This document shows positions 1 to 64,000 of a stretch of 64,000 nt of DNA, piece by piece. This DNA is from Macrostomum lignano (taxonomy: Eukaryota): positions 103,398-167,397 of the forward strand of contig NIVC01001412.1 in assembly GCA_002269645.1 (NCBI GenBank), written 5' to 3'. Each line of letters begins with the position of its first letter. The stretch's first letter is position 1. The notes below the pieces were generated by a model. The model worked only from the letters and a program-made list of their open reading frames with translations, made no database searches and was not told where the DNA came from. The translations under genes and the position numbers were made by a program.

Positions 1-11943: not shown

Positions 11944-13230
11944 TTAAACTTTACTGGATGAATTGTTGATCATGTTAAGCTTCACCTTCCTCTCAAATGC
12001 ATAGATAATGTACAAGTCCACGGGTATTGCGACAGTCCTCTCAATGTTAGTCACGATATTCACAGGGCTGTTATCAGTAGGCATTTGTCTGGCAGACACA
12101 TCAGCGCCAAACATCGGATATAGAGTTCCATATTGAAGAGCAGTGATAGCAATTCCATTGTTCTCTTTCACAGCCAAGTCGACCAACTCGCTGTAAAATT
12201 TGCTAATCTTGTTCTGACTGAAATCACCATTTTGTGGCAGTGCAGGGTAAAGATTATCACTGATTTCATGCTGGATGGACCGCACGTCTCCATGCATGTA
12301 GCGTATAATGCTATTTGGGTTTCTCATATTAATAATGATATACCTTGGATTGCTGCATGATCCCTCTTTAATGCAGATGTTTGTTCTAGTTTCGTTTCGC
12401 TCATCTCGACACATGTAGGCTGTGTATGCAACATCAATGTCCTTCTCTATTGCCTTGAGATAATCCGCTTTTAGTGCGGTCTTTGGCTCAATGACTTCCA
12501 AATACAGCTCGATTCCGGTTAGCTTCACCTCCATCCTTGTGTGGTCCGCCCCAGTCCACAACACTCTACTGCGATCATCTCTAGTCATCTTAAAGGTGTA
12601 GCTAAAGTTACTAGTCAGTCGATTAAATGTATTACAGAATCCACTCATGAATCTCAATGGTACAAATACATCAACAGACCGATACAGCGGGTTCTTAGCA
12701 GCATCATCAGCACCTTGCAATGCATAGTTGTATCTCTTCTTCCTATTTTTATAGCCACTGTCATTGATATCTCCTTCTTTTTCATCTGCAATAAAACCCG
12801 CACCACTTCCCAACTGAATAAAATCAGGATTCTCGATCAAACAATGAGCGTCATAGACAATTCCAAAGTTGGCGATTCGCTCCAACTCTGTGCTCCCATT
12901 CGATACACTAAACTCCTTGAACATGTACGCCCAAAAGTTACTGATCAGAGCCACATCCGCATCATGCTTGTCAACGTTAGCACGAGCCGCATCCGCACCA
13001 CCCTTTGTCTTGAATTGAAATGTCATATGGAAGCCGCTTTTAAGACTGTGCACACTAACCAAAGACGAACATCCATTGTATGTAAATGTCAGTGTTTGAC
13101 CAGGACCAAGATTAGTTTCATTCTGATTTTCCTGACTGGGAACTCTTACCTGAGTCGCTTTGATTGTGCTATCATCACTCAAAATAGGCTTGTTAATTTT
13201 GTAGAAAACTGGTGTCAGTAGGTCGTTCAT
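11944..13230 (-). CDS. Major capsid protein (double jelly roll, hexon-like)
   Basis: Intact 428-aa ORF with ALISNFWAYMF, VFVPLRFMSGFC, PRYIII and YPMFGADVSARQ motifs. Size and position fit a Polinton MCP. Confidence 0.8.
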   Translation of the reverse strand: MNDLLTPVFYKINKPILSDDSTIKATQVRVPSQENQNETNLGPGQTLTFTYNGCSSLVSVHSLKSGFHMTFQFKTKGGADAARANVDKHDADVALISNFWAYMFKEFSVSNGSTELERIANFGIVYDAHCLIENPDFIQLGSGAGFIADEKEGDINDSGYKNRKKRYNYALQGADDAAKNPLYRSVDVFVPLRFMSGFCNTFNRLTSNFSYTFKMTRDDRSRVLWTGADHTRMEVKLTGIELYLEVIEPKTALKADYLKAIEKDIDVAYTAYMCRDERNETRTNICIKEGSCSNPRYIIINMRNPNSIIRYMHGDVRSIQHEISDNLYPALPQNGDFSQNKISKFYSELVDLAVKENNGIAITALQYGTLYPMFGADVSARQMPTDNSPVNIVTNIERTVAIPVDLYIIYAFERKVKLNMINNSSSKV

Positions 13231-13260
13231 TTTTTAACTAAAAATAAAATAAAATTAGAA

Positions 13261-14934
13261 ATGAAGCGAAAAAGTACACAGCAGATATCTGAATTGGAGA
13301 AGCTAGCACAAGCAGAGAAACGAGTTACCGGGCTAATAAATAAGGAGCAGCAATCCTACAATGAGTTTGTCCAAGCAGCCACAGAGTTTCATAAGCCCGG
13401 GTATGGAGAAGCTAAGAAAAATATTGATCAGGTCAAAGAAACTATCGACGACATACAGGAAACCCAGGTGCAAAAGGCTTTGGGCAAAATTCCAGAAGCA
13501 CCACAGATACAGCCGCAACCACAGACACAACCGCAACCACAACAATCACAACCACAACAACCACAACCACAACAACAGCAACTAAAAGTGACAGATAACA
13601 TTTTTGGACCAGTAGAGCGTGTAGAACATGATGGGAAATATGTATTTGGAATAAGTATGTGGAGAAGAAACATTTATAATGAACCAGTGGAATATTATAT
13701 CGACATAAATAAGGAAAATATTTCTGTTGTCAAAGGCTCAGAAACTATGAAAATTCCTTTCACAGACACCTTACTGACTTTTATGACCAAGAACCAAGAG
13801 AAAATCTCTGAGAAGCAGCTAAAGAACTACAGAAATCTAGTGACTTTTTCTCTTGTTAGAGATATAGAAATCCTAAAGGTCCCAGAAGTTTTGAAACACA
13901 TGTACGATAGCGGTGTCAACCTGACTAAATTCAAAAAGTACAAGCACTTTAAACAATGGTTCGGTTTGCCAGATCAGGGGGAAGTCATAAAATATCTAGA
14001 ACAACAGCAACAGCAACCACAACCACAACCACAACAGCAACATTTTACAGAAGAACAAGTACTCAGTCAACTCGAGCAGTTAGACCCTTTGAAAGTAGCT
14101 GAATATAAGAAACAAAACCCAACAGACTGGCAACGCTTAGAACAACACTCTCCAGATCGAATGAATAGAATCAATCAAAGAGTTTTCACACCTCAACAAA
14201 GACAGGCACCACATGACAGTTCCATCTCTGAAAGTGAGCAGTCTTTTGCATCACCTCCCCAGCAGCTACAAGCCCAACCAACTCCACAACCCCAAGACCA
14301 ACCGCCCTCAACTGGAAAAGGAATTTCTGAAATCTACAAGCGAGTAGCGGTTCTTCTAGGAGCGGCAAAGACCGGAATGAAAGTTGAAAATAGAAAAGAA
14401 TTTGTCAACATCCTCAATAAAATGCTTGAGAGAAAATACATCGATAAGAGGGCGAGAGAGCTTCTGCTTTCGCGGTTCAACAAAAATAATTTATTTCAAG
14501 AAAAAATGCCTCTTATTTTCGAAAAAGACATTGACAAATACTATGACAAAGAGGAACTTAATCTCATTAAACGTGGATCTGGACTTTTCCCTGCAGGCCA
14601 CTATCCAAGAAAAGAACGCTCTGGGAATGGCCTTGCTGATTTGATCGCTCAGGGGGCCAAGATTTTTAAGGTCATTGGAGAGAACAAAGAGAACATCAAG
14701 AACGTTGCCGAAGCGGCTGGCAGTGTAGCCACAGCAGCCAAAAAGATAAAGGATACTGTAACACCTAAACAAGAGATTCAACCTCCACTGGCCCCGCTGG
14801 CTCCGCTGGCTTCGCTGGGCCCAAATCCAGACAGTGTGGACCCTGCAGTCTATGAGAAGATGAGAGCTAGCATTAAAAAAGGAAGTGGTTTCAAATTTGA
14901 CTCAAGGTACTTTCCGAGGGTACAAGAAATGTAA
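13261..14934 (+). CDS. Gln/Pro-rich Polinton protein, putative virion core/cement precursor
   Basis: Intact 557 aa. Contains RVAVLLGAAKTG...EFVNILNKML (Polinton-type helical motif) and four GxG-hydrophobic motifs. Confidence 0.6.
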   Translation: MKRKSTQQISELEKLAQAEKRVTGLINKEQQSYNEFVQAATEFHKPGYGEAKKNIDQVKETIDDIQETQVQKALGKIPEAPQIQPQPQTQPQPQQSQPQQPQPQQQQLKVTDNIFGPVERVEHDGKYVFGISMWRRNIYNEPVEYYIDINKENISVVKGSETMKIPFTDTLLTFMTKNQEKISEKQLKNYRNLVTFSLVRDIEILKVPEVLKHMYDSGVNLTKFKKYKHFKQWFGLPDQGEVIKYLEQQQQQPQPQPQQQHFTEEQVLSQLEQLDPLKVAEYKKQNPTDWQRLEQHSPDRMNRINQRVFTPQQRQAPHDSSISESEQSFASPPQQLQAQPTPQPQDQPPSTGKGISEIYKRVAVLLGAAKTGMKVENRKEFVNILNKMLERKYIDKRARELLLSRFNKNNLFQEKMPLIFEKDIDKYYDKEELNLIKRGSGLFPAGHYPRKERSGNGLADLIAQGAKIFKVIGENKENIKNVAEAAGSVATAAKKIKDTVTPKQEIQPPLAPLAPLASLGPNPDSVDPAVYEKMRASIKKGSGFKFDSRYFPRVQEM

Positions 14935-14945
14935 AGGTACAAGAC

Positions 14946-15092
14946 TAGTCCCAAAATGACATACCTAAGTCCCAAAATGACACATCCAAGTCCCAAAATA
15001 ACACATCTAAGTCCCAAAATGACACATCTAAGTCCCAAAATGACACATCTAAGTCCCAAAATGACACATCCAAGTCCCAAAATGACACATCT
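14946..15092. repeat. 21-bp tandem repeat (CTAAGTCCCAAAATGACACAT), about 7 copies
   Basis: Directly visible in the intergenic spacer. Confidence 0.93.
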
Positions 15093-15136
15093 TCTAAATT
15101 ATTTATTATTAAAAAAAATTTTTATCATAGAAAAAA

Positions 15137-15934
15137 ATGGACTTTTCAAGCGACTTCAATCCTCACTGGACGCGTAATCAGATTAAGTTTTCTCATCATG
15201 AGTCAATCCCGAGTCACTTCAGATGCATTGTTGTTGGTTCATCAGGTTCAGGTAAAACATTCAGAGTCTTTAACATGCTTCTTAGACCTGGCTTTATCGA
15301 CTATGACACTCTGCACATCTACTCTCCCACACTGTATCAAGATGAGTATAGAATGCTGATTGCAGGGCTTCAAAACAAGCTGAACAAAGAGGACATTATT
15401 GCATGTTTTAATAACCAACAAAACCTTCCCAGTAACCCTGAAATTGTAGCTGCCGAATATGCAAAGCACCTCAAAGACAATGAAAAATGGCAGAACATTA
15501 AAGTGTTCACCTATGGAGATCCGCAGGTGATCCAAAGACCAAACTTCTACCCCAACCAGATGAGCTAGAAAAGGGAGAAAGCATTTGATCGTCTTTGATG
15601 ATTGTATGACAGGCCCACAGAAGCAGATAGAAAACTATTTTACAAGAGGACGACATAACAATTGTAATGTAATTTACATTGCACAGAACTGGTTCGAGCT
15701 CCCGAACAAAACAATTCGTGGGAACTGCAATCTGATTCTCCTGTTTCCAACCATTCCACAGGACAGGCTAAAAAGATTTTACAATGAGGTCATTGCGCCT
15801 GCCTATTTCATAAATCCAACAAAAAACTCAAGCAGAAAGATTTCACAGAGGAATTCGTTAATCTTTGCTATGACAAGTGGAATCAGCCTTACCAGTTTGT
15901 GATTATCAGCAAAGAAAAAAGAACTGTAATTTAA
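15137..15934 (+). pseudogene. A32/FtsK-like packaging ATPase, frameshifted
   Basis: Walker A GSSGSGKT, Walker B LIVFDD and YFTRGRHNNCNVIYIAQ. The pieces lie in different frames, with shifts near 15540, 15575 and 15815. The C-terminal FVNLCYDKWNQPYQFVII is in an alternative frame. Confidence 0.88.
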
Positions 15935-15937
15935 AAT

Positions 15938-16691
15938 TTGCTATTAAAAGATGTCTATAATTTTGCAGGTGAATCCATTTCTGGCAACAGCGCTCTTACA
16001 TCAGCTCAAATATCCATCCTTGACAGGCGATATATCAACAGCGACGAAGAGATCCCAGAGATCAAACTGAATAAAAACAGACTGAAACAATTAGAGCGCT
16101 CCATGCACCAGTTGCAAATAAACATGGAAGATCTCAGGCTTAAAGTAGCTAGGCAGAAGTTTGAAAGTGATAAGCTTTATGCGCAGTTGTCACAGCACTA
16201 ATGAACTTAGGTCAGAAATAACTTCGGCAGTCTCGCAAATCAACGGCTTAAGAACAAATTTAGCATCGACAATTAATCTTCTGAGAAACTCCATTGATAG
16301 GCGGATGCGCATTTTTGAAGAAGGAGTTTTCAGAAACACAGTTAAAGTGAGGAATTTAGAAGAGTTCATGAACCAGTCAACAGCATTGCATGATAGAATT
16401 AAAGAAAACGTCGCAACCAACACAGCTAAAGTGAATAATTTAGAAGAGTTCATGAACCAGTCAACAGCATTGCATGATAGAATTAAAGTAAGAATTACTG
16501 CAAATAAAGTCTTTGTAGATTTAATTTTTACCGAATGGCAGAAATCGTTGAGAAGAATCAGTCGTCTTGAACGCTTGCATAATCTCAAAAACATTGACGC
16601 TGAAGAGGCACCACAGACCACAAGGGAAATAAGTGATCCAACCGACTTGTTTGAGATCAGACGTAGAATGGAGCTCACAGACAATGAATAG
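15938..16691 (+). pseudogene. Coiled-coil Polinton protein (possible fibre/spike), one frameshift
   Basis: Two overlapping heptad-rich ORFs with an internal 28-aa duplication (KVxNLEEFMNQSTALHDRIK). Start codon uncertain. Confidence 0.45.
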
Positions 16692-16800
16692 GCAGATTCG
16701 AAGAGACCCGTTGCCGTGACTGCAGACGAAGCAATCAACCGTAAAACAAATCTAACACCACCAACTAGTTGTCGATTTTTTTAAAAAAATTCCCTTAAAA

Positions 16801-17467
16801 ATGGATGCTCAAAATTCTCTTTATGATCCGAAGGCTCCCACAACACCTAGTGCACCTAGTGCACCCCAATATGAGCAACAAAAACTCTACCCCGTCATTA
16901 CTTGTAACTCTCAACAGTTTCGACTGGTGGAGATTCAAAAAATGCGCGATGATCTTGAAAAAAATATTTTCCACAACACAAAGAAAATTAAGCGCTATGA
17001 CAACCACTGTAAATTTTTCGACTACAGCAATATGATTCTAGGATCTGTGTCTGTTCTATCTGGATCTGCTGCAGCTGTCTCAGTGTTGCCAGCCATCACA
17101 GCCCCAATCGCAATCCACTTGGTTCAGTGGTGCTGCATGTGGACTTATTTCAGCAATTACTGGAGCATTAGCGCGAAACAGGCGAAAAAAACTAAAGCAG
17201 CTACAGGAGAAGCAAGTAAAAGAGAAAGGGGTGCACACATCAATCATAGGGTACATTTCAAGGGCAATCGAGGATAAGTTCATTTCAGAGGATGAGTTCA
17301 AAACCATTCAGGATCTTTATGAACAATCAATTCGAATGAACTTGAACATGGTCGGTACTGATGACATGAGTCAGCTGAAAAATGAACTCGAGAAAGTTTT
17401 TCAACATTATGCGGAAAGAAAGTCGGCAAGAAATTCGGCAAGAAGGACAACGAGAAATGCACAATGA
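16801..17467 (+). pseudogene. GasderminX-like Polinton membrane-active protein, frameshifted
   Basis: QQFRLVEIQKMRDDLE, then a hydrophobic GSVSVLSGSAAAVSVLPAITAPIA stretch, then ISRAIEDKFISEDEF. This is the pattern of the adintovirus 'gasderminX' family. Split over overlapping frames. Confidence 0.7.
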
Positions 17468-17471
17468 ACCC

Positions 17472-17872
17472 CTATGAAACACAGGTACGAATAATTTCCT
17501 TGTAGGTCTTTCGTGTTTTGGTCATTGCATACAAAACAGTCATGCACAGCTCACCGCAAATATCACTGCTAAGACCTTGGAGAATAAAGTCTGAGCGATA
17601 AATTTTTTTATTATTTTTCCCTTCATATAATTTCTTAGCTCTTCTGGTACTGCCGTCCCATAGCTATCGAAGTAATAACACTTGTGCTTGCGATCGGGAT
17701 CAATCACCCAGCAAACCCAATGAGATCCTGGCTTATCGGCGGTGTCAAAGTTCATGATGCCGCATTCCTTTCTTAGAGGAAAATCAGGCAGAGTGTCCCT
17801 CATAAATATTCCTCTAAAGTTTGGGATTTCCAGTTCGTTAGCCAAATCTTCAAGAAAGTTATTTGTCGTCAT
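17472..17872 (-). pseudogene. Adenain-like cysteine protease, one frameshift
   Basis: GSHWVC (His), YYFDSYG (Asp). After a shift in an A-run near 17605 the frame reads LQGLSSDICGELC (Gln, Cys), with stop at 17472. Confidence 0.88.
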
Positions 17873-17917
17873 TTTTTATGAGGTTTATTAAACTTTCTCT
17901 TAAACCTAAACCCAATC

Positions 17918-20900
17918 TCAACCTCCTAAACCCAATCTCCAGTGCCCGAACGGTAGACTGTTAATATTGTCATCAAAAATGAATCTCTTGTTATCTGCAC
18001 CTGACAGTCCAATCTTCTTTTGCTGAATTGTGTGAATAATATTATTTTTAGATTGTAGCTTTGAGAACTCATGTGATGTCTTTTTGTTGCAATTCAAGGC
18101 GTCTCTGTATTCAGCTTCATTAATTTCCTTCCTAACCACACGTTTCGGAATTCCCTTTGATTTTTTAATTGGGTCTGACGACTCACATTTTACAAAATAG
18201 GACTTTGCTCTCAACCCAATGAATTCAGTGATTATGTCACCAGCAATCTCGTCCTTCATTTTCCCAATCACTTTCTTGTTAGTGGCGTCAAACACTTGAT
18301 CGCCATTCTGTGTCCTGCAAGATTCATCATACTCAGACAAGTCAAACAAATCTTTTTGCTGCAGCATGTCCTGATAAATGTCTTCTGTTTGAATGTCCAT
18401 AATAAAACTGTCTGTGTCAGTGTACAAGAGTTTCATTTTATCCTTGTACTGCTGCTTCATGCCATAGAAGAACTGGTACATCAGACGTTTTGATTCGTCG
18501 AGAACAGTGACACCTGTATAGATCGGCTTGCGCAGCGTCACCTTGGTTTTGTAAAATATGATCACACCTAAGTAGCTATTAAAGATATGGAGTTCTTTGA
18601 ATGTTGGCTTTGACATATTTGCCTGAATAACAGCAGGCTCTGATGAGGTAACAAGTTTCAGGTTTGTTCTTTTCCGCTCATTCTCAAGAGTCTTGCCATA
18701 GACAGAGTTGTTGGCCAACTTAAAGAGGTTCTTGTCAAAGTCGTTGGTTGCTTTGGTCCTAAACTGGGTGTTCTTATCAATGTAGGGTTTCATCCACGCT
18801 TCCTCTGTAAATGTAAGAGCCCTGTGAACTTTGGTGACCCTGCAACCAAGTGAGATAAAATACTGAAGCAGTTTGTAATGGATTTTGTAACGTGTCTTGT
18901 TGTTTAGATTCTGTGTTAGTTTCTCTGTATGTTCTTTTTCTGTTCCTGACAGGTGCCAAGTTCCATTGGGAGTTTCGATTATTTTCGGGCACTTGATGTT
19001 CTCTGGGAAGGGTGGAAAGTCAGAGAAATAGTCGTGAAGCTCTGGTGGAATGTAAACATCAACCTCATAAATGGCAGCCAATGAAAAGTCCCGTTTGAAT
19101 TCTGATGAGGGTAGCCATCGAAAATCTCTAACTGGAAGATCTTGACTCATCGCCCACCCGTAGAGATTATTAGCGTCCAAGTAAGTAATGTAGTTTGAGG
19201 GCTGCTCCTTATTGTAAGATTCAATGTAGGGATTGTTTGCTTTTGCATACCTGTTAACACAAATTGAGATTCCCCCTCGCTTTGACGATTCGACAAAATT
19301 GTACATGTCAATGTCTGTAAGAAGTTCAATGTACCAATCTGGATCTTGATCCCATTTCATTTTAAGCAAAGATTCCCAGCTAGTGGCAGGGAGACACATA
19401 ATGTGCAGGATCGAGGCCATATGCTGTGTACCAGGTATATCTGAAGGTTTCAAACACATCGGCCAGCAGAAACACATCTGTGTAGAGGTAAAGCAGGTGA
19501 TACTGGAAGAAGTTTTGACAATTAAAGTAATTATAGACATGCTTCGCGTGCTCATAGTCTTTGTCAGAGATTCCAGAGTCTGTTAGCTTTGAAAAGAACT
19601 TTCTTGTGGTGGTAAACCTTCTTCAAATACGTGATACCCAGTAATATTCTCATAGGGGTAGAAGCCTTTGGTTTTCAGGAGTTTAAATGATTCATCACTG
19701 TTGTAAATTTTACTTGCAAACATCTTTGTATATGTACATTGTTCATCTTTTAGATTCTTGCTTAGTTCGTCTAGACTGGCAGCTAGAAATTGATATGAAT
19801 CCTTCAGTCTTATTTTACCTTTACCCGAATTATCCTGTTTAATATCAACACACTTAAACTTCTCCTTGTTTTCTGCGATGCAATCAAGGTGTATGTCTGG
19901 AATCATGCCGATTTTTTCAACTATTAAATGCATGTCATAGTTCTTTGCGTTGTGACAAAATATCGTTAGATCATGAATGTTCGATTTTAGCTTTAGATTA
20001 CAGGTGTTATGCGCTGCACCTCTAAATTTCCCAGTAAAGTGGCAGTGGTCCCTAACGGTGGGGTTTTTAATATTAGTGCAAGTTAACTGTTTCCTGCAGA
20101 TGTGGCAATGAGTTGCTGATAGGAAATTGCTTTCATCCTCCTCAGTCATCATTATTGGAACAGGTTGAAAGGTGCTAATCACTCTTTGCAACTCTAACAT
20201 TCTGGCAATAAACAGCTCCACACACTGCTCTCCAAAGAAATAATTATACTCAACAAGTCCTTTTGTATTAATAAAGGCATATGCTACTGAATTGGGGACA
20301 TGTTTTAGAGTTTGAGTTTGTTTTTGAGTTTCTTGAATGATTGAGCATTCGAAATCAGCATATACAACAAATGGGAGCTTCTCCATCTTGTGATAGTTCT
20401 TAAACCGGAGATACTTCTCTTCAGCTGAAAGAAGAGAGCAGTTGGTCGGGTGATCCTCGCATGATAATTCATGCTCTGTTAGTTTTTCAAAGCGTTCAGG
20501 TCCATTGTAATGCTTAAGGCACAAGCGGCAGATGGCAACAGCCTCGTGATGATTATTCAACTGCTTGTGAATGAGTCTTGAAAGATCTTTAATCCAAACA
20601 TAGTGAGCCTCCTCTAGTAAATTACCAATCACTAGAAGATCCACTTCAATCCGCCTTTTCCCCTCGGGATCTAAAACGTCTTTGCTACATCTGACCGGTT
20701 GAACTTTCTCAGTTTTTTCACTCCACTCAAAGACTGTGATTCTAATTTTGTTATTGAAACACTTCTTCTAGCTTGGGATCTGAGAGATCGCCAAGCCTCC
20801 TTTGTCAAACCTGATTCCCTTCTTTTCGCATTCAATGAGATAGTAGTTGAAATAATTTTGATAATTTGAGGTTCTTTCGGGGTGGTGAGGGACACTATCA

Positions 20901-21741
20901 TGAAAAAGTGCAGAAAGAACTGCCCATAGAGCACAGCAATTGTCTTTATTTTTAACATTTATGCAAGCTTTTTTGCCGGCTAGCTTGTGTGGGAGCTCTA
21001 TATAAGAGGAGGCTTTAAGTGGGTCATATTTCATGACCATGACAGTCGCTCTTTGAATCCCTCCCACGACCCATCCGGAACCTCTGGATGTAAACGCTTC
21101 AATTTTCTTAGTGACATCTTGAAGGAAAGGATCCAGTGTGTCTGTTGGGGTGAATGGCTTTGCCTTTGTTGTCATGTATTGTAATACTCGAGATGCTCAG
21201 TGGGTTTCGCAGGCATATAAAACGCAATCTTGAATGATATCTGTAGTTTAAAGGTCTTGCGTGTTTTGAGTGTGTGATCAACAACTGATTGGATGCTGTC
21301 TTTATAGTCGTAGATGTTTGCGGTGGTATCCTTAATTGGGATTGTGTACTCTATGTAATGTTCTGTAAACTTCCTCTGTGCAAAATTAATCTCTTCAATG
21401 GCAAGCATCGACTCTTTTAAATGGATTAATTGCTCTAATTTCTCTTGTTCCTGCTTATTTTGTGGGTACTTTGCTTTTTCACCAGTGAGAGTTTCGTATT
21501 TGTTAACTAAGTTGCGACTCCTCTCTTGGTGTTCCTTTGCAGGATTTTTTATAGGCGCATACTGGTTGGATTCTAATTGATTGATGATTTCCAACTGTTT
21601 TTCATAGCTTCCCAGGTGACCAGGGTCGGTGTTGAACTTTTGTTTGTATGCTTCTCTTAGTGAATTACTTTTGTCTTGAAATGAGACGCCTTTTGAAAAA
21701 TGTTTGTTGACTAAATCTTTTGCTGGATTAGCTTTTGGCAT
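17918..21741 (-). pseudogene. polB: Protein-primed family B DNA polymerase with endonuclease VII-like insert, disrupted
   Basis: GSGW/SSYIELP/INVKNKDNC N-terminus, YADFEC, RDHCHFTGKFRGAAHNTCNL, HNAKNYD, YLYTDVFLLADVFE, YLDANNLYG, KLANNSVYGK and YTDTDS. Lesions near 21175, 20768 (stop), 19590 and 19395. Confidence 0.93.
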
Positions 21742-21864
21742 TTTTTCTCTAAAATAAAAAAAATTTTTGAGGGTGACCACCCTCATAGAAAAGTTGAACT
21801 GTTTCTACATCCTATCAGTAGTATTAGGTTTATGAAGCTGGATAAAGTAGGGTTTTAAACCTCA

Positions 21865-22311
21865 TCACATGCGCATTATTGTAAACCCAGCATTGTGCAG
21901 TGTCATGATAGCTTTGACAATGTCAGACTTGCTTATAGAATTTTCATTCTCACAATCATCACGATCGGGGCAGCCCTCTCCTGCCTTAATTGTTATACCT
22001 TTGTCTCTTGCAATCTTTTGCAATTCTAGCTGGTGGGCTCTATCATTCCCAGCTTTAACAGCAGTTGCTACACCTCCAGCTACACCACCTGCGGCACTTA
22101 CAGCGCCTGCAATGATTGGGATAAGAGCTGCTAATGGTAGGATTCCTCCTGACTTTTCATCTGTGATGCTGTGTGTTTGCTCATTACACTGAACTATTTG
22201 CTGCACGGGATCGATTTTTACTTTGGCACCTTTAATTGATATAAGACCTGGTTTCTTTGATTCAATGATTTTATTGAGTTTATTGATGGTTCTGGTTTCA
22301 ATCTTTGTCAT
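21865..22311 (-). CDS. Adenovirus pX/pVII-like core protein precursor
   Basis: SGG|ILPLAALIPIIAGAVSAAGG resembles the adenovirus pX C-terminal GG|ILPLLIPLIAAAIGA segment. Confidence 0.65.
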   Translation of the reverse strand: MTKIETRTINKLNKIIESKKPGLISIKGAKVKIDPVQQIVQCNEQTHSITDEKSGGILPLAALIPIIAGAVSAAGGVAGGVATAVKAGNDRAHQLELQKIARDKGITIKAGEGCPDRDDCENENSISKSDIVKAIMTLHNAGFTIMRM

Positions 22312-22327
22312 TTTTTATTTTAATATT

Positions 22328-23365
22328 TTAATTAATTTCTGTGTCAGCCGGTATCACTAGGAGTTCAGCTCTAGTGAATGACCGCGTGGGGGATTTAGGG
22401 TTAAAGGCCTGAGATAAAAAGTAATATTCTCCAGAGTCGGGGGTAAAATGTCTGTCTATTTTATGTACATCAAGGCTGAAGTATGGATCTGTAGCTCTTC
22501 TTTTGGTGTCCTTCTCTAGCTCTCCAGGTAGATATAAAAAGCGTAGAAACTCAGAGTTTGTCAGTATGTATGGTGATTCAACTCCTGGAAGCTTCGGGTA
22601 GTTTGAGGTGTGTTTTGTGTTGTGCGTGTTGTGTGGGGTTGTCGTGTTGTTGTCTGTTCTATGAGATGACTTAAGTTCGACAGTGTCTTGTTTAATTGCA
22701 TGGGACGGTTTCAATCCAGTCATGCGCGTGACTTCATTGTTCAGTTGTTCTATAACAGTGGGGAGCCGGTCTGTCCACTTGGTATAGTACTGACCACTTT
22801 TTAGTTTCAGCTCTTCAGCTGTCTGCTTAGTGAATAGCCTCTTGGCTAGAGTTAGATTGAATCTTTCCACAAAAGCCTGGTCTCTGTGCAAGTTTGTTCT
22901 GCCATAGCGAATCTCTGTATTTTTCTTTTCCATAAGGGATTTCACTGCACCCATGAATTCCTTACCCGGGTCGGTCATAAAGATTTGGGGGTATGTGAGC
23001 GGAGAGTTTTTATAAATATCTTGGAGGGCGGTTTCAACTGCTTCTGACTTCTTCGTCTTAAGCGGTCTCGCTTCCTTATATCTGGAGGCAACGTCTGTAA
23101 TTGTGAGAGCATACTTGTAGCCCGAGTCATTGGGGAGAAACAGAAGATCTGCTTGGTGCGCCTCATTAGGTTTATAAATACTGAAATGGGGCCTTTCAAA
23201 TTTTACTGGTGGGAAATAGACTTGAAAGACAGCCTGCTTAGAGAGCCATTTTTCTACTGTAGCTTTTGGTTCCTTACTTAGTTCTGCGAGTTTGGTGACT
23301 GCATTTTTTCCTACAAAGAATCCTTTGTCGCTGTAGTAGAGTTTTTTAAGTTTCTGATCTGTCAT
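22328..23365 (-). CDS. int: Retroviral-like (rve) DDE integrase
   Basis: Intact 345 aa. HQADLLF (D), MTDPGKEF (D), AFVERFNLTL (E). No evident chromodomain. Confidence 0.93.
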   Translation of the reverse strand: MTDQKLKKLYYSDKGFFVGKNAVTKLAELSKEPKATVEKWLSKQAVFQVYFPPVKFERPHFSIYKPNEAHQADLLFLPNDSGYKYALTITDVASRYKEARPLKTKKSEAVETALQDIYKNSPLTYPQIFMTDPGKEFMGAVKSLMEKKNTEIRYGRTNLHRDQAFVERFNLTLAKRLFTKQTAEELKLKSGQYYTKWTDRLPTVIEQLNNEVTRMTGLKPSHAIKQDTVELKSSHRTDNNTTTPHNTHNTKHTSNYPKLPGVESPYILTNSEFLRFLYLPGELEKDTKRRATDPYFSLDVHKIDRHFTPDSGEYYFLSQAFNPKSPTRSFTRAELLVIPADTEIN

Positions 23366-23396
23366 TTTTTTTAAAAATAAAATTTAAAATAAAATA

Positions 23397-23897
23397 ATGC
23401 AACGCTCTGGTGGTAAGTTAGATTCACATGGACTGATAGAAAAGCTTCCTCATCCAAACAAAGGCTGGACCATTCCCGGGTACAAATATTGTGGGCCTTT
23501 GAATCCACTTGAAATACAGTTAGATACAAACAATAATACAAATCCTGGGCATGAGCCTGTGAACGAGCTAGACTCTGTCTGCATGTGGCACAATGTTAAA
23601 TATAGAGATTTTCCTGAGGAGAAGAATCGCTGGGACAAAGAAATGCTTAAGAGACTAGACAATATAGGGGCTTCAAGCGGATTTCGTGAGTCGATCGCTC
23701 GGAAGCTAGTTAAAGCTGTTATTTTTGGTAAAACAAAGTTGGGGTTGGGGGTTGAAGGCGAGGGCGGGTGCACAGGGAGAGAGGGCTGGTGCACGAGGAG
23801 AGAGGGCGGAGGCTCAGGAGCGGGGTTTATTTTGTGCGCTCCTAACAATGAATTGGGAAGAGTTTTGAAAGATATGGGGGTAGAGAGAGACGCTTGA
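23397..23897 (+). CDS. Parvovirus VP1u-like phospholipase A2 (PLA2X)
   Basis: PGYKYCGPLN Ca-binding loop and PVNELDSVCMWHNVKY (HD replaced by HN). KLGLG motif downstream. Confidence 0.8.
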   Translation: MQRSGGKLDSHGLIEKLPHPNKGWTIPGYKYCGPLNPLEIQLDTNNNTNPGHEPVNELDSVCMWHNVKYRDFPEEKNRWDKEMLKRLDNIGASSGFRESIARKLVKAVIFGKTKLGLGVEGEGGCTGREGWCTRREGGGSGAGFILCAPNNELGRVLKDMGVERDA

Positions 23898-24077
23898 GTC
23901 GGGAAGGATTTAAAAAAAAGACTCATCGATATATTAAATTTTACAAAATAGCACTAATTTTACAAAAACAAAATAAAATGAAAGACAGTTGAAATTTATT
24001 AGTGTTTAAGAAAACTATTATTAGTTTAAATTCATTATATTTAATCATTAAAAGCAATACATTCCATTTAATACATG

Positions 24078-25468
24078 ACTACTAAGGACCCATTTATCCG
24101 CCCTTTTTGGAGGTGGGGTGGGTGTCAACCCTCCTCGCCTCTCATTGGCTAGCGCGCGCGCCGCAGGCGCGTGGCGCCAAGCGCCATCCAGGCGCCAATT
24201 AGGCGCCCATGCCGCAGGCGCACCCTCCCGATATGTACCCGATATGTATGCCCACCCTCCCGATATGTACCCCGATATGTATGCCCTCCCGAGCCGCAGG
24301 CGCACCCTCCCGAGCCGTAGGCGCCCATGCCGCAGACGCCCATGCCGCAGGCGCCCCGAGTGTACACTCTCCCATGCCGCAGACGCCCATGCCGCAGGCG
24401 CCCCGAGTGTACACTCTCCCATGCCGCTGGCGCCCCGAGTGTACACTCTCCCCAGTACGGGTGTACACTCTACCACTCCCCCGATATGTAGTCAACGATA
24501 TTAGGCTAGTGAAAACTACTTATAGTAGATGAAATTGCGTATATTTACATAAAAAGTAGATAAAACATATTGGTAGGTGTGAATAATGACGCATAATGTA
24601 TATTAAAATGTACATATTGGAGCATAATAGGAATATGAGCAGCAAAATACACACAATGTAGGCGCATGGGCAGAAATAGACAAAGCAGGTACTGTAGGCG
24701 CTACATAGGTGGAAATACACACAGTATATTGCACACACTCTAGATTCCAATTATGTAGGTGCATAGGCTAAAATACACACACTGTAGGTGCAAATTGAGT
24801 ATAATACACTAAAATTATAATACATAGCATATAATGTAGGCGCATTTTAAACAATACATTTTTGCATAATAACCCGCAGGTACAAATTTCAGTGCATAGG
24901 CTAAAATACACACTGCAAATTGAGTATAATGCAGGAAAATTGTGACATATACAACATATGTATGCAAATTAAGCATATAATGTAGGTGTAAAGTAAAATA
25001 CAAGCAACCGGCTCCCTAGTAAACAGACACGCCCCCAGAGCCAGGGCCGGGGGATCCCAAGTACAGTGCGGTCAGAGAGGAGTAACATAGAGAAATTCCT
25101 CCCCAAGCCCCAAATAAGGTTTTTTTCATGGGGATCCCAAGTACAGTTCAGGCAGAGAGCATTCCAATCCTCCCCAAATGGGGGTTATCAAGGACCCCTC
25201 ACATTGCACAGGGCGGGCAGAATAACAGACCGCATACAAATAGGGGTTTTAGCGGATCCCAAGTACAGTGCGCTCCCGGGTGTCAAATGATGCCCCAATG
25301 TACAGTGGAGGTAGAGTAACAGACCGCATACAAAGAGAATTCCAGTCAAACTTTACAGCACCTCCCACCCCAAATGAGGGTTTTAGTGGATCCCCAGAGG
25401 GTAGCTCTCCAAGTTGAGGGATCCCCCCGTGTGTTGCGAGGCCCAAGTACAGTGCAGGCAGAGAGTAA
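24078..25468 (+). repeat. Left TIR (1,391 bp) of the nested element
   Basis: Reverse complement of 31799-33189. The mirrored ORF translations are identical and homopolymer lengths checked by eye match. Confidence 0.93.
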
Positions 25469-25708
25469 CAGAGTACAAAGAGAAATTCCCTTATCAGTCA
25501 AACTCGAGCTCGATCTTCAGCCAGGGCAGTCTCCTCCTCATCAGCGCTCTCGAAACATCTGTCAAAGTAAACAATATTTTAGTGTTCAATATAGACAGAT
25601 TATATCTAATTTATATACAATTTATATGAAATTAAGCTTACCAAAATCGGGTTCGCGCTGTACGGATGCGGCACGACTCAATTAGCAACCCTCGTCAAAC
25701 AGATTTCC

Positions 25709-26167
25709 CTAAGGGTAGGGTTTGATGCTGTCAAGGCAGTCCTGCAGATTTTCCTCTGTCTTGGCTCTCTTGGCCTCGGGCTCCAGCTTGAAGAGCTTGT
25801 CCAAACGGGAGGCAAACATCCGGCGCCACAGTTCAGGCGTGAATTCGATCGTGTAGCGCCAATTAAACTTTGGGTCCACGTTGAGCCAATTGCGCCGCAA
25901 ACGGATCCTCCCTCGCGAAGCTTCAACTGCCTTGAAATTGCCCAACAGGACCCGCTTGTTCACGTGAAGGCGGGCAGCGGCCTCCAGGTCAGCCCGCGCA
26001 GCTTCGAGCTTCTTCCACTCTGGCTCGGCCAAGTAGATTGCAGGGAAGCCGTCCTTCCACACTCCAGCCTCGTTGGTGTAGAGACGCCGAATTTCAATCA
26101 AGTTGTGTTCAGTTTCAAATGTGGGCTTCCGCGCCACAAAGTTATCGTATAGAGAGATAGAAGACAT
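25709..26167 (-). CDS. PC4-like ssDNA-binding protein (putative)
   Basis: LIEIRRLYTNEAGVWKDGFPAIYLAEPEWKKL matches the PC4 pattern (VDIRxxYxxxxGxxKPGxKGIxLxxxQWxxL). There is a possible degenerate second repeat. TATA box upstream. Confidence 0.65.
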   Translation of the reverse strand: MSSISLYDNFVARKPTFETEHNLIEIRRLYTNEAGVWKDGFPAIYLAEPEWKKLEAARADLEAAARLHVNKRVLLGNFKAVEASRGRIRLRRNWLNVDPKFNWRYTIEFTPELWRRMFASRLDKLFKLEPEAKRAKTEENLQDCLDSIKPYP

Positions 26168-26411
26168 GATTTAGCAGCAGCAGCAGCAGAGAGCTCTCTG
26201 ACAGCCGTGCAGCGCCTTATATACCCCCGGATGGAGGGTGGGGTGGGTGGTGATTTTGAGGGTGATTTTTGATGATTTTGGTTGGTTTTTGGCGATTTGA
26301 CCAATAGCAGGCAAGCTGAGCAGATTTTTTAGTATATATACAGACCCCCAGAGCCAGGGTAGAGAGATAATGCTTCTCTCCGCTCGCTCTCTCACACTCT
26401 CTGTTTGCAAA
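26168..26411. promoter_or_regulatory. Bidirectional Pol II-type promoter of the nested element
   Basis: Minus-strand TATATAAG at 26216-26223, CCAAT at 26301-26305 and plus-strand TATATATA at 26333-26340, between divergent ATGs at 26167 and 26412. Confidence 0.55.
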
Positions 26412-29400
26412 ATGGCTAAACGCAGCGCCACCGCAACTGCTTTCCTGGCTGACAAGAGGCAACGTCTTTATGGTAAGTTTTAATTAATTTCTGTCTAGAC
26501 TGTAGTTGCTAGGGTGGGGGTAGGGGCTGAGCAGCAGCAGCAGCTGCAGGGTCTGTGGGACCGCAGAGTAAACAACAAAGACTGGGACTGCTGCGACAGC
26601 TGCAGGGGTCTAGACTGGAGTTGCTAGGGTGGGGTGCTGCGGCAGGGTCTGTAACAGATAATCGTTGGGGCGGGCTAGACAAGTTACAGCCGGTTTAGCA
26701 GCAGCAGCAGCTGCAGGGTCTGTGGGACAGCAGTCTAGACTGGAGCCTCGGGTGGGGTGTTGTCTAGACAGGGAGGGGTGTGCTGATAAGAAATTGCTGC
26801 AAAAACAGACAGTTGCTAGGGTGCTGCGGCAGATAAGAAATTGCTGCAAAAACAGATAATCGTTGGGGCGGGCTAGACAAGTTACAGCCGGGTGGGGGCA
26901 GAGAGTTGCTGGGACTGTGTAGCACGGGGGCAGACTGATAGGGGGCTGGCTAGACAGGCTGCAGCTAGGTGCAAATTGCTGCGACAGAGAGTTGCTGTGG
27001 GAGGGGTGAGTAAACAAAGACTGGGACTGCTGCGACAGGCTGCAGCGGGGGTGCAGATAAGAAATTGCAGAGAGTTGCTGCGGGGACAGCAGAGTAAACT
27101 CTGTTAAGAAATTGCTGGGGCTAGGGCGGGGAAACACGCTGGGGCCAGGAAAATGACAGATTCTTCTGGTTTTTTATCTCCTTGTGTTTTTTCAGACGCG
27201 TTTGTCCCGCCAACACAGCCGGAATCTGTTACCGGACCGGGTGAGTTATCCTGCCCCATTTCCCACACAGAACCGGGCTGACTCACACTCCCCCATTCCC
27301 CCCATGCAGGTTTTACGGCCCGGCTGGATAATCAGCGTGACCTGCCCAAGTTTAGGGCAAAGGGTGTCGAGTATGTGGTGCGTATTACCAACACCGAAGA
27401 TTTGCGGGAGGTGTTTGCCGACATGCTCGAAGTTTTCAAGCAAGATTTGGCTGGTGATGACTTTATGGCCGCGAAATTCGAGAGCGACAATATGCTCAAA
27501 GCAGCCCATACTCCCCCGGTGCGTGCAGCCCGCATGACGGCTGAATTGTTGTTTAAGCACATCAACAAGATTGTGCAGCCGGATGCCACTGTCCTGACGG
27601 GCAACTTTTCTATCCGTCTGCTAAAAGCCTGGGTGCCCCGAGGTGGCTGTGCCCTCGAGAACAAGCATCTAGAGGAGCGGCACGCCTTCTCCAAGCACTA
27701 TGTCCGCATCACCAACTCGGACAAGAGGTGTCTGCTGCGCGCTCTGGTCGTGGCCTGCGCCTACCTGCAATTCGTGGCCAAGTCCATCACCGAGAAGGTG
27801 TGGCGCACGATCAAGGCCAATTCGTCCAAGCAGACTAAGCTTGCGACTGAGCTACAAATCGAAGCTGGCCTCTACACGGTAAGTTTCTAGTATTTTTCTG
27901 ATAAGAATTTTTACACAGTATCGTGGAATACTAAAAGATATATTTTCTGATAAGATTTTTTACACAGTATCGTGGAATACTAAAAGATATATTTTCTGAT
28001 AAGAATTTTTACACAGTATCATGGAATACTAAAAGATATATTTTCTGATAAGATTTTTACACAGTATCATGGAATACTAAAAGATATATTTTCTGATAAG
28101 ATTTTTTACACAGTATCAGGGGATACTAAAAGAACCATACTCTGATAAGAAATTTTACGATAAGGAACACTAAAAGAAATATTTTACCCTCCACACAGAC
28201 TCTTCAAACCGTCTCGCAGGCTGGTCCTTTCGGGGTGGATGCACTGCCCGAAGCGATCCGTGCCCTGAACCGGCTGCATCCGGGGCACGATTTTGGTGTA
28301 CGCGTGTACCGCGCAGAGGAGGCCAACAGGTGCATCTTCAACCTGCCTGGCACCGAGATTCTGCACCTGCACCTGGTCGAGCAGCACTTTAATGTGGTTA
28401 CCAAGCTGCCTGCGTTTTTCGGCTCCGTGCGCTACTGCCCCAAGTGCGAGATGGCCTACGACTGCGCCAACGCCAAGCACAAGTGTGCGGATGCCTGCAG
28501 TACATGCAAGACTCCGGGCTCCAACTGTAAGGCAAACCGCGCATATGTAAGATGCCATGATTGCGGGCTAAATTGCTATAATGCTCAGTGCCTAGAAAAT
28601 CACAAACGCAAGAATAAGGCCGGCAGATCGCGCTGTGATTCGGTCCACGTTTGCGGCACGTGTGGCTATCTAGAAGAACTAAAAGTAGGCCAGCCCCCTG
28701 AGCATCAGTGTGGTTATGCCAAGTGCCCAGTCTGCAAGCAGTACGACGAAACTGCCACCCACGAGTGCTTTGTCACCCCGCCCAAAGCCAAAGAGTCTAG
28801 CGCCCCGTATGTTTACTATGATTTCGAGACGTACGTGGACTCTGGCAAGCAGCATCGGGTACACTTGGTTACGGCTGCCACCTCCTGCGAGGCGTGTCCC
28901 AAACTCTTCCCCAGGCCCCGCTGCAGCGTGTGCGGGGGACTACACAGCTCAGCCAATTGCATTGCGGGACGCAATCTGGCACTCGATTTCACGAGCTGTG
29001 TCTCGCACAATGACTGTGCCTGTGGGATGCGAGAGTTTGTATCTGTCGGGCCGCACTCTATCGATGCCTTTTACTGCTGGCTGACTAGTGTGTTCAAGCA
29101 GGGGGCAATTGCTATTGCGCACAATGGCTCTGCGTATGACGCATTCCTCCTGCTCGGCGCCCTACTCAACGGACTGGCCAAGAAGAAGCCGCAAGTGATC
29201 TTCCAGAACAGCCGCCTAATGTACATGAAGTGCGACAAGATCACCTTCAAGGACAGCCTCAATTTCATCCCTATTGGTCTGGCGCAATTCCCAAAGGCGC
29301 TTGGTTTGGGCACCCAACTGACCAAAGGAGATTTCCCGCACGTGTTTAACCAGCCGGAAAACTGGGGGTACGTGGGACCCTACTGCTCAATTGATATGTA

Positions 29401-31573
29401 TGGAGGAAAGAAAAACAAGCAGCATGACTCCATCGCCGACTGGCTGGCCAAGCAGGAGGGACAGGTGTTTAATTTCAATAAGGAGTACCTGGACTACTGC
29501 CTGCAGGACACGTTAATTTTGCGGGAAGGCTGTCTAAAGTATGCCCGCCTGATTAAGGACATTTGCGGACTGGACGCATTTGTTCAATCCAACACCATTG
29601 CGGGCTTGGCCATGGCAGTATTCACCACCAAGTTTATGGAGCCCAACACTCTTGGGGTGATTTCCCGCCGGTCCGATGTACAGTCGCACAAGGCGCGGTG
29701 CTGGCTTGCGCATTTGAATGCAACCGAGTTTGGCGGCCGGTTGAGGACAGCCGATTCTGGCGGCGAGGCTTTCGCCATGGGCCGTAAGGTCGACGGCTTC
29801 GACCCAGAGACCAGGACAGTGCTGCAGTTTCATGGCTGCTTCTACCATGGCTGTCCCAAGTGCTTCCCCAACGGCGACGTGCTGCACCCGCTCAAGAACC
29901 AGCCAATGCGGGCGATTTATGAGGAGACTGAGCGCTTCACCCGGCTGCTCTCCACTGCCTACAATGTACGTGTCATGTGGGAGCACGACTATCAGGACGA
30001 GGGAGCGCCAGTCCAGCAGCCTATTCGCCTGGAGGATGCCCTGTTTGGCGGCCGTACCGAGGCTTTTGTCCCGCACGCCGAGGCCACCGAGACTGTAGAG
30101 CTGCGCTATCGGGATGTGGTAAGTTTGTACACTTGTACACACAGTTGACATGCGTTTGAGTTTATCTTATCCTTATCCCCTAGGTGTCGCTCTACCCGAC
30201 TGTCAACAAGTTTGACAAGTACCCGGTCGGGCACCCGGTACACCACCCCGAGCCTCATCTACTGGATGAGCTGCAGCTGGCCCGGTATTTTGGCATCGCC
30301 GAGGTGTCGATTCTGCCGCCAACCAATCTCCACATCCCGCTACTGCCCGCCAAGATTAACAAGAAGCTGGTTTTCGGCCTCTGCCGCGTCTGCATGGAGA
30401 CCCAGTGCAGCAGCGAGTGTACACACACTGACGCTGAGAGAATGCTCCGCGGCACGTGGTCGACCCCAGAGCTCCACAAGGCCCTGCAGTTGGGTTACAA
30501 GCTGCAGTCAGTTCATGCCCTGGCCTATTGGACCGAGACTCGCACGGGTCTGTTTGCAGATTATGTAAACACTTTTTTGAAGCTCAAAGCCGAGTCTAGC
30601 GGTTCGCCGGGGATGGCTGAGGACGCCAAGGCTGCCTACATGGCCAGCTTTTTCGAGCGCGAAGGCGTCCGGCTGGAAAAGGTGGAAGAAAATCCTGGCC
30701 TGCGCTTTGTTGCCAAGATTTTTCTAAACTCGTAAGTTTTTCTACTTGCAGTGGGGACCATGTTTTTCTACTTACAGTAGCCAGATATACAAAAATTTAT
30801 TTTTCCCCTGCAGGCTCTGGGGCAAGTTCTGCCAGCGCGACGACCTGACCTCCACAGAGATTGTGGACAGCTACGAGGCGTGGCTGCAGCGCCTGACCGA
30901 CCCCTCGATCAAGGTCAAGTCGTGCGAGCCAATTGGGGAGAGCTTCATGATGCTCGAGTACAAGCCCCGATTTGGCGGTGCTGGCGAGCGGGCGTTCAAG
31001 TACGCTAATGTACCTATTGGCGTTTTCACCACCTCCCACGCCCGGCTGCGACTCTACGAGGCTCTGGAGGGTCTAAGAACCCGCGTCATTTACGCCGATA
31101 CCGATTCGTAAGTAATTTTTTCACTGTCTCTGTCTCTCTTTCTCCCCTTAACACTTTTTTATCCTTCTCCTCCTCCCAGGGTCGTATACCGCTGCTCCCC
31201 GGGCGAGTACGAGCCTCCGGGCGGTTCGAGTTTGGGGCAGTGGACTTACGAGGTACCTGCTGGCTGCCGCATGGTACAGTTCACCACGGGAGGCCCCAAG
31301 CTCTACCGGTACGTGGTGGAGAAGCCCGACAGGTCACTGTACTCGGTGCTCAAGTGTAAGGGCATCAGAGTCACCCCCGAGATTTCCGAGCGCGAGGACG
31401 AGCTGCAGGAAATTCTACGCCACGGCGGGACTGTACGGCTGCCCCAGGCCAAGTTCAGGCGCGATAAGGCCAGCTGCACAATAAGGACCCTCGAGATGGA
31501 CAAGACTTTCCAGCGCGTGATGACTAAGAGGGTGTATGGGGCCGCTAGCCGCCCGTATGGCTTTCGTGAGTGA
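26412..31573 (+). CDS. polB: Seven-exon protein-primed DNA polymerase B (1,276 aa after splicing)
   Basis: Exons 26412-26472, 27196-27240, 27310-27878, 28199-30118, 30184-30731, 30814-31107 and 31180-31573. All introns are GT-AG with matching phases; total 3,831 nt. Motifs: YDFET, AHNGSAYD, FKDS, KGDFPH, VDG...QFHGCFYHGC, FGGRTE, DV|VSLYP, NS|LWGKF, YADTDS|, GPKLY, KCKG. Confidence 0.93.
27895..28175. repeat. 49-bp tandem repeat inside pPolB intron 3
   Basis: TTTTCTGATAAGAATTTTTACACAGTATCGTGGAATACTAAAAGATATA, about 5.5 copies. Confidence 0.9.
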
Positions 31574-31798
31574 GTGAAAGATAAGGATCTGTCTTTGCAC
31601 GCCTCCCTGCCCGGGATTCCCCTATGCTCTAAACTCACCCCAACTGTGCATTCTGGCGGGGATCATTTGACACCTCCCCGTACATTGGACGGGATCCCTT
31701 CAAGTGTTAAAACTCCCATTTGACACCTCCTGAACATTGAGGCTGGGTCCTTCATCATTTGACACCCGGGAGCGCACAGTACATGGGGGCGGTCTCTA

Positions 31799-33189
31799 TT
31801 ACTCTCTGCCTGCACTGTACTTGGGCCTCGCAACACACGGGGGGATCCCTCAACTTGGAGAGCTACCCTCTGGGGATCCACTAAAACCCTCATTTGGGGT
31901 GGGAGGTGCTGTAAAGTTTGACTGGAATTCTCTTTGTATGCGGTCTGTTACTCTACCTCCACTGTACATTGGGGCATCATTTGACACCCGGGAGCGCACT
32001 GTACTTGGGATCCGCTAAAACCCCTATTTGTATGCGGTCTGTTATTCTGCCCGCCCTGTGCAATGTGAGGGGTCCTTGATAACCCCCATTTGGGGAGGAT
32101 TGGAATGCTCTCTGCCTGAACTGTACTTGGGATCCCCATGAAAAAAACCTTATTTGGGGCTTGGGGAGGAATTTCTCTATGTTACTCCTCTCTGACCGCA
32201 CTGTACTTGGGATCCCCCGGCCCTGGCTCTGGGGGCGTGTCTGTTTACTAGGGAGCCGGTTGCTTGTATTTTACTTTACACCTACATTATATGCTTAATT
32301 TGCATACATATGTTGTATATGTCACAATTTTCCTGCATTATACTCAATTTGCAGTGTGTATTTTAGCCTATGCACTGAAATTTGTACCTGCGGGTTATTA
32401 TGCAAAAATGTATTGTTTAAAATGCGCCTACATTATATGCTATGTATTATAATTTTAGTGTATTATACTCAATTTGCACCTACAGTGTGTGTATTTTAGC
32501 CTATGCACCTACATAATTGGAATCTAGAGTGTGTGCAATATACTGTGTGTATTTCCACCTATGTAGCGCCTACAGTACCTGCTTTGTCTATTTCTGCCCA
32601 TGCGCCTACATTGTGTGTATTTTGCTGCTCATATTCCTATTATGCTCCAATATGTACATTTTAATATACATTATGCGTCATTATTCACACCTACCAATAT
32701 GTTTTATCTACTTTTTATGTAAATATACGCAATTTCATCTACTATAAGTAGTTTTCACTAGCCTAATATCGTTGACTACATATCGGGGGAGTGGTAGAGT
32801 GTACACCCGTACTGGGGAGAGTGTACACTCGGGGCGCCAGCGGCATGGGAGAGTGTACACTCGGGGCGCCTGCGGCATGGGCGTCTGCGGCATGGGAGAG
32901 TGTACACTCGGGGCGCCTGCGGCATGGGCGTCTGCGGCATGGGCGCCTACGGCTCGGGAGGGTGCGCCTGCGGCTCGGGAGGGCATACATATCGGGGTAC
33001 ATATCGGGAGGGTGGGCATACATATCGGGTACATATCGGGAGGGTGCGCCTGCGGCATGGGCGCCTAATTGGCGCCTGGATGGCGCTTGGCGCCACGCGC
33101 CTGCGGCGCGCGCGCTAGCCAATGAGAGGCGAGGAGGGTTGACACCCACCCCACCTCCAAAAAGGGCGGATAAATGGGTCCTTAGTAGT
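31799..33189 (-). repeat. Right TIR (1,391 bp) of the nested element
   Basis: Reverse complement of 24078-25468. Confidence 0.93.
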
Positions 33190-33316
33190 TACATGAAGTT
33201 GAATTTTTAATTATTGAAATATTAAATTAATATTACTATTTATTAACAATGCATTTTAAAGTTATAAAATGGATAAGTTAATAACTATAGCTACTAAGGT
33301 GTATGATTACCTATGT

Positions 33317-33502
33317 AATTCTGGACCGTCCAGAATTTTCTGGAAATATTTGTTACTTATAGTAGGCTTGAATCTAAACTACATTCAATTCTGGACCGTC
33401 CAGAATTTTCTGGAAATATTTGTTACTTATAGTAGGCTTGAATCTAAACTACATTCAATTCTGGACCGTCCAGAATTTTCTGGAAATATTTGTTACTTAT
33501 AG
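33317..33502. repeat. 70-bp direct repeat (about 2.7 copies), each starting with a 21-bp palindrome
   Basis: AATTCTGGACCGTCCAGAATT at 33317, 33387 and 33457. Confidence 0.9.
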
Positions 33503-33559
33503 TATTTTTTCAGAGTCACCTTCATATTGTCCATCGTCTTCCTTCTTCCTCTTCACTGC

Positions 33560-34521
33560 TTAAACAAATGTCTCCATCTTCTCCTCTGTCTCTTCCAACA
33601 GGCTTCTTTCGTCTTCGTCTTCACCTTCCCATATTATTGTGAACTCCGTTTCTAGCTTGCATCGGAAGTTTTCGTCGTTGAATGCTTCCTTCTCGATAGT
33701 CTTTTTGAACGTAAGCAATGTCTCCATGCTGTAGCCGGAGAACAAGATGTTAGGAAATTTGGTTAATAAACCATGAAATGTGAAAAGCCGCTGACCAAAT
33801 TTAACCGGAGTATCCAAGCGTCTGGCTGTCTCTTCCGTTGTTAGACCAAACTTGTTCTTGTACTTTGCAAATACTTCCGCTTGTTTTTTCTTCGCTAGAC
33901 ACCCCAGAACTTCAACGTCTGCGATAAAGAAGTCCAGATTGATGTATTGCGTGCGCATGCTCTCTTCATCGTCTGGCACATCGGCCGTGCACAACTCCCT
34001 GGCGTTGTTAAATCTAAAAAGAAATAATATGCAATCATAATGTGAATTAGATCAAAGGTTTGCTTGCATAAATCTCTAATCTAATGTCAAATCTATCTAT
34101 AATCATGTTTGATCACGTTTAAATCACCCAATCAAGAATTATGAGAAATTTTGTCAATGTGTTTCACTATAAAAACTAGTAGAGAGCAAAAGTAATAAGC
34201 AAGTATCGCTCACAAGTAAAATAATAAGCAAAAGACTTACCTTGTCTGGATCACAATTTCTTCCTTTCTTATGTTGTTCATCGTTTCCTTTAACCTTGCT
34301 ATGAACCGTACGTCTCTTCTTTCATTCTCGACATCAACGCGTTTGGCCTCCTCGGATCTTTCCTTCTTAGAAGATTGCTCATCAATCTTTTCAAGACTTT
34401 TCAATAATGCAGCTTGTTCTTCCTCGGTCATTGCCGAGATGGTGATTGCTGTGCTGGTTGTGTCCTTTGTATTGATGTTTTTAATTTTATTTAGAATTTT
34501 ACTTGGCGTCTTGGAAGCCAT
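33560..34521 (-). CDS. Two-exon Polinton orphan gene (244 aa)
   Basis: Exon 34521-34241 (donor AG|GTAAGT, phase 2), intron 34240-34014 (TTTTTAG acceptor), exon 34013-33560. 735 nt, in frame. TATATATA about 80 bp upstream. Confidence 0.7.
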
Positions 34522-34728
34522 TAGATTAAAAAATTCGAGTAAGGTTTAGCAAGGGCGAGGTGGAGCAGGCAGGGTGAGGCGAGGGGCGGTGTGAATCGGC
34601 TGTATATATACAATTGGTGTGGGCTCGGAAATCTATTTATAGGCATAGGCATTTTTATTTATACCTAGGCAGTATTTTCAATTTATGGTTTAAAATTAAT
34701 AACAATTAATGGTTGCCAAAGCGGAAGT

Positions 34729-34975
34729 AAAATGGAAAGCACATGTGGAGTGCGTGGCATGGGTTTTATTTTTAGAACGTACGTCTACACTCTACAAGGT
34801 ACTACCTTGTAGTTGGCAACTACATGCAACCGCCTTATATCTTCAGCCAATGGAGAGAATGGAAAGCACATGTGGAGCGCATGGCATGGGTTTTATTTTT
34901 AGAACTTACGTCTATACTCTACAAGGTACTACCTTGTAGTTGGCAACTACATGCAACTGCCTTATAACTTCAGCA
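34729..34975. repeat. Direct repeat of about 128 bp (2 copies) with internal hairpins next to the right TIR
   Basis: ATGGAAAGCACATGTGGAG...CTACAAGGTACTACCTTGTAGTTGGCAACTACA occurs twice. Confidence 0.85.
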
Positions 34976-34981
34976 AGAAGT

Positions 34982-35561
34982 TGATTTAAAGTTTTAGGGA
35001 TCTGGTTTCGCGTTGCAAATTGAATGTGGGAAGAAGAATGCAGATTATTTTCTTATTGTTTCGAAAATGCTATGGGTGGATGTCAGTGGATGATGTCTGT
35101 GTCAGTGAGCATAACGGGTATCAGTGGATACCTGCTCTGATTCTGTCAGGGATAATATGGATGGATTTAATGGGATTATGTTCGAAGTTTTCGGAGCAAG
35201 TGCGGCCCCTCCCCTTTTTCATGATTCTGTCAGGGATAATATGGATGGATTTAATGGGATTATGTTTGAAGTTTTCGGAGCAAGTGCGGCCCCTCCCCTT
35301 TTTCATGATTCTGTCAGGGATAATATGGATGGATTTAATGGGATTATGTTCGAAGTTTTCGGAGCAAGTGCGGCCCCTCCCCTTTTTTATGATTCTGTCA
35401 GGGATAATATGGATGGATTTAATGGGATTATGGAGGACGTTTTGTGAGCGAGTGCGACCCCCCTTTTTTTCTGATTCTGTCGGGGATAATATGGATGGAT
35501 TTAATGGGATTATGGAGGATGTGAAAAATTTTGTCCCAAAAGCCCCCTCATGCCTTCTACT
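34982..35561 (-). repeat. Right TIR of the Polinton
   Basis: Mirror of 10432-10766 with extra internal subrepeat copies. Ends CTACT, followed by the TSD TATTTT. Confidence 0.9.
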
Positions 35562-35575
35562 TATTTTTTATTGAT

Positions 35576-36838
<1,263 letters not shown>

Positions 36839-39759
36839 ACGCGGCCGCATTCACTTGGCACAGAGCTCCCAAGGCACAGGGAGTGTACATATTGGTGACA
36901 AATTAGAAAGTCAGGGCCACTCTACACCCTGTGTGAGCGTGTGTACAGTGCGTGCAGTAGCATCCCCTCAATTATTAACAATTCTACACACTGTGCACTC
37001 TACACACAATATTATACGTGTAGATCACAGTCTACCCTACTCAGTAGCAGCTACTGTGGGTTGTGAATTTGAACAGAGCCCGTGCTTGTACATGTAAATT
37101 CACCAGCACAATTTCGCACACAGTACCTGCCTATTGGACCTGCTTTTGATTTGATTTTTGATATGGACAGACCGAGGGACCTGCTAGCAAGGGACAATGA
37201 GCTGACGGTCTGGAGAACAACAGTCTCATATCGGGGCTTGGGAAGCTTATAATTTCACACCACTGATTGACAGAATCATTAACAACCTCGAAACTGCAGC
37301 CACTCACAATGATTTGGTTAATTTTGAGCTTTGCTTCTGTCAGATTTATCCACATAAACTGGCTATCAGCGTTCAAAATTATCATAGATATTTAATGTTA
37401 GACCCCCCACCCATTTGCCTGCACTAAAGCAGACCATGCGTGCCCTCTTCTATTTTTGCCCCATTGCTAAAAATTTTGTTGGAAAATATCAAGGACTTCA
37501 ACTGGCCTACGAAGCAGAAAATGACGCTTTACTCATACAAGCTAATAAGGCCTAAATTTCATAACGTCTAAAATATCTTCACGCTCCTTCACATCACCTA
37601 AAATTCATATCGCCTAAATTTCATATCGCCTAAATTTCATATCGCCTAAATTACACAACACCTAAAACTGAATGGGAAAGAGTGTGCAGAGATTTTAGGC
37701 GTTGTTAAATTTAGATCTTTGAAGCTCCCCAAAGCAGAAATATTTCCGCATGCTGTTGATTCCAAGACTATAAGCCAATATTTTCTATACAAAAACGATA
37801 ATATTGATGGGCGCGAGAGATGCAAACGAACGAGATGGTTGTTAAGTCAAATGCTTGATTTACTATTACAAGTAGTCTGCAACTTCGCAACCGGCGTTTG
37901 GCTTTCAAATCCATGCGAGCCATTGCCAACTTCAACGGGACAGGCACGTGAAGAAAACGGTCTTTTCTGCCCCCCCCCCTAACGACTACGAAGATCTAGC
38001 TCGGCTCCGGGTCAAACGCTGTGGTCACATTAACACCTAGCTCGTATGTTAATGTGACCTACCTTGTGTTAACAATACAACACATAAATTGACTAAAATA
38101 TTGTAAAGTTAGAAGACCGAACTTTATAAATTAACCGAAATAAAGTTTCTACAAACACCTATTTTTGCGATCGGGAACTCCAATTCGTCTTCTCCTTGAT
38201 TGCATTGCATGACTTGGCAAGAAACACACTATTCAAAGTAGCTTTTGCAGCTTTTTTTACTTGTAAAGTACACAGAAAAGACATTTTCTGAAATATTTTT
38301 GTAAAGAAAATTTCAAAAAAGATAGCCCACCTTCACTTGCTAAGTGCGTGTCTCTCTCTATTTAACACAAGCACCTGTGTGAGGACGCGGTTCAAAAGAA
38401 TAAAAGTTTCAAAGAACAAAAGGTCCAACCATGTAACTGCAGCACCACCCAGATGAGGGGCTAAAAAGTCAGCTAGAGTTAATCATTTGTGCGAAGAATT
38501 AAAGATTTACATGTACTATTCAATATTATGGTGACACGGTGGTGGAAGATGAAATTTTTCTGTATCCGTGCAAGGCGAATGCTGTTGACTCTGCTGGAGT
38601 GGCGTTGCACAGAAGACTATTTGGGCTCCTCAGAGGTTTTTCAAGGACACCAGTGCAAGACACATGGATATTAGAGCGAGAAATACTGGACGAGTGAAGA
38701 CTTGTTTCGGCAACTGGATCAGATACTGTCAGATTATACCATCTCTCCTTCAAGCGAAGCTGCGTGTTCGTCAATTGTGGAGCAAAAGAGGGTGAAGAAG
38801 AGTGAACTTGACTGCTGTCTACCTGTTGATGACTTGTCACTTGTAAACTTCGACTTGTCGATTCTATGAAACACCCCCAGACCGTCACCGCCGCTTGACC
38901 CGACGCCAAAGGGCGCGTGACCTGGGCCGCTGTGACTTTGCGGAAGCGGCGCATCCCGTTCAACCTTGCGACACCTCGTTTCTATTGTTCGAAGTAATTC
39001 ATGCGTGTGACAAGTTTATGACCCTCTATCTGGTAATGGCCTTTAAGTACTGTAATTTTCAGTAACTTAATTTTACATCATAACCTGCAAATGCGTAATT
39101 TCTTATAACGTAATAAATATTCCTGGAATTTAGCGAACCTATATTCTCTATCTTTAAATATAGAACGTAGTACTCGAGTTTTGCCAGCAAGACTACTCAC
39201 CGACTAAAAGGACCACCGTCTTTGCTGTAAACTTAATTCGCTCTAAGCCTCACGCTGATTCTTTGAATTGTTCTTCTGTTTGACGATCCCACATATAATG
39301 TACTGCTTGTAGTAATGGATTGTTCTGCATTAAAAGTGTGAATAATGATAGTCAAATTGCTAGACAATGAGTAAAGAAACAGCGGCCCCCGGTAGGCGCG
39401 AGCAAATAACAATCGTTGTCACGCACTGGGGCCGCTGTTTCTTTTCATTGTATCGCTATTGGACGATCAAATCGTATGAACGGTCTGTGGCATAGAAAAG
39501 TGAGACGCTCGTAGCAGGGGGGTGTGAAGAAAACTTGAAGAAAACTTTGATGTCTATGGTAGAGTGTATTCATACCCTTCTCTCTAGCCTATTTGACGAT
39601 ATTAGCATTGAGGATTACCATAGACAAAACTTGCATTGCAACGCACTGTAAATTTTATATTCTGTTTTGTACTAAGGACGAAAGTTGATTGAGTCAAGCA
39701 GGGGAGAAGAGCACATGCTTAGACTAGAGAGAAATATAAACAAACCTGGAAGCCTAGAC

Positions 39760-41181
39760 ATGGATGCTAGACGTGTCCATCTTCTAAATTTTAAGAATCT
39801 TCCTGTCGATAGCTTAAATGCTTTGTCCCAGTCCGAGTTGGATCTCGTGGCCTAACTGTCGCGCAACGACTGCCGTCGTGACGAGCTAGTGACCCAGTTC
39901 TTGTTGTTTTGTGAGAACTCCATCGGCGACAAAGCGAAGTCATCCGATCTGCCTGCTGATATTCGTGAACAACTTACCAGCATCGATGAAGCTGAGATGG
40001 AATGTCTACCTCAAAGCAGTCGGAAACAGATGGAGGATCATGGGCGCAAGTTTGTCGAATTTCTGGAGAGTCGCGGTTTGAACTCCGATTTGGCGAAAGT
40101 GAATGACAACACCCTGTATCAGTATCTACGATTATTCTACTTCCAGTTGAAAACAAAGAGCGGTGAGAGCTATTCACCATCGTCGTTAGTCTGCATCCGA
40201 GCCGCTATCCAGCGATATTTGAATATCATTGTGAAGAGACAGACAAATCTGGTTGCTACTGGAACCGTGTTTGATGGCTCAAACAGGATGCTAGAATTCA
40301 AGGTCCGTGAATTTTTCAAGTCTGGCAAGACAGTTCAAAGCTACGATCCAATCGAGGAGGGAGACATGGTTAAATTGCGCGACTACTTTGATCGTAGTGA
40401 CGGAGAACGACTCCAAGATGAATTGCTATTCAATCTCATGTATCAGCTTGGAGAGCGTGGACGGGAGCACATGAAGACGTTTCTCAATCGGAACTTTCTG
40501 GTGCGAGGTGTCGACTCGGATGGACGGCAGTATGCCTGTTTGCCGACGCTACCATCGAAGAATCGATTAGCAACACTGGACGCTGGTCAGGTCGCCGATT
40601 TGAAGCACGCTAGAATATATGATCTTGAGCTGCTAGAACTGTACGAGTCGGTGATTCCGGATTCCGGCGACCACTTTATACCTCGTCCTATGAGGAGCAC
40701 CATTGGGAAGAAGTTCATCTTCTCTGATAAGGCACACCGTGCAGTGTGGTCTGCGTTATTTACAAGAGTTCATGAAGAACCTATCCGAGAAGGCTAAGCT
40801 AAGCAAGCCTTATACCAACCACTGCATTAGGTGAGTATATTTGTGTTACGAAGTAAAAGTAAAAGCATAATTGTTTGTTCACCTTTCTGAACAAGATACC
40901 ATTGCATTTTTAGAGTCACTCGCATTTGCGACTTGGAAAGCGAAGGGCATGCTGTCCACGACATCATGCTTGTGACGGGTCACAAGTCGGAGGCGACCGT
41001 TCGGCGATTTCTGCATAAGAGGCGTGATCGAAGTTTGTACAAGTCCTCTGTGAACGTGCATACCGCCATGAAGAAGTCTTTGGATTGTATGGATCGTACT
41101 GAGGCTGCGACATCCATTAGTGGAGATGAGGAGTTTCATCGGGTCCAAGGCCCGCCAGAAAAAAAATGCGAATCCAAGTGA
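39760..41181 (+). pseudogene. Crypton-type tyrosine recombinase (DUF3504-like), two exons, disrupted
   Basis: LRLFYFQLKTKSGESYSPSSLVCIRAAIQRYL, GERGRE, TNHCIR|, TGHKS. Intron 40831-40913. Stop at 39853-39855, frameshift near 40740, Phe at the catalytic Tyr position. Confidence 0.85.
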
Positions 41182-41629
41182 ACGGCAATTCGAACATCAT
41201 TGTATCACGCTGGCGCGCGTTAGATGCACGATTTACTGTGCGTCTAATGTAGGTGTCTATGGCAATTTTCTATCTGAGTAAAGGCAACAAGCGTGCGTCT
41301 AACGCGTGCGTGTAATGCACGGAAAGTGAGTATATTTTAATAAGTATACTTCTGCTACAAGTACAACGAACGAATAACAGGGAACTGTGTAAACAAGGTC
41401 GACATGAAATGCCGGTAGAGCGCAGCTCGGATACAAATCAACGTGGCTGGAGCAAAGTATTCGCCATTCCTCTTGCGAAGTGAGCCATAGAAGTATCGCA
41501 ATAGACTGTCGATCTCGCGCGGTGTAGAAGTCGCCAAATCACGCTGAACTGACGGATGGTTCTCCATGAAGCTCTGCAACTTACCGACATAATATTCGGT
41601 AGCCTTTGTCACACTTTTACTAGCAGCGG

Positions 41630-41943
41630 TGGTTTGAAGGCGCACGTGATTTCAATGTCACTGATTCAGCTACGCTCTTGCTATCATCTAGTTACGCGTA
41701 TTTTGTTCTTTATACTCACATGCCGCGTCACGCCATCTTTCTACCCCCAAGCCGCCACCCCCTCCGTGGTCGATAATGTACATCGCGAGTCAGCATGCCA
41801 TGTACTCTCAGACCCCATTCCGCCACGCCCCCTTTAATAAGCTCAATATATATGATAACTGAGGCAAGTTTGTACTGTGCCACGCTTTTTGATAAACTGC
41901 TTGCAAAGTCCTTTTCTATCAGAGTTGACTTGTCTCGCTAACA
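41630..41943 (+). repeat. 5' LTR (314 bp)
   Basis: TGGTTTGAAGG...CTCGCTAACA, repeated at 48421-48723. Confidence 0.93.
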
Positions 41944-41947
41944 TTAT

Positions 41948-41965
41948 TGGTAGCAGAGCGTGGTT
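41948..41965 (+). promoter_or_regulatory. Primer-binding site complementary to initiator tRNA-Met
   Basis: TGGTAGCAGAGCGTGGTT, 4 nt after the 5' LTR. Confidence 0.8.
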
Positions 41966-41968
41966 TCT

Positions 41969-44900
41969 ATGATGTCAGACCACGAGTCCGATCAGCAGCA
42001 GACCGGCTGCTCCAACGAAGATGGAAAAGAGGACAGCATTGAGAAGCAGCTAAATATAGAGAAGTTACGTAGAGAGAAGGCAAAGCGAAAATCTTCCGCC
42101 ACGAGGAGTCGCAACAAGCTAGTGCTTTTGCTGCAAACAGATAGCGACCAGCGGGTCATCCGTCAGGCCTGTGAAATAGCTGCTGCCGCACACGACGAGT
42201 GCATCGAGCTGATGGACTACTTCTACGAAGAACTCCGGCGTCTGGACACTGCGGAGGAAGTGCGAACAAGGCTGCTGGACGAGGTAGATGAAGTTGAGCA
42301 GCTATTTCAAGACGCTATGAAATGTGTCACCCAGTTCTTCAGTGCTCAGCAGGCGACTGCGGCGACTGCCGCGACTGCGGCGACGGCCGCGACTCCGGCG
42401 ACTCCGGCGACGGCCGCGACTGCCGCGAATGCGGCGACTGCGGCGACTGCGGCGACTACCGCGACTGCCGCGACTGCGGCGACGGCCGCGACTGCGGCGA
42501 CTGCCGCGACTGCGGCGACGGCCGCGACTGCGGCGACTGCCGCGACTGCGGCGACGGCCGCGACTGCGGCGACTGCCGCGACTGCGGCGACGGCCGCGAC
42601 TCCGGCGACTCCGGCGACGGCCGCGACTGCCGCGAATGCGGCGACTGCGGCGACTGCGGCGACTACCGCGACTGCCGCGACTGCGGCGACGGCCGCGACT
42701 AAGACGACTACTGCGACTGCGGCGAGTGAGGCGAGCACAAGTAATAGCCTTGAAGAATCGGCAGGTGAGATGGGTGGCTCTCGGACCAGTGGCAGTAGTA
42801 GTGAGACCGATTTAGCGAAGGACCTATGGAAAATGCTTCGGCGAGTGGAAATCCCCACATTCAGCGGCGACAAACAACAGTACGATTCATGGAAAGCCGC
42901 ATTCACCGCCTGCGTTGACAGAGCTCCGGCCACACCAGAGTTTAAACTACTTCAATTGAGACAGTACCTTAGTGGATCGGCACTGAAGCTCGTAGAACAT
43001 CTTGGGCATTCTTCAGCTGCCTACGAGGCTGCCAAAGAGCGTTTAGAGCGCGAGTTCGGGGGGAGTCGCAGACGGATCGCTCTGTACCTCGAAGAACTCG
43101 ATAGTTTTCCCCCAATCCGTGTATGCAAGGCAAAGGAGCTCAAACAGTTTGCTAATCTGCTGGATGTAGCCGTAGTTAATCTGGAGGAATCAGGTAAAGT
43201 CTCGGATCTGACAGATGGACTGCTTTACGCCAAGTTACAGAAGAAGTTGCCGGAGCAGATGGTGGCGCGTTACCGACGTTGGCTGTTTGAAGGGCACAGG
43301 CAGGAGAGCGTGCGGATGCTACGTGAGTGGGTGTTAATGGAAGCGGCCTTCCAGACAGAAGCGATGGAGATTGTGCATGGAGTATCGAGCGAGGAGAAAA
43401 TCAAGAGAGAGACCCGACCAAGAACCCTCTTCGTGGACCATCAGAAGAGTGGGAGCGAAGGAAGGCGAGCCCCAAAAGCTTGCCCGTTGTGCCAGGACCC
43501 TCACGAGCTCTGGAAGTGTCCCAGCTTCAAGCAACTGTCCAATCAGAATCGGTGGAAGGCGGCTCAAGACGCCAAAGCCTGCTTCCGTTGTTTAGCCCGT
43601 GGGCACTCAGGTCAAGCCTGTCGTCAAGGACGCCGATGTGGAATTAGTGGATGTGGGAAGTTCCACCACCGCCTGCTGCATAGCGAGACCGAGTCCGAGA
43701 CAAAGCCACTAGTTGCTAAAATCGGAACTAAAGACAATGTAGCGCGCCGCAAAGAAGAAGCCGTGACGATGATGTCAAGAGGAGATGGTGCCATGTCGCT
43801 TAGAACGGTTCCGGTAATACTCCGGGGGAATAACCGCGTCGTCAAGGTAAACGCTCTGCTGGACGATGCAAGTACCAGGACCTACGTGAACACGGAAATC
43901 GCCGAGGCACTGGGGTTGCAAGGCAAAGAGGAGCAGGTCAAGGTAAATGTGTTAAACGGTCAGACGGAAACCTTTCTGACCGCTCCCGTGACAATGAGGT
44001 TGGAAAGTGTAGACGGAGAGCTGAACACGCCGATCACGGCATTCACGACAGACAGCGTCACCGGACAACTGAAGGCCACGGACTGGCGAGCGATGGCATC
44101 TAATTGGGATCATCTCGAGGACATCCCGTTCCCTCAGCTCCATCATCCGCATGTTATCGACCTGTTAATTGGAGTGGACCATGCCGAACTGCATGTTTCC
44201 CATCGGGATGTCCGAGGCAAACCTGGAGAACCGCAGGCTCGGTTGACACCCCTCGGTTGGACAGTTGTAGGTCCAGCGACGCAGACGCAGCACCAGACGC
44301 ACTTCCTTGCCAGCACATTTTTTGCACCACCAATATTGAGCAGTTGTCACCTGTGCTACGGAAGTTCTGGGAAGTCGAGGAGATTCGTTCTAGCGAAATG
44401 CTAAATCCGACGGCAGAAGAGCAATGGGCGGTTGACCAAGCAAAGTCCACTTTGAAGCTAGTCGATGGCCGCTACCAGGTAGGAATTCCTTGGAAACCGG
44501 ACGCCAAATTGTACTCGGACAATTTTGAGATGGCGCTCAACCGACTGGGCAACACGGAGAGCCGATTGAGGAAGGACATTGAGGTCGCGAAACAGTATCA
44601 GGCGTGCCTGAAGCGGTATGAGGAACAGAGCTACATTCGGCGAGTCGCAGCGGATGAGAGCTCTACTCGCAGGTGCTTCCTGCCGCACTTTCCAGTGATA
44701 CGCCTCGACAAGATGACAACGAAAGTCCGCATTGTCTTTGATGCATCGGCCGGCGGAGAAGCTGCGCTTAACAACCTAATCCTACCTGGACCCAAGCTTC
44801 AGCGAGATCTGGCGTAAGCTAATCGTAGTAACACGTCGGTGTTACTACGATTTCGTAGGCACGCGATCGCCGTAGCTTGTGACATATCGGAGATGTATCT

Positions 44901-47700
44901 GCAAATAGAAATGGCGCCACAAGACAGACCCGCACATAGTTTCCTCTGGCGTAACATGGACCCAAGCCAGCCGCTGCAAATATTTGAGTTCAACCGCATC
45001 GTCTTCGGCAACTCAAGCTCGCCGTTTCTAGCGCAGTTCGTCGTCCGTGAACATGCCAAACGAACGAGGAACGAACTGCCAGCAGCCGCAGACACTGTGT
45101 TAAACTCCACCTACATGGATGACTGCTTGGACTCAACAGAGACAGTTGCGGAGGCCATCAAGTTGTACCAGGAATTGAAGCAGTTTTGGGAGCGAGCAGG
45201 CATGTATGCCAGAAAGTGGTTGTCCAATTCGCGAGAGCTGCTGAGCCAAGTGCCACCAGAAGATCGTGTGGCAGAAGTGACTCTAGAGGGTACGCCACTT
45301 CCATCGACCAAAACGCTAGGTGTGGTGTGGAGAAGCGATGGCGACGAATTCACGTTCAAGTCTTCGCAGGCTCCAAGAGTCGCGACCACGAAGCGAGAAC
45401 TTCTAAAAACCCTGGCCGCAGTGTTTGATCCACTTGGTTTGATTGCTCCAGTCACTGTCAGAGCAAAGATTTTGCTGCAAGATCTGTGGTGCTGTGGACA
45501 GGGATGGGACGAAAAACCAGAGCCTGAGCTGCAGACAAAAATTGAGGCCTGGTGCGAAGAGCTTAGTGACCTGGGTCGAATCCGGGTACAGCGCAGTTTG
45601 CAGTCGTTGCCTGAAATGACCTCCGAGGTCCACATTTTCGTAGATGCATCGGAGAAAGCATACGGCGCTGTAAGCTATTGTAAAAGTGTCGGAAACGGCG
45701 CGACATCAGTTCAGCTGATCGCAGCCAAGTCTCGCGTGGCGCCGATTGCTACTGTCAGCATCCCGCGGCTGGAACTCATGGCCGCAGTTCTCGGACATCA
45801 GTTGGCCACAAAGATCGCTTCCGTACTGCAGAAGGACATCGGTAGCTTCACCTTCTGGTCAGATAGTATGAATGTGCTTTACTGGGTCAGAGGACGAGGA
45901 AGATTCTTCAAGCCATTTGTAGCAAACCGCATTGGTGAGATTCAGTCAACAACAAACCCGGATCAGTGGAGGTATGTACCGACAGACGTCAATCCAGCGG
46001 ATGTGCTGTCACGAGGTGCCTCTGTGAAACAGCTGGTGGAAGCGGAAAGTTGGTGGCACGGGCCGAAGTTCTTGCTGCTGGAAGCAAATGAATGGCCGGA
46101 GAAAGTGCTGGAGAAGCCAAAGCAATTAGAAGAAAGGCGATCGAGCGGTTTAAACACGTTTGTTGCCATGGCGGACAAAGAACAATCACTACCTTCAGTA
46201 CCACGGTTGGACCCGACCAGGTTTTCAAGCTGGAAGAAGCTTACGCGAGTGCAGGGTTGGGTCGCACGTTTCGCCAACAACTGTCGATTGCCTCGCGAGG
46301 GCAGACGGTTTGGAGAGCTACTACCAACTGAGATAGAAGACGCAGAGCACAAATTGATTAAAACAGTTCAACAGCAAGCCTTTGCTGAAGATATTCGAGT
46401 GCTGAAGAAGTGTAAGCAACTGCCAGCGCACAGCCAACTCAGAGCGCTGCAGCCGAAGATGGACGCGGAGAATCTGTTACGTTCTGACAGCAGGTTGCGT
46501 TTTGCGGAAGTTCTGCCGTTCAGCGCTCGCTGTCCTATAATTCTGCCTCGACATCACCCAGTAACTACACTGATTGTCAAGTTCTACCACGAACAGGTTC
46601 TCCATGCGGGCACCAACCAGACGCTTGCGGCCCTATCGAGTCGGTTTTGGATTCTGGGTGCACGAGAAGCCATTCGAGAATGGGAGAGCTGCTGTTTTGA
46701 GTGCAAACGCAGAAAGTGCAAACCAGCATCCCAGGTGATGGCGCCGCTTCCGCAAAGTCGGGTAAAGGAGCCACTGCGAGCATTTGCCCGAGTGTCCGTT
46801 GACTTCGGTGGTCCATTTTTGACGAAGCAAGGCCGCGGGACACGGAGGCAGAAGCGGTATCTCGCCCTTTTCACCCGCATGACTTCTCGAGCAGTCCACC
46901 TGGAAATGGCATATAGCCTGGACACTAGTTCATTCCTGAATGCACTGTCACGAATGATCAGCCGGCGAGGTCGGGTCCTGGAGATCTACTCTGACAACGG
47001 GACAAATTTCGTGGGAGCGGAGCGCGAACTGCGAGAACTAATCGAGGGCTTGGACCAGGCGGAGTTGCAGCGAAGCACGGCCCACGAGAAGATGAAGTGG
47101 CATTTCAATCCGCCTGCAGCACCACACTTCGGTGGCGTCCATGAAAGCATGATTAAGGCGGCCAAGAGAGCCATTCAAGCGATCCTGAAGAATGCGGAAG
47201 CGACCGACGAGGAGCTCGTGACTGCGTTCAGTGCTGCAGAGTCGTTGCTGAACTCGAGACCCCTGACCTATCAGACAGCCAATCCGAGTGATAACATCGC
47301 CCTGACGCCAGGACACTTTCTCTACGGCCATGTAGGAGGTCAGCTGGCACCGGAAGTGGATGCAGAAGTCGCAATCAGCCCGACGAAAAGATGGAGGCAT
47401 GTCCAAAGTCTGGTGACGGCCTTCTGGCACCGGTGGATCCGCGAGTGGTTGCCAGCACTTGGAACTCGGAGCAAGTGGCGTCGTGAGCAACCCGACCTTC
47501 AACCGGGTGACGTGGTGCTGCACGTGTGCGCTGACAGCCCGCGGGGTCACTGGCCGCTGGCGAGGGTGCTGGAGGTCTATCCGGGACAGGACGGACATGT
47601 CCGAGTTGTCAAGATTCAGCTCGCGGACAAGACCTTCGTGCGGCCCGTTACGCGGTTGTGTCCTCTAGTCACAAAGGTTGATGGACTGCTGGACTGTTAA
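41969..47700 (+). pseudogene. Bel/Pao gag-pol polyprotein with one frameshift (near 44320) and one in-frame stop (44815)
   Basis: IPTFSGD (DUF1759-like), three Cys/His knuckles, ALLDDAS protease, KVRIVFDAS/YMDD RT, FVDASEKAYG RNase H, VDFGGP/SDNGTNF/GGVHE integrase, FWHRWIREWL C-terminus. Confidence 0.93.
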
Positions 47701-48420
47701 AGGTTTTGACCGTTTGTTTATCAGACTATCTTGAGTTTAGTTGTTGCTTTAGTTAACTCATGTTTGTTTGAGCTAGTTTAGTGAGTTTGACAATTGCGTA
47801 TATATTTTGGAAAGTTTATCAGTTCGCTTTAACCTATTGTATGCACTGCGTCGTTAAACATTTGGTGATGGACTCTGTTAGTTTAATCTTCCGTCGCTCC
47901 TGGAGAATTTTTCAGGTTTTTTGCTTGGCTGGTGTGTCGGAATCAGCTTATTATTATAACTTTTTCTTTTCCTGATCATTCGCATCATGTTCGCATTAAT
48001 AATTCGCCTTTTTCTGTTTAAGTGTTTCATTTTTGGTGATGGAAAGACTGATTGTTTTTCAAATGTTTCGCAAAGAAATGTCGTTCCTTTCATTTTGTTT
48101 TGCTTTATTGCTTCATGATTTTGATTGTTTATGTTTGTGCCGATTTCGTACGAGTTATTCTTCTGCTTCCCTGCGCATCCAGTGTTTATTTTTGTTTTCA
48201 GGTCGCATCCAATCATATTTTTCAAACATTTTGCGTTAGATTTCGTAAGCTCTTTTGTACCGCTCTTTGTTCATCGTCTTCGTGTCTTTGTTGTTCATTT
48301 TGCAATGTACCCATAACCAATCATTTACTGTTTCCATCAAATCAGTCCTTTGAGTTCCAATGTTTATTGTGGTAATAGTCTTTGTTTTGTTGGCATGTAC
48401 TCATGCCAAGGAGGGAGGTA

Positions 48421-48723
48421 TGGTTTGAAGGCGCACGTGATTTCAATGTCACTGATTCAGCTACGCTCTTGCTATCATCTAGTTACGCGTATTTTGTACA
48501 TGCCGCGTCACGCCATCTTTCTACCCCCAAGCCGCCACCCCCTCCGTGGTCGATAATGTACATCGCGAGTCAGCATGCCATGTACTCTCAGACCCCATTC
48601 CGCCACGCCCCCTTTAATAAGCTCAATATATATGATAACTGAGGCAATTTTGTACTGTGCCACGCTTTTTGATAAACTGCTTGCAAAGTCCTTTTCTATC
48701 AGAGTTGACTTGTCTCGCTAACA
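48421..48723 (+). repeat. 3' LTR (303 bp)
   Basis: Copy of 41630-41943 lacking TCTTTATACTC, preceded by the PPT AAGGAGGGAGG. Confidence 0.93.
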
Positions 48724-49932
48724 TTATTATACATTATTATATATGTCCTCGATTTCGGAAACGAGCTGTTCCAATTCAAGTAGTTCAGCTTCTTCGTCAG
48801 GTATCTTCTTGAAAAGTGCCTCCAGAAGATCCTCCTCTTCTCGATCAATTGCCGACTCCGGTAGATTATCAGGCTCGTTCAGAATGTCGTCAATCTCATT
48901 GGTGGACAAGCCGGAAATTATTTCGTTTGGAAATTTGCTCAGATTCAGAAGTCTGACTTTAGTTGGTGGCTCAGCCATATTCTCTCACAAGTGATTTTAA
49001 TTTAACAGCTTCTTATTCCCTTCTTCGCAACACTCAATCAACTTGCGTGCCTTTCACGCATTTTTGTCTATGGTTAAGACAAATTAACTGAGCGTGCATC
49101 TAACGCGCCATCTAAAGTATTAAGCCAACGTAATACAATGCAACTCATACATCGATTTTTTGTGCTTAAATGGTCTATGGCACTCGTTTTTTTTTCTTTC
49201 TTTTTTCTTTTCTTTGATTTCTTTTTTGAATAGCTTTAATTACTGCATTGACTGAGTTAACTTTTGTTGGTGTTCATTTGAGGCATTCATCACATAGGTT
49301 TCGTCTATGTTCGTTCTTGTTACTTCTTTCGAATACCGTAAATTGAACATTCGTCTAGGTTCAATGCCGAATGGCAAACAAACAATGAATTGTAACGCAT
49401 AAAAACTACAAATAATGAAAGTCAAATTGCTAGACAATGACAAAAAGAAACTATGCAAGCCACAACAGCTCTGCCACAGCTTTGCTATCCTCCTTTGTCA
49501 ACCCCGGGGGTTAGGGAAACAGACACTAGCTGCTGCTACTAATGCTTGAGAGCAGAATAGTCTATGGTCTGAGCCCCGGGTTCTCGCGCTGCGGCCCATC
49601 TGGCATCTAGGAGGCATATAGAATCTGTTCTAAATATAGAAAAAACAGACCGTTAATGAACAGTTAATGAATGACAGCAACACTGGTCTTTGGCCATAGA
49701 CATCCTCAGCTGGCTGGCTGCCGAGCGCTACCACTTTTGTTTGCAGCGATGCAGTCGCCTACTTTCGTGACTGTCTTCCTACGCACACACAAATTATTTT
49801 TCTTCTCTGCAGAGCCCTGATCATCAATTCTTTCGCTCCTCTCCTCAGCCATTTGCACCCCTTGAATGTCATAAGCTGAAGAGAACGCATTCAGAGTCAA
49901 AGACAAATACAATAGCCAGCAGAGCAGCTAAT

Positions 49933-52900
49933 ATGCACCCTAAACTGCGGCAGCTGCAGCATCTGCAAGATCGTCAGCGTCAGCGGTGGCGGCGTCGCCC
50001 GCACTCTCGCACTGCAGCGGCTGCGGCAGCGATGGCGGGGGTGTACACGGACTCTGGGCGGCTGCTGCTCGGTGGCATGGCTGTGGGGCTGCTCAGCCTG
50101 CTGCTCACATTTGCGGGTCTGCAGTTGGCCCGTCTCGGCGGACTGCGGCACCCCGCTGAGCCCGAAGCTCCTGTTGAGTCGGTGATGAACCGAACTCTTC
50201 GAGGAGCTGAGAACCACCCCGCAACGGTCGCTTCCCCAACTGACAGTGGCAGCGGCGGCGACGGCGGCAGCGGCAGCGGCGGCGGTAGTGGTGGCGACGG
50301 CGGCAGCGGCAGCGGCGGCGGTAGTGGTGGCGACGGCGGCAGCGGCAGCGGCGGCGGTAGTGGTGGCGACGGCGGCAGCGGCAGCGGCGGCGGTAGTGGT
50401 GGCGACGGCGGCAGCGGTAGCGGCGGCGGTAGTGGTGGCGACGGCGGCAGCGGCAGCGGAGGCGGTAGTGGTGGCGACGGCAGCAACGGCAGCAACGGCA
50501 GTAGTGGTGGAGGTGGCAGGAGCGGCAGCGGCAGCGGCAGCAGTGGTGGAGGTGGAGGCAGCGGCAACTTGAAGTTGAAAGCTCGGAACGGGACGAAGGG
50601 GCGACCGCTTCCCCTGCCGGGCACCAGCGATAGGCCAAAGTTTTTCTTCAACGAGGTGAGTCTACCGAGCATTTTGGACTGTCAAAGCAGGGCGTCTGCG
50701 ACTTAGAAGGCCATGGGCACCAACAAGGGCTTAGCTGATTATTCAAGCGATTTCAGCCTGGAGGTGTTCGAGGACTGAGTTAAAATTTATTATAAGCGAT
50801 ATGATTTTGTCACTGCCAAATTATTAGAATTGTTTTGCTAGTGAACCAAATTTTCAAATTTTGTACTTATCATAACAGTATTCCCTAGCAACCGCCGTAA
50901 GATTGTAATCCCTAATAGAGTCAGTCCTACAGGGTGCAGTACTCAGTGCTCAATTCTCAAACTTATGGGTTCTTGTCGCGAGTGCTCGCAATCTCCCTGA
51001 GTCAGGGCGGGGTTATGCAGGCTGCCTTCAACAAGGTGTCGGGACGCACTGGCTGGCGTTACGGAAGGCATGTTGGCGTCTGGACACAGTGGCAAGGCAA
51101 AGCAAGGCACTTACTTCGTGGGCACTGCTGCACTGGCGCAAGAGCTCGAACCCGACCGGACGTCTCAATCAATGTACCCGCATTTAGATATTGCCGTTGC
51201 CAGGGTCCGCGCGAGAGGGACAGCAAGGGGGCGAGATGCATGTGGGTGCACACGACATAATATTAGACGGCATACAGCTTAGGAGACATTAAAAATATTT
51301 CTACAATTTTGCTGACCTCGCCACTCCCTGTTGGCCCATTTCAAGTCCTTGCTGCGACGTCAGCGCCGATACCAACACGAGTACATCTTGTTCGTCAACA
51401 ACCAAGGCGGATACGACGGGGAACGCTGGTGGTACTGCTTTCGTACTGACACGTGCTGGGGCTACAGGCAAGGACAAGGACAGGCCGTCGCTTCATACGA
51501 TATGCTACAGAGGTGTACTTTCAGCAGAAACTACCAATACGAGGTTCCAATAATGATTTCTAAGTTCAACCCACTCAAGAGACTCTACCGATACAGACAT
51601 TACGCAAAGAAAATTCCTAGATATTTATGGTGTTTCAAACACCCATGGTCTGGCGACTGCCATTCATGGTGGAGATATTCCAGGTGAGTAAACATCATTT
51701 TTAGAGCCATTATTTTACATTGGTAGCTGAGGAGCTCAGGGACAGGAAATTCCTGCAGCTTCTAGAATCGAGAGCTCCCTAGCTGTGCGTACAGGTGATT
51801 GTCCATGGAACACGGAAGTGGCGCTCCCGATAATAGGAGGACCCTGTTGTGTCATGCAGTAAAGAAGACGAACGACTTGAATGTTTTATTTAGGCTCCGC
51901 GACCGGCTTTTCGCAGATACGAGCTAACTCTCGCTTATTATCAAGTAATCAAAATTTGCTCTAAGATGTTTAATAGCCAACTAAAACGCGTGACACAGCA
52001 GGGCAAACAAAGATACAAATAAACTTTGTAAAAACTTTATTAAAGCTTCATAGTAACTGTTTGGCACACACAGTTCATAATTGGTAAATTCTAACCAAAA
52101 ATGCACCCCTATTTAGTTATGATACTGGCTATCCTGCCGGCTACAATGATATCATCGTACAGCTCTTAGTGGATATGAATTACCATGACTACATAGCAAC
52201 GGGCGCTGCCAGAACAGCAATTCTCAACCATCTGATGGTTGAATGCAGAATTCTATACTCTACTTTAACGCATTCTAATAAGCCGTACTATAAAAATCCT
52301 GCCCCGACTGCCTACGCCACGGTGCTGGCGTACTACGGCCGCTGCATATATGGCTACCCTAAATATTGCCCAGACCCGTGCAAGAACCCGCATGCCTGCT
52401 CCGGAGATAACATGTTGTCCTCTTGCTACGCCATCGTGCCACCCAATCGGCACGAAGAGAACAAGTACCAAAAACAGATTGCGGATGAGTTCAAAGCTTT
52501 GAAGAAGATTTTCGCCAGAGTTGCCTACTGCACCTGCACGTCTGGCTTTAAGTACAACATAGAAACGGAGGTCTGCGAACTCCTGCCTTTCAAATGCAGG
52601 CAGGACAGCGAGTGCTTGAACAATGGACGATGCGAAGGTGTGTCTCCGGAAATAGAGCAGCTCATTGGTAAGCGCCTCACAAGTGGGGCAACTGTGCCAT
52701 TGAAATTTTACTGTCGTAAGAAGAATCTTTAGAAGAGCTCAATCACGACCATCAAAGCCTATTAGAGCCCCTCATCAGAGCCCATTTAGACGCAAGCACT
52801 TGGCGCCTCAGAAACGTTTAGAAAAGTCTTGTTTGGAAAAGATTTAGAACTCGTGGCAGGATCTTTGAGTGTAAACGTGACCATGAATGGTATTGACTGA

Positions 52901-54561
52901 GACCCCGCTTAAAATCCGTGCAGAAACACTCTTACTATGCGTGTAGCTCGCATGGTATGAATAGGGCGGGGGGCAGACCTGACCTAATCTTCCTACACTA
53001 ATCTACAGGTTATGAAATCTGTGTACTGCGCAGAGTCCCGGTTACCTTGATGATTACAAAGTGTTCTACGAGTAACTTGTCCTGTGGTGACGCTGTCTGG
53101 ACGGGGGGGGCATCACAAACCCGGAAAAACATGGTTCGAAAATCGTTTTCCATCATAAACCCGAAATATCATAAACTCGAAATACATGTATCATAACTCC
53201 GAAAACCAAAATAGCAATCCCCGTCATAAACCCGAAATATCACAAAGACATAGATTACTCGCAAAGCGTATACCTGCAGGACGGAGAACCGCTTTGTCAT
53301 GCTTGTGAGCGTTGGGTCCAAGAAACAATGGGGCGCACTGAGTACAGACGAAGCGCATTGGGTGCACTGGGTACTGAGCCTCTAGCGGCTCTATTCACTA
53401 CAAATAAATAATTCGAAGTAGTCAGGCCTGGGACGGAATAAAATTGCTTTTCCTAGCAAATGCCTGCCTGCACCCCCTGTAAGACTGAGGCTTTGTTAGC
53501 TTTCATCTGCAGCCTCAGCAGCGGCACCGACTCTCTTGGCCCGCAGGCCGCTCGTACAACTGCAAGTGCCCCCCGGCTTGGCAGGGACTCCGCTGCGAGG
53601 AGGCGCGCGACCCGTGCCTTGAACCGGACAACCGGGCCAGCTGCGGTGACTTCGAGTGCCGCCGAAGCCCCACGGACAGCATATACGGCTTTGTGTGCAT
53701 CTGCTCTACGGGCTTCACCCTCACAAGGCAGCAGGGCAAGCCGTCCTGCCGCGACATCAACGAATGCGCCGTCTCCGCGCCTTGTCGCAACGGCGGCGAG
53801 TGCCACAACCTGCAGGGCTCCTTTGAGTGCATCTGCAGCCGGTCGTACAGCGGATCGCTGTGCGAGATTCCACCTCCGGAGCCTTACTGGATGGACTGGG
53901 GGCCCTGGACTGAATGCTCAGTCACTTGCTCTGTGGGTCTGCAGCACCGCCAGAGGAATTGCTCCTTGGAGAGCAGCTGCGTTGGGTCCAAGAAGGACTT
54001 CAAGACCTGCTTGGTGAGTTTGTTGTGTCATAGCAACGGGTGTCCCAAAAGTTCTTGTTAGATCTTGCCTACATGTTGTTAGTCCCTGTCATCATGGGAT
54101 CTCCCGCAAAGTTTGCTCTTTCACAGCACAAAAATGGTCCTTAGTGTTCACTGAAACATCTCTGAATTGTCCGCTGCATGAGATGTATGTTGCACCGCGC
54201 ACCATTCTTCGTCAATGAAAAAATTAGTACACCGAAGCCACGAACTTTGAACCGCCGTCGGCAGGGCAGACACATGGACTGCGTGCTGGCCTCACTGGGC
54301 GACGTCAGTGTCGAGGAGCTGGCCGGGGGCGCGGGCTGGCGCGCCGAAGAGGACAACATCCTGGACGACGCGTGGTACTTTCGCGAGTTCCAGCTGCTGC
54401 GATTGGGCCTGAATAATCGGTTCATGGCGGAGGACGAGTTCGTGTCCGACTTGGAGGACGTGCTCGATCAGTACATCCACATCATCGCTCTGGCAGGCGT
54501 GGTCCAGGCCGCAGTGCTGCTGCTGCTGTGCAAGCGAATTCGGGTTCAAGTGAGGCAGTGA
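49933..54561 (+). CDS. Multi-exon membrane protein with Gly/Ser linker, EGF, Ca-binding EGF and TSP1 domains (model approximate)
   Basis: N-terminal hydrophobic segment and 36-bp GDGGSGSGGGSG repeats. Donors at 50656, 51684, 52716 and 54014. CLNNGRC, DINEC...CRNGGEC, WMDWGPWTECSVTC and a C-terminal TM segment. Internal acceptors partly uncertain. Confidence 0.7.
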
Positions 54562-55668
54562 AGCAGTGGCGAATCCTGTTGTTGGGGCTGGAAAAATGAG
54601 TGGCCCGCTGTTTACCGACCAATTGTTTATTACGAAGTACACATTGTTTGTTATTCACATCTCGTTTTTGACAGGTTCGTCAGCTTTCGACAGCCTCTGT
54701 AAAATTTGAGCGTATCTTGAAGTCAAATGCTACTGCGGTTAGGATATGCATGCAGTACGATTCCATGTATGCTGTTGATAGCCCCTAACCTTCACACGAT
54801 AAACGCCTACAAGCGATTATTTAAGCCTGATTGCAGCAGACGGATATCAATAAATATTATTTGGAAGAGTTTGTTGAGTCGAATCTGTTGTCAAGTTTGT
54901 TTCAAAATTTCAAGAGACTTGTATGAGTTTCCTTATTTTATTTTTAGTCACGCGATGAAGCAAGTGCTCCGATCGTCATCTTCGAATACTTCACCTGGTC
55001 ACCTGGTCACCTGTTACTTTACCTGGTTGCTGTGTCTTTGTACTGCTATGCTCTGGGCGGTGAAGAATATGCTGAGAAAGCCCGCCTAACCATAGGCGTA
55101 TAAAAATACTCCACTTAGGTAGGAAATACCCCACTTGGGTAGATAATACCCCCTTAAGGCAGAAAGTACTTCACTTGGATAGAAAATACCCTATCGATGG
55201 AATTCAGAAGAGAATAGAATGAGAATGAGAAATATTTACTGGAATTCGACTACCAGCAGCTTATCTGATCAGCCTATCAGTTGAATGACTCACTATTACG
55301 AGCTATCATCAGTTGTTCATGAGGTTAATAACTGAATCATTAAATCCCGTACTACACACGCTCGTATTTCATTCACATTCATCTAAATTAAAATGAATTA
55401 TCTTAAGAGCCTGGGAAGCTGTGGAAGGTTGTGTGAAGGCTCACGAAGGAGACCCTGAGACTCATTAGAGTAGGAAATGGAAGCTAATAGTGTATAATAT
55501 AAATTTACGATGGTCAAAACTTGTTAAAATCATTGAGATAAAGCTACTGGTTTGCTATGAATGAATGCCATGGACAAAAACGGCTCTTTTGCCCCGAGTG
55601 CATGCTTATTATTAGCTAATACCATTATTGACAAGCACGAATGCATTCGACTCTTGGAGGACAGCTTC

Positions 55669-58600
55669 ATGGAAATGACTGCCAGCCCGCATATTGTCTG
55701 CTGTTGCTGCTCTCTTCTGCTCCTGCTGGCGGCCAGTGGCTGGGCCCAGTCACTCGGCTTGACTTTCTGCCAGTCTGGCAATGACACATTGAGCAGCGGC
55801 CAGGACCTGCCGACTACTTTAAATGCCTCCATGAAGCAGCCGGTGAAGAACGCTATCGGCAAGGACGTGGCCAAGGCTTGCTTGGACCAGCTGGAGCAGA
55901 CGGCCCGGGAATGCAACCACTTCTACGTACTCGAGGCCAACCAGAGTGCCATCCTGCAGTCCGAGGTCTGCAGCGAGAACGAAAAGCAGGTAGCTGGTCA
56001 GCGCCTATCACTGTAACCCATCACTGTAACCGCACACCCATCACTGTAACCCACCACTGTAACCCACCACTGTAACCGCACACTCACCACTGTAACACAC
56101 CACTGTAACAGCACACACACCACTGTAACCGACCACTGTAACCGCACACCCATCATTGTAACCACCACTGTAACCGCACACCCATCATTGTAACCACCAC
56201 TGTAACAGCACACCCACCACTGTAACCGACCACTGTAACCGCACACCCATCACTGTAACCGACCACTGTAACCGCACACTCACCACTGTAACACACCACT
56301 GTAACAGCACACCCACCACTGTAACCGACCACTGTAACCGCACACCCATCACTGTAACCGACCACTGTAACCGCACACTCACCACTGTAACACACCACTG
56401 TAACAGCACACCCACCACTGTAACCGACTACTGTAACCGCACACACCACTGTAACCCACCACTGTAACCGACCACTGTAACCGCACACCCATCACTGTAA
56501 CCGACCACTGTAACCGCACACTTACCACTGTAACAAACCACTGTAACAGCACACCAATCACTGTAACCCACCACTGTAACCGCACACACAGACCACTGTA
56601 ACCCACCACTATAACCACACACCCATCTCTGTAACCCACCACTATAATCGCACACCCATCTCTGTAACCCACCACTATAACCCACCACTGTAACCTACCA
56701 CTATAACCGCACACCCATCTCTGTAACCCACCACTGTAACCGCACACTCACCACTGTAACACACCACTGTAACAGCACACCCACCACTATAACCGACCAC
56801 TGTAACCGCACACCCATCACTGTAACCTACCACTATAACCGCACACCCATCTCTGTAACCCACCACTGTAACCGCACACCCATCTCTGTAACCCACCACT
56901 GTAACCGCACACTCACCACTGTAACCGACCACTGTAACCGCACTTACACCACTGTTACCCACCACTATAACCTCACACCCATCTCTGTAACCCACCACTG
57001 TAACCCACCACTGTAACCCCACACACACCACTGTAACCCACCACTGTAACCAACCACTGTAACCGACCACTGTCACCCAGCTCGTCTGTCGCCTAATCTA
57101 TCGTCCCAAAGCGTGTTCAAAATTGAATTTGTAGTCATGAAAGTCTCGGTTTTGATTAAGATCAAAAAATAAAATGCAACGCCAACCTACACTGGCAACC
57201 CTCAGCTGTCACAGCTGATCAAATCCATGCACTGGAAAGTGGCGCTGCGCAGTGAAAACAAACACCAGGCGTTGTTCAAATATCCCGTGGTCGGCTCGAA
57301 TCCCGACTGGATGCACTTGCAGCCTGAGATCTCCGACAAGATTAAGTGGATAGATGTGGTCACTCTACCGCAGAAGAGCCAGCTGTGCATCACAAGGACC
57401 GGACAGCTTCGCTTCATACAGTTTAAGGTAAATAATGCAAGCATTTTAGCATTTAGGCTGTCTTGCGCGCTGTTACATCATCGGGTGCACGGGAGCTTTA
57501 CCTCGGCCGGTGGCAACATTTTGTGCATTGACGAAATCTCAGAGCCCCATGACCCCCAGCAGTGCCAATCATAATTTCTGACTAATCCAACACCCGCTCA
57601 GCCAGAGATGGCGGGAACGTACGCTGTGTTCAAGAATGTCGGGACCACCTATCCGAAGGGTAGCATCGAGAGCCGCGTGCTGCAACTTCTGGGGGCCACT
57701 TACCATCACGTGGACTTTGTCTACGACTCGCTGGAGTACTTCGACCGCGTCCCGGTTCGTGAGCGGCTGCCGCCTCTCTCGCCAAAGGTCACACCGGCAA
57801 GGATGTTCAGTTCGGAGCCGAACCTGCGCTACCAGTACCGCTCATTGCCCGAACCTCTCCAAGCGGTTCCCATGGAGGCGCTGATTCCGAATTCAACTGC
57901 AAATGGCGCCCTGCCGAAGTTCCGCTATCCAAAAAATGTGTTCAAAGACCTGAATATCAACATGATGTGGGCGCCACCCCCGAACCTGCAGGAGTTCAGC
58001 AGCTGGTCGCCAGCATGCGGTGAGTCCTGGAACAGGCCTTCTGGAGAAGCGATCGATTTTGTCTGCTTGAATGGAAGGTTGCTATGATAACTAGATGGAG
58101 CTAATCTCAGCATCTCGTGCAACCCGCTCATTCCCCAAGGCACCAAGCTAATCTCAGCATCTCGTGCAACCCGCTCATTCCCCAAGGCACCAAGCTAATC
58201 TCAGCATCTCGTGCAACCCGCTCATTCCCCAAGGCACCAAGCTAATCTCATGCAGCATCTCGTGCGACCCGCTCATTCCCCATTCCCCAAGGCACCAAGC
58301 TAATCTCAGCATCTCGTGCAACCCGCTCATTCCCCATTCCCCAAGGCACCAAGCTAATCTCAGCATCCCGTGCAACCCGCTCATTCCCCATTCCCCAAGG
58401 CAACAAGCTAATCTCAGCATCTCGTGCAACCCGCTCATTCCCCATTCCCCAAGGCACCAAGCTAATCTCAGCATCCCGTGCAACCCGCTCATTCCCCATT
58501 CCCCAAGGCAACAAGCTAATCTCAGCATCTCGTGCAACCCGCTCATTCCCCATTCCCCAAGGCACCAAGCTAATCTCAGCATCCCGTGCAACCCGCTCAT

Positions 58601-61340
58601 TCCCCAAGGCACCAAGCTAACTCGAATGCGCTTCATGCGCTGTGTTATTGACTTGGACCTCAGCAAAATGGAGAAACGGCTCAGGCTGTTCAAGGACAGT
58701 TACAAACTGCAGTGGGATTACCTGGCCAATACCAGGCACTTTGAGTACAGGAAAGGCGATGGCCTGGCAATGCTGTACCTGCTTCACGTTCTGGCGATGC
58801 GGCTCAAGGTGCAGCTACTTGTAAGCCAGTGCGCGGATCCGGTCTCATTTCATATCGTATCTGTCTCGGACGATTTGCAAAATCAATTCGATTGCTAATA
58901 GCAAGAGAATTTCGATTTGAATTTGTTGGATTTGGCTTTTTAGTTTACTCTCCAACTTAAAAGAGTGAGGGTCAACTTTCGGAATGGGCGTCAACGCCTT
59001 CCCGCTGTATCCGGATGCCCGGAGCCCCCTGCAGCTGAGTCAAGAGGGTCAATTTCTTCAACTGACTGGGCCAATTGACGAAAAATCTCAACATAAAATG
59101 TTGGCTTTATACTTATTATTTATGATTTATCTCGCAGGACGAGGCGCGGGAGACCACAGGCCGCCGTCCGCTCTACTCAGCAGGACTGCGCTGGACGGAG
59201 AAGGGCACGGACAGGATGGGCACGGTGATGCTGTACAAGCTGCGCATCCCCTGCCACTACACCCTGCTGCACCACCTGCCCAACAAGACTGTGGGTGCCG
59301 AGGGCAGAGCCAGCCTAGAGGTAACGAAGATCCAGAACACGGGCGAACGGGAGCAGGGCGTCCGACTGTGCGGTCTCGCCGACCCGCTGGAGCTGCTGCG
59401 CATGATGGGTCAGGTGCTGGTGGCGCAGCTCAAGCGGCTAGTCAACATGATCCGGCGCAGACCGGTGGTGCCGCAGCGCAGCGTTGTGACCAGGTGCGCC
59501 TCGGGTACCGCTGGTCCACTCTGAGTTCCAAATAAACTAGAAGTTTTCTGTACGAGCTAAATATGAGGGCGGAGCAGTTCAGGTGTCCGACTGTCGTGCG
59601 CGACCAAATTCATTTGCAGTTCGCACCCTGCGAGGGCCAAACCTCAGCACACAGAGAGTGTGCATGCCCTGACGATTAGAAAGTCAGGACTGCTTTACAC
59701 CCTGTCTAAGCGAGTGTATTAGTGCGTGCCTGTGTCCGCGCGCTTGTGTCTGCGAAGGCGTTGCCTGGGTGTGTCCACAGCCCTTCTAAATATTGTTTAT
59801 TAAAATGCGAGTTCTATTTTCAGGTTGAGCTAAAGTTTTTAAGTGCATCGGTAGACTATAGCTAGCTTTGCGCAGCTACTACTACGTTACTCTCGTGCGT
59901 TTTTCCTCTGAACAGATGCACCAAGCTCTGGCTGCGCATGGCTAACTGAAAGGCTTATTGCTTGCGTGTCTCCAAGTGGTGTTTCAGCTTCAAGCAAGCT
60001 TTTTCAGCATTTTTTAATCCAGAGGTTTAGTCTTTCAACTGAGGAAGTCCATAGCCAAGGAGTAAGGAAAAGTGCAGCTGGCCAAGTCACCCATACGGCT
60101 CTGCATTCAATTCAACTGTATTGCTATGAGCTGTACTACCTCTTAAATGCGTGTCAAATTTCGAGTCCGAACCCATCAGCGTCATGGACAGCATCACATG
60201 ATGGCCAATTAATAGTCTCCCAATTTTTCAAGCCTGAGTACTTGACTTAGTGTTGTTATTTACTTTATTTATTAAACTTTGCCTTGTTCTTGACTTCTGC
60301 ATCTCAGCATTCGCATGCACAGTACATAAACCATAGGAGATTACCGCGTATATTCAGTTGTTATTCACGCACTTCACCGATTCCTTTCAGCGGCAAAACG
60401 CTATACATGAAGTGCCCCGTGGACCTGGTGACATTCGAGCGACCGGCTTGCAACCTGGTTGACAAGGAGGACAATATTCTGTGGACTCTGAATGGCAAAA
60501 GCATGCGCTTCTTCAGTGCCAGTGTAGAGCGCGGCCCCTCTCTTACAGACGAATGCGCCCTCACCGTTAAAAATATCCAGCTTAACGATGCCGGCGAGTA
60601 CGTCTGCTACCGGACTCTCTTGGGTGAGCTCGGGAAAACTGCTAGAAGAAATGCAATGGTTCTTTTAGGACATGCAGCTATAGCTTCTCAGTCATACTGT
60701 ACAAGCATTCAGTGAGGTAAATACTGTGTAAAGGCTGTGCGTTTCGACTTTTTCATTTTGGTTGACCATCATCATCATCATCATCACCATCATCATGTAG
60801 ACTCAATTACCACGCGTCTGTATAGTTATGACCCCATTCCATTAACCAGGTTCTCACTCGGTTGAGGATAAGCCCGCCTATCGCCACTTCGTGGAGGTTG
60901 TACGACCGGAGTTTGACCCGCCACCAGTCGAGGAGGTGTACTTCGGCATGACAATGTGCATCGTGTGGAACGCCTTCATGGTGTTATTGTGGTCCTTGGT
61001 GTCCATCGTTCGCAGTTTCCTGAGCTTGCTTGGCAGGGAGCCCGAGGGTCCCAACCAGCCAGAAGTTTGGACAAGTTTCTTCGATGACGACCCAACTCTG
61101 GGCGACATAAATGACGAAGAGGATTCCGACAAGACGGACTCCGACGAAGATGATGATGATGACGATGAGTCACTAGAAGACTTGGAAATGTCTGAACTTT
61201 CAGACAACTTCGAAAAAGACAAGAAGAAAAGTGAGGAGAGCGAATCCAAGACTCAAGCGAAGTCAAAGCGCAACAAGGAGCAGCACAATAGCAGTCGGTG
61301 GCGCCGCGTCAGAACGTGGGTGAAGAAGAAAAAGGATTGA
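55669..61340 (+). CDS. Multi-exon type I membrane protein with an Ig domain (model approximate)
   Basis: Signal peptide (CSLLLLLAASGWAQS). Candidate exons near 57.2, 57.6, 58.6 and 59.1 kb. Ig exon C...W...LTVKNIQLNDAGEYVC at 60.4-60.6 kb. TM segment and acidic tail at 60.9-61.3 kb. Confidence 0.6.
56023..57076. repeat. Variable minisatellite built on CCACTGTAAC
   Basis: Directly visible, intronic. Confidence 0.93.
58099..58620. repeat. Minisatellite of about 42-50 bp (AAGCTAATCTCAGCATCTCGTGCAACCCGCTCATTCCCC...)
   Basis: About 11 copies, directly visible. Confidence 0.92.
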
Positions 61341-64000
61341 GGGAGGGACGATGCTCGAATGGTTTGCGTAGCTATGGTATTCGGCCTTTGGCTTGTACAT
61401 GTGTATTGCCTCAGCTTACATGCTCACGTTTAGGCCGCTGTGTCATACATTAGTTATACATTAGCAATTGCTTCTCCGCTTAAGGTTTAGTCAAGCAAAC
61501 GCAATGTACTTTAAATAAAACAGAGGACCAATAAATAAGGAAGTAGCAACACAGCAAGCTACAGCATAAATGTATTACAGTAAGTTATGTATTTGATATA
61601 TCTGCATTATAGCTGCATAATATGCATTGCTGAGATGTAGCATTATAAGCTTCACTTAAATATTATGAAACGGCCAGCAGGGCAGCTGGGTGAGTTATGT
61701 GTTGAGCTCAGTATAGTATGAATGCCTGTTTTGGTTGGGAGCTGCACAGGTTAGCAGCCATGTAGACCGTACTATCGTTGTAATAGCACAATTAACTCTA
61801 CAAATGCATGTAAATTATTGCATTGTTATATTTGCACAGCAGATTACAATGCTAAGAGCTAGAAAGACTGTTAATACAAGCTGCGTCATATTGCTTGCAT
61901 CTTATAATGAGTTATTTCTCTTAGATTATGCGCTTACAGGTACGTACATGCATATATTCATGCACTATCCGCCACATTTCTGAGCCACACACAAGTTATC
62001 TACTACATATAAAAATCAATATTGAATAACAAATAATTCTATCTAAAAACTTTGTTATTTCAAAATCTAAACGACAGCTATGAAACATAGATTTGTCTGT
62101 AATTTGGAATAAGTTTTTATTTAATTGACTATTACGTCTAAGTACTATTGAATAAATTTGTTTAAACTTGTTTGAAAGTTGAAAAAGTTGTTTAAATAAG
62201 CTACGTTATTTCTAATAGAGTCAGTTTAAAAAAACTATTTAAATGTTAAACTTAAACCGTACTGTACACAACTACTTGACCCCGCCACTACTAGTTAAAT
62301 AAATTAATTTTGATCTGTAAGAAGGAACGATCGTATCGTATCGTAACCACGCTCAGGCTCTTAAATGGTCAAGACTATTGTTAACAACAAGTGAAGATTT
62401 TATTTCAAGGCAGCTTTGGCCTTGGGAGAATATTTTGAGATACTAGGCTTTTCCCTTTTTGACATAGTTCTAGTTTACTTCGTTATATTATTTCATAATT
62501 CTACTTTAGAATTATGAAACTAGAAACTACAAACTAGGAACTTTGCATATGAATACCATTGAAGGGACTTTGGTGCATGTCAAGGCAAAGTTCCAGAAGA
62601 TGAATGGCACTAGCGACGGCCTATTTTGATTTGCACCTGAACAAGTACTTCTGGCGCCGCCTTTACTTAGAGAAGTCATTCGGCAACTTGTTCTAGGTTG
62701 CTCATTATTATACCATTTAGTGAGCTCAGCGGACTATTCACTGCTATGGACTAACTTGTTTTAACTTATTCAGTTGATTTTTAACGCAAAATAATTTAAT
62801 GTGGGAAACTAGGATTATGCCTTCATTTTGATTGACCCAATAATGATTACCTTTGGCTTTTGTCAGAATGCTTTGAAACAATAAACTCTGCCTCACTGCC
62901 TCAGGCTCAGGGCATAGGATGGCCTAGGATAACTATTGTTGAAAATATCCTTTATAAGTATTTATGAATCATGATAATGATAATATTATTCTAACATTTT
63001 AAACATTCTTTTAATTTAGGCCTAGGTCTTAGTCTTAGTACTATATATGAGGCATATTGTTGTTAATAGTTTAAACAATTATTTAATTCTCATTATATTT
63101 TTAATGTAGGGCCCTTAGACACTATAAACTTAATGTATGTCAAAATTTGTTATTGATGCTTACTAAGTCTAAGAGTAGTGCTGTCACCATTGTAATTTAT
63201 ATACAAAATGTTAATTTCTCAGAGCTTTTTTAGAATTGACATTAATTGGTTATTTTGTCCCATAGACAAAGTACTCAAGATAGACTAGGTGTAGGGGCCT
63301 ATAGATCAAATAGTAACTATGCTTAAATAATATTGGTTTCTTTGGTATTTATTATATTAGGTTTAGATAAGCCACTACAAAGTTTCCCAGTAGAGATGCA
63401 GTAATAAGTTAGCTAGTTAGTTGGTAGTTTAAGTTTGATAAATAAAGATTATAAACTCACTATTAAACTGAAGTTAAAATAAACAATCCAAGCATCAAAG
63501 AGTCAAAAAAAGTAAATTAGAAACAAGTAAGTCAGAAGGAAGGACAGGGTTATAAATTTTTTTACAAGATTAAATATGATTATGTATAAATAATAATCAT
63601 TGCCATGATGCAGAAATTGGGACATGCTATAGGGCCACAGGTGGTTCAGCAAATACAAAAATAATAGCTGCAGAAAGCATGCAGCACAAAGAAAAACAAA
63701 AGACCAAAATAGGGGGGCAATATATAGGGGCCAGAAAGGTAAAAACCCAAAACCACAAAAGGCAAAAAGAAAGCTAACAATGGACCAAACCCTAAATAGG
63801 AGATGACAAAATCCTTGTCACTAAGGCACCTCAAGGTGGACAGAAAAGGCCAAACCAGGGAAAAAGTTCCAATGCAAAACCCAACAATGGTAGCGGTAGC
63901 CCTACTATCCCAATAGAATCATGAATAAAAGAATTTTTAGTAAACTACTTAAATCAACAAACTAGGGCACTAAGATGGCAGGCAACAAAAACATAGAAAC

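What the first reader, a model, noticed from the sequence alone, without database searches (positions are those of the whole stretch)
24078..33189. Minimal integrase-less, capsid-less pPolB replicon nested inside a Polinton: candidate Polinton satellite
Seen: a discrete 9,112-bp unit with 1,391-bp TIRs and a perfect 6-bp TSD (TACATG). It sits in the AT-rich spacer downstream of the PLA2 gene and disrupts no Polinton gene. It encodes only an intact pPolB and a PC4-like SSB. Known: a 6-bp TSD is the signature of Polinton rve integrases, and pPolB + SSB + TIRs is the minimal kit for protein-primed replication of linear DNA (phi29, adenovirus, linear plasmids). The nested pPolB (Cys-rich N-terminus, VDG...FHGCFYHGC nuclease insert, NSxWGK) is a different lineage from the host Polinton pPolB (Endo VII insert, NSVYGK), so it is not an internal duplication. 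Inference: a self-replicating linear plasmid-like element that borrows integrase, and possibly capsid, from Polintons, analogous to transpovirons or satellites.
Basis: partly seen in the sequence, partly recalled or inferred. Interest (0 to 1): 0.95.

Follow-up and report, generated by a model that had tools for sequence, protein, structure and literature searches.

The report
Polinton virus split into two segments
This 9-kb mobile element looks like the DNA-polymerase half of a virus-like transposon (a Polinton) that has split in two in a flatworm genome: a separate element elsewhere carries the integrase and capsid genes but no polymerase, and the two halves share their end sequences, an arrangement my literature searches did not find described.

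Summary
The 9,112-bp unit is real: perfect 1,391-bp TIRs, 6-bp TSD, empty sites elsewhere. It encodes a PC4-like protein and a 1,276-codon pPolB split by six introns, five supported by spliced contigs. It belongs to a dispersed family (A) under purifying selection. Nesting in the flanking Polinton looks incidental: that Polinton has other termini and an unrelated polymerase.

The likely partner is a separate 10.5-kb family (C1) carrying integrase, double-jelly-roll capsid, penton-like protein, protease and ATPase, with no polymerase found. A and C1 share only their terminal 31 bp, and share a mosaic pool of variants of it. A second pair (B + C2) repeats the pattern with its own end pool and similar synonymous divergence. 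A non-coding 9.25-kb palindrome family carries the same ends.

Best reading: a bipartite Polinton whose halves complement each other in trans. The organisation is shown; complementation and packaging are inferred. An unsampled intact parent is not fully excluded, because genome searches were capped. Ten literature searches found no segmented Polinton. Interest 0.88.

The parts
24072..24077 (.). Left target-site duplication TACATG
   Evidence: single copy at two empty sites
24078..25468 (+). Left terminal inverted repeat, 1,391 bp, identical to the right arm
24078..24108 (+). Terminal 31 bp: fixed ACTACTA, variable mosaic block, TTTT; variant pool shared with capsid family C1; inferred origin and integrase end
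25709..26167 (-). PC4-like ORF, 152 aa, divergent from pPolB
   Evidence: pN/pS 0.40-0.59 on few changes
26412..26472 (+). pPolB exon 1
   Evidence: spliced joint in 3 of 3 RNA-like runs
27196..27240 (+). pPolB exon 2
27310..27878 (+). pPolB exon 3: N-terminal region, putative terminal-protein end and OTU-like Cys motif (labels inferred from PMC11161782, not modelled)
28199..30118 (+). pPolB exon 4: OTU-like His motif, Cys-rich region, exonuclease motifs, VSR-like insert (motif labels recalled), start of palm; PF03175
   Evidence: pN/pS 0.07-0.17 against 17 copies
30184..30731 (+). pPolB exon 5 (SLYP motif; PF03175)
30814..31107 (+). pPolB exon 6 (WGK, DTD motifs)
31180..31573 (+). pPolB exon 7 to stop codon
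31799..33189 (-). Right terminal inverted repeat
33190..33195 (.). Right target-site duplication TACATG
10432..35561 (.). Flanking, unrelated one-piece Polinton (about 16 kb without the insert; TSD TATTTT; DJR capsid, ATPase, protease, EndoVII-type pPolB in three ORFs at 17918-21175, rve integrase, PLA2). Landing site only.

Best explanation
The element is the replication segment of a bipartite Polinton. Segment A (about 9 kb) supplies a spliced protein-primed DNA polymerase and a PC4-like protein. Segment C1 (about 10.5 kb, elsewhere in the genome) supplies rve integrase, double-jelly-roll capsid, penton-like protein, protease and packaging ATPase. Shown: complementary gene content, separate integration each with 6-bp TSDs, a shared and shuffled pool of terminal 31-mers, splicing, purifying selection, and a second pair (B + C2). 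Inferred: A's polymerase replicates both linear segments from the common terminal origin in the nucleus; C1's integrase recognises the same ends and integrates both; ends are exchanged by template switching or recombination during co-replication; segments are probably packaged one per capsid. Non-coding 9.25-kb palindromes with the same ends are snap-back defective genomes that exploit the pair.
For: A lacks integrase and capsid genes yet has 6-bp TSDs in 12 of 12 pPolB-verified copies read at both ends. C1 read in full at one locus has integrase, capsid (pLDDT 96, PBCV-1 capsid match E 2e-18), protease, ATPase and no pPolB. The ATPase end is closed by the terminus in 20 of 23 C1 loci; 12 of 15 measured copies are 10.4-10.7 kb. 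No pPolB hit in 36 stretches (37 kb) of capsid-segment and palindrome DNA, while controls hit. Terminal variants: A versus C1 not separable (p 0.89, 2 identical variants), B versus C2 p 0.10 (1 identical), all four cross pairs p 0.0005; nearest other family is the partner for 40 of 41 variants. pS A/B 0.67 versus C1/C2 0.51-0.78, capsid and protease pN/pS 0.06-0.15. Same-type polymerases in metagenomes have Polinton genes in cis in 9 of 11 loci of 10 kb or more.
Against: No experiment shows complementation, free linear DNA or particles. Genome searches scored only part of their candidates (96 of 174 pPolB, 150 of 292 ATPase, 40 of 162 C1 TIR, 150 of 1005 integrase), and only one C1 and no C2 copy was read in full. 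A and C2 also share a 23-bp motif just inside the terminal block, so the pairing is not perfectly clean. Three of six B-ended loci were not verified to carry pPolB, and two B copies lack the PC4-like gene. pS near 0.67 is close to saturation and dates little. Short A-ended units of 1.3-7 kb exist, which weakens a packaging-size argument. All evidence comes from one assembly with duplicated loci.
Confidence: 0.72

Rival explanations
1. A and C1 are complementary deletion derivatives of a one-piece Polinton that still exists in this genome or population and does the work; I did not sample it.
For: All genes are ordinary Polinton genes; searches were capped; same-type polymerases elsewhere are one-piece. 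A few oversize copies were only sampled or not read (C2210, C1313, C4549, C150 sampled; 15-kb B-ended C1945 not read).
Against: A and C1 share only 23-31 terminal bp and no inner TIR, unlike deletion products of one parent. Both halves are under purifying selection and exist as two old lineages. Sampled oversize copies gave no pPolB signal; the largest C1 copy owes its size to a P-element. No listed A/B pPolB match lies near a listed C1/C2 ATPase, and C1945 has no ATPase or integrase match.
Confidence: 0.13
2. A and C are independent elements. C is a polymerase-less PLV-like element copied by some other enzyme; the shared ends reflect gene conversion among elements using one integrase, and A is simply a parasite of C.
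For: Most PLVs lack pPolB (PMC13215967 passage). The genome holds hundreds of one-piece Polintons that could supply a polymerase. C1 carries several unannotated ORFs.
Against: No helicase or primase family was detected among 16 C1 ORFs. The one-piece Polinton examined has different termini. Each C family matches one pPolB family in end pool.
Confidence: 0.08
3. One reading: A is a satellite that borrows integrase and capsid from the abundant one-piece Polintons such as the one it sits in.
For: The window copy is nested in such a Polinton; at least two more A-ended insertions lie in other Polinton families. The flanking family is very abundant (98 of 98 scored MCP matches 97-100% identical; 660 candidates).
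Against: Termini differ (ACT... versus AGT...); 9 of 10 other verified copies show no Polinton flank; a cognate integrase carrier with matching ends exists.
Confidence: 0.06
4. Assembly artefact.
For: Perfect long inverted repeats and whole-length palindromes can arise in long-read assemblies; one C2 locus has mirrored flanks instead of a TSD.
Against: Dozens of loci with different flanks and exact 6-bp TSDs, empty sites, spliced contigs from three studies.
Confidence: 0.01

Closest known systems
Polintons/Mavericks (Alpha-class adintoviruses: OTU + pfam03175 PolB; PMC8502044 passages)
   Same: All core genes when A and C1 are summed; long TIRs; 6-bp TSDs; PF03175-type polymerase 27-31% identical to Maverick-type proteins of fish, sea spider, sea urchin and nematode.
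   Different: Polymerase and integrase/capsid sit on separate elements; pPolB has six introns; ends read (ACT)2...(AGT)2; units are 9-10.7 kb against 12.7-24.6 kb for intact vertebrate Mavericks (PMC8097293 section 7).
Bidnaviruses and Drosophila Vesanto virus (PMC4061559, PMC8363768, PMC8502044 passages)
   Same: Segmented genome with Polinton-derived pPolB and matching termini across segments.
   Different: Those are ssDNA viruses with a parvovirus capsid and no integrase; here the capsid is double jelly-roll, the split separates polymerase from all virion genes, and both halves integrate.
Yeast cytosolic linear plasmid pairs, killer plus helper (PMC13348850 passages)
   Same: Two linear dsDNA elements with pPolB ancestry, one depending on the other.
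   Different: Cytosolic and without particles; here the gene is spliced (nuclear), both halves integrate, and the dependence is mutual.
Transpovirons (PMC5499653 passages)
   Same: Small linear TIR-bounded dsDNA without capsid genes.
   Different: They carry an SF1 helicase fused to an inactive polymerase and ride giant viruses; A has a full pPolB with intact motifs and a cognate partner.
Integrase-less entomopoxvirus-associated PLVs (PMC11296320 passages)
   Same: An integrated pPolB element without detectable integrase; integration in trans was suggested.
   Different: Those are capsid-type elements and no partner with shared ends appeared in the passages I read.

Membership tests
Polinton/Maverick | pPolB and rve integrase in the same element (PMC5499653) | tested here: not met
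   A has pPolB only; C1 has integrase only. Met only by the pair.
Polinton/Maverick | Terminal inverted repeats | tested here: met
   1,391 bp in A; about 0.65 kb in C1
Polinton/Maverick | 6-bp target-site duplication | tested here: met
   A 12 of 12, C1 9 of 9 resolved (11 loci tried), B-ended 5 of 5, C2 6 of 7
Polinton/Maverick | DJR capsid, penton, protease, ATPase in cis with pPolB | tested here: not met
   Absent from A copies; present on C1
Polinton/Maverick | End motifs (AGT)2//(ACT)2, (AG)3//(CT)3 or (AC)3A//T(GT)3; intronless genes (vertebrate set, PMC8097293) | tested here: not met
   Ends (ACT)2//(AGT)2; six introns
Polinton/Maverick | Virions or free linear genome with terminal protein | not testable with these tools
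   Only assembled contigs were available
Alpha-class adintovirus PolB | pfam03175-type polymerase | tested here: met
   PF03175 at E 1e-17 and 5e-13
Alpha-class adintovirus PolB | N-terminal OTU-like domain | tested here: inconclusive
   Cys and His motifs located by pattern; motif identity recalled, no structure model made
Non-autonomous deletion derivative | Shares long TIR and interior with an intact parent; coding decay | tested here: not met
   Only terminal 23-31 bp shared with C1; pN/pS 0.07-0.17; no parent found, search incomplete
Transpoviron | SF1 helicase fused to inactivated polymerase | tested here: not met
   No helicase family hit; polymerase motifs present
Bidnaviridae | Segments with matching termini | tested here: met
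Bidnaviridae | Parvovirus-type capsid and ssDNA genome | tested here: not met
   Partner capsid is double jelly-roll; strandedness in particles not testable
Fungal cytosolic linear plasmids | Cytosolic replicon, no particles | tested here: not met
   Spliceosomal introns and TSD-flanked integration indicate a nuclear cycle; localisation itself not testable

The most novel reading that the evidence does not exclude
A multipartite double-jelly-roll dsDNA virus of animals: replication and virion/integration segments are packaged separately, co-infect, integrate independently, recognise each other through a shared, actively shuffled 31-bp terminal code that keeps two such viruses apart in one host, and support genome-length palindromic defective elements.
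Probability: 0.45. Interest if true: 0.95.

Novelty: new variant of a known kind. Interest (0 to 1): 0.88.

Why it matters
Polintons are defined by having polymerase and integrase together, and at least one large survey kept only integrase-linked polymerase ORFs of 900 aa or more (PMC10748475 passages), which would miss both halves of this system. A split Polinton would be a segmented linear dsDNA virus-like element with an endogenous record of both segments, a direct model for how multipartite genomes, linear plasmids and bidnavirus-like replicons arise from Polintons. The shuffled terminal block offers a natural map of what a Polinton polymerase and integrase need at the genome end. The host named by database labels (Macrostomum lignano) is, from my own knowledge, a laboratory model, and the polymerase family is transcribed and spliced, so the open question of whether animal Polintons make particles becomes testable by observation.

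Tried and rejected
Polinton targeting: rejected; 1 of 10 other verified A copies (1 of 21 A-ended loci) showed Polinton flanks, though flanks were short (62-1,550 bp) and compared only with the Polinton sequences I held.

Co-integration of A and C side by side: dropped; the A-type end 1.3 kb from a C1 copy on C382 belongs to the palindrome family, and the C261 case is inserted in palindrome sequence.

Counting all 241 A-type end motifs as polymerase elements: wrong; many are palindromes or short units. End statistics were redone on content-verified A copies (one search replaces).

Conserved terminal hairpin: DNA folding of the 31-mers gave weak, inconsistent structures (0 to -6.9 kcal/mol, which then failed on a classification bug).

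First exon map and pN/pS used a wrong frame; corrected.

PC4-like fold prediction: no usable model. No pPolB tree was built; only BLASTP comparisons.

Viral-contig scans: nothing close; 16 mostly partial hits. No TIR-bounded capsid-less relative among metagenome or viral loci of 8 kb or more. No RNA holder is on record; RNA status of the laid runs is a guess. Earlier findings: none. The 2024 review PMC11426020 was not held.
Full report
OBSERVATION. The unit 24078-33189 is 9,112 bp with a perfect 1,391-bp TIR and TACATG on both sides. A flank pattern matched three places in the genome: the window and two Polinton copies with a single TACATG. The unit sits in a one-piece Polinton at 10432-35561 with DJR capsid, ATPase, protease, an EndoVII-type pPolB in three ORFs, rve integrase and PLA2. 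Database labels of 94-99% identical proteins name the organism as Macrostomum lignano.

GENES. The pPolB has seven exons with GT-AG introns, 1,276 codons and no internal stop. Introns 1, 2 and 5 appear as joints in 3 of 3 RNA-like runs from different studies and not in the one DNA-like run; one contig also skips introns 4 and 6; intron 3 is not among the listed joints (table truncated). These contigs carry alleles of other copies, so they show family expression, not expression of this copy. The polymerase matches PF03175, is about 60% identical to a second family (B), 25-32% identical to the 25 non-Macrostomum homologues compared, and has no BLASTP hit to the flanking polymerase. The divergent 152-aa ORF is PC4-like by indirect evidence.

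FAMILY A. A DNA search scored 18 of 441 candidates and found 17 other contigs with copies. A protein search scored 96 of 174 candidates: 25 near-full-length matches at 95% or more without stops (window included) and 17 at 65-66% without stops (family B). Exon 4 has pN/pS 0.07-0.17 against 17 copies. Six-bp TSDs were found in 12 of 12 verified copies read at both ends. Four other A loci scanned gave no capsid, integrase, ATPase, protease or penton hit. One of 10 other verified copies lies in Polinton sequence. Family B keeps the same intron positions where read; of eight TIR pairs listed, three are 9.2-9.9 kb, four 4.4-7.7 kb and one 15 kb (40 of 226 scored).

THE PARTNER. Searching for the first 20 bp found a 13,959-bp element on C4 that shares the first 23 bp and nothing else. 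Read in full it encodes a Fic protein, several unannotated ORFs, rve integrase (in two frames in this copy), a penton-like ORF, a capsid protein, protease-like and ATPase ORFs, plus a 3.5-kb P-element inserted in one TIR. The capsid model has pLDDT 96 and matches the PBCV-1 double-jelly-roll capsid at E 2e-18 (Atlas 0.98). Penton, protease and ATPase labels rest on position and on similarity to ORFs of other Polinton-like loci, not on Pfam passes. This family (C1) has 23 ATPase loci at 99-100% (150 of 292 scored). The terminus follows the ATPase directly in 20 of 23; three were not listed on that side. Of 15 copies with both ends located, 12 are 10.4-10.7 kb (two of them probably one locus); three are larger. 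Nine loci have an open 379-aa integrase frame. A second capsid family (C2; 17 full ATPase matches at 86-87%) has 73 end motifs forming 27 pairs, median 10.15 kb, range 7.6-14.4 kb. No pPolB query out of 34 hit any of 36 held stretches (37 kb) from C1, C2 and the palindrome, including windows sampled every 1.1-1.4 kb in parts or all of four oversize copies; controls hit, including 21 of 21 windows cut from family B. As a further control, another Polinton family in the genome has a polymerase 3 kb past its ATPase, and 9 of 11 metagenome loci of 10 kb or more with this polymerase type carry Polinton genes in cis (80 of 435 relatives kept).

THE ENDS. The outer 31 bp vary between copies while the next bases are family-constant. 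In the final count (30 A, 20 C1, 11 B-ended, 14 C2 ends; re-cut or allelic duplicates, 12 palindrome ends and 6 unverified ends set aside) there were 16, 10, 7 and 8 distinct variants. A versus C1 were not separable by permutation (p 0.89) and share two identical variants; B versus C2 p 0.10 with one identical; the four cross pairs each gave p 0.0005. The nearest variant in another family was the partner's for 15 of 16, 10 of 10, 7 of 7 and 8 of 8. All 16 columns polymorphic in C1 share alleles with A, and 103 of 190 column pairs show all four gametes, which indicates recombination. Variants are related, so the p values are descriptive. Against a clean pairing, A and C2 share a 23-bp motif just inside the block, and three of six B-ended loci are not verified to carry pPolB. 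The flanking Polinton begins AGTAG, not ACTAC. Synonymous divergence is 0.67 for A/B and 0.51-0.78 for C1/C2 on short stretches, with capsid and protease pN/pS 0.06-0.15: both halves were conserved while apart, and the two pairs are of similar, near-saturated age.

A THIRD CLASS. One 9,253-bp unit with A-type ends is a whole-length palindrome (99.3%), longest ATG frame 132 aa, with an internal block 71-82% identical to the C1 TIR. Seven of eight other units sampled match it at 100% in both windows, the eighth at 90-97% in part; 6 of 6 read at both ends have 6-bp TSDs. It combines sequence of both partners and fits a snap-back defective genome; this is the better candidate for a true satellite.

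MECHANISM. Shown: complementary content, independent TSD-flanked integration, shared shuffled ends, splicing, selection, two parallel pairs. From established knowledge (PMC11161782 passages): Polinton pPolBs carry a terminal-protein and an OTU-like domain, so A can supply primer and polymerase. Inferred: A replicates both segments from the shared origin; C integrates both and packages them; ends mix during co-replication. Unit sizes cluster at 8.5-10.9 kb, including the non-coding palindrome, which suggests one segment per capsid, but shorter units exist. Why positions 8-27 diversify is unexplained.

COMPARISON AND NOVELTY. Neither half meets the Polinton definition (pPolB plus integrase; PMC5499653); together they do. 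Bidnaviruses and Vesanto virus give the precedent for shared termini among segments, yeast killer/helper plasmids for dependent linear pairs. Ten searches listed no paper describing a segmented Polinton or these elements. I saw keyword passages of PMC11161782, PMC10748475, PMC8502044, PMC12220804, PMC13215967, PMC11296320, PMC4061559, PMC5499653, PMC11131425, PMC8363768, PMC13348850 and bioRxiv 10.1101/2024.03.25.586562, passages plus section 7 of PMC8097293, and only listings for the rest; no supplements. Subscription journals and Repbase were not searchable.

VERDICT. Observation confirmed; interpretation redirected from satellite to one segment of a bipartite Polinton (confidence 0.72). New variant of a known kind, interest 0.88.

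Noticed in passing
L147 (G000:C436:114944-124196) and L149-L164: Young family of non-coding, whole-length palindromic 9.0-9.4-kb elements with A-type ends, an internal C1-TIR-like block and 6-bp TSDs.
   Followed up: partly
window 41718-48728: LTR retrotransposon with 231-bp identical direct repeats and long gag-like and pol-like ORFs (41969-47700); BEL/Pao-like by recalled motifs, not tested.
   Followed up: no
window 39856-41650: ORFs resembling tyrosine-recombinase/Crypton-type proteins by recalled motifs; not tested.
   Followed up: no
window 10432-35561: The flanking Polinton family is very abundant and young: 98 of 98 scored capsid matches are 97-100% identical, from 660 candidates. This copy's polymerase and ATPase are in pieces.
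   Followed up: partly
L033:2115-5605: THAP/P-element with 33-bp perfect TIRs, 8-bp TSD and a 981-aa open frame inserted in a TIR of a capsid segment.
   Followed up: partly
L032:778-3657: Capsid segment C1 carries a Fic-domain gene and a weak TBP-like ORF; another Polinton family carries a clear TBP-like gene (L124:1730-2293, PF00352 E 2e-21).
   Followed up: partly
L031:1243-1530: A family-B end abuts a long (AGT)n array resembling its own terminal trinucleotide; target microsatellite or slippage product, unresolved.
   Followed up: no
L098/L099 (G000:C996): A C2 copy has mirrored flanks instead of a TSD; inverted duplication or assembly artefact.
   Followed up: no
G000:C89:826111 and C2647:15534: C2-type ends followed within 1 kb by a PC4-like match at 44-47%; possibly another segment type.
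   Followed up: no
P0039-P0044, P0047: ATPase and capsid proteins 80-84% identical to C1 occur in unnamed Logan, ENA and JGI records, so close relatives exist outside this assembly's labels.
   Followed up: partly
window 1-1389, 1768-2900, 8545-9544, 55998-57110: Several tandem arrays (99-, 21-, 28- and 33-bp units), the first within a 440-aa ORF.
   Followed up: no

Follow-up and report, generated by a model that had tools for sequence, protein, structure and literature searches.

The window, a 64-kb stretch of the Macrostomum lignano genome, holds a gene for a protein-primed DNA polymerase (pPolB) inside a 9,112-bp element (24078-33189), which has inverted-repeat arms of about 1.4 kb and termini ACTACT..AGTAGT. 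The space between the terminal inverted repeats (TIRs) is 6,320 nt, of which the polymerase gene fills 5,162 and a PC4-like gene 459. The window copy is nested within a decayed ordinary Polinton, which besides the genes listed contains pX.

10432-35561: decayed canonical Polinton hosting the element, AGTAGA..TCTACT ends, TATTTT duplication
11944-13233: host Polinton DJR capsid gene
near 15131: piece of the host Polinton A32-like ATPase gene
17918-21804: host Polinton intronless pPolB gene, in pieces
22328-23383: host Polinton rve integrase gene
23388-23897: host Polinton PLA2 gene
24072-24077: left copy of the target-site duplication, TACATG, 6 bp
24078-25473, + strand: left TIR, 1,396 nt, starts ACTACT, 1 mismatch to the right arm
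25559-25641, - strand: 83-nt GT..AG intron 3' of the PC4-like stop, left over from ORF2, a further gene reading leftward
25709-26167, - strand: PC4-like gene, 152 codons, two PC4-type repeats, probable ssDNA-binding protein
26168-26411: putative divergent promoter region, two TATATA boxes (26218, 26333)
26412-26472, + strand: pPolB exon 1, ATG at 26412 (sequence, contig joints)
26473-27195, + strand: intron 1, 723 nt, phase 1 (sequence, sister copies, contig joints)
27196-27240, + strand: exon 2 (sequence, contig joints)
27241-27309, + strand: intron 2, 69 nt, phase 1 (sequence, sister copies, contig joints)
27310-27878, + strand: exon 3, N-terminal region (putative terminal protein), Cys half of putative vOTU
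27879-28198, + strand: intron 3, 320 nt, phase 0, contains a 49-nt tandem repeat, between putative vOTU Cys and His
28199-30118, + strand: exon 4, putative vOTU His half, Cys-rich region, presumed exonuclease motifs I-III, VSR-like insert, first half of motif A
30119-30183, + strand: intron 4, 65 nt, phase 0, within motif A (sequence, sister copies, contig joints, family 2)
30184-30731, + strand: exon 5, PF03175 at 47.9 bits
30732-30813, + strand: intron 5, 82 nt, phase 2, within motif B (sequence, sister copies, contig joints, family 2)
30814-31107, + strand: exon 6
31108-31179, + strand: intron 6, 72 nt, phase 2, within motif C (sequence, sister copies, one contig, family 2)
31180-31573, + strand: exon 7, TGA stop at its end
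31794-33189, - strand: right TIR, ends AGTAGT
33190-33195: right copy of the target-site duplication, TACATG

Copies, families and accessory genes

Elements of this type (family 1) are 8.5-10 kb long and occur in dozens of copies in the M. lignano genome. All 18 of 18 copies have the ACTACT..AGTAGT ends and a 6-bp duplication, with 18 different duplications at 18 differing sites. A target preference for Polintons was considered and is unsupported, as the flanks and duplications of these copies all differ over the short flank stretches compared. Family 2, about 65% identical to family 1 in protein and of the same reduced layout, has ACTACG..CGTAGT ends and 6-bp duplications at five of nine fetched loci; for the other four the ends were not found within the fetched range. 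No close relatives of the element were found among viral or metagenome contigs.

The elements hold pPolB and a PC4-like gene and lack an integrase, and longer copies add one gene, ORF2. A profile of four resident Polinton integrases, with both controls positive at 1e-38 or better, had no hit among the 18 family-1 and 4 family-2 elements at E<=1, and integrase was also absent from 4 further loci inspected. About 31 of some 80 loci were opened, so a larger member with an integrase may have escaped notice. Capsid genes gave no tblastn match in eight family-2 loci; the control of the capsid HMM profile failed, and capsid absence is judged from tblastn and from coding room, of which the polymerase and PC4-like genes appear to leave none. 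The preliminary description had set the gene beside those of Polintons and adintoviruses; the carrier is no canonical member of either group, given the missing integrase and the lack of room for capsid genes.

The TIR arms are 85-99.9% alike within one copy and 74-81% alike to the window TIR (9 copies). At one locus (G000:C1090:36570-47863), two left halves form a snap-back palindrome whose 4,692-nt arms are 99.96% alike; its polymerase is truncated, yet it has proper ends and a 6-bp duplication. We count this palindrome, with the likeness of TIR arms within copies, in favour of strand displacement, of which both would be a signature.

PF02229 matched 6 of 6 aligned PC4-like members at E<=1 (best 1.1e-8), the window protein only at 0.041, and the PC4-like profile matched human PC4 at 2e-7. 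The window gene stops 9 codons earlier than its sister copies. Its model (pLDDT 79.5) gave weak fold matches to PC4, PUR and Whirly, none of them at E<=0.001, the best to PC4 having E 0.08; a single-sequence fold of the small ORF reached pLDDT 40. PC4 clusters appeared at 0.88 in a protein atlas search, which we treat as a lead only. Several family-2 loci gave no PC4-like match. Of the 18 copies, 10 lack ORF2, perfect recent ones among them. The gene found no known family in a Pfam-type search and nothing in the atlas search; for its remnant intron in the window, a joint at 25559-25643 was seen in sequencing runs X1 and X5 with one letter extra.

Six spliceosomal introns in the polymerase gene

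The six introns proposed in the preliminary description stand at the coordinates listed above, all with GTRAGT donors and YAG acceptors, in phases 1, 1, 0, 0, 2 and 2. Joined, the seven exons give 3,831 nt; apart from the final TGA, no exon has a stop among its whole codons. Introns 4, 5 and 6 interrupt motifs A, B and C respectively. Translation continued in frame into any of the introns runs into a stop, which in introns 5 and 6 is the second codon. The + strand of the window has 29 GTRAGT sites; 8 lie within the gene, and 6 of these 8 are the donors. A branch-like motif is present in 4 of 6 introns. The GT..AG ends, pyrimidine tract and removal from RNA are those of U2-type spliceosomal introns. 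The six are mutually dissimilar, with one 13-nt match only.

GT and AG are kept at all six introns in 17 of 17 sister copies (102 of 102 positions). Among these copies, indel events per kb number 0-1.0 in exons and 12.8-22.3 in introns; intron 3 ranges from 119 to 320 nt, and exon lengths differ by at most 4 nt. The exons align end to end, with gaps of 1-3 residues, on homologues that are single chains, P0046 and P0016 among them. A reading of the introns as coding insertions is ruled out by the in-frame stops, the free length variation and the contiguous homologues. Introns 3-6 recur at the same positions in family 2, where their sequences are unrelated to those of family 1.

Contigs of 4 among 24 listed sequencing runs were aligned (X1, X5, X6 and X15). 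Exons are joined exactly in three probable RNA runs from three studies, their RNA status being the guess of the tool, with none of the listed runs on record as RNA. Among the joints listed, exact GT..AG joints for introns 1, 2, 3 and 5 were found in X1, X5 and X6, and for intron 4 in X1 and X6; that of intron 6 is in a single X6 contig only, with pieces 30814-31107 and 31180-31566 consecutive. Many joints are short-sided (18-45 nt), and the contigs represent the family, not provably the window copy. X15, a DNA-like run of unknown kind, covers all bins with zero depth at the five joints listed. The claims that the gene encodes a protein-primed-type PolB and that it depends on the spliceosome are supported by the PF03175 match and by these joints.

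Automatic UniRef gene models already contain junctions 2-6, piecemeal. The prediction that ORF-based scans would miss the family is not supported as it stands, since exon 4 by itself forms an open frame of 672 codons that exceeds the PF03175 cut-off and the UniRef models carry junctions; surveys requiring a linked integrase, as that of Jeong 2023 does in its available text (PMC10748475), would miss it.

PF03175 scored above cut-off on exons 4 and 5, giving the element the pPolB of a Polinton. The polymerase motifs match 90-109 of 128 homologues, and the spacings of 183 (motifs A-B) and 98 (B-C) fall within the 164-223 and 94-113 of 74 homologues. YDFET, HNGSAYD and YCLQD, which we take to be exonuclease motifs I-III, are all in exon 4. 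DKRCL (exon 3) and EQHF (exon 4), presumably the catalytic Cys and His of a putative vOTU, lie at the expected positions; Pfam gave no vOTU match. Exon 3, a putative terminal-protein domain, aligns with the N-terminal part of homologues (P0056 at E 2e-15). A VSR pattern search matched the WEHD end alone. No helicase match was found and exonuclease motifs are present, so the protein is not a helicase fusion of the transpoviron or Tlr1-like type.

The polymerase is under purifying selection, with pN/pS 0.11 (pN 0.011, pS 0.096) and no in-frame stop in 17 of 17 copies; 1-6 exon codons bear indels in 9 of the 17, from real decay or assembly error. Identity to animal homologues is 27-37%. Descent from the host Polinton polymerase is ruled out: no BLAST match was better than E 0.39, and the tree distance is 4.6-5.3, against 1.8-2.5 to other animal-type pPolBs. 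The tree (FastTree, 115 sequences, 379 columns) excludes the family-2 model and proteins shorter than 900 aa or without DTDS. The sister group that it gives the element's pPolB (SH 0.91) is long-branched, and we do not trust it.

Replication, insertion and the role of the introns

We think it likely that the element is a Polinton derivative pared down to a replication module, which copies itself but has no integrase and borrows one for its insertion. Pol II would transcribe the pPolB and PC4-like genes from the divergent promoter. The polymerase, primed by its own putative terminal protein at the ACTACT ends, would copy a linear extrachromosomal form by strand displacement, and the PC4-like protein may coat the displaced strand. 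An rve integrase acting in trans, most likely from one of the co-resident Polinton families, would then insert the element; occasional packaging in helper capsids is possible. The introns may go back to a single gain before the two families split, and would now be constitutive parts of the gene. One resident Polinton integrase has at least 116 copies at >=90%. When a helper with ACTAC ends was sought among seven resident families, ends were found in two, the window host Polinton and C2389, both AGT-type; those of the five others were not found.

The chances seem to us evenly balanced that these elements form an ancient lineage able to sustain itself: satellites of Polintons that live in an animal nucleus much as linear plasmids do, with neither capsid nor integrase, but with mirror-image ends and their own spliced polymerase and ssDNA-binding protein, integrated and perhaps packaged by Polinton helpers. 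If so, a laboratory animal harbours a Polinton-type replicon that is transcribed and has moved recently, and a virus core gene has become fully intron-structured without losing its mobility.

That the elements are instead deletion derivatives of an extant, complete and autonomous Polinton, unassembled, polymorphic or in unopened loci, which shares their spliced polymerase, has ACTAC ends and supplies them with integrase and capsid, we consider unlikely. Such an origin would suit the ACTACT ends, which match none of the helpers observed, the adjoining of PC4-like genes to integrase in other resident Polintons, and the mostly defective state of Mavericks (96% of vertebrate loci, in the available text of PMC8097293). 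It sits poorly with the 0 of 22 scanned elements and 0 of 4 further loci that hold an integrase, with purifying selection on the reduced copies themselves, and with the reduced layout common to both families, which implies that the loss predates their split or occurred twice.

A regulated switch, proposed in the preliminary description, by which the introns limit the polymerase to a tissue or the germline, is compatible with a borrowed-integrase derivative and has a precedent in P-element intron 3. Three introns split catalytic motifs, each retained intron stops translation, and intron positions are conserved across families; however, the motif locations may only reflect G-rich proto-splice sites, the donors are near-consensus GTRAGT, and each of the three probable RNA runs has spliced joints. 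These runs also contain contigs covering introns, and one has an alternative in-frame acceptor for intron 3, but DNA or pre-mRNA explains intron cover equally well. We regard the switch as doubtful.

It is quite improbable that the same replicon is inserted by a non-Polinton enzyme, be it the integrase of an LTR retrotransposon or of a Ginger-type element, or a hidden activity of the element itself in its VSR-like insert or ORF2. LTR elements offer a great many rve integrases (4,300 candidates) and the element ends mirror those of local Polintons, but LTR integrases require TG..CA ends and make duplications mostly of 4-5 bp. ORF2 is of no known family, and its absence from perfect recent copies speaks against it, as does the clean integration of the polymerase-truncated palindrome. 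Dinoflagellate Polinton-like viruses were colonised by introners mostly after integration (PMC11957031, available text), but a view of the introns as debris gathered after insertion, whether introners or neutral insertions into dead copies, or of the gene as a domesticated host gene, is refuted by identical positions in 18 independent insertions and in family 2 with its different intron sequences, by the lack of cross-intron likeness, and by the mobility of copies flanked by different duplications.

To our knowledge, protein-primed Polinton replication in animals is still inferred from sequence. As this family is transcribed, correctly spliced, under purifying selection and, with TIR arms 99.9% alike, of recent insertion, a direct search for the predicted linear, protein-capped intermediate is possible. 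The family is also a clean example of how a gene of viral origin acquired introns, and its proposed satellite-helper relation can be tested. Two rules that guide work in the field do not hold for it: that core genes are intronless, as the available texts of PMC8097293 and bioRxiv 2022.07.12.499685 report in keeping with the single-ORF pPolB genes of the preliminary description, and that pPolB is always linked to an integrase. Since surveys requiring an integrase link or several Polinton genes would miss such elements, they are possibly undercounted in other animals.

Comparison with known systems

Our literature search found no description of a spliced Polinton pPolB or of these flatworm elements; subscription papers, Repbase and supplements could hold a record of the family. 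Polintons/Mavericks (eupolintoviruses, adintoviruses) and the VSR-bearing pPolB2 of Jeong et al. 2023 (PMC10748475) resemble the element in their NSLWGKF/YxDTDS pPolB with a VSR-like insert and their long TIRs (1,396 nt here). Polintons also share trinucleotide-repeat ends, the 6-bp duplication and, in residents, a PC4-like accessory gene. In the available text of PMC8097293, 6-bp duplications are the Maverick norm, AC-starting ends occur, and the end motifs are (AGT)2//(ACT)2, (AG)3//(CT)3 or (AC)3A//T(GT)3. The ends of family 1 (ACTACT//AGTAGT) and family 2 (ACTACG//CGTAGT) fit none of these motifs, (ACT)2//(AGT)2 being the mirror of the common one. Polintons are 12.7-24.6 kb long and the element 8.5-10 kb; unlike them it lacks the rve integrase gene and the capsid, packaging ATPase and protease genes, and its polymerase, elsewhere reported as an intronless core gene, is split by six introns.

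For the cytoplasmic/mitochondrial linear plasmids pGKL and kalilo we know of no chromosomal integration with 6-bp duplications and no use of the spliceosome. These plasmids and transpovirons resemble the element, in its proposed form, as linear replicons that lack a capsid and have TIRs and a pPolB fused to TP (PMC11161782, available text). Transpovirons differ in their pPolB-helicase fusion without exonuclease and their dependence on giant viruses.

Adenovirus E2 proteins come from spliced Pol II transcripts, in which splicing joins a short leader to an unbroken pol frame. By analogy with the E2 module of protein-primed polymerase, terminal protein and ssDNA-binding protein, the element may work with a similar set. 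Adenovirus differs in its separate TP and inactive vOTU (PMC11161782, available text), its capsids and its lack of integration.

Ca_PLV1 (PMC11296320) is likewise an integrated PolB element without detectable integrase, for which trans-acting integration is proposed; the available text treats elements of this type as capsid-coding and tied to entomopoxviruses, and does not mention a spliced PolB. Dinoflagellate Polinton-like proviruses share spliceosomal-type introns in the available texts (PMC11957031 / PMC12166617); their introners are repetitive and mostly post-integration, whereas the introns of the window element are unique, old, conserved in position and inherited with the element.

Splicing of the polymerase gene

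The protein-primed DNA polymerase gene (pPolB; 26412-31573, + strand) had been described as seven exons and six introns, and this model held in all details checked: the exons keep frame, total 3,831 nt and close with TGA, and all six gaps start with GTRAGT and end with YAG.

Exons of the spliced pPolB, each stop-free in the running frame
26412-26472, + strand, exon 1
27196-27240, + strand, exon 2
27310-27878, + strand, exon 3
28199-30118, + strand, exon 4
30184-30731, + strand, exon 5
30814-31107, + strand, exon 6
31180-31573, + strand, exon 7

Retention of any intron brings in an in-frame stop, which for introns 5 and 6 is the second codon. Exons 4 (55.7 bits) and 5 (47.9 bits) exceed the Pfam PF03175 cut-off.

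A whole-element genome search scored 18 of 441 candidates, and the 17 non-window copies were extracted for comparison. GT and AG ends are retained at 102 of 102 intron positions (17 copies by six introns). Exon lengths are within 4 nt of each other and intron lengths vary freely, with 12.8-22.3 indel events per kb in introns vs. 0-1.0 in exons. The alternative that the introns are coding insertions fails against the outside homologues: among 128 of at least 900 aa, motif A is unbroken in 109, B in 90 and C in 98, and the spacings of the spliced model (A-B 183, B-C 98) fall inside those of the 74 homologues with all three motifs (164-223 and 94-113). In two homologues (P0046 and P0016) the matches to neighboring pPolB exons are separated by 1-3 residues.

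The predicted junctions were also sought in contigs of four sequencing runs from four studies, out of 24 runs of which none is recorded as RNA; X1, X5 and X6 are guessed to be RNA, and X15 is of unknown kind. They were found in the probable RNA contigs: X1, X5 and X6 have exact GT..AG joints for introns 1, 2, 3 and 5, X1 and X6 for intron 4, and one X6 contig, the sole instance for intron 6 among the joints displayed, runs through exons 5, 6 and 7 consecutively. X15 contigs give cover in every bin, yet contain none of the five joints displayed. Many joints have short sides, the contigs carry neither expression level nor tissue, and they differ from the window copy at many places, so that this evidence applies at the family level. 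Junctions 2-6 are already present piecemeal in automatic UniRef gene models, mostly chimeric; the splicing is therefore in databases, though unremarked. We regard it as virtually certain that the gene is spliced. The earlier suggestion that splicing could serve as a tissue gate appears unlikely; an alternative candidate benefit is that introns may let the transcripts pass a surveillance directed at mobile elements that lack them.

Structure, gene content and surroundings of the element

The window copy of the element is inserted in a decayed canonical Polinton, at a site without coding sequence.

Element ends, host Polinton and other features of the window
24078-25473 and 31794-33189, inverted, terminal repeat arms of 1,396 nt with one mismatch
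10432-35561, decayed canonical Polinton: AGTAGA..TCTACT ends, TATTTT duplication; capsid, ATPase, integrase, PLA2, pX
4276-5835, 519-codon frame, Mab-21 C-terminal domain (cGAS-like receptor family)
7473-7997 and 9819-10342, direct repeats (96-98%), spaced 2,346 nt, flanking a 28-nt tandem array
39856-40797, 313-codon frame, weak QRICH1-domain match
41718-48728, BEL/Pao LTR retrotransposon, identical 231-nt LTRs; DUF1759, protease, RT, Peptidase_A17, integrase

The element begins with ACTACT and ends with AGTAGT, with TACATG on either flank; the same termini occur in all 18 copies of this family (family 1; 8.5-10.1 kb), each copy being flanked by a different 6-bp duplication. Between the arms lie the polymerase gene, a divergent 152-codon gene and nothing else, with two TATATA boxes in the interval separating the two genes. 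A profile of the 152-codon gene and five relatives matches human PC4 (E 2e-7), the protein alone giving E 0.041 against PF02229; its model (pLDDT 79.5) has two strand-strand-strand-helix repeats, and the folds of PC4, PUR and Whirly match it weakly. The left side is longer by about 1.2 kb in eight copies; in five of these a leftward frame of 278-336 codons (ORF2) is read there, with no known family match in Pfam or Atlas. ORF2 of this subtype (L026:1380-2288, - strand; L015-L021) is of low complexity in its central part and contains an 83-nt intron. The integrase profile found no match in 18 family-1 and 4 family-2 elements, with two resident-Polinton controls positive; the capsid profile missed its own controls, and the absence of capsid genes is deduced from the shortage of coding room and from tblastn. 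In three copies (L018, L019, L020) the terminal 60 nt of left and right differ by 7-13% within the copy, and the left end of L020 is like that of another subfamily; these are possible inter-subfamily recombinants. In one copy (G000:C271:279000-316000) 35 kb separate the polymerase from the PC4-like gene, and a different Polinton polymerase occupies part of that interval, probably a nested Polinton.

The host Polinton's own pPolB (17918-21804) is broken, with in-frame stops and a shift of reading frame; the family of this Polinton has at least 116 integrase copies at ≥90%, and its polymerase is encoded by a single uninterrupted frame that reaches 1,315 codons. An accessory gene of the host (33560-34460, - strand) looks spliced, with a GTAAG donor near 34241 and a TTTTTAG acceptor near 34014. 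Descent of the spliced pPolB from the host's polymerase or those of five other resident families was rejected by sequence comparison and tree.

Replication and insertion

Against the window copy the 17 sister polymerases show pS 0.096 and pN 0.011 (ratio 0.11, with the minimum in exon 5; shared history means that these are not 17 independent measures), and none has an in-frame stop, which argues that the elements' own polymerase has been needed for their spread. Ends built of short repeated motifs are suited to protein priming by the jump-back mechanism (passages of PMC8097293). The locus G000:C1090:36570-47863 (L089, L090) is a snap-back palindrome, two left halves head to head with 4,692-nt arms 99.96% alike, having intact ACTACT ends and a 6-bp duplication (TACAGG); it shows that the ends are required for insertion and an intact polymerase in cis is not. 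Among adenovirus and linear-plasmid defectives, such palindromes are the expected product of strand-displacement copying of a linear molecule.

We propose that the element would be copied as a linear molecule by strand displacement, of which the palindrome would be a fitting product, and inserted by a retroviral-type (rve) integrase acting in trans, to which the 6-bp duplication and the lack of an encoded integrase point. An integrase-less self-replicating element, inserted in trans, is thus our favored and fairly probable reading. Both resident Polinton families with ends located start with AGT, not ACT, which counts against a simple helper story; passages of PMC8097293 include a fish Maverick with AC-starting ends. 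Relatives of the PC4-like gene (31-33% identity) adjoin integrase in other resident Polintons, which may reflect common descent or exchange. A PC4-like gene lies directly upstream of integrase in other resident families at G000:C2389:115311-131236, C219:428169 and C6:635014, an arrangement not mentioned in the literature passages searched.

Age of the introns and comparison with known systems

Exon searches of the genome found at least 50 loci at >90% protein identity and at least about 30 at 64-72%. The preliminary description had called for comparing intron positions in homologous elements, and in six loci of this second family introns 3-6 keep the codon position and phase that they have in family 1 (23 of 23 junctions, a count covering introns 3-6 and leaving out one interrupted junction), differing from it in sequence and length (61-87 nt). 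ACTACG..CGTAGT ends with 6-bp duplications are found in five of nine family-2 loci extracted. Both the introns and the reduced layout thus predate the family split, or the layout arose twice. Inverted clusters of family-2/family-1 polymerase pieces at G000:C157:57000-82000 (L046-L048), C471:87600-92300 and C1263:55640-55890 are possibly further copy-back products. A family-2 element (G000:C2286:145760-150280; L038, L036) has an inserted frame of 1,507 codons that encodes PHD fingers, probably a retroelement.

Macrostomum lignano, the name under which the closest proteins in the databases (94-99%) are filed, is the likely host. The nearest outside relatives are animal-type pPolBs (27-37% identity), one labeled VSR endonuclease by its source; they fit the VSR-bearing pPolB2 group as defined in passages of Jeong et al. 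(PMC10748475). A single degraded pPolB at G000:C234:57213-58972 (L067), 35-46% identical and with no close DNA relatives found in the genome, continues without a break where introns 4 and 5 would lie. The simplest reading is therefore that the introns were gained in the spliced-pPolB lineage. In one outside homologue (P0138) motif A breaks off halfway and the protein soon ends in a tail rich in Phe and Ser that resembles intron read-through; it may be an independent spliced pPolB.

In the passages available, intact vertebrate Mavericks have no introns (Barreat and Katzourakis, PMC8097293), introns occur in cargo genes with core genes intronless (Widen et al., bioRxiv 2022.07.12.499685), dinoflagellate Polinton-like proviruses carry introners, mostly post-integration (PMC11957031, PMC12166617), and an integrated PLV lacks integrase (PMC11296320). 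A spliced pPolB is absent from passages of PMC8502044, PMC11161782, PMC10748475, PMC6431247, PMC12220804, PMC10175614, PMC13215967 and bioRxiv 2026.10.13.758929. No description of the family was found in the literature passages covered; Repbase or supplementary files may hold a record. The family is real, multi-copy and transcribed, and apparently undescribed. It functions like the Polinton/adenovirus replication module, yet departs from the Polinton class as defined in integrase, capsid genes, end motif and intronless core, and is therefore not a member of that class.
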